Under the pieces are notes generated by a model. It was not told the DNA's origin, searched no databases, and saw only the letters and a list, made by a program, of their open reading frames with translations. Positions 1 to 64,000 of a DNA stretch of 64,000 nucleotides are shown here, in pieces. Where the stretch lies: positions 6,183,858 to 6,247,857 of the forward strand of contig NC_081395.1 in the NCBI RefSeq assembly GCF_030684315.1. Direction: 5' to 3'. The stretch's first letter is position 1; every line of letters begins with the position of its first letter. The translations under genes and the position numbers were made by a program. The stretch is from Stegostoma tigrinum (Eukaryota).

Positions 1-520
1 AACGTCAGCTTTTGTGCTCCTGAGATGCTGCTTGGCCTGCTGTGTTCATCCAACTCCACACTTTGTTATCTTGGATTCTCCAGCATCTGCAGTTCCCATT
101 ATCTCTGATCAGTCTTCTCTGAACTGTTTCCGGTGCATTCACATCACAAGATAAACCAACTCCGCCATATTCTTCTCGTTAACACTGGGCGGTCTGTGGG
201 ATCTTGCTGTGCACAAACCAACTGCCACCTGTGCCACTTAGCCACTGTAAAGAGAAATGTTCCCCATTCGAGAATGGCTTTGGGGGCATTCCTGAGGTGG
301 GAATGGGTACTAGTGAAATGCAAGCCTTTGAAGGGCGGAGGGGTGTGGAGGGAGAATGGTTACAGGAATGGTTCGCAAGTTTACCGGGAACAGGTTGACA
401 CTATGGATAAGTAGGGAGGGCCTGGAGAGAAAGGGATAGTTTGAGTTGGGGGGAGAGAAGAGAGAACCAAGCAGTTTGATATGTTAAAACCCTTCAGCAT
501 GTGGCCTGGTGGCTGAGTGC

Positions 521-720
521 NNNNNNNNNNNNNNNNNNNNNNNNNNNNNNNNNNNNNNNNNNNNNNNNNNNNNNNNNNNNNNNNNNNNNNNNNNNNNNNN
601 NNNNNNNNNNNNNNNNNNNNNNNNNNNNNNNNNNNNNNNNNNNNNNNNNNNNNNNNNNNNNNNNNNNNNNNNNNNNNNNNNNNNNNNNNNNNNNNNNNNN
701 NNNNNNNNNNNNNNNNNNNN
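521..720. other. Assembly gap (200 N)
   Basis: Run of exactly 200 N. Confidence 0.99.
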
Positions 721-993
721 GAAGGTGGCTGTGGGCTGCTCTGTGACCCCCACCCTCCTTTTGGCTGTGGCTCAGCCCCCTTACCCCTGTAGTCCCTCTG
801 CAACTGAGGAAGCATCCCTCTCCGAGACAAGGCAGAATCCCCCCGCCCCCCCCCCCCCCCGGCGTGGATTCCCCTGGGAACAGCCGCGAGCTGTGGCTTC
901 AAGCTCACCGCCACCTTTAGGCCCCAGTGAACCAGTTCCCTATCCCTGGCAGACAACCTCTACCATCCAGAAGGGGGCAAGAGCACCCGAATC

Positions 994-1071
994 ATGGGAG
1001 CACCACCCCTCTGTGCGTGTTCCTCCCTGAGCCGCACCCCATCACTTCTCCAACAGGAACTGAGAGCCTCG
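994..1071 (+). CDS. Candidate upstream TTC9C exon: either an ATG exon 994-1071 or a 15-nt microexon 1057-1071 (ELRAS)
   Basis: The donor TCG|gtgagg at 1071/1072 is phase 0, matching the phase-0 acceptor at 2688. The ATG at 994 has a good Kozak context (atcATGg). A strong acceptor cttctccaacag also ends at 1056. Confidence 0.35.
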
Positions 1072-1969
1072 GTGAGGTTGGGTGTCAAAGTTACTGCTGA
1101 CCCGAGGGAGTGGGGCACCCTCCCAGCCCCTTGTATTCCAGTGTTGAGCGCAAGTTGTTCGGCTCTGCCTGTGGGATCTTGCTGTGTACGCAGAAGTTGC
1201 TCCGCCTGCTAACAAGCACCTGAACAGTAATGCAGAGCAGGTGATATGTTGTCCGATGTGAGTTCTTAAGCGTTCCCTGCTCGGGACACATTATATTTAG
1301 AGCGTTAGTTGTCTGTCTGGAATTCCCTCCTGGTGAGGGTGGGGTGAGCTTTCTTCTTGATGCGTTGCGTTGCATGCGATTCACCGAGACCCATAATGCT
1401 GCGGGGGGGGGGCGCCCACAGTGCAGGTTGAGGGAGCAAGTTCCACAAGGTAGAACCAGCGACCCTGAAGGAGTGGCCGATACGTTTCCAGGTCAGGATG
1501 GAGTGCGGCTCGGGGAGGAATGCGCACAGAGGGGTGGTGCTCCCATGATTCAAGTCCTCTTGCCCCTTCTGGGTGGTAGAGGTTGTGGATTTGTTAAGGT
1601 GCTGCGTAGTAAGGAGGCTTGGTGAGATGGCGCAGTGCATCTCGTAGATGATGCGTACTCCTGCCACACCAAAGCGGAGAGTGAGGATGTGATACCAGGC
1701 CCTGGGACACTGTTGACCTTCTTGAGTGTTGTTGGAACTGCCCCCATCTGGAGCATGTACTAATGGAGTGGGGAGCATAGGTACTGTCTTGAATTTTGTT
1801 CACCCCTCTAGGACTGTAAATGATACAATTTAGACTTCCGTACTCTAGTCTGATCACCAGCTCAGTGAGCCTAATTTAAAACCATATCTATTCATATTGT
1901 TTGCCCACCTGCAATTAATCCCCTTCTATGTCAAATATTTTCACCTTGAACATATTGATCGCCTCTCAG

Positions 1970-2395
1970 TGTCAGTGCCGAGGGAGCGGGCACTGTCGGA
2001 GGGTCAGTGCCGAGGGAGCGGGCACTGTCGGAGGGTCAGTGCCGAGGGAGCGGGCACTGTCGGAGGGTCAGTGCCGAGGGAGCGGGCACTGTCGGAGGGT
2101 CAGTGCCGAGGGAGCGGCACTGTTGGAGGGTCAGTGCTGAGGGAGTGGGCACTGTCGGAGGGTCAGTGCTGAGGGAGCGGGCACTGTCGGAGGGTCAGTG
2201 CCGAGGGAGCGGGCACTGTTGGAGGGTCAGTGCTGAGGGAGCGGGCACTGTCGGAGGGTCAGTGCTGAGGGAGCGGGCACTGTCGGAGGGCCAGTGCTGA
2301 GGGAGCGGGCACTGTCGGAGGGTCAGTGCTGAGGGAGCGGGCACTGTCGGAGGGTCAGTGCCGAGGGAGCGGGCACTGTCGGAGGGTCAGTGCTG
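1970..2395 (+). repeat. 32-bp minisatellite (GTCAGTGCYGAGGGAGCGGGCACTGTCGGAGG), about 13 copies
   Basis: Direct 32-bp periodicity with an internal CAGTGC/GCACTG inverted repeat. The unit resembles the recalled Deu-SINE (SacSINE/AmnSINE-type) core segment. Confidence 0.93.
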
Positions 2396-2687
2396 CAGGA
2401 TGGCCATGCATATTGTAGGGTCTGTGCTGCGGTGCTCTGCATTATTGGGAAATGATGAGGGTGGGGTGGGATGGAAAAACAACTACGATGGCTCTCGTGT
2501 TTGATCGACCTGCCATCACCGGCACTCGAAACGTGATCACTGATGGGGTTGGGGGCATCAGGGTGGGCTGTATACCCGAAGGAGTTTGTGGGGGGGAGTG
2601 GGGAGATGTTCTGCATTACTGTGCTCGCTTCAAACTCCACCCACCAGCTGCCGTGCCTTTCTGTCCCCCCCACCCCCCCAACTGCAG

Positions 2688-2943
2688 AATCGGCCCGAGG
2701 ACCAGGTGGAGGCTCGCATCCAGAAAGCGGTGCAGTTCAAGACCGAGGGCAACGAATATTATAAACAGAGGAGGCTGCGGGAGGCCATCAGCCGCTACCA
2801 CTGGGCCCTGATGCAGCTCAGGGGCTTGGACCCCAGCGAGCCCGCCCCGCTGCACGCTTTCGGCGACGAGAAGGTCACGCTCAGCCCCGAGCAGGTGGCT
2901 CTGCTGCGCAGCACCGAGTGCGACTGCTACAACAACTTAGCAG
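2688..2943 (+). CDS. TTC9C: Tetratricopeptide repeat protein 9C-like, coding exon
   Basis: ctgcag|AAT...GCA G|gtaac. The translation NRPEDQVEARIQKAVQFKTEGNEYYKQRRLREAISRYHWALMQLRGLDPSEP...DCYNNLA closely matches recalled TTC9C (KEEGNQRY...SRYHRALLQLRGLDPS...DCYNNLA). Confidence 0.92.
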
Positions 2944-3009
2944 GTAACGCCTGCGTCAGGGGGGCTCACAGCTTGTCAAAGGCACGACCCTGATCCCCCT
3001 GTCACTCAT

Positions 3010-3290
3010 GTTGGCCATACAGCTCGGAAGCAGACCCTTCAGTTCCCGCACCCTCCACACATCCTAATCTGACCCAGACCTGTTTGCCAGCATTTGGCTC
3101 ATGTCCCTCCAAACCCTACCTATTCATGTGCCCACGCAGGTCCCTTTTAAATGTTACTGTACCAGCCTCCACCACCTTATTCCATACATGTACCATCCTC
3201 TGCTTGATCCTTATCAAATCTCTCCCCTCTGCCGTCTAGTTTAGGATTCTCCCACCCTAGAAGAAAGACCCAGGCTCGTCGCCTTACCCA
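3010..3290 (-). mobile_element. CR1 LINE 3' fragment
   Basis: Matches the 3' end of other CR1 copies in the window (e.g. 18017-18280). Confidence 0.7.
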
Positions 3291-4059
3291 TGACTCAGTG
3301 CCCAGAAACGTCAGAAGTCTGTTTCTGAAAAGGGACCTAACCTAAATGTGGGCAGAACGGCCTCTTTCCCCCACAACAAAACCCTCCTCCTTCCCCAATC
3401 CCCATGCTGTAAAAACGACGGGATTCTCACAGAAGGGAAGGTACGTTGACCTCAGAAAGAATACAGCGTGGAATTTTGATTAGCTCTTTCACAGGATAGG
3501 CAGCAGCATTTTCGCCCATCCCTAATTAGCCCCTGGAGAAGTGGGTGGTGAGCTGCCTTTCTGAACCGCTGCAATCCGTCCGCTATAGGGACCCCCACAT
3601 AGCACTGTTAGAGAGGGGGCTCCAGGATTTTGACCCAGCGACGCTGAAGGAGCGGCCACTATATTTCCAAGTCAGGATTTTGTGCGACTCAGACAGGGTC
3701 TTGCGGGGTGGTGTCCCCGAGCGTCAGTCGCCCTTGTCCTTCAAGACGGTCAGGGTGTTTGGTAGGTGTTGCTGAATGACCCTCAGTGAGAGTGCGGTGC
3801 ATGTTGTACATGGTACACACTGCTGAGGGGAGTGGATTGCGGTGCTGTGGTGGGGCTGCTTTGTCCTGGATGGTGTTGAGCTTTTTTAAATCTTACTGAG
3901 CTGCCCTCATCCAGGCCAAGGGGGGTGCTTTCCAGTCTAGTGCCTTGTCAATAGAGATCAGGCTCTGGGGAGTCAGGAGATGAGTTAACTTTTCACACGA
4001 TGTTTAACTCCCGAGTCAGGTGACGAGGAGAGGTTGCACAAACACGTGCAGTGTTTGCA

Positions 4060-4360
4060 GTGGTTCGCACTGCAGCCTCAAGGCGCCAGGGACCCGGGTT
4101 CAATTCCAGCCTCGGGCAACTGTCTAGTGTGGAGTTTGCACATTCTCCCCGTGTCTGTGTGGGGTTTCCTCCGCCGCTCCAAAGATGTAACAGTATGTTG
4201 CATTGTCTGTGCTACATTAGCCGTAACATCCAGGCTAAGTGGATTAGGCATGGGAAATGCAGGGTTACGCAGATAGGGTAGGGAACTGGATTTCTTCAGA
4301 GGGCGAGCGCACACTCAATGGGCTGAACGGCCTCTTTCTGCACCACGGGGATCCCGTGAT
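4060..4360 (+). mobile_element. HE1/V-SINE (tRNA-derived)
   Basis: B-box GGTTCAATTCC followed by the V-domain-like GTGTGGAGTTTGCACATTCTCCCCGTGTCTG. Confidence 0.8.
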
Positions 4361-4592
4361 CATGGGGAACAGATCGAGGTCAGGAGAGAGAATAGAGTTT
4401 AAAGAGGAAAGTCAGATTTTTCGGAAGAACAGTTAGGGAACTGTTGGGAGAAGTTTGGAGCTCTCTGCGTGAATGGTATTCATTGCTCAAATCAGCAGTT
4501 TTAATTCTGAGACTGATAGATTTTTGTGAAGTATTAGGGGACACAGAGACTGGGTGCAGATCTGTGTACTGCTTTGTCAATGAGCTGACTGA

Positions 4593-5948
<1,356 letters not shown>

Positions 5949-6253
5949 TAACACCTCAACTCCCGACCAGTGCCACTTAAAGAGGGAGAACCAGGGCCAC
6001 TCATCGTGTGGCTGTCTGTGGAATCATTCATTGTACACCCATCCAGTTCCACAACAGAGACTGAAAGGCTGTGACATTAAAGGTGCACTGTGGTGGGGAA
6101 ATTGACCGTAGAGAAATGCAGGCCCCAGTGGGTTCAATGGGACAGCGAGTGGCTGTCTCGCAGTCGTGAGGTGGTGAGGCAAACAGACTGTTAACCAAAA
6201 ACATTCTCACCGGTGTCACCGTCTCTCTTCCCACCCTGCCCCCACTTTGACAG

Positions 6254-6351
6254 ATGTCCAAGTGAAGAGGTACCTCCAGGAGACCGAACAGTGCCTGAAG
6301 CAGTACCACAAGCGCGAGAAGATGATGTACAAGGAGATGTTTGCCAAGTGA
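6254..6351 (+). CDS. TTC9C: TTC9C-like, last coding exon
   Basis: tttgacag|AT GTC...; DVQVKRYLQETEQCLKQYHKREKMMYKEMFAK* matches the TTC9C C-terminus (DANVRRYLQ...YHRKEKQLYLGMFG). TGA at 6349-6351. Confidence 0.92.
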
Positions 6352-6954
6352 CCGCAGCAGGAACCCTTTCCTCTCTGCTACATGTTGGACATTTGCATCA
6401 GCTCCATTGGCGCAGCCCCCCCCCCCCCCCCACGTACCCCCTCAGCAGGGAGCAAACGCAGTCTGTTTTACATCTGTTCAGAGTTACCCCCCCACCCGAT
6501 GACACAGCCTTTCTCAAATCTACCCAAGAAAGCATCAGCAGGCTGCTACTGACTGTCTCTCGTCAGGGCAGCAGTGAACAGGTCTGTGCACATACTGTGG
6601 TTATTTAATCCAGGTGCCAGAATTATTTGTTTGATTTTTTTTTGTTTTTTGCCTTTCTTCTCCTCCAAACTATAAAAGTGATGCCTGACTTTTTTTCGGA
6701 ATGGCGAGGGTGTGGTGCTTTCCTTTATCTTAATCAGCTCCTTCGCTGGGAATTTGCAACCGAGTCATTAAGGTGCCCGATTTACAGTAATGGGCACAGG
6801 GGAGGGGGTGGTTGTGTGAGAGGCTCGGCTTCACTTGGAGAGACCGACGAAGCTAGGATGGTTCTCCTCACGGCACAGAAGGCAAAGGTGGAAATCGTAA
6901 GGGGGCTCGATAGATCAAATATGGGGAAACAGTTTCCAGAGACAATAGGTCAGT

Positions 6955-7210
6955 CACAGAGCTGCATAGCACAGAACCTGACCTTTCAGCCCAACACGTC
7001 CATGCTATCCTAAATTAATCTAGTCCCCTTTGCCAGCGTTTGGCCCATATCCCTCTCAACCCTTCCTATTCTTTTAAATGTTGTAATTGTACCAGCCCCC
7101 ACCACTTCCTCTGGCAGCTCATTCCATACACGCACCACCCTCTGTGTGAAAAAGTTACCCCTCAGGTCCCTTTTAAATCTTTCCTCTCACCTTAAACCTA
7201 TGCCCCTCTA
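6955..7210 (-). mobile_element. CR1 LINE 3' fragment
   Basis: The reverse complement encodes ...NFFTQRVVRVWNELPEEVV..., the CR1 ORF2 C-terminus. Confidence 0.8.
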
Positions 7211-7539
7211 CTTTTCGATGCATTGAGCTGTTAGGATCCAGATTGTCTGTTAAGGACAGCGCAAGCAGATTTCGAAGAGGGGGAATTAGATGAACACATT
7301 GAAAAGGAGGCATTTGTAGGGCTGCAGGATGGATGGACTAGCTAGAATGGACACAGAGGGCTGAGTGGCCTCCCGTTCTGCCCAGTCCTTCGCTCCAATC
7401 CAGTCACTGGCAGGCCTCCCTCGTTGAGGCCGCGATGCCCATCTCAGTCGCATTTCTCAGCCAGTGAAGCATGTTGTGTAGATGCTGCTATTCCTCCCCG
7501 CCCCAACAGAAACAGAATCAGACAAACTACAATTACACA

Positions 7540-7634
7540 GCTTTAATGGAACTCCACATTCATTCGTTATCTGAAAACATTACATCCCAGCGGTAGATGT
7601 TTATTCCCACCGTCAGGATTTTCTTTCGTTTATT
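7540..7634 (-). promoter_or_regulatory. Candidate Dact4 polyadenylation signals
   Basis: Minus-strand AATAAA at 7629-7634 and 7600-7605, and ATTAAA at 7542-7547, about 1.6 kb past the stop codon. Confidence 0.5.
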
Positions 7635-8429
7635 TTTTGTTTAGAAGATCCTTTTGTTTTAAGGCACGCCAGTTCACATCACTCCGCTTCCCAGGAAAAC
7701 TCGCCCCTTTGGTCCGTCTTTGACCTGCCAGACTTTTGCAGGTGTCTGCCTCCACGCATCCGCTCACCTGTACCGTACCGTCCCCAGCCCTGGGATAGGG
7801 GTGGTGAGGCAAGAGGAACGTGAAGGGGTGCTGGGGGGGGTGCATCTCAGAGGGAGAGAGAGAGAGAGAAAAAAGTTCTACCCGTCTGAATGAAGATCGT
7901 CAACGGTGATGGCTAGCTGGGCTGTCAGGCCACCCGTTGGCGAAAAGCTTGCCTAGATGGGTGCTGATCCTGAGGTGTATCTTGTGACAGGCCTGAGGTG
8001 AGGGGTGGGTGGTTGGGTTGGGGGCAAGGACCCCTGATCTTCCCTCTGTTTGGAGTTCAGAAGGTCCAGGGGATTTGATTGAAGTTTCTCCCTGGTTCGG
8101 AGGTCCATGGCACTCGGTTTCAGGATAAGGCCAGTTTTAGGACTGAGCTGAGGAAATGTTCCTTCACCCAGTGGGTGTTGAACCCATGGAATTCTGTCCG
8201 CCCCGGAGACTGGGTCCCTGAGTCCCATGGAATTTTTTTTTTGTTAAAATTTAAGGCATCAAGGGGTCTGGCAGAAAGGCGAGAATGAGGCATTCGGATA
8301 AGCTACGGACCTCTTGAACAGCAGAGGATGCTGGAAGGGCCGAACAGCCTAGTGCAGCTGACCCTGCATTTTCCCCTCACTCTCCCACCAGAGTCAGAGT
8401 CAGTCTGTGTACTGTATAATCCCAACGCG

Positions 8430-9220
8430 CACCACACCCCCAAAAACTGGGAATGGGGCAGATCTCACCACCCCCCCCCCCAAATCCCCCGAACAACTGG
8501 GCATGGGGAAGATCTCACCCCCCCCCCCCCCAAATCCCCCGAACAACTGGGCATGGGGAAGATCTCACCCCCACCCCCCCCCCCCGCCACTATCCCCCGA
8601 ACAACTGGGAATGGGGAAGATCTCACCACCCACCCCCCATCTCCCAAACAACTGGGAATGGGGCAGATCTCACCCCCCCCCCAATCCCCCGAACAACTAG
8701 GAATGAGGCAGATCTCACCCCCCGATCCCCCAAACAACTGGGCATGGGGCAGATCTCACCCCCCCCCCCCCAATCCCCTGAACAACTGGGAATGGGGCAG
8801 ATATCACCCCACCCCCCAAACAACTGGGCATGGGGCAGATCTCACCCCCCCCCCCCCAATCCCCCGAACAACTGGGAATGGGGCAGATATCATCCCCCGA
8901 TCCCCCAAACAACTGGGCATGGGGCAGATCTTACCCAGCTGCCCTCCCCCCCCAACCAACTGAGGGGACAAAATCACACCCATCCTCCAACAACTGGGGA
9001 CAGATCTCCCCCCAACCCTGTGGGATGGGGTGGATCACACATCATTGCCCACCCCATACAACCCAGCATGGGTTTGGTGGGGGCGGGGGGGGGGGGGGGG
9101 GGGGGGGAGGTTGTCACATATCATCCCAGCTCCCAGCAACAAATTGAGGGCACAGATCTCACCCATCCCCCAACTGGGATGGGGTAGATCACACCCCAAT
9201 TAGCCGGATCTCACCCCACC
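8430..9220. repeat. Variable 40-55 bp repeat (AACAACTGGGMATGGGGMAGATCTCA-polyC) in the predicted Dact4 3' UTR
   Basis: About 12 clear copies at 8430-8960, degenerating toward the stop codon. Confidence 0.85.
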
Positions 9221-9238
9221 CCAGCCCCGTGTCGGGGA

Positions 9239-10431
9239 TCATTTCGAGGAGCTGTTCACCTTAAGTGACCACGGCCGGATGGATAGCTGGACTTTCTTCC
9301 TCAGCTCCTTGAAGGACTTGGAGCGGTGGAAGCGAGACTCTGAGGCAGCGCTGTGTCTGGGGAAGGTCTCGCTGGCTCCAGGGATCCGGCCCTTGCCCTC
9401 GGCCTCGCCGCCACCCTCCCCCGGGCATGGCCCAGCCCCGAGATCCTCCCGGCTCAGCCGCGAGGCGTTGGCAGGGAAGGCCCGCCGTTGCCGACGGCTG
9501 AGGAGAGCCTGGGCCTGGCTCAGGAGGCCGGGCTTCCTGGGCCCGCACCTCCCGGACAGGCTGCCAATCTCCAGCACAGAGGCCCACTTCCTCTGCCTCC
9601 CGCTGGCAGGCCTTGATCCACCGGAGCCGGGCGGCGGCGGCGATGATGGCGTGGCTTTGGGCCTGGAGGCCGATTCGAGATTGACCTCAGAGAGGGAGCG
9701 GATGGCTGACTCCCTGCTGGGCCTCGGGTCCCAGGGGTCAGCTGGCGGCGCGGGGCACTTGACCAGCTCCCGGTGCAGGTGCCTCCCCCGGTAGAGAGGA
9801 GCTTCGGAGGGAGGAGGAGAGCAGGAGAGGCCCAGTCCCGGAGGGAGACGGCCTGTGTCTGAGTAGGCCCCGGGCACCTGGGCCTCTCCCGGGGAGCGGG
9901 TCATCCTGTCGGACGCTGGGCAGCAGGTGGAGATCCTCCGGCGCAGCTTCCAGCCCCCGACGACGGCAGCGGGAGAGGGACCGGCCAGCGCCCCACCCGA
10001 GGCCGAGGAGCTGTGGCTGTAGACGGACGAAAGGCTCAGGCTCTTGGCCCGGCAGGCCAGCTCGGAGCGGCCGGTGGGTGGCCTGCACCGGGAACGCAGC
10101 ACCAGGCCCGAGATGTACTTGTCCAGCCGACCCCGGGTCGCCTCGGGGGCCTCGGGCACCCTTTCGCCCGCAGCTCCGGGCCCCGCTTCCCTGGGGGGCG
10201 GCAGGCACGCAGCGTAGGCCCGGGCTGAGCAGGCCACAAACAGGGGGCTCTGCAGGGCCACGGCGTGCAGCGGGCTCGGGTAGTGGTAGACCTCGGCACT
10301 GTGATGGGAGACTAGGTCGCACCGGTACTTGCGGTCAGGGGGCCCTGGAGGCAGCCAGCAGCCCAGGCTCGAGGGTGAAGGGCCCCTGGCTGGGTCAGTG
10401 CTCAGCCAGTGACAAAGAGGAATCAGGTCTC
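9239..10431 (-). CDS. DACT4: Dapper/Dact homolog 4, exon 4 (last)
   Basis: ctcctccag|GA GAC CTG. Contains the Dact motifs [27 protein letters not shown] and LDKYISGLV. The C-terminus [23 protein letters not shown] lacks MTTV. Confidence 0.88.
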
Positions 10432-10610
10432 CTGGAGGAGAGAGAGACAGAAGCTGGGTTAGAGGAGTAACATCTCCCTCCCAAACCCCAATATTCACCC
10501 CACCACTGATGGGGGGTCAGCACCGAGGGGTGGGGGTGCCACACTGTCAGAGGATCAGTGACCTCCCTCCAGAGGGTTCATTGTTAATCCAGAAGGGTTC
10601 TGAGGCCCTC

Positions 10611-10925
10611 AGCAGCACGGTGGCTCAGTGGTTAGCACCGCTGCCTCATGGTGCCCGGGACCCGGGGTTCGATCCCAGCCTCAGGCGACTGTCTGCGTGG
10701 AGTTTGCTCGTTCAGCAAGGGTTTCCTCCGGGTGCTCCGGTTTCCTCCCACAGCCCAGGTTAGGGTGGACTGTCCGTGCAAAATTGCCCCGTAGTGCCCG
10801 GGGATCTGTCTGTTAGGTGGATTAGACAGTGGGAACTGCCAGGGGAACGGGTCTGGGTGGGATACTGTTCAGAGGGCCGGTGTGCACTTGGTGGGGCCGA
10901 ATGGCCTGTTCCCACACTGTACGAA
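10611..10925 (+). mobile_element. HE1/V-SINE in Dact4 intron 3
   Basis: A-box TGGCTCAGTGG, B-box GGTTCGATCCC, V-domain-like core and tail. Confidence 0.85.
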
Positions 10926-11231
10926 CAGCGAGTTTGAACAGTCGTGAAAGCCTCCCCTTTGCAGATCAAATGGCCCGAGCTCTCGCCCCCTTCCATCCCC
11001 CCCGACCCCCGTACGGTCCTCCTGCATCTCCAGCCAGCTACCACCCGAGAACGTCTGACCCACGGGGCTATGCAACCAGAGTGGACATCGCCAGAGCGTC
11101 TCGAGTGAAGCCCACAGCCTGTCAGGGTGGGGCGGTGGGGGTGTTGGGCCAGCCGGGGAGACGCCCGGTCGGTTTCCAAGCCCCGGGGAGGGAGTTAGTT
11201 CTGGGGGCAGAAGCGGGTGCTGAACTCTTAC

Positions 11232-11516
11232 CTGTCGAGACCGGTCTCTGTGAGACCCTGCACCTCCTGACAGCCCCTCCGGCCTCTCCTGCGTGCAGGT
11301 CCCGGCTGCTCAGCAGCAACCTCTGCGACCGGAGGTCCCCGAAACAGATCGCGGCGGCGTCGTCAGTCGAGCGGGGTCTGTTCCGGCGGCCGTTTGGCCG
11401 GGCAAGTTGAGAGAGGGACTGCACGCTCCACCGCGAGCTGGACGGACACTCGCTGTACACCGACGTACAGGAGTTCGAGGGGGAGCACGACATGCTGTCA
11501 CTGACGTCGTAAAAAC
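11232..11516 (-). CDS. DACT4: Dact4 exon 3
   Basis: gcag|GT TTT TAC...ACA G|gtaaga, 285 nt, phase 1-1. GFYDVSDSMSCSPSNSCTSVYSEC is the Dact Ser-rich motif. Splicing to exon 4 recreates RPVSTGDL. Confidence 0.9.
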
Positions 11517-12432
11517 CTGCGAGCCACGAGAGAGAGAGAGGGTCAGGGACACGGCGTAAGCCACCTCCAGCCCGCTTCTCCAGCTCAGACCGTTTCCGCC
11601 CTCTTCCCCAGTTTCCGTCTCAACAGGGCTATCAACTCTCCCCCATCCGCACTCTCCTACCTGTGGCTTCACCTCCTACAGATTCACACACTCTCTTCGT
11701 CCCCTCACCCCTCCCCAACCCAACACTCTTCCTTTCTCTCCTCCCTCGGAGCTGCCCATTTTGAGGCCAGTCTTTGAGGATACAGGCCATTCAGCCCATC
11801 CATCTCGATCACGGCTGACTCTCCTGCCCTTTTTTCCCCCTCACCCCCCCCGTAAACGTTTCACCAGGTGAACACCCCACGTGACATTAAGAAGCAAACC
11901 CTGTAGCCTTTGATTCCCCCCCCCCCGACCACCACCAATGCAGAAAAGGGACCCCACACCCCTCTGCGGCAATGTGCCCCACAGATTCACCACCCTCGGG
12001 TTGAAGGCATTCCTACCCCTCCCCACCTCATCTCAGTTCTCCCTTCATTCTGAGGCTGTGCCCTCGGGTCCTAGACACCCCCCCCGACTTCTTCTCCATT
12101 CTGTCCAGGCTCCTCAGTATTCCCTAAGTTTCAATCAGAAACCTCTCCTCTCATCTGTCTCCGTTGTTAGTGCAGAGGTGGACCAAAAGTGGATCTTTCT
12201 CCCTCCTGCTCTGCGGCCCGGGCGTGCCACACAGTTCGGAAAGAGACCCTTCGGCCCAACCGGGTCCGTGCCGACCCGTAATCCCAAACTGAGCTGGTGC
12301 CATCTGGCTGCCCCTTGGCCGAACAGCCTGAACCCGGTCTTCAAGATTCACAGTCCTGGCCCTCGGGCAGCGGTGTCCCCGATTACAGCAACATTTCTCA
12401 CCCACATGGGAAGTAAGAATCCGGGTCAGTAC

Positions 12433-12778
12433 CTGAGCTAGGCCTGGAATCCGAGTCGAGATTCTCCGCCGGACCGTCAGTGAGCAGTATCCCTGACCCG
12501 AGTCGCTCCAGACCCACGGAGATAGGGGGCGACTCCGCCAGCTGATCCACTCTCGGCCCCCGTGTCAGACCGGGGGTTTTGGCCGCCTCAGCGGACAGGG
12601 GTCGCCGGGCACTGGCTTCGTCCCCCCTTAGCGGAGAGGGACGGGGTTCCCCAGGGGTGGACGGGTCACCAGGGGGTTCACGGGGCTGTTCGTCGATCGG
12701 CACCTCTGAAAAGATCACGGCCACTGGCTGGGTAGGACCCTGCTGTCGTTCGGGGTGACCGGGAGCCAGCGAGCGAGT
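12433..12778 (-). CDS. DACT4: Dact4 exon 2
   Basis: ttttgcag|ACT...TCA G|gtact, 346 nt, phase 0-1. Ends in the canonical Dact DSDSRPSSG; the rest is Pro-rich. Confidence 0.82.
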
Positions 12779-13574
12779 CTGCAAAATAAAGCCACACGCC
12801 CACAAACACAAAAATCACACCAACTCACTCCACTGGACTGTCATTACCCCCCTCTACGCCCCCTCCCCATCTCCGTCAGCCCATCCGGCCCCAACGCCCC
12901 CCCCCCCCCCCCCCCCACCCCGGTCTCCGTCACCCCCTCCAGCCCCTACACACCCTCCTTGTCTCTGTCACCCCCTCCAGCCCCTGTACCCGCTCCCCGT
13001 CTCTGTCACCCCCTCCAGCCCTTGTACCCGCTCCCCGTCTCTGTCACCCCCTCCTCTCGAGCAGCCCATTGCTCCACCCTGTGCCCTCAGTTGCCCTGGG
13101 GACCCTGAGCTCTGGAATTCTCTCCTCAGTCTCTCCCTCTCAGACCTTCCATTCAACCTTAAAATCTGACTCCTTTGAGGTCATGGCTCTTGGCTGTATG
13201 TCATCAGCTTCTCTGGCTGAGGGGCAAACAACACATTTTAGGCATGTGATAATCTCAAGGTCTTAGCTACCTTCAGTCTAACAAAACAAAAACTACCTCT
13301 GACTCAAAACCTAGTTCTCACCATGTTCTTGTTGTGTCCAAACATTACTGCAACAATGAACTCTTGGTTAGGTGGGATGTGAGGAGAGACTCTGCATCAG
13401 ACTGATTACTCAGGGCTCATTTCAGTACATACACAGATTCAGCAGAACAAAACAAGTCAAAAACTGCCAGGCAGAGTAACATTCAGCCCGAGAGCAAACA
13501 GTAACCAATAGTGCCCCAAGAGAGTTTCAGGGAAAGGAGGGGAAACAGTGACAGATTAAGGGTCAAAATGAACT

Positions 13575-14670
13575 AGGCTAAGATACTGAGGATTCCCCGG
13601 GAGGGAGTTACAGACCGGAATCTGACCGAGGGGTTTGGGGTAGTCTATATATAAAATAACAGATACCCCCCTGGGAGGGAGTTACAGACCGGAATCTGAT
13701 CGAGGGTGTTCAGGGTGGTTTATATACAGAATAACAGATACCCCCCCCGGGGAGGGAGTTACAGACTGGAATCTGATCGAGGGGGTTTATATACAGAATA
13801 ACAGATACCCCCCCCGGGGAGGGAGTTACAGACTGGAATCTGATCGAGGGGGTTTATATACAGAATAACAGATACCCCCCCCCCGGGGAGGGAGTTACAG
13901 ACTGGAATCTGATCGAGGGGGTTCGGGTGGGTTTATATACAGAATAACAGATACCCTCCGGGAGGGAGTTACAGACTGGAATCTGACCGAGGGGTTTGGG
14001 GTAGTCTATATATAAAATAACAGATACCCAGGAGGGAGTTACAGACTGGAATCTAATTGAGGGGTTCAGGGGGTTTTATATACAGAATAACAGATACCCC
14101 CCAGGGAGGGAGTTACAGACCGGAATCTGATCGAGGGTGTTCGGGGGGGTTTATATACAGAATAACAGATACCCCAGGAGGCAGTTACAGACTGGAATCT
14201 GACCGAGGTGCTCGGGTTACTTTATTTACAGAATAACAAATACCCCAGGAGGGAGTTACAGACTGGAATCTAATTGAGAGGTTCAGGGGGTTTTATATAC
14301 AGAATAACAGATAACCCCCGGGGAGGGAGTTACAGACTGGAATCTGACCGAGGGGGTTCATATACAGAATAACAGATACCCCCCGGGGAGGGAGTTACAG
14401 ACTGGAATCTAATCGAGGGGGTTCGGGGGGGTTTATATACAGAATAACAGATACCCCAGGAGGCAGTTACAGACTGGAATCTGACCGAGGTGCTCGGGTT
14501 ACTTTATTTACAGAATAACAAATACCCCAGGAGGGAGTTACAGACTGGAATCTAATTGAGAGGTTCAGGATGGTTTATATACAGAATAACAGATACCCTG
14601 GGAGGCAGTTACAGACTGGAATCTAATCGAAGGGGGTTTCAGGGTAGTTTATACATAGAATAACATAGCT
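13575..14670 (+). repeat. About 60-70 bp minisatellite (AGATACCCCGGGAGGGAGTTACAGACTGGAATCT...TTTATATACAGAATAAC), about 16-17 copies
   Basis: Direct tandem periodicity with variable C- and G-runs. Confidence 0.93.
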
Positions 14671-15249
14671 GGGTTCTAAGTTGTAAACTGAAATCTTAAT
14701 TGAGTGCTCCTAGGGTGTGAGGGTTATATATTTGTAAAACAGCAGCTTGTCAGCAGTCAGATAAAGCTGATCATTAAGTTGCAGCGAGATGCCAGGAACA
14801 TATTGTTCTGCTGTGTCAGGTGAGAGGTGCCTAACTCCTGTGTGGGGTTTGATGTGGTTGTAATCTGATTACCACATATTTAGCTGCGAGTTTGTGTGCA
14901 GACTGACTCACTTTAACTAACACTGGGCTCCATCGATACACACTGGTAATTACATCGAGCATCTGCTACAGCACAGGAGAAAACAACTTATCTCAATATT
15001 AGCTCCCAGAAACGTTGTCTCCCTTTCTCTGAAACAAACGAATTGCTTCCAACGTTCTCCCACGCCTTTGCTTGCGAGCGTGTGGCAGACAGAAACTTGT
15101 TTTGTTTTTCTGCAGACCCCTCAAAGTGGGGAAGTCAGATTTTCAGTGTCCCACCCCAGTTGGGTCACGGTACCATTCAGCTACAGGGGGCATCGCTGGT
15201 CTGGGATTTTCCTCAACCACAGGGCAGAGAGTGGACCCACAACACCATC

Positions 15250-15840
15250 CCCCCCACCCCAATCAATTCTTAGTGTCTCTTCACTCGTACAATCTCAGAA
15301 TCCAATTCCCACTTTCTCTCCATACCCCTCGATCCCTTAAGTTGTAAGGGCCACGTCCAGCTCCCTTTTGAATATACCTAACAAAATGGCCTCCAACAGC
15401 TTTCTGTGGAAGAGAATTCCACAGGTTCACGACTCTCTGTGAAGAAATTCCTCCTCATCTCAGTCTTAAGTGGTTTAGCCCTTATTCTTAGACCATGACC
15501 CCCTAGTTCTGGCCTTCCCCAACACTGGAAACAAAATCCTGAATCTCGTCTGTCCAGTCCCACCAGGATTTTATCTGTTTCTCTGAAATTGCACTCCCCC
15601 ACCCCCTCTATTCTCCTAAATTCCAGCAAATACAAGCCCAGTCAATCCAATCTTTGTTCAAATGTCAGTCTTGTCGTCCCAGGAATCAGCCTGGTGAATC
15701 TTTCCTGGACTCCGTCAAGAGCAAGAATGTCCATCCTCAGACTAGGAGACCAAAATTGAGCACAATACTCAAGGTGTGGCCTCACCGAGGCCCTGCATAA
15801 CTGCAACAAGACATCCTTACTCCTATACTCAAATCCTCAA
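15250..15840 (-). mobile_element. CR1 LINE ORF2 3' fragment
   Basis: ORF 15378..15635 includes GHGLRIRAKPLKTEMRRNFFT, typical of the CR1 C-terminus. Confidence 0.8.
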
Positions 15841-16129
15841 TTACTGAACTCAAATCCCACCACCTGCTGTGGTGGGTTTGAACCTGGGTCCCTAGCTGAG
15901 CTTCTGGATTAATAATCTAGTGAGAATACCTCCAGTCTGTCCCAAACTGAGACCAGGATTTGAACCACGACCTCTCGCATGCTAGTTGAATTCAAACCCC
16001 CTGGACCAATGAGGGAGTACAACCATTCATGTCCTTTTGGAAAGCGAAGTCTCTCACCTGGCCCACTTGTGACTCCAGTCCCACAACACTGTGGCTGACC
16101 CTCTGAAATGCCCTCGGGAGACCCTTTAT

Positions 16130-16470
16130 TCATTCACGGGATGAGGGCATCACTGGCCGGGCAGCATTTATTGCCCATCCCTAATTGCCCAGAGGGCAGT
16201 CAAGAGTCAACCGTATTGCTAAGGGTCTGGAGTCACATGTAGGCCAGACCAGGGAAGGATGGCAGTTTCCCTCCCTGAAGGGCATCAGTGAACCAGATGG
16301 GTTTTTCCCAATAATTGATTCACATTCATCTTTATATTCTTAATTCCAGGTAGTTACCGAATTCAAATTCCACCATCTGCCTTGGCAGGATTTGAACCTG
16401 GGTCCCCAGAACATTAGCTGGGTCTCTGGATTAACAGTCCAGCAATAATACCACTAGGCCCTCGCCTCCC
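16130..16470. mobile_element. Short interspersed repeat, unclassified family; related copies at about 19190-19420, 44200-44480 and 51920-52220
   Basis: The shared core GGGTCTGGAGTCACATGTAGGCCAGACC recurs in both orientations. Confidence 0.7.
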
Positions 16471-16479
16471 CTACTCAGT

Positions 16480-18280
16480 ACTGGGGAGTATCCGAGTTTG
16501 GGCACTCAGTACTGGGGTAACGTGCACAGGACCAAGGTGTGTAGTTGAGGGTTCTGCAGTGTATGCAATCCATACAGACTTCAGTAATGGTTTGACATGG
16601 CTCTGCCACATGAGAGAGGATAAGAAGCAAAGAGCCCATGGGATCCAGGGCAATTTAAACCTGAAATTAGCTCACTGACAGGAAGCAACTTTGTGATAGG
16701 AAGCCTGTGGTGAGCGGTATGTCACAGGGTTCAGTTTTGTGTTTCTTTTTGCGTTAATAATCTAGACATGAAAGCAGGAGGGTAAGTTCCCAGATGATGT
16801 GGAAATTGATGTTGTGATAAATAATGAGGAGGAAAGCTTCAGACGACAGCACAATACAGACCAGCTGTACAGTGGCCAGTGGAATTTAATCTTAAAACAG
16901 TGGAGGTGATGCATTTTGAAAGGGAGTTTACAATGAAGGGAAGGATCCTTGAAGAATGAGGAAGATCAGAGAGATCTCAGCACGCACTCTGTGCGTCTAT
17001 AGATTGTGAAAGGGAGCACACAGGTAGATGAGCAGCTGAGAAGGTTATTGGACACTAGTCTTTATTAGTCAAGGCAAGAAGTTATGATGAAAAGCTATAA
17101 GTAACGTTAGTTGGGCTACAGCTGGAGGACTGTGTGCAGTTCCAGTCTCCATACTATAGGAAGGATGTAACTGCACTGGAGGGAGTGCAGAGGAGATTCA
17201 CCAAGATGCTGCCAGGGATGGTGTGATTCAGCGATGAAGAGAGACTAAAGGGGCTGGGCTTAGGGCAGACAGGGACAGCTGATTGAGGGGTACAAACTTC
17301 TCAGGAGCAGTTCTCTCCCCCCCATAATAGAGGGATCAACAACCAGGGGGCACTGTGTTAAGAAAAAGAGTTGGGGGGTGGGGTGGAAAACGGATCTCAG
17401 GAAACATTTTCACTAGGGGTTGGAGAAGTTCTGGAACTCACTGCCTGAATGGGTTCCAGACGCAGAAACTCTCAAGAAATCGAAGATGGCTGAGGAGTGG
17501 CAGATGGAGTTTAATTTAGATAAATATGAGGTGTTGCATTTTGGAACAGCAAATCAGGGCATTTAATGTGAGGGGACGTGGGGAGTGTTACAAAACAAAG
17601 AGACCTTGGGGTGCAGGTTCATAGTTCCCTCAAAGTTGAGTCGCAGGTAGACAGAATAGTGAAGAAGTCATACACTTGCCTTTATTGGTCAGTGCATTGA
17701 GTGTTGGAGTTTGGATATCGTTGCGGCCGTACAGGACATTGGCGAGGCCACTTTTGGAATACTGTGTTCAGTTCTGGTCTCCCTGCTGTAGGAAGGATGT
17801 TGTTCAACTTGAGAGGGTTCATAAGAGATTTACAAGCATGTTGCCAATGTTGGAGGGTTTGAGCTACAGGGAGGGGCTGAATAGGGCTGGGGCTATTTTC
17901 CCTGGGGGCGGAGGGGCAACTTTATGGAGGCTTATAAATCATGAGGAACATGAATAGACAATTCATTTTACCCAGGTTAGCAGGGAGTCCAAAAAATATA
18001 GGGGCATAAGTTTAAGGTGAGAGGGGAAAGATTTAAAAGGGACCTGAGGGGTAACGTTTTCACACAGAGGGTGGTGCGTGTATGGAATGAGCTGCCAGAG
18101 GAAGTGGTGGGGGCTGGTACAGTTACAGCATTTAAAAGGCATTTGGATGGGGACATGGATAGGAAGGGTTTAGAGGGATATGGGCCAAATGCTGGCAAAT
18201 GGGACTGGACTAATTTAGAACATCGCGTCAGTATGGATGAGTTGGACCGAAGAGTCTGTTTCCATGCTGTACAGCTCTAC
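16480..18280 (+). mobile_element. Cluster of decayed CR1 LINE ORF2 fragments
   Basis: Contains RPLLEYCVQFWSP..QLERVHKRFTSML and GNVFTQRVVRVWNELPEEVV. Confidence 0.85.
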
Positions 18281-18689
18281 AATGTAAGCGTTGGCCTGAA
18301 GACTGTCAGAATTCGGATGAACTCAGTGTACAAGGGTAGGGGCGAAATGCTCGGAAATGGGGTTAGAATGGATAGATATTTGATGACCAGCACAGATGTG
18401 ATGGGCTGAAGGGCCTGTCGCCATGCTGTAAAAACTCGATGACTAACCACATAAGAGGGGAGGTTGGCCCCAACCTCTCAGCAGGTTTGGACATGAACCT
18501 CAGGCATGAAGACCTGAAGCACATTTTCCCCATGCCCACAACATCAGATGGCACTGAAGCAAACGTGCTGATGGGTGGGACATGAAATATAAAAGCAGGG
18601 CTGTTTTGTACAGCTGGCACAGGGAGAGGGTGAGGCCTCACCTAGAGTACTGTGTGCTTCTTGGAGAAGCACTAATAAATAGTCATAGA

Positions 18690-19190
18690 GTCATATAGCA
18701 CAGAAACAGACCCTTCGGCCCAACCAGTCCATGCTGAACGTAATCCCAAATTAAACTAGTCCCACCTGCCTGCTCCTGGCCCATATCCCTCCAAACCTTT
18801 CCCTTTCACGTCCTTATCCAAATGTCTTTTAAATGCTGTAGCTGTACCTCCATCCACAACTTCCTCCGGAAGCTCATTCCACACACGATCTACCCGCTGT
18901 ATAAAAAAATTGCTCCTTCATGCCTTTTAAAAATCTCATTTTAAAAATGTGGCACCAGAAAAGACAACTAACATTAATTCTATCTGTGCCCCTCATGATT
19001 TTATAAACTTCGATCAGGTCACCCCTTGACCTCCAACATTCCAGTGACACAAGTCCCAGCTGAGTTTTTTTTAAAAATATAACTCAAACCTTCCATTCCC
19101 GGTAAATCTCGTCTGCACTTTCTCCTGCTTGCTAAATTCCTGCTGAAAACAGGTGTCCAGAACTGGGCACAGTATTTCAGAAGAGGCTGC
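18690..19190 (-). mobile_element. CR1 LINE 3' fragment
   Basis: Similar to the copies at 57700-58190 and 46655-47560. Confidence 0.75.
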
Positions 19191-19689
19191 AGGTTTGGAG
19201 TTACATGTAGGCCAGGCCACCTAAGAATTGCAGTTTCTTCCCCTTCAGTGAACAGCTTTTCCCAACAATCTGTTTGTACACATCATTAGACTCTTAATTC
19301 CTGACTTTTTTTTTGACTGAATTCAAATTCCATCATCTGCCCTGGTGGGATTTGAACTCAGGACCCTGCAACATTACCTGGATTAAGATTCCAATGATAA
19401 CACCACTCAACTATCGCCTCACCATGGATTTGAGATGGAGATGAAGAGAGTGAGGGTCCTGAGTCACTGGGGATTCTCCTCCCTCAGTGGCCTAGTGCCA
19501 ACCATCCAGCCATAGCATGCAAGGGGGGCTGGTGCAGGGTTCCCGCTCCTGACCACTACAGAGAAACCAGTCTTCCAAATGCCGTCAATGACTGATAGCT
19601 CACAGAGGTCCACAAATCAAACCCATGCACTCATCTGAAACCCCTTGTTGTCCCAGTTGGGAACATGCTGGGAATCCTGCAGCGAGGAA

Positions 19690-20235
19690 CTCCCCTCCTG
19701 ACTCCTCCTTCTACAAGGCACAAGTCAGGAGTGAGATGGAATACCCCCTCCAACTTGCCCCTGGAAGGGGACAGCCCCGACAACACTCAAGAAACTCAAC
19801 AACACCATCCAGGACAAAGCTGCACCCCGCCCCCGCTCGATTGGCACCACATCCACAAACATCCCACTCCCCCTCCACCCACCGACGCTCAGTCGCAGCA
19901 GTGTGTACCATCTACAAGACGCTCTGCAGAAACTCACCAAAGATCCTCAGGCAGCACGTTCCGAACCCACCAACCACTTCCATCCCGAAGGACAAGGGGC
20001 AGCAGGTACATGGGAACATCACCCCCTGCACATTCCCCTCCGAGGCCCCTCACCATCCCGACTTGGGAAATAGATCGCCGTTCCTTCGCTGGGTCAAAAT
20101 CTTGCAATTCCCTCCCTAAGGGGCACCACGTGAAGGTTGCTACATCTCAACGATTTGAATGCTTCACAAAGTCAGTTCACCACTACCATCTCAAGGGGCA
20201 ATTAGGGGCAGGCAATAAATACTGGTTGCCCACAC
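19690..20235 (+). mobile_element. 3' end of a second CR1-group LINE family; minus-strand relatives at about 1430-1790, 3510-3990, 21710-22060 and 38030-38450
   Basis: The motifs YKAQVRSEMEY and HRRSVAAVCTIYK match an RT C-terminal region. Confidence 0.7.
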
Positions 20236-22329
20236 CCTATAAGCAAATAAATAACTGTACAAACTAATTACAGCTAACTCCCTGGTGGCTGCAAATTCCA
20301 GCAGCTGCTGACTGTGAACTGCTTTGCACGGCAAACACACAGCCTGCGCAGCTCCATGAAAGGTTTGAGGAGCAGAGAGAGACGCAGCCGCTCAGTGCGA
20401 CGCACTTATCACTGTGATCAGCCCATCGCCGACACACCGAGCCCTTCGCCCTCACTCTGCGGTAGCCCGAGTCTCTCGATGGGTTCGTAAGCGTGACAGA
20501 CTGTACCCAGCAACATCTTTCAAAGAAATCTCCCAAGTGCAGCCACCCGCCTCCCAACTCAGTTTGAGTCCCCCAGTTCCATCCCTCGTCCTGTGCTCAG
20601 CTTCGGACACCAATTCCTGGCCCCTCAGTTCCTGAGGTTTCAATTTATCCATAATCTCACCCCTCCATACCTCTGTCACCCCCTACGCCCCCTCCCTATC
20701 TCCGTTACCCCTTCCAGCCCCCTACACCTTTGGAAATTTGAATGTCATTAAGAGATTTCTTGCCCAGTGAAGTGGTTCAGGCCAGACATGAGGTCGAGAT
20801 AATGTGTACAGCTGAAAGGATCATAGGGAAAGCGGCAAGAGTTAGACGGTACAGCAGCCTCAAAGGGGCCGAATGGTCACCTACTCCTATATGGCTGCAG
20901 CAGATCAAAGCCTCCCCTTACCCCCGCCCCCCTGCCCCACAAACTCTGCTCCCTATTCAGACATTCCCAGGAGGGGGGTGGCATTAGGCTGGGGAGGAGA
21001 CAGAGAGAGTTGGGGGGGGGGGGGAGCGGTGGTGGGGAAGATGAGTGGGAGTGGGGGGCATCTTCACCCACCCTCCCTGGTGCCCAGACACGGGCACCTT
21101 TTCAGGAGAGACTCACAATCGAGCTGCAGCTTGCTGCTGTGTAGTGAGGACAGACCTGGCTCCATCCCAGGCTCTCCGCTAATGTGTGTTTACATTCTGT
21201 GGTAGCTCGCAAGCTGGGAGCCTGCGAGCATAGTCAACATGGTGGGAGATAACAGCAGACAGGCAGACAATTAAGGGATTAACATCTATCAAGGCCCATT
21301 GGGTGTGTAGCTCAGCAACCCTATATTTAAATTAAATTAAAAATTCGACCTTTCCACGCACCCCCCTTCCCTACTCCCTGTACAAAGGCAGCGTGTGGAA
21401 TTTGCAGAGAGAGTGAAACCGCAACTTCTGTACACACTTCAGTCGGGCATTCAATGCCCCCTGGGCACGGCTGTTGAGATTTAATCGTTTCTTTTTTCGC
21501 TCGTGGAGGTTGGGGGCTGCTGGGGCACTTGAATTCCCCTGCACCCACCACCCAAGTGGGAGTGGGTCCCTGTCTCATGGGATGGGGCGTGGCGGTGTGT
21601 GCGAGGTGGTCACCTTCCCCAAATATCCCCACTGGATTTATTCGGGACTGTCCTGTGTCCCCTCCCTGTCCCCCATAGAGGGACACTCTGCAATTTTTAA
21701 AAGAATATTCATTTGGAGAACACATGCATCGCTGGCAGGGCCCAGCATTTATTGCCCCCCCCACCCCGTGGTGTGAGTTGTCTCCCCGAGTCACCAGTCC
21801 TCGGGGTGCAAGGAGCATCCACAAGGCCCTTATGGAAGGCGTTCCAGGATTTTGACCCAGCGACGCAGACGGCAGAGCTGATGAGAGCCGGAGCAGGTCA
21901 GGGTTGGTGAGGGGCTCGGAGGGGAACTCTCAGGCGGAGTGCTGTTCCCATTGTATCGGCTGCCCCCTTGTCCTTCGAGATGGTACAGGTCATGCGGCGG
22001 GGAGGTGCTTTCTGACGATCCTCAAGTGAGTTGCTGCAGCATGTGGTACACACTGCTGTGACTGCGCAAAGCCAGATAAGTATTGACCGGGCAGCCCCGC
22101 CAGTTTCACCAGCTTGCCCAGCGTTGGATGTGGAAGGAATGCAGAGGCGAGATCCGGGCAGTGGGAATCACACAGCATGCTGTATTGCTGGTCCTTTCCA
22201 CTTGTTGACAAGTAGTTCTGTCCTGACCCTTCAACAGGTCGATACCTCACTTGTAGGTGTGTCTGGTGCTGCGGCTTGGCATGTCCTCCTGCACCCTCCA
22301 TTCAATTATGGTTGATCCCCTGCCTTGGT

Positions 22330-23250
22330 AGAGGGAGGCTGCGGTAGAAGTGGTGACGGTAGAGGGAGGCGGTGGCGATGGTAGAGGGAGGCTGCGGTAG
22401 ATACGGTGACGGTAGATGGGGGCTGCAGTGATGGTAGAGGGAGGCTGCGGTAGATACGGTGATGGTAGAGGGAGGCTGTGGTAGATACGGTGACGGTAAA
22501 GGGGGGCGGTGCTGATGGTAGAGGGAGGCTGCGGTAGATACGGTGATGGTAGAGGGAGGCTGTGGTAGATACGGTGACAGTAAAGGGGGGCGGTGCTGAT
22601 GGTAGAGGGAGGCTGCGGTAGATACGGTGATGGTAGAGGGAGGCTGCAGTGATGGTAGAGGAGGGCGGTGCTGATGGTAGAGGCGGGCTGCGGTAGATAC
22701 GGTGACGGTAGAGGGAGGCTGCGGTGATGGTAGAGGAGGGCGGTGCTGATGGTAGAGGGGGGCTACGGTAGATACAGCGATGGTAGAGGAAGGCGGTGCT
22801 GATGGTAGAGGGGGGCTGCGGTAGATACGGTGACGGTAGAGAGAGGCTGCGGTGATGGTAGAGGAGGGCGGTGCTGATGGTAGAGGGGGGCTAGGGTAGA
22901 TACGGTGATGGTAGAGGGGGCGGTGCTGATGGTAGAGGGGGGCTGTGGTAGATACGGTGATGGTAGAGGGGGCGGTGCTGATGGTAGAGGGAGGCTGTGG
23001 TAGATACAGTGATGGTAGAGGAGGGCGGTGCTGATGGTAGAGGGGGGCTGTGGTAGATATGGTGACGGTAGAGGGAGGCTGTGGTAGATACGGTGATGGT
23101 AGAGGGAGGCGGTGCTGATGGTAGAGGGGGGCTGTGGTAGATACGGTGATGGTAGAGGGGGCGGTGCTGATGGTAGAGGGGGGCTGCGGTAGATACAGTG
23201 ATGGTAGAGGGGGCGGTGCTGATGGTAGAGGGGGGCTGCGGTAGATACAG
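22330..23250 (+). repeat. Composite minisatellite (GATGGTAGAGGGRGGCTGYGGTAGATACGGT / GCGGTGCT units)
   Basis: Interleaved units of about 20-31 bp sharing GATGGTAGAG. Confidence 0.9.
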
Positions 23251-23639
23251 TATACAATTCTGCTCCCCTCCCAGGAGATTTAAGGTCTTCTGCTGGGGAC
23301 TGAGAATACATCTAAAAATCAGAGTCTCATCACACTCACTTTACTGATGAGTCATGGGATCTTGCTGTGCACAGCCGCAAGTGCTAACTGCCCATTCAGC
23401 CTCCCTCCTCAGGCCTGTTGCACAGGAACAGGGGGCGGCCATTCAGCCCATCCCTCCTCCTCCAGTCTGCCCACTGTTCGATTCGATCACAGCTAACCTA
23501 TGTGTCAACCCCATCTCCCATTGGACCTGGACACCCTTAATCCAGCAAACATCTATCCATTCCAAGTTTTATTCTGGGACGGGGGAGAACAGAGTTCGAC
23601 ACTTCCACTGTGCCTTCTGTGCAGGAAAGTGCTCAGCGA

Positions 23640-23800
23640 TAGTAGGAACTGCAGATGCTGGAGAATCCGAGATAACAAGGTGTGGAGCTGGATGGACACA
23701 GCAGGCCAAGCAGCATCAGAGGAGCAGGAAAGCTGACGTTTCGGGCCGAGACCCTACAACTGAAACATCAGCTCCTAAGATGCTGCTCAGCCTGCTGTGC
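23640..23800. mobile_element. Penelope terminal fragment with inverted arms; similar fragments at 1-108, 32820-32945, 33130-33200 and 56205-56360
   Basis: Same sequence as the 3' terminus of the Penelope element at 33625-33750. Confidence 0.75.
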
Positions 23801-24589
23801 AAGAAAGTGCTTCCTGGATCACTCTGTATTGGTCTGGCTCGAATTTAGGGAATAATATTGATTGACATTATTGGTCATCTCATCTTGAACCCCTCGATCA
23901 GATTTCCCCTCATCTCCAACACTCACAGGGATATGAGCCCGGTGCCCTCCAGAGACACAGGGCAATCTGAGCTGGGCTCCCGGGTGGAAAAGGAGCTGAT
24001 CAACCTAAAGAGGTGGCACGCCAGGGATTTATTCTCCTAGAGATAAAAGCTGCAGCAGTTCCAGGCACGCACTCCAAAAGCCTTGCCCTGTGAGTATCTG
24101 CTACTGGAATTAACATCAACAAAAAACCAAAGTACTTTGATCTGTGATGAGGAGTTGGCAGAGCACGATCCCACATTAAGGGGATTGGTTTGTTAAATTT
24201 TCAATCGGCAGTGCTTTGGGACATACCCAAAGTACAGGTGAGATTTTCAATTAACCCTTTCCCCTCACCTCAATGACAGCACAGGACTCCCTCAACACTG
24301 CCTAGATATGCAGCTGAGAATAGATCTTAAACTCTCTGTCTCTAAACTCTCTGAGACGTGCAAGCTCCATGGTTCAGGGCTGGTGGCTCTCTCGGGTCTG
24401 TCTCAGGCAGCCAGCAACCAGGAGGAGGCCAGTCACTTCCCCTTCCCTTCAATAAGACCACCTCTTCCCTAGCCCCATCCCAGTCCAAACCCTTCCACGT
24501 TCACAACAGGGGTAGGAAGGCAAGTTGTCGAGGTCGTCTTGAGGAAGATCTAACCCTAATCATCAATTCCCAGAAACGTTCCCATCAGA

Positions 24590-24895
24590 TCCCAGATTCC
24601 ACCATGATTCCAACTCCTGGACAAATACCAAACCGATCTCAAAACACAGAATGATCCCGAATCCCAAATTGATCCCAAATCTCAAACAAAAGGCCCAACA
24701 TCCCAGAATGATTCCAAGTTCCAGTCAAATCCCTGATTGACCCCGAATCCCAAATTGCTCCCAACATCCCAGAATGATCCCAAGCTGCAGTCAAATCCCA
24801 GATCGACCCCGAATCCCAGAGAGATTCCAAGTTGCATTCCAAGCCAGATTCATCTCGAATCCCAAAATGGTCGCAGATCCCAGAGTGATCCCATT
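24590..24895. repeat. Imperfect ATCCCAGA/ATGATCCC repeat at the start of Dact4 intron 1
   Basis: Degenerate short-period repeat that translates as WDHSG-like repeats. Confidence 0.6.
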
Positions 24896-24905
24896 CCTCC
24901 TTTAC

Positions 24906-25187
24906 CTGCTCGGCGCGACCTGTTGCTCCAGCCGGATGTTGCAGTCCCTCTGGGGTTTCGATCCCGGCTCCCCCGCTTGTTGCCTCCTCTCCCACGTCTT
25001 CTTCGTCCTCTATCTCCTCCTCCTCCTCCTCCTCCCGTCCCTTCAGCAACCTCTGGACGGTCTCCCGGTGCCTCTCCCGGAGAAGCCGCAGCTCCTGCAG
25101 ACCGGCCAGGCTGGCTTCCAGCCTCTCCCCGATCCGGCGGCGATCCAGCCCGGGGCTGGGGGCACTCGCTGCCGCTTTGCGAGCCAT
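24906..25187 (-). CDS. DACT4: Dact4 exon 1 (CDS part)
   Basis: ATG at 25187. MARKAAASAPSPGLDRRRIGERLEASLAGLQELRLLRERHRETV is the Dact N-terminal motif, followed by a poly-Glu tract. Donor CAG|gtaaag, phase 0. The four exons total 2106 nt (701 aa). Confidence 0.88.
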
Positions 25188-25376
25188 TTGTTGGACTATT
25201 TCGGGCCCCCGATCCAGGGTACACTCCCACTTCTCCTTAAACAGGCTCGATTCCACCCCGTCTCCCTCTCCCGGGAAAAGTAACAACGGCACCGGGATAC
25301 AATGTAACGCGGCTGAAAATGTATCCAAATCAGTTTCACTGGGTGAAATGGACACAATGTAACAGACAAACTGCCC

Positions 25377-25450
25377 CTGATTGGCTCCGCCAGTCCCATG
25401 GCCCAAGCGGTGGGCGGGGCCTCACCCCAGTTCCCGATCTCTGATTGGCT
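25377..25450 (-). promoter_or_regulatory. Dact4 proximal promoter: two NF-Y CCAAT boxes flanking an Sp1 GC box
   Basis: CTGATTGGCT at 25377-25386 and 25441-25450, and TGGGCGGGGC at 25411-25420, about 200-260 bp upstream of the ATG. Confidence 0.65.
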
Positions 25451-25789
25451 GAGGTTGTCACATGACACCCCCACCCGCCCTGGTCCCTGATCGGTGCAAC
25501 ACACTGAGAAGGGACTTTCCCTGCTCGGGACACCATTGAGCGTCTCCCGTCTCCAGTTTGACAGAAAAAATGTTTTTAAACACGCATCAGGCGTGAAGTC
25601 AGTTGTTTGAAGTGAGTTGAAAACTTAAACTGCCTCACCCCCTCCCCCGTTTAGGGAAGATGAGAAATCGTGGATGCCTTGCAGTGTGGATCAAAGGATT
25701 TTCCATCTCATGCTCTTCAAAAATCATTTGTAAAAATTGCCTGCTCCAGATGCTTGTATAGTTGTGTCTGTGAATGTGTTTAGATCTGG

Positions 25790-28700
25790 TTGGATTCCCT
25801 ACCGTCCCTTGGAGCACCCCACCCAAACCCATTCCCCTCTAACCCGCACATCCCTGGACACTATGGGACAATTTAGCACGGCCAACCCACCCTAACCCGC
25901 ACATCCCTGGGCACTATGCGACAATTTAGCACGGCCAACCCACCCTAACCTGCACATCCCTGGGCACTACGGGACAATTTAGCACGGCCAACCCACCCTA
26001 ACCCGCACATCCCTGGGCACTATGCGACAATTTAGCACGGCCAACCCACCCTAACCTGCACATCCCTGGGCACTATGGGACAATTTAGCACGGCCAATCC
26101 ACCCTAACCCGCACATCCCTGGGCACTATGCGACAATTTAGCACGGCCAACCCACCCTAACCTGCACATCCCTGGGCACTATGGGACAATTTAGCACGGC
26201 CAATCCACCCTAACCCGCACATCCCTGGGCACTATGCGACAATTTAGCACGGCCAATCCACCCTAACCTGCACATCCCTGGGCACTACAGGACAATTTAG
26301 CACGGCCAATCCACCCTAACCTGCACATCCCTGGGCACTATGGGACAATTTAGCACGGCCAATCCACCCTAACCTGCACATCCCTGGACACTACAGGACA
26401 ATTTAGCACGGCCAATCCACCCTAACCTGCACATCCCTGGGCACTATGGGACAATTTAGCACGGCCAACCCACCCTAACCTGCACATCCCTGGGCACTAT
26501 GGGACAATTTAGCATGGCCAATCCACCCTAACCCGCACATCCCTGGGCACTATGGGACAATTTAGCACGGCCAATCCACCCTAACCCGCACATCCCTGGG
26601 CACTATGGGACAATTTAGCACGGCCAACCCACCCTAACCTGCACATCCCTGGACACTATGGGACAATTTAGCACGGCCAATCCACCCTAACCTGCACATC
26701 CCTGGACACTATGGGACAATTTAGCACGGCCAATCCACCCTAACCCGCACATCCCTGGGCACTATGGGACAATTTAGCACGGCCAATCCACCCTAACCTG
26801 CACACCCCTGGGCACTATGGGACAATTTAGCACAGCCAATCCCACCCTAACCTGCACATCCCTGGACACTACAGGACAATTTAGCACGGCCAATCCACCC
26901 TAACCCGCACATCCCTGGGCACTATGGGACAATTTAGCACGGCCAATCCCACCCTAACCTGCACATCCCTGGGCACTATGGGACAATTTAGCACGGCCAA
27001 TCCACCCTAACCCGCACATCCCTGGACACTATGGGACAATTTAGCACGGCCAATCCACCCTAACCCGCACATCCCTGGACACTATGCGACAATTTAGCAC
27101 GGCCAATCCACCCTAACCTGCACATCCCTGGACACTACAGGACAATTTAGCACGGCCAATCCACCCTAACCTGCACATCCCTGGACACTATGGGACAATT
27201 TAGCACGGCCAACCCACCCTAACCTGCACATCCCTGGGCACTATGGGACAATTTAGCACGGCCAATCCACCCTAACCCGCACATCCCTGGGCACTATGCG
27301 ACAATTTAGCACGGCCAATCCACCCTAACCTGCACATCCCTGGGCACTATGGGACAATTTAGCACGGCCAACCCACCCTAATCTGCACATCCCTGGGCAC
27401 TACGGGACAATTTAGCACGGCCAATCCACCCTAACCCGCACATCCCTGGGCACTATGGGACAATTTAGCACGGCCAATCCACCCTAACCCGCACATCCCT
27501 GGGCACTATGGGACAATTTAGCATGGCCAATCCACCCTAACCTGCACATCCCTGGGCACTATGGGACAATTTAACACGGCCAATCCACCCTAACCCACAC
27601 ATCCCTGGGCACTATGGGACAATTTAGCACGGCCAACCCACCCTAACCTGCACATCCCTGGGCACTATGGGACAATTTAGCACGGCCAACCCACCCTAAC
27701 CACCACATCCCTGGGCTCTATGGGACAATTTAGCACGGCCAATCCACCCTAACCTGCACATCCCTGGGCACTATGGGACAATTTAGCACGGCCAATCCCA
27801 CCCTAACCTGCACATCCCTGGGCACTATGGGACAATTTAGCATGGCCAATCCACCCTAACCCGCACATCCCTGGGCACTATGGGACAATTTAGCACGGCC
27901 AATCCACCCTAACCCGCACATCCCTGGGCACTATGGGGGCAATTTAGCACGGCCAATCCACCCTAACCTGCACATCCCTGGACACTATGGGACAATTTAG
28001 CACGGCCAATCCACCCTAACCCGCACATCCCTGGGCACTATGGGACAATTTAGCATGGCCAATCCACCCTAACCTGCACATCCCTGGGCACTATGGGACA
28101 ACTTAGCACGGCCAATCCACCCTAACCCGCACATCCCTGGGCACTATGGGACAATTTAGCACGGCCAATCCACCCTAACCCACACATCCCTGGGCACTAT
28201 GGGACAATTTAGCACGGCCAATCCACCCTAACCCGCACATCCCTGGGCACTATGGGACAATTTAGCACGGCCAATCCACCCTAACCCGCACATCCCTGGG
28301 CACTATGGGACAATTTAGCACGGCCAATCCCACCCTAACCTGCACATCCCTGGGCACTATGGGACAATTTAGCATGGCCAATCCACCCTAACCCGCACAT
28401 CCCTGGGCACTATGGGACAATTTAGCACGGCCAATCCACCCTAACCTGCACATCCCTGGGCACTACGGGACAATTTAGCACGGCCAATCCACCCTAACCT
28501 GCACATCCCTGGGCACTATGGGACAATTTAGCACGGCCAATCCACCTTAACCTGCACATCCCTGGACACTATGGGACAATTTAGCACGGCCAATCCACCC
28601 TAACCTGCACATCCCTGGACACTATGGGACAATTTAGCACGGCCAACCCACCCTAATCTGCACATCCCTGGGCACTACGGGACAATTTAGCACGGCCAAT

Positions 28701-31700
28701 CCACCCTAACCTGCACATCCCTGGACACTATGGGACAATTTAGCACGGCCAACCCACCCTAATCTGCACATCCCTGGGCACTACGGGACAATTTAGCACG
28801 GCCAATCCACCCTAACCTGCACATCCCTGGGCACTATGGGACAATTTAACACGGCCAATCCACCCTAACCTGCACATCCCTGGACACTATGGGACAATTT
28901 AGCACGGCCAATCCACCCTAACCCACACATCCCTGGGCACTATGGGACAATTTAGCACGGCCAACCCACCCTAACCTGCACATCCCTGGGCACTATGGGA
29001 CAATTTAGCACGGCCAACCCACCCTAACCACCACATCCCTGGGCTCTATGGGACAATTTAGCACGGCCAATCCACCCTAACCTGCACATCCCTGGGCACT
29101 ATGGGACAATTTAGCACAGCCAATCCACCCTAACCCGCACATCCCTGGGCACTACGGGACAATTTAGCACGGCCAATACACCCTAACCCGCACATCCCTG
29201 GGCACTATGGGACAATTTAGCACGGCCAATCCACCCTAACCCGCACATCCCTGGGCACTATGGGACAATTTAGCACGGCCAATCCCACCCTAACCCGCAC
29301 ATCCCTGGGCACTATGGGACAATTTAGCACGGCCGATCCACCCTAACCCGCACATCCCTGGGCACTATGGGGCAATTTAGCACGGCCAATCCACCCTAAC
29401 CCGCACATCCCTGGGCACTATGGGACAATTTAGCACGGCCAATCCACCCTAACCCGCACATCCCTGGGCACTATGGGACAATTTAGCACAGCCAATCCAC
29501 CCTAACCCGCACATCCCTGGGCACTATGGGACAATTTAGCACGGCCAGTCCACCCTAACCTGCACATCCCTGGGCACTATGGGACAATTTAGCACAGCCA
29601 ATCCACCCTAACCCGCACATCCCTGGGCACTATGGGACAATTTAGCACGGCCAATCCACCCTAACCCGCACATCCCTGGGCACTATGGGACAATTTAGCA
29701 CAGCCAATCCACCCTAACCTGCACATCCCTGGACACTATGGGACAATTTAGCACGGCCAATCCACCCTAACCCGCACATCCCTGGACACTATGGGACAAT
29801 TTAGCACGGCCAACCCACCCTAACCCGCACATCCCTGGACACTATGGGACAATTTAGCACAGCCAATCCACCCTAACCCACACATCCCTGGACACTATGG
29901 GACAATTTAGCACGGCCAATCCACCCTAACCCGCACATCCCTGGACACTATGGGACAATTTAGCACAGCCAATCCACCCTAACCCCCACATCCCTGGGCA
30001 CTATGGGACAATTTAACACGGCCAATCCACCCTAACCCCCACATCCCTGGGCACTATGGGACAATTTAGCACGGCCAATCCACCCTAACCCACACATCCC
30101 TGGGCACTATGGGACAATTTAGCACGGCCAATCCACCCTAACCCACACATCCCTGGGCACTATGGGACAATTTAGCACGGCCAGTCCCACCCTAACCCAC
30201 ACATCCCTGGGCACTATGGGGCAATTTAGCACGGCCAATCCACCCTAACCTGCACATCCCTGGACACTATGGGACAATTTAGCACGGCCAATCCACCCTA
30301 ACCCGCACATCCCTGGGCACTATGGGACAATTTAGCACGGCCAATCCACCCTAACCCGCACATCCCTGGGCACTATGGGACAATTTAGCACGGCCAATCC
30401 ACCCTAACCCGCACATCCCTGGGCACTATGGGACAATTTAGCACGGCCAATCCACCCTAACCTGCACATCCCTGGGCACTATGGGACAATTTAGCACGGC
30501 CAATCCACCCTAACCTGCACATCCCTGGGCACTATGGGACAATTTAGCACGGCCAACCCACCCTAACCTGCACATCCCTGGGCACTATGGGACAATTTAG
30601 CACGGCCAACCCACCCTAACCTGCACATCCCTGGGCACTATGGGACAATTTAGCACGGCCAACCCACCCTAACCTGCACATCCCTGGGCACTATGGGACA
30701 ATTTAGCACGGCCAATCCACCCTAACCCGCACATCCCTGGGCAATATGGGACAATTTAGCACGGCCAACCCACCCTAACCTGCACATCCCTGGGCACTAT
30801 GGGACAATTTAGCACGGCCGATCCACCCTAACCTGCACATCCCTGGACACTATGGGACAATTTAGCACGGCCAATCCACTCTAACCCGCACATCCCTGGG
30901 CACTATGGGACAATTTAGCACGGCCAACCCACCCTAACCCGCACATCCCTGGGCACTATGGGACAATTTAGCACGGCCAATCCACCCTAACCCGCACATC
31001 CCTGGACACTATGGGACAATTTAGCACGGCCAATCCACCCTAACCTGCACATCCCTGGGCACTATGGGACAATTTAGCACGGCCGATCCACCCTAACCTG
31101 CACATCCCTGGGCACTATGGGACAATTTAGCATGGCCAACCCACCCTAACCCGCACATCCCTGGGCACTATGGGACAATTTAGCACGGCCAATCCACCCT
31201 AACCTGCACATCCCTGGACACTATGGGACAGTTTAGCACGGCCAATCCACCCTAACCCACACATCCCTGGGCACTATGGGACAATTTAGCACGGCCAGTC
31301 CCACCCTAACCCACACATCCCTGGGCACTATGGGGCAATTTAGCACGGCCAATCCACCCTAACCGACACATCCCTGGGCACTATGGGACAATATAGCACG
31401 GCCAATCCACCCTAACCCACACATCCCTGGGCACTATGGGACAATTTAGCACGGCCAACCCACCCTAACCCGCACATCCCTGGGCACTATGGGACAATTT
31501 AGCACGGCCAATCCACCCTAACCCGCACATCCCTGGGCACTATGGGACAATTTAGCACGGCCAACCCACCCTAACCCGCACATCCCTGGGCACTATGGGA
31601 CAATTTAGCACGGCCAATCCACCCTAACCCACACATCCCGGGGCACTATGGGACAATTTAGCATGGCCAATCCACCCTAACCCGCACATCCCTGGGCACT

Positions 31701-32412
31701 ATGGGACAATTTAGCACGGCCAATCCACCCTAACCCACACATCCCTGGGCACTATGGGACAATTTAGCATGGCCAATACACCCTAACCCACACATCCCTG
31801 GGCACTACGGGACAATTTAGCACGGCCATCCCACCCTAACCTGCACATCCCTGGGTACTATGGGACAATTTAGCACAGCCAATCCACCCTAACCTGCACC
31901 TCCCTGGACACTATGGGACAATTTAGCACGGCCAATCCACCCTAACCCGCACATCCCTGGGCACTATAGGACTATTTAGCATGGCCAATCCACCCTAACC
32001 CGCACATCCCTGGGCACTATAGGACAATTTAGCACGGCCAATCCACCCTAACCCGCACATCCCTGGGCACTATAGGACAATTTAGCACGGCCAATCCACC
32101 CTAACCCGCACATCCCTGGGCACTATAGGACAATTTAGCATGGCCAATCCACCCTAACCCGCACATCCCTGGGCACTATAGGACAATTTATCACGGCCAA
32201 TCCACCCTAACCTGCACATCCCTGGGCACTATGGGACAATTTAGCACGGCCAATCCACCCTAACCCACACATCTTTGGGCGGTGGGAGGAAATCCGCACA
32301 GACACGGGGAGAATGTGCAAACTCCACACAGACAGTTGCCTGAGGCTGGAATCGAACCCGGGTCCCTGGCGCTGTGAGGCTGCAGTGCTAACCGCTGAGC
32401 CACCGAGCCGCC
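25790..32412 (-). mobile_element. Single HE1/V-SINE hosting the 6.4-kb array
   Basis: SINE head at 32274-32412 (A-box 32392-32402, perfect B-box GGTTCGATTCC 32348-32358) and SINE tail at about 25790-25837. Confidence 0.88.
25838..32273 (-). repeat. 53-bp tandem array, about 121 copies (CCCTAACCTGCACATCCCTGGGCACTATGGGACAATTTAGCACGGCCAATCCA)
   Basis: Strict 53-bp period; the unit equals an internal HE1 SINE segment. Confidence 0.97.
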
Positions 32413-32649
32413 CTGTGTTTGTTGGGGCTGGGGGTGTGTGGAGGTGACATCCTCCCACACACCACATACACTCTCTTTCCCAAACAGTGGAGGATGTGGG
32501 AGCCAGTTGTCAATTTTAAATCTGGGATAAATTATTTCCTTATTGAGAAATTTATTTAAGACTTTTATTTCCCTTTTATTCAGAGATCTGGGCCAAGCTT
32601 GATGGGCTGAATAGTCTACATTTCTTCCTATGACTGGCCCCATCCCCAA

Positions 32650-33025
32650 CTCATAGAATGCCTACAGTGCAGGTAGCGGTCATTTGGCCCAGCCTGGGCC
32701 CCTGAAGGGCATCCCACCGCGCACACTACAGCATAGCTAATCTACCCTAGCTTGCACACCTTTGGTCTGGTGGAAGCTCTTAGATGAAACACACGGGAGA
32801 ATGTGCAAAACTCCCTCACAGGCTTCTGAAGAAGGGTCCAGAACCAAAACATCAGCTTTCCTGCTCCTCGGCCTGCTGTGTTCACCCAGCTCTACACCTT
32901 GTTGTCTCAGGTTCTCCAGCATCAGCAGCTCCTACTATCTCCCTCACAGACAGGTGTCCAAAGCTGGAATTGAACCCAGAGCACTGTGAGGCAGTACCTG
33001 CTAACCACGGAGCCACCATGCTGCC
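32650..33025 (-). mobile_element. HE1 SINE interrupted by a Penelope terminal fragment
   Basis: The SINE core is split at about 32820-32945. Confidence 0.7.
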
Positions 33026-33624
33026 CTGCACTGCCCTAGGGTATCCTGTGGGGATATAACAGTCCTGGGCGCTCACACAACAGTGGGAAAGACACAAAGT
33101 AGGATACTGAATGGTCTCAGAGGAACTGGAGGAACACAGCAAATCATTCAGCATTGGAGGAGCAGGAAAGTGGACGTTTTGGGTTGGGACCCTTGATCAG
33201 ATCCTGGCTGAATGGTGTCCTTTCTGCTAACCCATTGTTATTTTGTGTCCCCATCCAAGAGGTGAGGTTGTGCTGCACACAGAGAGGTGTTAACTGCTTA
33301 GTGCCAAAGGAAACATTCTGAGTAGGAGGACTGTCCATGTTGTTTGGGCAGTGTATTCTCAAGGGATGCCGTTATAATTTTTTAAAACCAGATATGACTC
33401 AGCTCCAGGGCAGACGAGTCTTCAAATTAGGCCTCCTGGCTCAGAAGCACAGTATTTACTAATGTGTCACAACCTCCCTCCTCTGTCAAAATCTGCACAT
33501 CACAGTTTGATTTATTTATGTAAACCGTCACACTGCAGTTGCAGGCTGCAGCCACCGGGTGGTGTGGTGGAGCAGCACTCCCCTCAATCTGCTGCAGTCT
33601 TTGAGAGGATGAGAATATTCACAG

Positions 33625-35050
33625 GAGATAGTAGGGGCTGCAGATGCTGCAGAATCTGAGATAACACGGTGTAGAGCTGGATGAACACAGCAGGCCAAAC
33701 AGCTTCAGAGGAGCAGGAAAGCTGACGTTTCAGGTCGAGACCCTTCATCAGAAATGGGGGAGGGGAAAGGGATTCTGAAATAAATAGGGAAGGGGATGAG
33801 ATGGACTGAAGATGGATAGAGGAGAAGATAGGTGGAGAGGAGAGTATGGATGGGGAGGTAGAGAGGGGATAGGTCAGTCTGGGGAGGACAGATGGGGCAA
33901 GGGGGCGGGATGAGGTTAGTAGGTGGGAAATGGGGGTGCAGCTTGAGGTGGGAGAAGGGGATAGGTGAGAAGAAGAACAGGTTAGGGAGGCGGGAATGAG
34001 CTGGGCTGGTTTTGGGATGCAGCGGGGGAAGGGGAGATTTTGAAGCTTGTGAAGTCCACATTGATACCATTGGGCTGCAGGGTTCCCAGGCGGAATATGA
34101 GTTGCTGTTCCTGCAACCGTCGGGTGGCATCATTGTGGCAGTGCAGGAGGCCCATGATGGACATGTCATCTAGAGAATGGGAGGGGGAGTGGAAATGGTT
34201 TGCGACTGGGAGGTGCAGTTGTTTGTTGCGAACTGAGCGGAGGTGTTCTGCAAAGCGGTCCCCAAGCCTCCGCTTGGTTTCCCCAATGTAGAGGGAGCCA
34301 CACCGGGTACAGTGGATGCAGTATACCACATTGGCAGATGTGCAGGTGAACCTCTGCTTGATGTGGAATGTCATCTTGGGGCCTGGGATAGGGGTGAGGG
34401 AGGAGGTGTGGGGGCAAGTGTAGCATTTCCTGCGGTTGCAGGGGAAGGTGCCGGGTTGTGGTGGGGTTGGAGGGGAGTGTGGAGCGGACAAGGGAGTCAT
34501 GGAGAGAGTGATCCCTTCGGAATGCAGACAGGGGTGGGGATGGAAAAATGTCATTGGTGGTGGGGTCGGATTGTAGATGGCAGAAGTGTCGGAGGATGAT
34601 GCGTTGGATCCGGAAGTTGGTGGGATGGTATGTGAGGACGAGGGAGATTCTGTTTTGGTTGTTATTGTGGGGACGGGGTGTGAGGGATGACTTGTGGGAA
34701 ATGAGGGAGACACGGTTGAGGGTGTTCTCAACCACTGTGGGGGTATGTTGCAGTCCTTGAAAAACGAGGACATCTGAGATGTTCGGGAGTGGAATGCCTC
34801 ATCCTGGCAGCAGATGCAGCGGAGGCGAAGGAATTGGGAATAGGGGATAGTATTTTTGCAGGAGGGTGGGTTGGAGGAGGTGTATTCTAGGTAGCCGTGG
34901 GAGTCAGTGGGCTTGAAATGGACATCAGTTTCTAGGTGGTTGCCTGAGATGGAGACAGGGAGGTCCAGGAAGGAGAGAGAGGTATTAGAGATGGTCCAGG
35001 TGAACTTAAAGTTGGGGTGGGAGGTGTTAATGAAGGTGTTGGTGAATATT
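33625..35050 (-). mobile_element. 5'-truncated, frameshifted Penelope-like retroelement (RT C-terminus plus GIY-YIG endonuclease)
   Basis: NVVYCIHCTRCGSLYIGETKRRLGDRFAEH...EQQLIFRLGTLQPNGINVDF is a GIY-YIG domain. The upstream linker RISLVLTYHP..AFRRDHSLHDSLVRS is in another frame, with frameshifts near 34455 and 34740. Confidence 0.92.
33724..33751 (-). ncRNA. Minimal hammerhead-ribozyme-like motif in the Penelope terminus
   Basis: CTGATGA-AGGGTCTCGACCT-GAAACGTC shows both core boxes, stem II and an ACGT palindrome in place of stem III. Stem I is weak. Confidence 0.5.
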
Positions 35051-35375
35051 CACTACCTGTTATTATGTTGGGAACGGGGAGGTATCAGCAGTTGGATTGG
35101 AAGGGGCAGAATGGAAGTACAAGGCTATAGGAAACTGCACAGGAAGGTCCCAGCTTTGCAACCAGAATCTTATCAGCAGTATTAGGCTGTTAGTGACAAG
35201 ATGCTGCATCATTCAAGCAGAATCACAACTGGTAAAGAAATGTAGGAAGCGATAGACTACAACTCCCCACAATCCACTCCTCTCCAAAATGACTAACTTA
35301 CTCCCACCTCACAGACAGAGAGTTCTTGGGAATTTCTGCTTCCTCATCCAGGCTCACAATCCTTGTCCAGAGGGA

Positions 35376-35920
35376 ATGCCGCACTGTCGGAGGATCAGCG
35401 CTGAGGGAGCGGGCACTGTCGGAGGGTCAGCGCTGAGGGAGCGGGCACTGTCGGAGGGTCAGTGCTGAGGGAGCGGGCACTGTCGGAGGGTCCGTGCTGA
35501 GGGAGCGCCGCACTGTCGGAGAGTCAGTGCTGAGGGAGTGGGCACTGTCGGAGGGTCAGTGCTGAGGGAGTGGGCACTGTCGGAGGGTCAGTGCTGAGGG
35601 AGGGGGCACTGTCGGAGAGTCAGTGCTGAGGGAGCGGGCACTGTCAGAGGGTCAGTGCTGAGGGAGTGCTGCACTGTCGGAGGGTCCGTGCTGAGGGAGC
35701 GCCGCACTGTCGGAGAGTCAGTGCTGAGGGAGCGGGCACTGTTGGAGGGTCCGTGCTGAGGGAGCGGGCACTGTCGGAGGGTCAGTGCTGAGGGAGTGCT
35801 GCACTGTCGGAGGGTCTGTGCTGAGGGAGCGGGCACTGTCGGAGAGTCAGTGCTGAGGGAGTGGGCACTGTCGGAGGGTCAGTGCTGAGGGAGTGGGCAC
35901 TGTCGGAGGGTCAGTGCTCA
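35376..35920 (+). repeat. 32-bp minisatellite, same family as 1970-2395, about 17 copies
   Basis: Direct periodicity. Confidence 0.93.
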
Positions 35921-36227
35921 GGTGCTGCGTAAAAAGAGTAGGGGAGATGCTGGGGCTACAATTTGGGTATATCTTCCTCGCAGGACAGGCTGAATGGCCG
36001 CTTCCCTACTGTGAGCCCCACATTCTACAGGAAACCACACCATCATCACACCAGATCCTTCAACGAACTTCTAGTTGACCTTCAATGAAATGTAACAAAT
36101 TAACTAAAACCGTAAGACGTGTGGAAGTCAGAAACAGAAATTGCTGGAAAAACTCAGCAGGTCTGGCAGCATCTGTGTAGAGAAAGCAGAGTTAGCATTT
36201 CGTGTCCAGTGGCCATTCCTCAGAATT

Positions 36228-36615
36228 TTGAGGAAAGGCTGAGAGAGCTAGGGCTTTTCTCTTTAGAGCAACGAAGGATGAGAGGTGACTTGGTAGAGGT
36301 GTACAAAATGATCCGAGGTGTAGATAGAGTGGACAGCAAGACACTTTTTCTGAGGGTGGAGGTAGCTATTACGAGGGGGCATGGTTTTAAAGTGAATGGG
36401 GGCAGATATAGGGGAGACGTCAGAGGTAGGTTCTTTACTCAGAGAATGGTCAGGGTGTGGAATGCATTGCCGGAGAGGGTAGTGGAGTCGGCCTCATTAG
36501 GGGCATTAAAGTGGCTATTAGATAGGCATAAGGATGATAGTATAAGGTAGAGGTGGGGGTCTGATAGACCTTAGGTTTGGAGTGAAAGTTCGGCACAACA
36601 TCGTTTCTATGTTCT
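36228..36615 (+). mobile_element. CR1 LINE 3' end flanked by Penelope-type terminal sequence (36120-36227, 36616-36655)
   Basis: FEERLRELGLFSLEQRRMRGDLVEVYK...FFTQRMVRVWNALP, with a TTCTATG tail. Confidence 0.88.
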
Positions 36616-36920
36616 GCCAAATCCACTGAGCTTTTCCAGCCATTTCTGTTTTTGTAAATAAATTAATTACTTGAAACAAGACTAATTGGTAAACGCCCCT
36701 TAAAGCAAGACTGATCGACCTGAAACAATACTCCAGCAGAAACTAATGGCTTAAGTAAATCTTATTGTCGATGCCCGACTGTTTAACTGGTTAATTTAGA
36801 GTGAAGATTGGGGTTGCTTGGACGGGATGTTAAAACACGCGGGCTGGTGGCTGAGGAGGGGCAACGAAAGCATTTTTGTTCCCTGTTGGGAAGGGAGAAA
36901 AGTTTCTTTTGGAGAAAGGC

Positions 36921-36978
36921 ATGGCTCCCTCAGAGAGGACCCTGGATTGTAGACCCTTCAAGGAGAGGCGTAGTTTGG
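36921..36978 (+). CDS. MAP1LC3C: MAP1LC3C-like (ATG8 family), exon 1
   Basis: ggcATGG Kozak; MAPSERTLDCRPFKERRSL G|gtgagg, 58 nt. Confidence 0.88.
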
Positions 36979-37186
36979 GTGAGGGGTTTTATTCTTTTTA
37001 GGAAAATCTTCCTTATCATGAAATGCACGCGTCAATTCCACTCTATTTCCAATCTGTTTTTAAATCTAGTTCTAAACGCCTTTTGTTTAAACTTGCTTCT
37101 CTTTTCAGTCACTTCAGAATTTTGTTTAGAAATCAAATTATTCACGTTTGTTTGTTTTTTTTGTTGTTTATTTTGTTTTGCTTAAG

Positions 37187-37242
37187 CTTTCAGGAGAAGT
37201 GAAGTAATTAACATCCGCAGGAAGTACCCCAACAAGCTACCG
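37187..37242 (+). CDS. MAP1LC3C: MAP1LC3C-like, exon 2
   Basis: cttaag|CT...CCG|gtcagt, 56 nt; AFRRSEVINIRRKYPNKLP. Confidence 0.9.
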
Positions 37243-38651
37243 GTCAGTCAAAAAGCTTTTATTATTGTTATTTAAAATGTTGAGAGGTGGAAGGGGGGGC
37301 GGTTAGTGTGCCAGGAAACGGTGTACAGCTGCAATGTGATCCTCCTTGCTTTTTCTTAGTTTAAATCCCTTCCCTTCTGCAAATGTGAAAAGAATAATCG
37401 ATTAAGTCTACCCTCTGTGCACGACTCTAAACCTGTTAGGTCCTCACTACAGAGAACTTGTTAACGCCATGACGTTTGCTTGTTTTTAATATGTAACTTT
37501 GCACCAGCCAGAACACGCTACACTCGGATAAGTGCGTATTTACTAGGACGATACTCTTCCCGGATAACAATCTTTCCTGTGTTTTTATTCAACACCAGGG
37601 TATTAGAATTTAAACATCAAGTGAATAACCAAATCTGCTTGTATTTAAAAACTCCAGGACTTATTAAAGCTAATGTTTGCCTTGTTTCTAGCACCACCAC
37701 CCCCGCCCCCCCAAAAGAAACTGGGAACTGTCACCTTCTGAGGTGTTCCGTACAATGCCTTGAGAAATAAACAGATCCCTCAGGGAGAGACTTAGTCAAA
37801 ATTCCACTTACGGAATGAGTCAGTAATAAACCTGGAACATATTAAAGTTAGAGCCACAATGACTTGATTTTCAAACCTCTTTTGGGTCACCTAATGCCCC
37901 CCCTTTCCTTTTAAGGGAAGGAAATCTGCCATCATTATTTGCGATTCCAAACCTACAACCTGATCCAACTTTTTGCCCTTGAAACGAATCATTTTCAGTT
38001 CAAGTAACGAATGTGGTTTGGGACAGTGTTTTAATGCGCCCAGAGGAGGTGCTGCTGAGCTGCCTTCACGGTATCATTCCACGGTGTTCCAGGATTTTGT
38101 CCCAGTGAGGCTGGATTCCTGTTCCCAAGTCAGGACGGTGCATGGCTCAGAGGGGAATGCACAGGGGATGGATTCTGTAGATGGTAGAGCTTATAGGTTT
38201 GGAAGGTGCTATCTAAGGAGTTTTGAGATCTTACAATGCATCTTTTGTAGGTGGTATGTAATACTGAGTGCCAACTTGGGGGGCTGCTTTGTCCTGGATG
38301 GTATTGAGTTTCTTGAGTGTTGGGGCTGCCCCCATCCAGGGGCAAGTGGGGAGTATTCCATCCCACCCTTGCCTTGCAACGGACAGGTTTTGGGGAGTCA
38401 AGAGATCGGTTACTCATGGCAGGATTCCCAACTTCTGACTGGCTCTTGTGGCCAGGATACTGAAAAGCTGGTCAAGTGACCTCTTTCCCCCAGAATAGTA
38501 GTGGATTCCAGTTTTTCCTATCCATTTGGCTAATCCTACAGGAGGTGGAATGGGAGTAAATGGGGATTTTTGGCCCCTGCAGATAGAGTTGGCATTTAGT
38601 GACTGTTCATGGCATTTTGAATGTGTGTATCCTGATATCTCTATCTCTCAG

Positions 38652-38758
38652 GTGATTGTGGAACGATACCCAAAGGAGCGATCCCTACCTCATTTGGACA
38701 GGTCAAAATACCTTGTACCTCTGGAACTCAGCCTATGTCAGTTCATGATCATTATCAG
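38652..38758 (+). CDS. MAP1LC3C: MAP1LC3C-like, exon 3
   Basis: ctctcag|GTG...AG|gtaca, 107 nt; VIVERYPKERSLPHLDRSKYLVPLELSLCQFMIIIR. Confidence 0.93.
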
Positions 38759-39809
38759 GTACAGCTGACCCTGTTAAATCTCCCATAACCACTGCTCTCC
38801 TCCCAAGGATTAGAGGTCATGGGGAGGAAAGAGTGGGCACCTGCTTGAGGGAGGGGGAGATGTGTAGGGCTTCCCAATACCCTGGATGGTCTTTAGGACA
38901 CTGGGGAGGGGGCTGAGTTGTAGCGACTGACTGATTGGCCTCTTGAAAAATCTCAGTGGGTCTGGCAGCATCTGTGGAGGAGAAATCAGTTAATGTTTTG
39001 GGTCCGGTAACCACCTCTTCAGGACTAGTAGCTAGGAAAAGGTCAAATTTTATGCATAAGATAAAGGGGGGAGGGTGGTTGAGGAGTAAGTGATAGGTGG
39101 AGACAGAGCCCAGAGGAGTGGATAAGGTGGCTTGGGAGGATGACAGATAATGGGGATTATTTAGTGGCATGTGGATTTATTGGGACTGAAGCCTTCGGTT
39201 CTGATCCCTCTCCTTACCAGCTGCCCGTGAGTAATCTGGTCTGTTTGCAGTCTTTGTGTCACGCTTGGCCCCTGAGATAAGTGCCTGATGTCCCTAAGGA
39301 CACCCTGTCTCCCAGTTCATCTGCTGAAATCCTCACTCCTGCCCCTATTTTGCCTCTAATCAGGATGATGCCCAACTGACTTGATTATCCAAATTCAGTC
39401 TTTAAGTCTCATCAATCTCTGGCAATTTAGTTCTCAAGCTAATGGTCTTGTTTTCCTGTTTCCTTCCCCCCCACCCCCTGTTGAATCAGGCAACACCTGA
39501 ATGTTGAAATTCTCCACTTGTTTTCAATTCCTCCCAGACCACTTCCCAATTCTACACTTTTTTTTTCTGTAACCTTCTCCAAAGCTTTCCTTGACCTGTG
39601 TTCTGGAATTCCAACTGAATCCTTTTTCTACATTGCAATGTCTGCTGTCCTGACCATTGACAGCAGAGGAACCTTGCATCCCTGAAACATCTCCACCTAT
39701 CTCTAATGCAGCTCTAACTCCCACCACCCCCCCATCTCCCTGCCACAGTGTGTCCTGTTTTTAGTGTGTGAAATGCACAGCTACAGGGATATGTGGGTGA
39801 GATGATTAG

Positions 39810-40110
39810 GACAGCATGCTGACTCTCAGCACCAGGGGCCCAGGTTCGATTCCACCCTCCGTTGACTGTCTGTGTGGAGTTTGCACATTCTCCCTGTGTC
39901 TGCGTGGGTTTCCTCCAGTTTCCTCCCACAGTCCAAAGATGTGCAGGCTCGGGTGGATTGGCTGTGCTAGGTAGGCCTGTGGTGTTCAAGAAGGTGTAGA
40001 CTAGTGTGGGGATGGATCTGGGTGGGGTGCTCTGAGGGTCAGTGTGAAAAGAGGCTTCAGTTGGCATTCCAGTGAACTTAGTGGGCCGAAGGGCCTGCCT
40101 CCACACTAGG
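39810..40110 (+). mobile_element. HE1/V-SINE
   Basis: B-box GGTTCGATTCC plus V-domain-like core. Confidence 0.8.
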
Positions 40111-41145
40111 GGTTATAAGCAGGAACAGCTGATTATATTTTCAAGTGGGGTTTGGAGCTGAACTTGTTCACATCCAGCTGCTGCCCTTCCCCCTTTTAGC
40201 AGGAAGGGGGATTGATTCGAAGTTTGGAACGTCCTTTTTGATTCACTATGCTCAATGAATTGCCACTTTCCTGTGGCTTGTTTTTTTGAAGCTGGGAAGG
40301 TTTAATTTCTAGCAAAGTAGAATGCCATGCTGTGGTGAAGTTATCACACTTGGTTGGTCTTGTACAGGGCTCATTCCATTCACGGGAAACTTTCAGCCCA
40401 TGAGGTGACTTCGAACTCTAGAATGAAAGTTGAATGAAGGAAATGGTTCAAATGGGCTCTAGTCTGAAATGCTTTACCCTGAACCCAACAGTGATGCCTT
40501 GCATGTAGCGAATGTCACTCCACTCAAACATCCAACTGGTCAAGTCCACTTCAGTAGCTGAATATCCTATCAAACATCTCACATGGAAGTGTACAGTACA
40601 CATTAGCAATCACTTTATTCCTTCCTGTGATCATTACCTGAGAAATATTACACACATTCAGGCTTAAAGTTTATTTACAACACATAAACAGAATGCATAA
40701 GTTAATGCTCTCCTTGAATTTTTACTTTTGCACCACATGTAGACAAACATCAGGACTTTCTGGCTGGGGAAATATTTTTGTCAAGCTTAATACTAGATGG
40801 TAGCTAGCAACTTTGGTTTTTTTTCTTGAAGTAAACTGTTTAAATTTTAGAATCCAAAGAATTAAAACTAAATGAATTTAATTCCTGAGCCACAATGAAA
40901 TGTATTAGCTTGTTAAACTCCCACAGTGTTCTACAGGCCACTAGTTCAACCATGTACTGATCTGTTTTAGAATAGACTTGTGCTATTTCTGAATGTCTAC
41001 CCAAACTAAGCAATGTGACTCTGCCCCCATTCAAAATGTGCAATCAATAATCCCTTGCTTTAAGTCTGCCTGTTTTATGGTGACTGCCTCCCTGACCAAG
41101 TGTCCTGATTTGCAAACCCGTGAGTAAGTCATCTGTTTCCCTCAG

Positions 41146-41311
41146 GAGTCGAATGTCTGTCACCTCGAGCCAAGCCTTCTATCTGATGGTGGATGACCGG
41201 AGTCTGGCCAGTACGTCCCTGACCATGGCGGAGATCTATGCGGAGTACGTGGAGGAGGATGGCTTTCTCTACATGACCTATGCCTCGCAGGAAATGTTTG
41301 GATTCCCCTGA
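41146..41311 (+). CDS. MAP1LC3C: MAP1LC3C-like, exon 4
   Basis: ctcag|G AGT CGA; SRMSVTSSQAFYLMVDDRSLASTSLTMAEIYAEYVEEDGFLYMTYASQEMFGFP*. The ATG4-exposed Gly is residue 126 of 128. ATTAAA at about 41324 and 41644. Confidence 0.93.
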
Positions 41312-42059
41312 CTGGGAAGCTGAATTAAATCAGACTTTGTTTTATTTTCACCCCCCCCCCCCCCCCCCCACCCTGCTGTTACTTCCATTCCTCATGTCTG
41401 TGTGGTGTGGGGTAGGTGAACTTCTCTGGGGGGAGGGAGGGAGATAGCACCAAATGGCCGAGTCCCTCCTTTTTCTGCCTCCCTGCAGTGTTTCATGCAA
41501 TTGTAGCCTAGTTTTGAACCAGTGTGGATTCCCTGTAAATTGTGCACACTCACTCACTCACTAAATAATTGTGTCACAGATCAGGATCTGACAATGGTCT
41601 GGAGGAAATGTTACAATTCTGCTTTTCCACACCTGCCCGAACTATTAAAGTTGCTCAGAAGACAAGCATCTCTTGCTCACAATTGATCAAACTGGGTGGG
41701 GTGGCTGGGATTTCATAGTCTTACTTCTGACAATAAGGCACTTAAATTGGACAGGAAGAGACGCTCCCTGCAGGGTTTGGGTAAGCGGGTGCGTGAGTGT
41801 GAGATAATCAGGGTCAGCTTTGAAGATGAAATAGCCACATTCTGCTCAGAAAGCAATGTGTGTTTCATTACGGAGCTGACACACACTTCTATCATGTGAC
41901 AGAACCAAAGATCACTGGAAAGCTTCCTCTACACTGGTTTTTTTTTTTTTCTTTCCCCTGTGAAATATTCCCAAGACAGGGGTTAGATCACAGAATTGCT
42001 CTTGCTATGCTGTTTCTTCCCCCAGATGGTGTGTCACCAAACAAATACTTCCAGGGGTT

Positions 42060-42330
42060 GATACAGAGTAAAACACAGGCTGTCACTCCACTGTTATCCT
42101 ATCCAACACTCCCCAGGACAGGATGGGGTTAGACAGAGTAAAGCTCCCTCTACACAGGGTTCCTTCCTTTGCCCCCCAACATCCAACACTCCTTCAGACA
42201 GGGACAGCATGGTCCTACAGAGTAAAGCTCCCAGCTCCCTCTACACAGCATTCCTTCCTTTTCCCCCAACATCAGACACCCCTCCAGACAGGGACAGCAT
42301 GGTCCTACACAGTAAAGCTCCCTCTAGATG
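42060..42330 (+). repeat. About 75-90 bp imperfect tandem repeat (ACAGAGTAAAGCTCCCTCTACAC...GACAGGGACAGCATGG), 3-4 copies
   Basis: Recurring motifs. Confidence 0.7.
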
Positions 42331-42873
42331 GGCAAGGAGGGGAACTTCTTGGCTGTTCAACACTGACACACCCCTCACTGTGAATGATGTTTCAGCAACA
42401 AGAAAGCTTTCCCCTCTCTGCAGGGCCATCAGCCAAGAGATGGCAGAGAGGGGGCAACAGGCAGCAGCCCCCTGACTCAGGGGTGGTGCTAATAACACAC
42501 ATTTTGGGTGGGGGTGCACAAACAGGAAGAAGCGTTGAATGCACTTATTTCATCCCCTGGCCCAGTGAGGCAGTAACCTGCCAAAGCTGCACAATCCCAG
42601 TTTGCCCAAAAATACAGCACCATCTGGTTAAAAAGGGAAGGGCGACCAGGAACAGAGAAGTGTAGGTATAACTGATCATTTATTCCTTAAACACCACATG
42701 TCTCTCACACACACACAGTGCTGCCATACTGCAATTTCTCAGAAGTCCGGTCATTCACAGTCTCTCTCTTGCTCAGGGCTTTTTATTCTTCCTTGAGAAA
42801 ACTTTAAAAAAAATATAAATCCCACAGTTGCAGCTTCTCGGGAGCACCTCAGCTTGGGGTGGACATGTTCCTG

Positions 42874-42965
42874 TCACTGTCGCTCGTTGTGGGACTGCTG
42901 TAACTCTGAGTTGTCTGCCTGGCCTCTCCCTGCATCCTGCAACTCTTCGTAGGAATAACCGAAAA
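42874..42965 (-). CDS. Unknown modular-exon gene, predicted last coding exon
   Basis: tgatttacag|TT TTC GGT..; VFGYSYEELQDAGRGQADNSELQQSHNERQ*. Downstream AATAAA at 42782-42787 and 42679-42684. Confidence 0.6.
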
Positions 42966-43203
42966 CTGTAAATCAAAAGGGGGAAGCAGGGTAAGGGTTT
43001 TCATTCATTAGGTGGCATATTATCCCCTTCATCTTTCCCACCCACTTAACTGATGCTCAAAACCAGGCATTCCCAACGGGTCAACTATTCGGCTACAAGG
43101 GGCGTCGCTTCCCCGTTGATTTTTCTCACCCTTGCTGTCAGGGTTTGTGTGTTTTGGGTGGGGGGGCGGTAGGTGTGGGCACAGGGGACAGGAGTCTGGT
43201 TAC

Positions 43204-43287
43204 CTGTGCCTTCTGCTGCACTGCGATCTGGTAAACCTCTCATCAGACTCTGGGCGCTCAGCACCTGGTCCAGCGTCTCTTCCGAAG
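43204..43287 (-). CDS. Unknown modular-exon gene, penultimate exon
   Basis: ctcctcacag|CT...ACA G|gtaac, 84 nt, phase 1-1; ASEETLDQVLSAQSLMRGLPDRSAAEGT. Confidence 0.65.
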
Positions 43288-43421
43288 CTGTGAGGAGAGA
43301 GCAGGCGAAGGCAGGGTTAGAGAGGGGCAACACAGTGCGGTGCCCCACACACAAAGATAAAAATGGCGCACGCTGTAAGGCAGCACAGGAGCGTAAACCC
43401 TCCACAAACCAGGGGGGGAGG

Positions 43422-43458
<37 letters not shown>

Positions 43459-43472
43459 TATCCAGGGCATAC

Positions 43473-43538
43473 CTTTGCCAGAATGCTCAGAGTGGATCAA
43501 GCTGTAGTCCATTGCACCAACATTGTCCAGCATCTTTC
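43473..43538 (-). CDS. Unknown gene, repeat cassette exon A5
   Basis: tttcag|GA...AAA G|gtatg, 66 nt; GKMLDNVGAMDYSLIHSEHSGK. Confidence 0.62.
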
Positions 43539-44499
43539 CTGAAATATCTGGCAGAATACAGACCGCAGTGAGACAAGTAGAATCCACACCATTAATCTGT
43601 CAGGCCTACAAAACCTTAGCATTACTGGAAAGAGAGAGAGAGAGAGAGAGAGAGACACACACACACAAACTGACCTTTCGGCATCAGGACAGAATTGCAA
43701 GAATGCCACATTTCAAAGGGGAGCGTAAATTATGCTGCGAGAGAGAAGGTGGCTATCTGGGCAGCTGATTGGTCTAAGCGTTGCTATGGAGCATGTGTTT
43801 ATTGCTCTTGATGCTTTTTCCTCATTGGATAAAGACCTTTCCAAAGTAAATTGTTGTTCCCTTTGTAATCTGGCACTCTTGCATTGGTGCTGACTTTTTT
43901 TTGGGTCAGGGGAACACAAAAGCTTCAACCATTTGTTCTCCCCCCACCACCCCCCCAATCACAGCAGGCTGTTCCATCAAATGGGACATTTGACCCTCCC
44001 ACGCTTGTACACAACACAAACATCCGTTTACTCCTCCTTCAGTTCACACCCCCATCCCCTTCTTTTGTCTATGGTGTCTATCCAGCATTCCCTTCCTCAC
44101 TCCACTGCCAAGATTCACCCTGGCTGCACAGCATAGGTAGTGAATCCCATGTTCTCCCTCACTCTATGTAAAGAAAATGAGTGTCAGGGCTCAGTCAGTG
44201 ATAGACGGATGCTATTATCACTAGACTATTAATCGAGAAACGCCGCTAATTTTCTGGGGACCCAGTATTCAGTCCCATCATGGCAAGTGGTAGAATTTGA
44301 ATTCAATAATTTAAAAAAAAGGAAATCTGGAATTAAGGGCGTATAGTGACAACCACAGTCAATCACAGTACTTCATCCACGTACCTTCAGGGACATTATC
44401 TGCCATCCTTACCTGGTCTGAGCCTACAGACACGTGACTCCAGACCCACAGCAAAGTGGTTGACTCTCAACTGCCCTTTGAAAATGGCCCAGCGAGCCA

Positions 44500-45320
44500 C
44501 TCAGCCCCACGATCTGTAACCTCATGGCCTGGCATATCCCCCACTCAACCACTAACGTCAAGACAGGAGACCAACCCTGGTTCAACAGAGAGTGCAGGAG
44601 GACATGCCAGGAGCAGCACCAGGCTGACCTGAAGATGCGATATCGACCTGGTGAAGCCATCAAACAGGACTACCTGCCAAACAGCGAAAGCAAGTGATAG
44701 ACAGAGCTACGCGATCCCACAGCCAACGGATCAGATTTAAGCTCTCCAGTCAGACTCAAGAGTCCCTACAGTGTGGAAGCAGGCCATTCAGCCCACCGAG
44801 TCCACACCAACCCTCTGAAGAGTCCTGCCGTATCCAGTCGTTAATGTTGGTGGACAATTAGACAACTTGCTGGAGGAGGAGGCTCCACAGATATCCCCAT
44901 GCTCAATGAAGGATGAGCCCAGCACATCAGTGCAAAAGCTAAGGCTGAAGCATTCACAGAGATCTTCAGCCAGAAGTGCCCAGTGGATGATCCATCTCGG
45001 CCTCCTCCAGTGGTCCCCAGTGTCACAGATACCAGTCTCCAGCCAATTCAATTCATTCCACTTGATCTCAAGAAATGATCGGAGACACTAGATACTGCAA
45101 AGGCCACGGGCCCTGACCATGTTCTGGACCATAAGTAAGACAAATCCTTCCCGGCCAATTCCTGTCCCTACAGTCTACTCTCGATCATCAGTAAAGTGCT
45201 GAAAGGTGTCACCAACAGTGTACAGCACTTGCTCAGCAACGTCCAGTTTGGGTTACACCAGGAACACTCAGCTCGTGACCTCATTACAGCCTTGGTTCAA
45301 ACATGGACAAAAGAGCTAAA
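44500..45320 (+). mobile_element. Decayed CR1-group LINE internal fragment with a short SINE-tail insertion (about 44760-44825)
   Basis: Contains the pre-RT features DQPWFNRECRR, KATGPD and QFG. Confidence 0.6.
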
Positions 45321-45587
45321 TACAGCTAACTGCTCCACACCTATGCAGGACATTTACCAGATCTGATGGGGGAAGGAAAACATGTACTTTACTGGAACAC
45401 ATCTTACTGCGGGAGAAAAATCATGTCACATTCCAGCACTTCCTGTCTGTGGTATTTGACCATGCAGTTCGAATGAACCTGTTACACTACAGCGCCCTGG
45501 AGTCCCCTCTCCCTTCTCCAGATGTGAAAGCAGTACCTCCGGAGCAAAACCCGTCTCGGGAAATATTTATTTCCAGGGAAACCGTAC

Positions 45588-45641
45588 CTTTTGTGGAATG
45601 CTCAGACCTGGCAGGATCATGTCTTCCACTCATTAACATGC
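45588..45641 (-). CDS. Unknown gene, repeat cassette exon A4
   Basis: tttttccctcag|GC...AAA G|gtacg, 54 nt; xMLMSGRHDPARSEHSTK. Confidence 0.65.
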
Positions 45642-46329
45642 CTGAGGGAAAAAAAAATACACACAATATTTAGTTGCTTGTTGAGATATTTTCCTTCATG
45701 TCCACGGGGGCATCCAGTGACACAAACAAACTTAGGATTTCCAACGCCAAAATGGGTAACTTAGCCTTCTGGTGCCTCTGCTCCACACCAGCCTCTTTCC
45801 AGAACCACCCCCATGCCTTTTCGCCTCACCCACATCACCCTATCCCTTCTCTCTCGTAACATCCCCATAAATATGTGTGCGTTCCTCTCGTCACTCTCAG
45901 GTTTTTCCCCTGATTCGGTCTGTCAGGGGGACTATCTTGTATCTACGATCCCCTGGGGCGTGCCTACATTCCCTTTCCTCTGCACCTCCTCCTGTGTCAC
46001 TGCAACACCCAAGTGCAGTTTAACCAAATTTACCAGCATTTCTGTGCGGTCCCCACTCTCTCTCCGCAACACCTCACACTAACGGACATTTACACTGGTG
46101 TATTCTGTGGCAGTCTGTGTCATTATTAAACGATGCACCCGATGGGAACATACCTGGGATACCGTAAGCAACATTGGTCCCCTTGGCCGAGGAAGGGTAT
46201 ACTCACCCTGGGGTAAGGATTTGTAAAAATAGGCCCCTTCAGCCTGCCTGCCAACGGGACCACGATTGCACCAGCTTCCTGTCTACACCCCAAAGACCCT
46301 TCACCCTCTTGCTTTGCATCACAGAATCA

Positions 46330-46530
46330 GGAAGCAGGCCATTTGGCCCATAAGTAACCTCCCCCCCCCAACCCCGCCGAAAAAGCCCTAGTCTACGCTG
46401 GTATTTCCCAAGGCCAATTCATCCCGCACATCTTTGGACTGCGTGGGGGGAAACCGGAGCACCCGGAGAAAACTCCACACAGACACAGGGAGAACGTGCA
46501 AACTCTACACAGACTGAGGGTGGAATCGAG
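46330..46530 (-). mobile_element. Degenerate HE1 SINE
   Basis: Reverse complement of the V-domain-like core. Confidence 0.65.
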
Positions 46531-46654
46531 CCTTTATCTACTCTATCACCTCATCAAAAATAAAAATTCCACAAGGTAGTTCAAACGTGGTCTTTGCTTT
46601 CAGGAACGTTTCTGTTCATTTTAGTTGTTATGTTACAGGTTTCCAGATGTTTCA

Positions 46655-47560
46655 GTTACATAGAGCTGCGCTGCATGGAAACGGGCGTTTTGGTCCAAAC
46701 ATTCCATGCTGACCGTAATCCCAAACTCAGATAGTCCCAGCTGCCTGCTCCTGGCCCATACCGCTCCAAACCTTTCCTATTCATGTTCTTATCGGAATCT
46801 GGGAACTGTACCCACATCCACCACTTCATCTGGAAGTTCGTTCCACACATGAACCACCCTCTGTGTGAAAAATAATTTCCCCTCAAGTATTTTTTAAAAT
46901 CTTTCTCCTCACTTAAAATTGAAATCTCTTGAAATCTCCAAACGTGGGGACGAGACACCCACTGTTTACCTTATCTACACTCCTCATGATTTTATAAACC
47001 TCTGTAAGGTCACCTCTTGACCCCCTACGCTCTATTGAAAGAGAAACCCCAGCCTCTCCTTATAACTTAATCCCTCCATTCTCAGCAACATCCTGGTAAA
47101 TCTCTTCTGAACCATCTCCTACTTAGCAGTGTCTCTCCTATAACAGGGTGACTAGAACACTGCACAGTACTCCAGATGAGGCCTCACCAATTTCCTGGAC
47201 AAACTCAACATGACGCCCCAACTCCCATATACAAAGGAAAACCAAAAGAACTGCGGACGCTGTAAATCAGGAAGAAAAACAAAGTTGCTGGGAAAGCTCA
47301 GCAGGTCTGGCAGCATCTGTGAAGGAGAAAACAGTGAACGTTTCAGGTCTGGTGACCCTTCCTCAGAACGGGACATGCAACAGACCCCGTGAACTCTGTT
47401 TTCTCCTTCACAGATGCTGCCAGGCCTGCTGAGCTTTTCCAGCCACTTTGTTTTTGTTCCTATTCTCAAAGGTCTGAACAATGAACAAAAACGTGCTAAA
47501 CACCTTCTTAAACACCCTGTCTATCTGTGATGCAAACTTCAAAGAATTACGAGTTTGCAT
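46655..47560 (-). mobile_element. CR1 LINE fragment interrupted by an inverted-arm Penelope-type element (47235-47460)
   Basis: LVRPHLEYC and KYLRGNYFSHR motifs; about 60-bp inverted arms at 47275-47334 and 47396-47456. Confidence 0.75.
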
Positions 47561-47741
47561 CCCTTGGTCTCTGTTCTCTAGCACTAACTCAAGGCTCTTA
47601 AAATGGATAAATCTTGCTCGTTTGTTTCACCCAAATGCAAAACCTCACACATCTTTGCTTTTGGAACTGATTACATTTCTCCAGCGAACTGGAATTGTAC
47701 AATGACATTTATAATCACTTTCTCTGGCTGCTGGACCTCAC

Positions 47742-47845
47742 AATCTATTTCCTTTCTCCGCTGAGGTTGTTTCAAACATTTCGCATTGTGTACCCTGACC
47801 GTTCCCAAATTTGCTTCGTTTTGTCCGGATGCGACAAATCCAGAC
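47742..47845 (-). CDS. Unknown gene, candidate spacer exon
   Basis: atcccag|G TCT...GAT T|gtgagg, 104 nt, phase 2-1, bridging B3 to A4; SGFVASGQNEANLGTVRVHNAKCLKQPQRRKEID. Confidence 0.45.
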
Positions 47846-48169
47846 CTGGGATTGTTTTGGGGGCCGGATTGAGTCAATTAGAACGCACACCCCTCTCACG
47901 CTGTCCAGATGTTACTAGCTGTGCTTGTTATTTAGGTAACACTGAAACGATTAGATCCCTGAATCTTACTGAAGGTATGTCACACCAAAGTGTCCAGACT
48001 AACACCAGTGTTTACAGCACAGGATAACTATTCGGCCCAAGTACTCCATGCTAGTGTTCATGCTCACTTACACATCTTCCTCATCTCCCACATCAACTGC
48101 TACTCCAGAGCCTCTCTTTATTCAGCTTCGCCCTTAACCACTCCCTGTGCCAGTGAATCCCACACTTCC

Positions 48170-48860
48170 CTCCACTCTATCAGGATGAGATGTAGGGACA
48201 GGACGCCACCATTCTGCTCCTCCCCCACTCCTTTGAGCCTGCTCAGCCATTCTATCGGGTCATGGTTGATCTGACATCCCTCACATCTGCTTTCCTGCCA
48301 TTTCTCAGTAACCCTCAATTCCCCGACTGATCAAGAATCTATCTCAGCCTTAAATACGCATGAGGGTTCTATCCCCACTGCTCTCTGTGGCAAGGACTTC
48401 TGGGGACACTCAACCCTCGGAGGAAATTCCTCCTCATCTCAATCTTCACCTTTATCCTGAGGCGTTGCCTTCCGGTCCAGACTACCCCATCAGGGGGGAA
48501 ACATCCTCTCAGCGTTTACCCAGACAAGCCCCTTAAGAACCTTGTATGTTTCAATGAGATCACCTCTCATCCTTCTAAACTCCAGTGAGCAGAGTCCCAA
48601 CCTGCTCAGCATTTGCTCACATGATAATCCTCCATTGACTGGGATTCATCCTAATGAACCTTCTCTGAACTATCTGCAGTTAGATAATACCCTTCCTTAA
48701 GCAAGGACCAAAACTGCTGACAGTAGTCCAGATGCAGTCATACCAGTAGCTTGTACAAGTGGAGTAAGACCTCCGTACTCTTATACTCCAAACCGCTTTA
48801 AGTAAAGGCCAACATTCCATGACCATTCCTGATTACCTGCTGCTCCCATGTGTTAGCTTT
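48170..48860 (-). mobile_element. CR1 LINE 3' fragment
   Basis: The reverse complement resembles the CR1 ORF2 end and 3' UTR. Confidence 0.65.
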
Positions 48861-48890
48861 GTGTTTCGTGCAGAAGCACTCCCAAGGTTT

Positions 48891-51840
48891 GGCACTGAGG
48901 CTCAGTGGTTAGCACTGCTGCCTCACAGTGCCAGGGGCCTGGATTCAATCCCCACTCTCAGGCAACTGTCTGTGTGGAGTGTACACATTCTCCCCGTGTC
49001 TGCGTGGGTCTCCTCCCACAGTCCAAAGGTGTGCAGGTTAGGGTGGATTGGCCGTGCTAAATTGTCCCGTAGTGCCCAGGGATGTGCGGGTTAGGGTGGG
49101 TTGGCCGTGCTAAATTGTCCCATAGTGTCCAGGGATGTGCGGGTTAGGGTGGATTGGCCGTGCTAAATTGTCCCATAGTGCCCAGGGATGTGCGGGTTAG
49201 GGTGGATTGGCCGTGCTAAATTGTCCCATAGTGTCCAGGGATGTGCGGGTTAGGGTGGATTGGCCGTGCTAAATTGTCCCATAGTGCCCAGGGATGTGCG
49301 GGTTAGGGTGGATTGGCCGTGCTAAATTGCCCCATAGTGCCCAGGGATGTGCGGGTTAGGGTGGATTGGCCGTGCTAAATTGTCCCATAGTGCCCAGGGA
49401 TGTGCGGGTTAGGGTGGATTGGCCGTGCTAAATTGTCCCATAGTGACCAGGGATGTGCGGGTTAGGGTGGGTTGGCCGTGATAAATTGTCCCATAGTGCC
49501 CAGGGATGTGCAGGTTAGGGTGGATTGGCCGTGCTAAATTATCCCATAGTGTCCAGGGATGTGCAGGTTAGGGTGGATTGGCCGTGCTAAATTGTCCCAT
49601 AGTGCCCAGGGATGTGCAGGTTAGGGTGGATTGGCCGTGCTAAATTGTCCCATAGTGTCCAGGGATGTGCAGGTTAGGGTGGATTGTCCGTGCTAAATTG
49701 TCCCATAGTGCCCAGGGATGTGCGGGTTAGGGTGGATTGGCCGTGCTAAATTGTCCCATAGTGTCCAGGGATGTGCAGGTTAGGGTGGATTGTCCGTGCT
49801 AAATTGTCCCCTAGTGCCCAGGGATGTGTGGGTTAGGGTGGATTGGCCGTGCTAAATTGTCCCATAGTGACCAGGGATGTGCGGGTTAGGGTGGGTTGGC
49901 CGTGATAAATTGTCCCATAGTGCCCAGGGATGTGCAGGTTAGGGTGGATTGGCCGTGCTAAATTATCCCATAGTGTCCAGGGATGTGCAGGTTAGGGTGG
50001 ATTGGCCGTGCTAAATTGTCCCATAGTGCCCAGGGATGTGCAGGTTAGGGTGGATTGGCCGTGCTAAATTGTCCCATAGTGTCCAGGGATGTGCAGGTTA
50101 GGGTGGATTGTCCGTGCTAAATTGTCCCATAGTGCCCAGGGATGTGCGGGTTAGGGTGGATTGGCCGTGCTAAATTGTCCCATAGTGTCCAGGGATGTGC
50201 AGGTTAGGGTGGATTGTCCGTGCTAAATTGTCCCCTAGTGCCCAGGGATGTGCGGGTTAGGGTGGATTGGCCGTGCTAAATTGTCCCATAGTGCCCAGGG
50301 ATGTGCAGGTTAGGGTGGATTGGCCGTGCTAAATTGTCCCATAGTGCCCAGGGATGTGCGGGTTAGGGTGGGTTGGCCGTGCTAAATTGTCCCATAGTGT
50401 CCAGGGATGTGCAGGTTAGGGTGGATTGGCCGTTCTAAATTGTCCCATAGTGCCCAGGGATGTGCGGGTTAGGGTGGATTGGCCGTGCTAAATTGTCCCA
50501 TAGTGCCCAGGGATGTGCAGGTTAGGGTGGGTTGGCCGTGCTAAATTGTCCCATAGTGCCCAGGGATGTGCGGGTTAGGGTGGGTTGGCCGTGCTAAATT
50601 GTCGCATAGTGCCCAGGGATGTGCAGGTTAGGGTGGATTGGCCGTGCTAAATTGTCCCATAGTGCCCAGGGATGTGCGGGTTAGGGTGGATTGGCCGTGC
50701 TAAATTGTCCCATAGTGCCCAGGGATGTGCAGGTTAGGGTGGGTTGGCCGTGCTAAATTGTCCCATAGTGCCCAGGGATGTGCGGGTTAGGGTGGATTGG
50801 CCGTACTAAATTGTCCCATAGTGTCCAGGGATGTGCAGGTTAGGGTGGGTTGGCCGTGCTAAATTGTCCCATAGTGTCCAGGGATGTGCAGGTTAGGGTG
50901 GGTTGGCCATGCTAAATTGTCCCATAGTGTCCAGGGATGTGCAGGTTAGGGTGGGTTGGCTGTGCTAAATTGCCCCATAGTGCCCAGGGATGTGCAGGTT
51001 AGGGTGGATTGGCCGTGCTAAATTGTCCCATAGTGTCCAGGGATGTGCAGGTTTGGGTGGGTTGGCCATGCTAAATTGTCCCATAGTGTCCAGGGATGTG
51101 CAGGTTAGGGTGGGTTGGCCGTGCTAAATTGTCCCATAGTGCCCAGGGATGTGCGGGTTAGGGTGGATTGGCCGTGCTAAATTGTCCCATAGTGCCCAGG
51201 GATGTGCAGGTTAGGGTGGGTTGGCCATGCTAAATTGTCCCATAGTGTCCAGGGATGTGCAGGTTAGGGTGGGTTGGCCATGCTAAATTGTCCCATAGTG
51301 TCCAGGGATGTGCAGGTTAGGGTGGGTTGGCTGTGCTAAATTGCCCCATAGTGCCCAGGGATGTGCAGGTTAGGGTGGATTGGCCGTGCTAAATTGTCCC
51401 ATAGTGTCCAGGGATGTGCAGGTTAGGGTGGGTTGGCCGTGCTAAATTGTCCCATAGTGCCCAGGGATGTGCGGGTTAGGGTGGATTGGCCGTGCTAAAT
51501 TGTCCCATAGTGTCCAGGGATGTGCAGGTTAGGGTGGGTTGGCCATGCTAAATTGTCCCATAGTGTCCAGGGATGTGCAGGTTAGGGTGGGTTGGCCGTG
51601 CTAAATTGTCCCATAGTGCCCAGGGATGTGCGGGTTAGGGTGGATTGGCCGTGCTAAATTGTCCCATAGTGCCCAGGGATGTGCGGGTTAGGGTGGATTG
51701 GCCGTGCTAAATTGTCCCATAGTGCCCAGGGGTGTGTGGGTTAGGGTAGGTTAGCAGAGGGAAATGCAGGGTTACAGCGGCAGGATGGTCTTCGAAGAGT
51801 CCGCGCGGACTGTGCTCCCACACGGCAGGGATTCTATGAA
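48891..51840 (+). mobile_element. HE1/V-SINE hosting the second array
   Basis: Head at 48891-49028 (degenerate A and B boxes) and a tail ending GGGATTCTATGA at about 51840. Confidence 0.85.
49029..51747 (+). repeat. Second 53-bp array, about 51 copies, inverted relative to 25838-32273
   Basis: Unit GGTTAGGGTGGATTGGCCGTGCTAAATTGTCCCATAGTGCCCAGGGATGTGCR. Confidence 0.97.
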
Positions 51841-53044
51841 TTTCTAAGTCCCTCTGTATTGCAATGTTTGTCTATTTGAATAATCCCGTTCTCCCTTCCA
51901 AAATGAACAACTGCATATTCGGGAAGGCTATGGCCCAGTGGTATTATCGCCAGGCTGTCAATACAGAGACCCAGATAATTCTGGGGAGCCCGGTTCAAAT
52001 CCCACTCTGGTAGATAGTGGAGTCTGATGATGACCACAATTCCATGGCTGATTGTCAGGAAAAATCCATCTAATGCCCTTTAGGGAAGGAAACTGTCATC
52101 CTTACCTGGTCTGGGCCTACATGTGACTCCAGACCCACAGCAATGTGGATGACTCTTAACTGCCCTCTGTGCAATTAGGGAGGGCAATAAATGCTGCATT
52201 GCCAGCGATGCCCATGAATGAAGCAAAGGTTTTCCACATTACACTCCATTTGCCAACTTCTAGCCCACTACTCATCTTTCAGTATCTCTCTATAAACCCT
52301 TCTCACAAACTGCCTTTCCACCTACTTCTGTGTTATCTGCAGATCTGGTTACAGTCCATTTGCTTTGTTCTTCCGAGTCATTAATACGTAGTTAGTGGTA
52401 ATGCTCCCAAGCACTGGTCCGTGTGGAACCTCAACGGACACAGGCACTACGGGGATGAAACAGGTTTCGGCCAAATTCTCAATGAGATTGATCGTGGGCA
52501 TGTACTGATGCCCTCCAGTTCAGCCCCTGCTCCATGTGAACGATACACACCATTGCACGGTGAAGTGGTGCCAGTCGAGTAGGGGCTGCTTTGTGCTGGA
52601 TGGTATCAAGCTTCTCGAGTGCTGTCAGAGCTGCACGCTGCCGTGTGGATGGAGGAGTTTCGGGGGAAGACTCACTCTCGGGCTGGTCTTGCAGCCACAG
52701 TATTTAAAACGCAAGTTTGGTGATAATTTGCTATTCATTCTGTTATTAACCAGCAGACCTTAAACACGAATCCAATGGTTTTTGGTGGGCGAGGGGGTGA
52801 GTTTTTATTATAGTGGAAGTTGTGTCATTCTGAAATTATTGTTTCTGATTTGATTTTGTACTTTTGAGTTTCTGTCACTGCTGGACTTTATATTTTTGTA
52901 ATCCTTGTTCCAAAGAATTTGTACATAAGAATCTGTGCCTAGGTACCTACGTAGGGAAGATGGCGCTGTAAGTGGAGAACCATAAACATTTCACTGTACT
53001 CATGTGAGTACGTGTGGCAATAAAGCTGATTCAATCTTGAAAAT

Positions 53045-53482
53045 CAGAAGATTTACGAGGATGTTGCCAGGGTTGGAGGGCTTGATCTATAGGGAGAGGC
53101 TGTGGCTATTTTCCCTGGAGCGTCGGAGGCTGACAGGTAATCTTATAGAGGTTGATAAAATCATGAGGGGCCTGGATAGGGTGAATCGCGAAGGTCTTTT
53201 CCCCCCAGGGTGGGGGGAGTCCAAAACTAGAGGGGCACAGGTTTAAAAAGGACCAAAGAGTTTTTTCACACAGAGGGTGGTGCGTGTGTGGAAGGAGCTG
53301 CCAGAGGAAGTGGTGGAGGCTGGAACAATGACAACATTTAAAAGGCGTCTGGATGGGGCATGGATAGGAAGGGTTCAGGAGGATATGGGCCAAATGGGAC
53401 TAGATTAATCGAGGATATCTGGCTGGCACGGATGAGTTGGACCAAAGGATTTGTTTTCAGAGCTGTATAGCTCTATGACTCT
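53045..53482 (+). mobile_element. CR1 LINE 3' end
   Basis: RRFTRMLPGLEGLIYRERL..FSLERRRL. Confidence 0.85.
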
Positions 53483-53635
53483 GTCTACTGCCCCCCTCTT
53501 ACCGACTTACTTATCTCCTGAAAGAATTCTGTAAGGTCGGTACAAATGTCATCTTCTCTTTTGGAATCTGTTTTGACTGTTACATTTGGGTTCCTAAATT
53601 CCTCTCCTACAATCTTTGAGTAAGGATTCTATTAC

Positions 53636-53744
53636 CTTTCCTGCCGCTGATGCTGCCTGGTCACTGATGCCCTGCTTGTTTCAGACACATTTTCAAAACT
53701 ACAAGACACTTTGATGGCTTCTCCACTTTCTCGCATTTCGTTTT
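53636..53744 (-). CDS. Unknown gene, spacer exon B3
   Basis: cattag|AA...GAA AG|gtaat, 109 nt, phase 1-2; ENEMRESGEAIKVSCSFENVSETSRASVTRQHQRQE. Confidence 0.55.
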
Positions 53745-53850
53745 CTAATGAGTGTTTTACAAACAAATTTCCTTCAGTTATGTTCAAATGTAACCCATGT
53801 GGGCCAGGCACTGCTTGGGGCGGCAACATTTAGCGCATTAGGGATTGTAC

Positions 53851-53916
53851 CTTTTACAGACTGATCAGATTTCAAGGAGCTACGATCGAGCTTTCCAAAA
53901 CTATCCGTTTGCACGT
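53851..53916 (-). CDS. Unknown gene, repeat cassette exon A3
   Basis: ttttttcag|AC...AAA G|gtaca, 66 nt; xVQTDSFGKLDRSSLKSDQSVK. Confidence 0.68.
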
Positions 53917-53954
53917 CTGAAAAAAAAATTCAGATGGTTAGATCTTTCTTATTA

Positions 53955-54460
53955 TTGCAGAGGCTTATTAAATCATGAGAGCATAGATAAGACAAATAAC
54001 AAGGGACTCCTTCCTAAGGGTAGGAGTGTTTGAACCTAGGGATTTTTTTTTAGGGCGAGAGAAGAAAGATTTTAAAAGGACATGAACATAGAAACATTAC
54101 AGCACAGTACAGGTCCTTGAGCCCTCAATGCTGGGCCGACCTGTGAAACCAATCTGAAGTCCATCTAACCTACACTATTCCATTATCATCCACATGTTTA
54201 TCCAGTGACCATTTAAATGCTGGGTCAACATTTTCTTTTTAAAAGACACAGAATGTGCTTCGTTTGTGGAATGAAGTTCCAGAGGAAGTTGTGGATGAGG
54301 ATACAGTTATAATGTTTAAAAGACATTTGGATAGGTTCATGGAAAGGTTTGGAGCGGCACGGGCCAGGAGCAGGCAGGTGAGACTAGTTTAGTTCGGGAA
54401 ACATGGGCAACATGGACTGGTTGGGCCAAAGGGTCTGTTTCTGTAGCGAATGACTCTATG
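53955..54460 (+). mobile_element. CR1 3' fragment containing an inverted CR1 tail (about 54085-54220)
   Basis: Similar to other CR1 ends in the window. Confidence 0.65.
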
Positions 54461-54653
54461 CTCACATGATATGGGGCTTGATTGCTCCACGAGTGTCTGA
54501 TACTTAGCATTTTGTCACAAACTCTGCTCCATATGAGCCTCCCCTTCGCCTGCCCCACCCCCATCTTTCTGTCCCTTCCTCCTGTGTTTAAGATTAGATT
54601 ACATTAGATTAGATTCCCTACAGTGTGGAAACAGGCCCTTCGGCCCAACAAGT

Positions 54654-55250
54654 GTTTTGGCTTTCATTAACAGGGGGATTGAGTTTAAGAGTCGTGAGAT
54701 CTTGTTGCAGCTCTATAAAACTTTGGTTAGACCGCACTTGGAATACTGCGTCCAGTTCTGGGCGCCCTATTATAGGAAAGATGTGGATGCTTTGGAGAGG
54801 GTTCAGAGGAGGTTTACCAGGATGCTGCCTGGACTGGAGGGCTTATCTTATGAAGAGAGGTTGACTGAGCTCGGTCTCTTTTCATTGGAGAAAAGGAGGA
54901 GGAGAGGGGACCTAATTGAGGTATACAAGGTAATGAGAGACATAGATAGAGTTGATAGCCAGAGACTATTTCCCAGGGCAGAAATGGCTAGCACGAGGGG
55001 TCATAGTTTCAAGCCGGTTGGTGGAAAGTATAGAGGGGATGTCAGAGGCAGGTTCTTTACGCAGAGAGTTGTGAGAGCATGGAATGCGTTGCCAGCAGCA
55101 GTTGTGGAAGCAAGGTCATTGGGGTCATTTAAGAGACTGCTGGACATGTATATGGTCACAGAAATTTGAGGGTGCATACATGAGGATCAATGGTCGGCAC
55201 AACATTGTGGGCTGAAGGGCCTGTTCTGTGCTGTACTGTTCTATGTTCTA
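54654..55250 (+). mobile_element. Well-preserved 5'-truncated CR1 LINE nested in a minus-strand HE1 SINE (54590-55497)
   Basis: Open 170-aa ORF2 C-terminus (LYKTLVRPHLEYCVQFWAP...FFTQRVVRAWNALP), a TTCTATG tail, and AAGT on both flanks. Confidence 0.92.
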
Positions 55251-55546
55251 AGTCCACACTGCCCCTTGAAGCATCCCACCCTGTAACCCACACACCCCTG
55301 AACACTATGGGCAATTTAGCATGGCCAGTTCCACCTAGCCTGCACATCTTTGGGCTGTGGGAGAAAACCAGAGCACCTGGAGGTAATCCACGCAGACACG
55401 GGGAGAATGTGCAAACTCCACACAGTCGCCCGAGGCTGGATTCGAATGCGGGTCACTGGCGCTGTGAGGCTGCAGTGCTAACCACTGAGCCACCGTTACC
55501 CTTCATTGTATCGCATGAGCGTGTCCTACACTGTGCCTTCATCCAC

Positions 55547-55726
55547 TTGGGGAGAATACTGCACTGAAATCCCGAACGGATTCATCAGGGACTATCCTGC
55601 TTCGGTCCCACTTTGACACACGAGGGGAAAAGGAAGAAGTGTATCTATTTTCCTCTTGTTTTTGCACTTTCTCCAGTGACCCTGCATCCTTTTTGTTTCT
55701 GGGGACGTGGGAGATACCACAGCTCA
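55547..55726 (-). CDS. Unknown gene, spacer exon B2 (donor uncertain)
   Basis: ggttacag|TG AGC..; VSCGISHVPRNKKDAGSLEKVQKQEENRYTSSFSPRVSKWDRSRIVPDESVR. Only weak phase-1 donors are visible. Confidence 0.4.
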
Positions 55727-56067
55727 CTGTAACCCCGAGAGTGTTGCAGCCTGAAGTTTAACACCATTTTCTCAATCCTGCGTGCCTGCCACTGAGCCCA
55801 GGTGTTCTGGCAATTTCTTACCGTCCTGCGCTGATAGCTTTAGTGATTTTTTTTTAAAACCATTTTTTTGCGTCCATCCTCTGCCGCGTTAAATACCATT
55901 CCGATATCGGTTCAGCCGCAAACGTTTCAATTTTATAAACTTTGCAGGGGGCGGTGTTCCCATACATCTGCTGTCCCTGTCCCTCTGAGTGGCATAGATC
56001 ACAGGTTCGGAAACTGCTATTAACGGAGCCTGATGCATTTCATTCATCAATTAACTGGAACCCATAC

Positions 56068-56130
56068 CTCTTACAGACTGTTCTGATTTTATTGAGCCGG
56101 TCTCCATTCTTCCAAAGGGGTCCAATACTC
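56068..56130 (-). CDS. Unknown gene, repeat cassette exon A2
   Basis: gtttttcag|GA...AGA G|gtatg, 63 nt; xVLDPFGRMETGSIKSEQSVR. Confidence 0.68.
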
Positions 56131-56452
56131 CTGAAAAACACAGGCGAAGGTAACCATATCCTGCGCCTTGGTGATGATGTTGGCAGAGAGCTCAAATTAC
56201 ACCAGAAATAGCAGGAACTGCAGGTGCTGGAGAATCTGAGATAACAAGGGGCAGAGCTGGATGGACACAGCAGGCCGAGCAGCATCAGAGGAGCAGGACC
56301 GAAACATCAGCCCTCCTGCTCCTCTGATGCTGCTTGGCCTGCTGTGTTCATCAGCTCTACATCAAATTACACCCCTGCAGCCTAACATTTGGAATGTAAA
56401 ACACGTGCAGACTACCTTGCTCCTTGAGTCTGCTGCTCATCTCTTCCCTTTC

Positions 56453-56750
56453 ATAGAATCTCTACAGGGGGTGGGGAGGACGCAGGCCATTTGACCCATC
56501 AAATTCACACTGACCCTCTGAACAGCATCCTACCCAGACCCAACCCCCTACCCTAGCCCTGTAACCCTGCATTTCCCACGGCCAATCCACCCCGACCTAC
56601 ACATCTTTGGACTGCGGGAGGAAACTGGAGCACCCGGAGGAAACCCACGCAGACACGGGGAGAATGTGCAAACTCCACACAGTCACCCAAGGCTGGGATC
56701 GAACCCGGGTCCCTGAGGCTGCAGTGCTAACCGCTGAGCCACCGCGCCGC
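56453..56750 (-). mobile_element. HE1/V-SINE
   Basis: A and B boxes plus V-domain-like core on the minus strand. Confidence 0.85.
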
Positions 56751-57699
56751 CCCAACTTTCTCCCTCCACCTTCCACCCAGCTTCCCCTTCGAATGCATCC
56801 AGATTATTCACACACACCACCCCGTGTGGGGAGCGAGCTCCACTTCCTTCCCATTCTCTGAGTAAAGACATTTCTCTGGAATTCCCGATTGGATTCGGCA
56901 GTTACTGTCTTCTGTCGATGAGCCCCAAGGTCTGATCTCCCCTTACAATCTTCTCTCTGTCTGCCATTAAAAGCCCTCACTTTAAAGACCTTGATCAGAT
57001 TGTCCCCATGGCATCCTCCCTTGTACAGAATGGAACTGCAACCTGTTCAGTCTTTTCTGATGGGTGCAAACGCTCAGCTCTGGGATCCCTCTCTTTTTGC
57101 ACCCCCAAGAACATTAATAATATGGAGACCAAAACTTAAGCTGCTGAGCACAAGGCAGCTCAGCACCACCTTTCCAAGAGGCAATAAATGCTGTGCCCAG
57201 ACAGTGATGGACGCATCCCCTGAATTAATTTAGAGAGTAAAAACTCCCAAAGTGTAGCTTTAACCAAAGGTCTGATACAACTTAAAACAAAAAATCACTT
57301 CTCTGCTTTTCTACAAATGAATCTCAGTTTCGTTTCTATTTTGGGGTCTTGTCAATGCGTGACCCCTGACCTCTGTCCCTCTCCTCCATTTACACTCATT
57401 TTCCAAACAGTGTCCGACCTCCTTATCCATCCCAACAAATCATTTATTCATCTTGAGATTCAGCTGCAGTCCTCCAGCTATTTTCCATGTCTTCCCATTG
57501 CCCCCCACCGTCTATTTACTCGATCCCCCAATTTCATGTCATGTTGGACAGATCGGAATGCGACTGTCAAATCCCAAATCCAAACTGTTAGCATATTCCA
57601 TCTTGCTGTAGAAATCCAGGACTTATCTTCTCTGTCGGCTGTTCCTCTGGGGCTAATTTTGCTTTTGGTTTGCTTTACACAGTGTCTCTGCTAATTCTC

Positions 57700-58190
57700 A
57701 GAGCCATACAGCATGGAAACAGACCCTTCGGTCCAACCAGTCCGTGCCGACCATAATCCCAAACTAAACTAGTCCCAGCTGCCTGCTTCTGGCCCATATC
57801 GCTCCAAACCTCTCCTATTCATGAACTTATCCAAATGTCTCTTAAACGTTGTAACTGTACCCACATCCTCAGGAAGGTTATTCCACACACGAACCACCCT
57901 CTGTGTAAAAAATGATCGCCTCGCAAGTCTTTTTTGAATTACTCTCCTCTGACCTTAAAAACGTGAACCCTGGTCTTGAAATCCCCCATCCTAGGAAAAA
58001 GACAACTATTATTAACTCTATCTATACCCCTCATGATTTTATAAACTTGTGTAAGGTCGCCTGTCAACCTGCTATGCTCCAGTGAAAGAGAGTGCTAGCC
58101 TATCCAGCCTCTCCTCGGAACTCAGACGTTCCATACCTAGAAACACCCTGGTCAATCTATTCCGAACCCTCTCCAGTTTAATTATATCCT
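57700..58190 (-). mobile_element. CR1 LINE 3' fragment
   Basis: Similar to 18690-19190. Confidence 0.8.
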
Positions 58191-58421
58191 CCCCTTCTTC
58201 CCAAATTACCTCTGATAATGAATAGAGATTCGGCATCCAGACCAGGGCTTTTGAGGATCTAAATATGTTACATCTAGCATGTTAGCCTTAACCAGCCATC
58301 CTTAATAAGATTGATCAAATGCGACCTGCACTTTTGAGATCTGTTCTGTTTGTTTATTATATGTTAAGGTCCTTAATGCCTTTGTTAAGATCTTCGAGGA
58401 AGGATTCCATTATCGCCTGAC

Positions 58422-58526
58422 TATTTTGTGCCCTGGATTTTTCCTTTCTCCTATTCCCCTTTTGGAGTGTTTTGTTTTTAAAAAGCAAAGTCTCTGCCAG
58501 CTGTTCCCAAATTGCTTTTAACGCAT
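58422..58526 (-). CDS. Unknown gene, spacer exon B1 (donor uncertain)
   Basis: tatatttag|AT GCG..; DALKAIWEQLAETLLFKNKTLQKGNRRKEKSRAQN, with a possible donor A|gtcagg. Confidence 0.45.
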
Positions 58527-58607
58527 CTAAATATAAGCCACAAGGACCAGACGCTGTTTGTTTGTGGGGTGCAGGGAGGGCTACAAGCTGTGAATTGGAA
58601 ACTGTAC

Positions 58608-58673
58608 CTCTTACATGCTGTTCAGATCTCAAGGAGCCACGGTCCTGTCTTCCAGAAGCTTCCATCGACATGG
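58608..58673 (-). CDS. Unknown gene, repeat cassette exon A1
   Basis: ttttccag|CC...AGA G|gtaca, 66 nt; AMSMEASGRQDRGSLRSEQHVR. Confidence 0.68.
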
Positions 58674-58819
58674 CTGGAAAATATTTGCAATATTTAGGTA
58701 ACCGCATTCTGGGCCTGGTCAAATCACATTTGCTTATTCGAGTGCAGAACCTCTCCCTCTGTAACATGGACACTCTCAAGATATCACTATTCATTTCCCC
58801 AAGCTCTCTCGCTGGAGGG

Positions 58820-59162
58820 AGGGGAAAGGATTTTAAACGGACACAAGGGGAAAGACTTTTCATGCAGACGGTGGGGTGTACGCGGAATGAGCTGTCCGAG
58901 GAAGCGGTAGAGGTGGGTACAAATTTAGGCATTTAAAAGACGTTTGGGTAGGTACAGAAGTAGAGGGATAGGGGCCGAATGCTGGCAAATGGGACTCGTT
59001 ATACAGCCAAGTCATACAGCACTGAGTCAGGCCCTGTGGCCTAACTTGTCCATGCTGACCAAGTTTCCCAAACTGAACTGGTCCCATTAGCCAGCATTTA
59101 GCCGCTATCCCTGTAAACCCTTCCTATCCATGTCCCCATCCAGATGCCTTTTAAATGTTGTA
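58820..59162. mobile_element. Two CR1 3' tails in opposite orientation
   Basis: Plus-strand tail at about 58820-59000 and minus-strand tail at about 59010-59162. Confidence 0.7.
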
Positions 59163-59362
59163 NNNNNNNNNNNNNNNNNNNNNNNNNNNNNNNNNNNNNN
59201 NNNNNNNNNNNNNNNNNNNNNNNNNNNNNNNNNNNNNNNNNNNNNNNNNNNNNNNNNNNNNNNNNNNNNNNNNNNNNNNNNNNNNNNNNNNNNNNNNNNN
59301 NNNNNNNNNNNNNNNNNNNNNNNNNNNNNNNNNNNNNNNNNNNNNNNNNNNNNNNNNNNNNN
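59163..59362. other. Assembly gap (200 N)
   Basis: Run of 200 N. Confidence 0.99.
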
Positions 59363-60010
59363 CCCCTCCTCCCCCTCTCCTCCCCCCCTCCCCCCCTCTC
59401 CTCCCCCCCCTCCCCCCCCCCTCTCCTCCCCCCCTCCCCCCCCTCCCCCCCCCTCTCTCCCCCCCCCCCCCCTCCCCCCCCCCCCCCTCCCTCCTCCCCC
59501 CCCCTCCCCCCCCCCCCTCTCCTCCCCCCCCCTCCCCCCCCCTCTCCTCCCCCCCCCTCTCCTCCCCCCCCTCCCCCCCCTCCCCCCCTCCTCCCCCCCC
59601 TCCCCCCCCCTCCCCCCCTCTCCTCCCCCCCCCTCTCCCCCCTCCTCCCCCCCCTCTCCCCCTCCTCCCCCCCCTCTCCCCCCTCCTCCCCCCCCTCCTC
59701 CCCCCCCCTCCCCCCCTCCTCCCGCCCCCGTCTCCCTCCCCCCCTCTCCCTCCCCCCTCTCCCTCCCCCCTCTCCCCCCCCTCCCTCCCCCCCCTCCCTC
59801 CCCCCACTCCCCCCCCCCCCTCCCCTCCCCCCACTCCCCCCTCTCCCTCTCTCCCCCCTCCCCCCCTCTCCCTCCCTCCCCCCACTCCCCCCTCTCCCTC
59901 CCTCCTCCCCTCCCCCCCACTCCCCCCACTCCCCCCTCTCCCTCCCCCCACTCCCCCCCCTCTCCCTCCCCCCCTCTCCCTCCCCCCTCTCCCCTCTCCT
60001 CCCCCCTCTC
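59363..60010. repeat. Almost pure C/T low-complexity tract next to the gap
   Basis: About 650 bp of polypyrimidine; may be low-quality consensus. Confidence 0.9.
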
Positions 60011-60799
60011 ACACTGTGGCCAATCATGTCGAAGAACGAGTGTCTCACCGGGACCCCCCCCTCACAACACACCTCCCTTCCTCCCACGCTGCCCCTGCCC
60101 CCATTCCCTCCCCCAGAACCCCCTCCATTCCCTCCACTGCCCCATTCATTCCCCACCTCACACCACTCCTTCCCCTTCACCCCACCCCCCACCATCCATG
60201 CCTGCCCCACAACCACCCCCCTGCATTCTACTCCACCCCCCCCACCCCCTGCCATTCCCCCCCACCCTGCTCCATTTAACTCCCACCCACTTTGATTCAA
60301 TGCCCCCCCCCCGATCCAGTCAATTCCCCACTCCCTGTACGTATTCAAATCCATGCCCCCCCCCAACACGCTCTCCCGTTCTCCCCCCCACCCCCCGGGC
60401 CTGTCCATTCAGTCCTCCTTAGCCCACCTCCCTCCCTTTCCCTACCCATCCCCCTCTCCCACAACATCTCCCATCCAATCCGCTGTCTCTCCGTGAGATT
60501 CAAAGATGTAGGAATATTCTCCACAGCCAGTCAGGATACAGAATGCCTGACGCTCCCACCTCCCCCTCACCAGCAACACCCCACCCCCCCACCCCCACCC
60601 CACCGACTGGGAAGGTCTCTCTCCCTCCTTCTCTCTGACTCTGACGGGCACAACCTCATTTCTCACTTGGCAGAGCCTTGCGAAAGAAGAAAGGGCAGGT
60701 AGAGCCCGAGCTGGGCTGGGCCAGGCCGGGCTGATCTAGTGTCCCCTCCCCAGTCCCCCCGATCCCCTCCTCTCCACCCTCTCCTGCCCCCACACCCAC

Positions 60800-60872
60800 C
60801 CCCAAAGAGGGAGGGCAGCGCCGCTGGACCCCCCTCTCCCTGGTTGACTTGCTGCAGAGGACCGAGGGCTAT
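60800..60872 (-). CDS. Unknown gene, candidate upstream exon
   Basis: (ct)n..ggttacag|ATA...GGG G|gtgggt, 73 nt, phase 0-1; IALGPLQQVNQGEGGPAALPSLFG. Confidence 0.35.
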
Positions 60873-61899
60873 CTGTAACCCGCAGCTCAGAGAGAGAGAG
60901 AGAGGAGGAGTGTCAGAGAGAGAGAGGAGGAGTGTGTGTGTGTGTGTGAGAGAGAGAGAGGAGGAGAGAGCAAGATTGAGAGAGAGAGGAAGACAAAAGA
61001 GAGAGACTGAGTGGACGAGAGATAGAGAGAGAGATAGAGGAAGAGAGTGAGGGATTGAGAGAGGAAGACAAAAGAGAGAGATATCGAGAGAGCAAGAGGA
61101 CGAGAGAGCGTGTGTGGAATAGATAGAGAGGTTGAGAGTGTGACAGAGAAAGACAGATTGACAGTGGGAGAGAGAGAGAAAGAGCCTCTTGGTACGCTGC
61201 ACCATCTCCTTCTAGAATCGACATCCTTCCTGTCCCTCTTCCCCCTGGATTATCCAGGAACTGCAGCCTCCATAGACTCCGACAACACCCCTGTGCCCCC
61301 CTCCGCCCTAGCCTTCGATTCTCTCGGTGCCACTCCTTGTGCCCAGCTCATCGTTGAAGAGGTGGGTGCGACTGGGCAACATCATTTATGGTGCAATCAA
61401 TACTGTCTTTTATTGGCATGGGGGGGGGGGGGTGTTCATGCCCTTTCCCTGTGTCTCTTTCCAATCCCCTCCCCAACACAACCTCTCCCACAGCCCCTGC
61501 CAGGGCACCCCCCCCACCCCCCACCCCCCACCTTCTACCCCTGAGTGAGTGACCAAGGGGAGAGAATCTGCAGCCAGGGCACAGCGAGCAAATTTGGAGG
61601 GGGGGGGGGTGGGAAGAGTCGCACAGGCAGAGAGGGGGGGGGAGCTCCTCACCGAGGGAAGGGGGCTGGCAGAGATTTCTGTGGGGGGCCGGGGAGCAAG
61701 AAGCCGTTTGGGGAAATTGTGATGGAAGGGTTGTATGCCTAAAGGACGTGAGGTTTGTTCCTGAGTGGGGGTCGGGGGGGGGGGGGAAATGGAGGGAATC
61801 GGAGAGGGGAGGTAGTGAGGGTTGGTGTGTGCGCGGACCATAGCCCGTGGTACATAGATGGTACTGCTGTGGGGGTGGGTGTGGGGCAATGCGCTAGTG

Positions 61900-63130
61900 A
61901 GAGTGTGTCTGTCTGTATGAGGCTGTGTGTGTGTGTGTATTTGTCTGTCCCATCTGTATGAGACTGTGTCTGTATGAGGCTGTGTGTCTGTATGTGTGTG
62001 TCTGTGTGAGACTGTGAGTGTACTCCTGAGTCAGGCTGTGTTTGTGTATGACTGTATGAGTGTGTAGGAGGCTGTATGTGAATGCGTGAAACTGTGTGTA
62101 TCTGTCTGACTAACTGTGTGAAGCTGTGTATATTTGTCAATGTGTGTCATGTGTGAGACTCTCGATGTGAGTGCATGTGTTTGTCCATGAAACGGTGTCG
62201 GTGTGTGTCAAAGAGCAAGTCTATATGAGAGCCTCTGTGTGTCTGTATAAATGTGACTCCATGTGCAAGTGTGTGTCAGTGTGAGTGTAACTCTGTGTGT
62301 GCCTGTGTATGTGCGTATGTGTATGTATGCATGTGTGTGTGACGAGTGTGTAGGTATCTGTCTGACTTACTGTGTGAGGCTGTGTATATTTGTCAATGTG
62401 TGTCATGTGTGAGACTCTCGATGTGAGTGCATGTGTTTGTCCATGAAACGGTGTCGGTGTGTGTCAAAGAGCAAGTCTATATGAGAGCCTCTGTGTGTCT
62501 GTATAAATGTGACTCCATGTGCAAGTGTGTGTCAGTGTGAGTGTAACTCTGTGTGTGCCTGTGTATGTGCGTATGTGTATGTATGCATGTGTGTGTGAGA
62601 GTGTGTAGGTATCTGTCTGACTTACTGTGTGAGGCTGTGTATATTTGTCAATGTGTGTGTGTCGGTGTGAGTATGAACATGTGTTCCCAAATGACTGTGT
62701 GTATACTTACGTGTGTCTGTGTCAGTGTGAGAGACTGTGTGTGAGTGTGACTGTGTGAGCATCTGTGTGACCCTGTGAGTGTGATTGCGTGTGTGTTAAT
62801 GTGGGTGTGACTGTGAGAAAGTGTCAGTGTAAGTGTGACTGTGTATCTGCATGTGTACCAGGTGACTGTGCGTATCTGTGAGTGTGTGAGTGTAACTGTG
62901 TCAGCAAAAGTGTGACTGTGTGTGTGTCAGCGTGACTATGGGGGTGTGTATGTCAGTGTGAATGTGTCAGTGTGAGAGTGACTGTGTGCACGAGTGTGAC
63001 TGTGTGCGTCAGCGTGAATGTGTGCATGTGAATGTGACCATGTGTGTCAGTGTGACTGTGTATGTCAGTGTGTGTGTGCATGAGTGTGACTGTGTATGTC
63101 AGTGTGACAGTGTGTGAGTGTGACTGTGTA
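61900..63130. repeat. Degenerate (TG)n region containing a near-exact 256-bp tandem duplication (about 62098-62655)
   Basis: TATTTGTCAATGTG recurs at 62131, 62387 and 62642. Confidence 0.85.
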
Positions 63131-63133
63131 TAC

Positions 63134-63251
63134 CCTGTATCTGACAGGACATAATGTGAGAGGAACAGTTTTGTGAACCCAAGCGAGGATGTGGGTGATG
63201 GAGTGTCTCCAAGGATGTTGTAGGGGGAAACAGTGGTAGAGGATGAGCCAA
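63134..63251 (-). CDS. Unknown gene, candidate exon 2
   Basis: ctttcctccag|T TGG...AGG|gtata, 118 nt, phase 2-0; WLILYHCFPLQHPWRHSITHILAWVHKTVPLTLCPVRYR. All three frames are open, so the frame is inferred. Confidence 0.4.
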
Positions 63252-63375
63252 CTGGAGGAAAGGGAGGGAGTTTTTGGTGGGGGGAGCACATAGTGAGGAG
63301 GGCGGTGTCAGGTTAAAGGGCACAGGGTGTAATGAAGATTGGGCCACATGGCCAGGGCAACCCATGAACGTTGAC

Positions 63376-63443
63376 CTGTCGCCAAGGAAACCCCTCTCAC
63401 TGATTTCCATTGGCCACCCATTATATTCATTCTGATACGACAT
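63376..63443 (-). CDS. Unknown gene, candidate first coding exon
   Basis: ATG at 63443; MSYQNEYNGWPMEISERGFLGD AG|gtcaac, phase 2, compatible with the next exon. Confidence 0.3.
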
Positions 63444-63575
63444 ATTTCTCCAACAGTGGATTTCGTTGGTTGTTTATTATTTATTTATTTTGTCTGACCT
63501 TTGTTTGGCCATTTGGTCAATTTATTATTGACCCAGGGGTGGGGGGTGGGGGGGCACAGATGCAGGAGGTTCCTT

Positions 63576-63679
63576 ATTGGCCAGTCAAGAATCAGCCAAT
63601 CAGAGGTCTGGGGCTATCTGCATTAGGATTGGCTGGAAAGGAAGGGTCGAGCCAAGAAAGGATGGGTTACACGGCCAAT
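63576..63679. promoter_or_regulatory. Cluster of four CCAAT boxes (candidate promoter)
   Basis: ATTGG at 63576 and 63628; CCAAT at 63596 and 63675. Confidence 0.45.
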
Positions 63680-64000
63680 GGGAGGAGGGTGGGTTAGGAG
63701 AGGTTTGAGGGCTGAAGGGTCTGACTTGGGTTGACCTCCAGCCTCGGTCCTGAGGAGTTCGGACCTCCTTGAACACCCTCCCCCATCTGGCCTTTGGCAG
63801 AATTACTCCAACCAGCTCAGGTCAAGAGGCTCTGAAATCTACAGGAGGTGTGGGAAATCTGGATCGCCCCTCTCCCGTCACCCCCTACCGCGAACCTCGC
63901 CCGGTTCTCCAGCACTCTCCACCCATTCCCTTCTCTAACACCCCCCTTTCCTGTTCCCTTCTCCCCCGCCAAGTCCATCCTTTCCCCATTCCTGCCCACT

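Follow-up and report, generated by a model that had tools for sequence, protein, structure and literature searches.

Seipin, the product of BSCL2, is a ring in the ER membrane that nucleates lipid droplets, and its C-terminal tail is cytosolic. The human gene has 11 exons, and the cytoplasmic tail takes up residues 264–398 of the 398-aa form. We take the 3′ end of the human gene to be made of small phase-1 exons, like the shark chain described here, and the human seipin tail is not known to contain such a repeat. Symmetric phase 1-1 cassettes are found in the genes for tropoelastin and, as the variable exons, CD44. The shark gene has grown in the way these two have, and its cassettes could likewise be skipped in frame, but no sequence relation was found (a Pfam search of the shark chain gave 0 families), there are only five copies, and the product is probably cytosolic rather than secreted. 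The human seipin tail is given as 135 aa in PMC3655832. According to PMC4182903 and PMC6192094, the mammalian tail has lipin 1 and 14-3-3 beta as binding partners and is required for adipogenesis, while the core by itself is active on lipid droplets. The original name of BSCL2 was Gng3lg, and a title cited in PMC9678972 has it divergently transcribed from Gng3, although that paper's own sentence on the pair says ‘head to tail’. Among titles and the opening lines of abstracts, we found no work on shark seipin.

The window analyzed here is a stretch of 64,000 nucleotides from the zebra shark, Stegostoma tigrinum. Its minus strand carries five repeat exons, A1 (58608..58673, 66 nt), A2 (56068..56130, 63 nt), A3 (53851..53916, 66 nt), A4 (45588..45641, 54 nt, the shortest and most diverged copy), and A5 (43473..43547, 75 nt), followed by a penultimate exon, T1 (43204..43287, 84 nt, phase 1-1), and a last exon, T2 (42679..42965). 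We propose that these seven exons are, with somewhat better than even probability, the 3′ end of BSCL2, coding for a disordered cytosolic tail that exon duplication has made longer; the core exons would then lie in an assembly gap. The original prediction, made from the DNA letters, described five minus-strand exons with AG and GTA ends, lengths that are multiples of 3, phase 1-1, and mutually similar peptides, and all of this was borne out. It placed the A5 acceptor at 43538, giving 66 nt; the RefSeq acceptor at 43547 is 9 nt further up, and both are in frame. The predicted end of the chain, two exons with a stop codon and AATAAA, is also present, as T2 contributes 29 codons, a TGA at 42876–42874, and AATAAA at both 42787 and 42684. 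Polypyrimidine acceptors had been ascribed to every A exon, but those of A1 and A5 are weak and not rich in pyrimidines (top 8% of 1137 AGs).

Most of the A exons had been thought to be followed by a charged spacer exon (at 58526, 55726, and 53744). Scored on consensus frequencies, the donors of the A exons reach 0.3 to 4.3, whereas the best in-phase GT donors of these segments score −2.1, −0.6, and −2.8; the spacers are present in neither RefSeq isoform. Use of the strong-looking donor after 53744 would give an exon whose length is not divisible by 3. The acceptor of the first spacer outscores that of A1, so acceptor strength alone cannot exclude this spacer. The spacers are best read as plain intron, and the first and third are alike because they were duplicated along with their exons. 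They were also considered as CR1 LINE debris, which found no support (best blastp E 0.33; z ≤2.3 against five copies; no profile match). The proposed start at ATG 63443 fared no better, being in neither RefSeq model and lying across the assembly gap at 59163–59362. The possibility that the A exons are a transposon fragment was examined with 30 reverse transcriptase (RT) loci and a profile of 30 CR1-type copies; within the LINE stretches compared, no A exon, T exon, or spacer overlaps a LINE match, and a search of the zebra shark assembly confines the A exons to a single locus.

The mutual similarity of the five exons is beyond chance. When each was scored at the protein level against the other four repeats, none of 9452 other open phase 1-1 segments between AG and GT within 184 kb equalled or outscored A1, A2, A3, or A5, and 3 of the 9452 did so for A4. 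In a leave-one-out DNA profile, A1–A3 score 40–43 bits and A5 scores 19, while the top background score in the 184 kb is 9.3. Between the A1 and A3 units, the alignment spans 439 columns, 251 of them identical (z 23; intron alone z 12). Since this alignment takes in about 330 nt of downstream intron common to both, whole exon-plus-intron units were duplicated in tandem, and the suggestion that the gene grew by exon duplication is thereby supported. A stretch near 47.9 kb (47748..47910, minus strand) may be a decayed sixth copy; this weak candidate comprises an exon end and intron flank without an intact splice donor, and matches the A1 unit at 111 of 195 columns (z 3.4, equalled in 3 of 300 shuffles). 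T1 is not significantly similar to any of the five repeats at the protein level (p 0.085 to 0.77), and an apparent similarity between the A5 and T1 introns (z 13.7) was an artefact of overlapping windows. No further repeat exons were found upstream within 120 kb.

The gene is not unrecognized, as had been thought, for RefSeq already predicts it as an uncharacterized zebra shark gene, LOC125449392, with isoforms XP_059497524.1 and XP_059497525.1. These unnamed models are the closest described records; they lack the spacer exons and use the A5 acceptor at 43547, and their 5′ end is probably cut. Translated together, A1–A5, T1, and T2 reproduce isoform X1 without a mismatch beginning at its residue 13, and leaving A2 out reproduces isoform X2 without a mismatch over its full length; both end 57 residues past A5. 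Thus, the idea that frame-neutral cassettes are open to alternative splicing agrees with a RefSeq isoform that skips A2. RefSeq models of this kind usually rest on RNA-seq, and therefore it is likely that A2 is skipped in transcripts.

A profile of the five exons gave 2 matches among 1178 candidate proteins, the zebra shark gene itself and XP_048475532.1 from the whale shark (E 2e-25), a protein of 91 aa named ‘seipin isoform X2’. This orthologue matches A1–A4 at 69 of 84 residues, without gaps and in the same order and frame (21 of 23 residues in the stretch aligned with A1), and stops after A4, lacking A5, T1, and T2. Frame-breaking differences, which would have spoken against a coding gene, are thus absent from the whale-shark protein across four exons. 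This bears on the view that the exons are real duplicates that are non-coding or decaying, with the protein models an annotation by-product. Splicing of the exons is read here from sequence and RefSeq models, substitutions among the paralogous exons show a mild excess at the third codon position (45, vs. 26 and 29 at the others), and one copy has apparently decayed. However, none of the seven exons is closed or out of phase, the splice ends are preserved despite drift of the introns, and the frame is maintained over the four exons shared with the whale shark. We regard this view as very improbable.

The 91-aa whale-shark isoform has no Pfam match and no seipin domain, and therefore its seipin name, an automatic one, rests on a gene-level assignment. 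Its N-terminus, MTDIRTR, differs from what the DNA preceding A1 in the zebra shark would encode, and no match of at least 5/8 to it was found in 184 kb of zebra shark DNA. This N-terminus is therefore likely encoded by an upstream exon missing from the zebra shark assembly. Isoform X1 in the zebra shark opens with 12 residues that are read through from the intron before A1. Reading into an intron at the start is a habit of 5′-truncated models, which suggests that X1 was cut at the assembly gap. This gap of 200 N (59163..59362) lies 490 bases upstream of A1 and borders a G/C-rich low-complexity tract (59363–60005); it is likely where the missing 5′ exons sit.

What lies beyond the gap? A gene for a G-protein gamma subunit, with two coding exons, runs on the plus strand, with its ATG 6240 bases past the gap, at extended position 65602, about 6.9 kb upstream of A1, and its second coding exon near 77600. 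We take it to be gamma-3 (gng3) from its sequence features; among the PDB matches shown for it, all are gamma-2 or unnumbered. The locus therefore has the divergent, opposite-strand G-gamma neighbor of the BSCL2/GNG3 layout, and since an alias of BSCL2 is Gng3lg, the repeat exons occupy the place expected for the 3′ end of bscl2. To the left of the gene are the last exon of an LC3C-like gene and a Dapper-family gene, and the leftmost gene of the window is presumably ttc9-like, in keeping with human linkage. The gene had been called an orphan; with a whale-shark orthologue named seipin and the BSCL2/GNG3 layout, this is probably wrong. The likeness to human BSCL2 is in the opposite-strand neighbor and in a hydrophilic tail of similar length; the difference is that no sequence likeness to the shark chain was found and that the core is not found in the zebra shark assembly. 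A search with a motif of the human tail gave 0 matches, and we give no weight to resemblances between T1 and that tail.

The seipin core is absent from the assembled zebra shark sequence, as searches for it are blank while controls are found. The luminal seipin domain, PF06775, gave 0 matches among the 5 candidates scored in the assembly, and a core motif gave 0 matches there. No core was found in the minus-strand ORFs from the gap to 84.5 kb (132 ORFs, three border-crossing ones aside) or in 121 ORFs further upstream (two border-crossing ORFs aside), and hydrophobic minus-strand ORFs upstream have no Pfam match. By contrast, similar genome searches gave 17 G-gamma matches and found Promethin/LDAF1, a seipin partner, at E 1e-9, which shows that the assembly contains such a conserved lipid-droplet gene and that the search can find it. 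A core missing by profile and by motif, with a control family recovered, would also be expected if this lineage had truly lost the core and kept the tail exons as a tail-only gene. However, the expected place holds a gap, of uncertain true size, that adjoins a G/C-rich tract, and the whale-shark gene is named seipin. Furthermore, according to PMC10620051, GC-rich, repeat-rich loci drop out of shark assemblies, e.g., the Hox C cluster. Loss of the core is therefore highly unlikely in our judgment, and the simplest cause of the missing core is the assembly gap.

A protein that joins a seipin core to the repeats would connect the two directly. There is none among the 2 matches of the five-exon profile. 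Among proteins of 97–310 aa, the search gave 1 repeat match in 46 candidates, without a core, and among those of 311–2000 aa it gave 0 in 508. HMMER, run against 1.84 billion representatives, likewise gave no core-plus-repeat protein; it returned the 2 real matches and two chance ones, which are unrelated repeat proteins (E ~1e-3). The seipins of other annotated sharks are absent from the matches in the repeat-profile searches. A further lead, the N-terminal Ser-rich repeats of teleost NLR and finTRIM proteins, was dropped, as no such protein is among the repeat-search matches and the shark gene, stopping 57 residues past A5, has no NACHT or TRIM domain. The protein searches cover cluster representatives, which are sometimes shorter than their members, and for this reason the blank is weak but real evidence against the seipin reading.

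The same blank would be expected of a separate small carpet-shark gene, lying downstream of bscl2 or replacing it, that codes for a soluble disordered repeat protein, with the whale-shark name arising from read-through or a merged model. RefSeq has a stand-alone uncharacterized gene, there are in-frame ATGs at the start of A1, and the 91-aa whale-shark isoform lacks the core. However, only 490 bases separate the gap from the splice acceptor where the chain opens, the whale-shark protein has other residues before A1, and the whole assembly lacks seipin, at precisely its syntenic place. We consider a separate gene unlikely, at roughly one chance in a handful. Because the core is not found, yet there is a gap at the place expected for it, we call the gene likely seipin and do not file it as seipin; we infer the link of the exons to the core.

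The predicted chain of 165 aa is hydrophilic and disordered, as expected of a seipin-type tail. Its mean hydropathy is −0.94, its best 19-residue hydropathy is 0.23, and it has no transmembrane segment. The charge–hydropathy line places it among disordered chains, it contains 16% Ser, and the Atlas model of the chain has a pLDDT of 0.43. The Ser-rich, disordered product of the original prediction thus agrees with these predicted properties. A PDB search showed no likeness to solved seipin chains and gave a single chance match (E 0.56), and the ESM Atlas gave no usable match by features (all TM <0.5). The repeat motif is of the type G-x3-(D/E)-x2-S-(L/I)-(R/K/H)-S-(E/D)-(Q/H), looser in A4. Every repeat has S-(E/D)-(Q/H), and the chain has eight S-x-x-S pairs but no R-x-x-S, the usual 14-3-3 site.

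If the seven exons do encode the tail of seipin, each shark seipin subunit would present the motif four or five times on a floppy cytosolic chain. The shark tail might then have a docking job, as in mammals, performed through the repeated motif. The S-x-x-S spacing might serve primed phosphorylation, and skipping of a cassette could alter the number of docking sites per seipin ring. It is conceivable, but doubtful, that in whale and zebra sharks the seipin tail has been rebuilt from a duplicated phospho-motif cassette and is tuned by splicing, one product being a soluble tail-only isoform that lacks the membrane core and competes for the partners of the tail, in animals whose fat store is the liver rather than adipose tissue. 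The idea of a soluble tail-only isoform was prompted by the 91-aa whale-shark model. In sharks, fat is stored mainly in the liver, according to PMC6854647.

The gene is likely a known one in a lineage-specific form, and represents neither a new protein family nor a new mechanism of gene structure. If the proposed reading is true, an unnamed RefSeq gene would gain a name, and the absence of seipin from the zebra shark assembly would be explained. Furthermore, sharks would have rebuilt by exon duplication a seipin tail that mammals, according to PMC4182903, need for adipocyte formation, and this natural tail variant would be available for swap experiments.

The seipin domain was not found in a whole-genome search of the zebra shark assembly, in contrast to its partner Promethin/LDAF1, the control for the search, which is present at C27:49094965-49095120. 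To the left of the repeat gene, a Dapper-family gene (PF15268) lies on the minus strand at window positions 9239-25421, between the ttc9-like and LC3C-like genes. The human BSCL2/TTC9C locus is not known to contain a DACT gene.

On the plus strand, a gng3-like G-protein gamma gene has two coding exons (L002:1602-1703 and L003:3602-3727; 65602-77727 of the 184-kb extended window), separated by a 12-kb intron, more than half of which is a 53-bp tandem repeat. This unit forms five arrays in the 184 kb, with 20 to 134 copies each and 93-95% matches, at window 25839-32273 and 49030-51747 and at extended positions 66917-74031, 87836-89755, and 101630-102697. The unit looks to be derived from the middle part of the common shark SINE, with SINE sequence at its end. 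A 52-bp unit forms a 54-kb array of about 1050 copies (L007-L013, extended 122310-176588), enclosed by a two-pore potassium channel gene, presumably kcnk4-like, with exon-like ORFs at extended 116604 and 179998. Penelope-like retroelement fragments with GIY-YIG likeness are located on the minus strand at window 33982-35049 and at L006:1090-1422, the latter with a weak Pfam match (E 6e-4).

The frame of A1, the first repeat exon, is open for 191 codons in total (window 58357-58932, minus strand), across the 81-nt 'intron' and the proposed spacer exon S1. Retention of this intron, or a longer version of the A1 end, would thus yield a translatable sequence as well.
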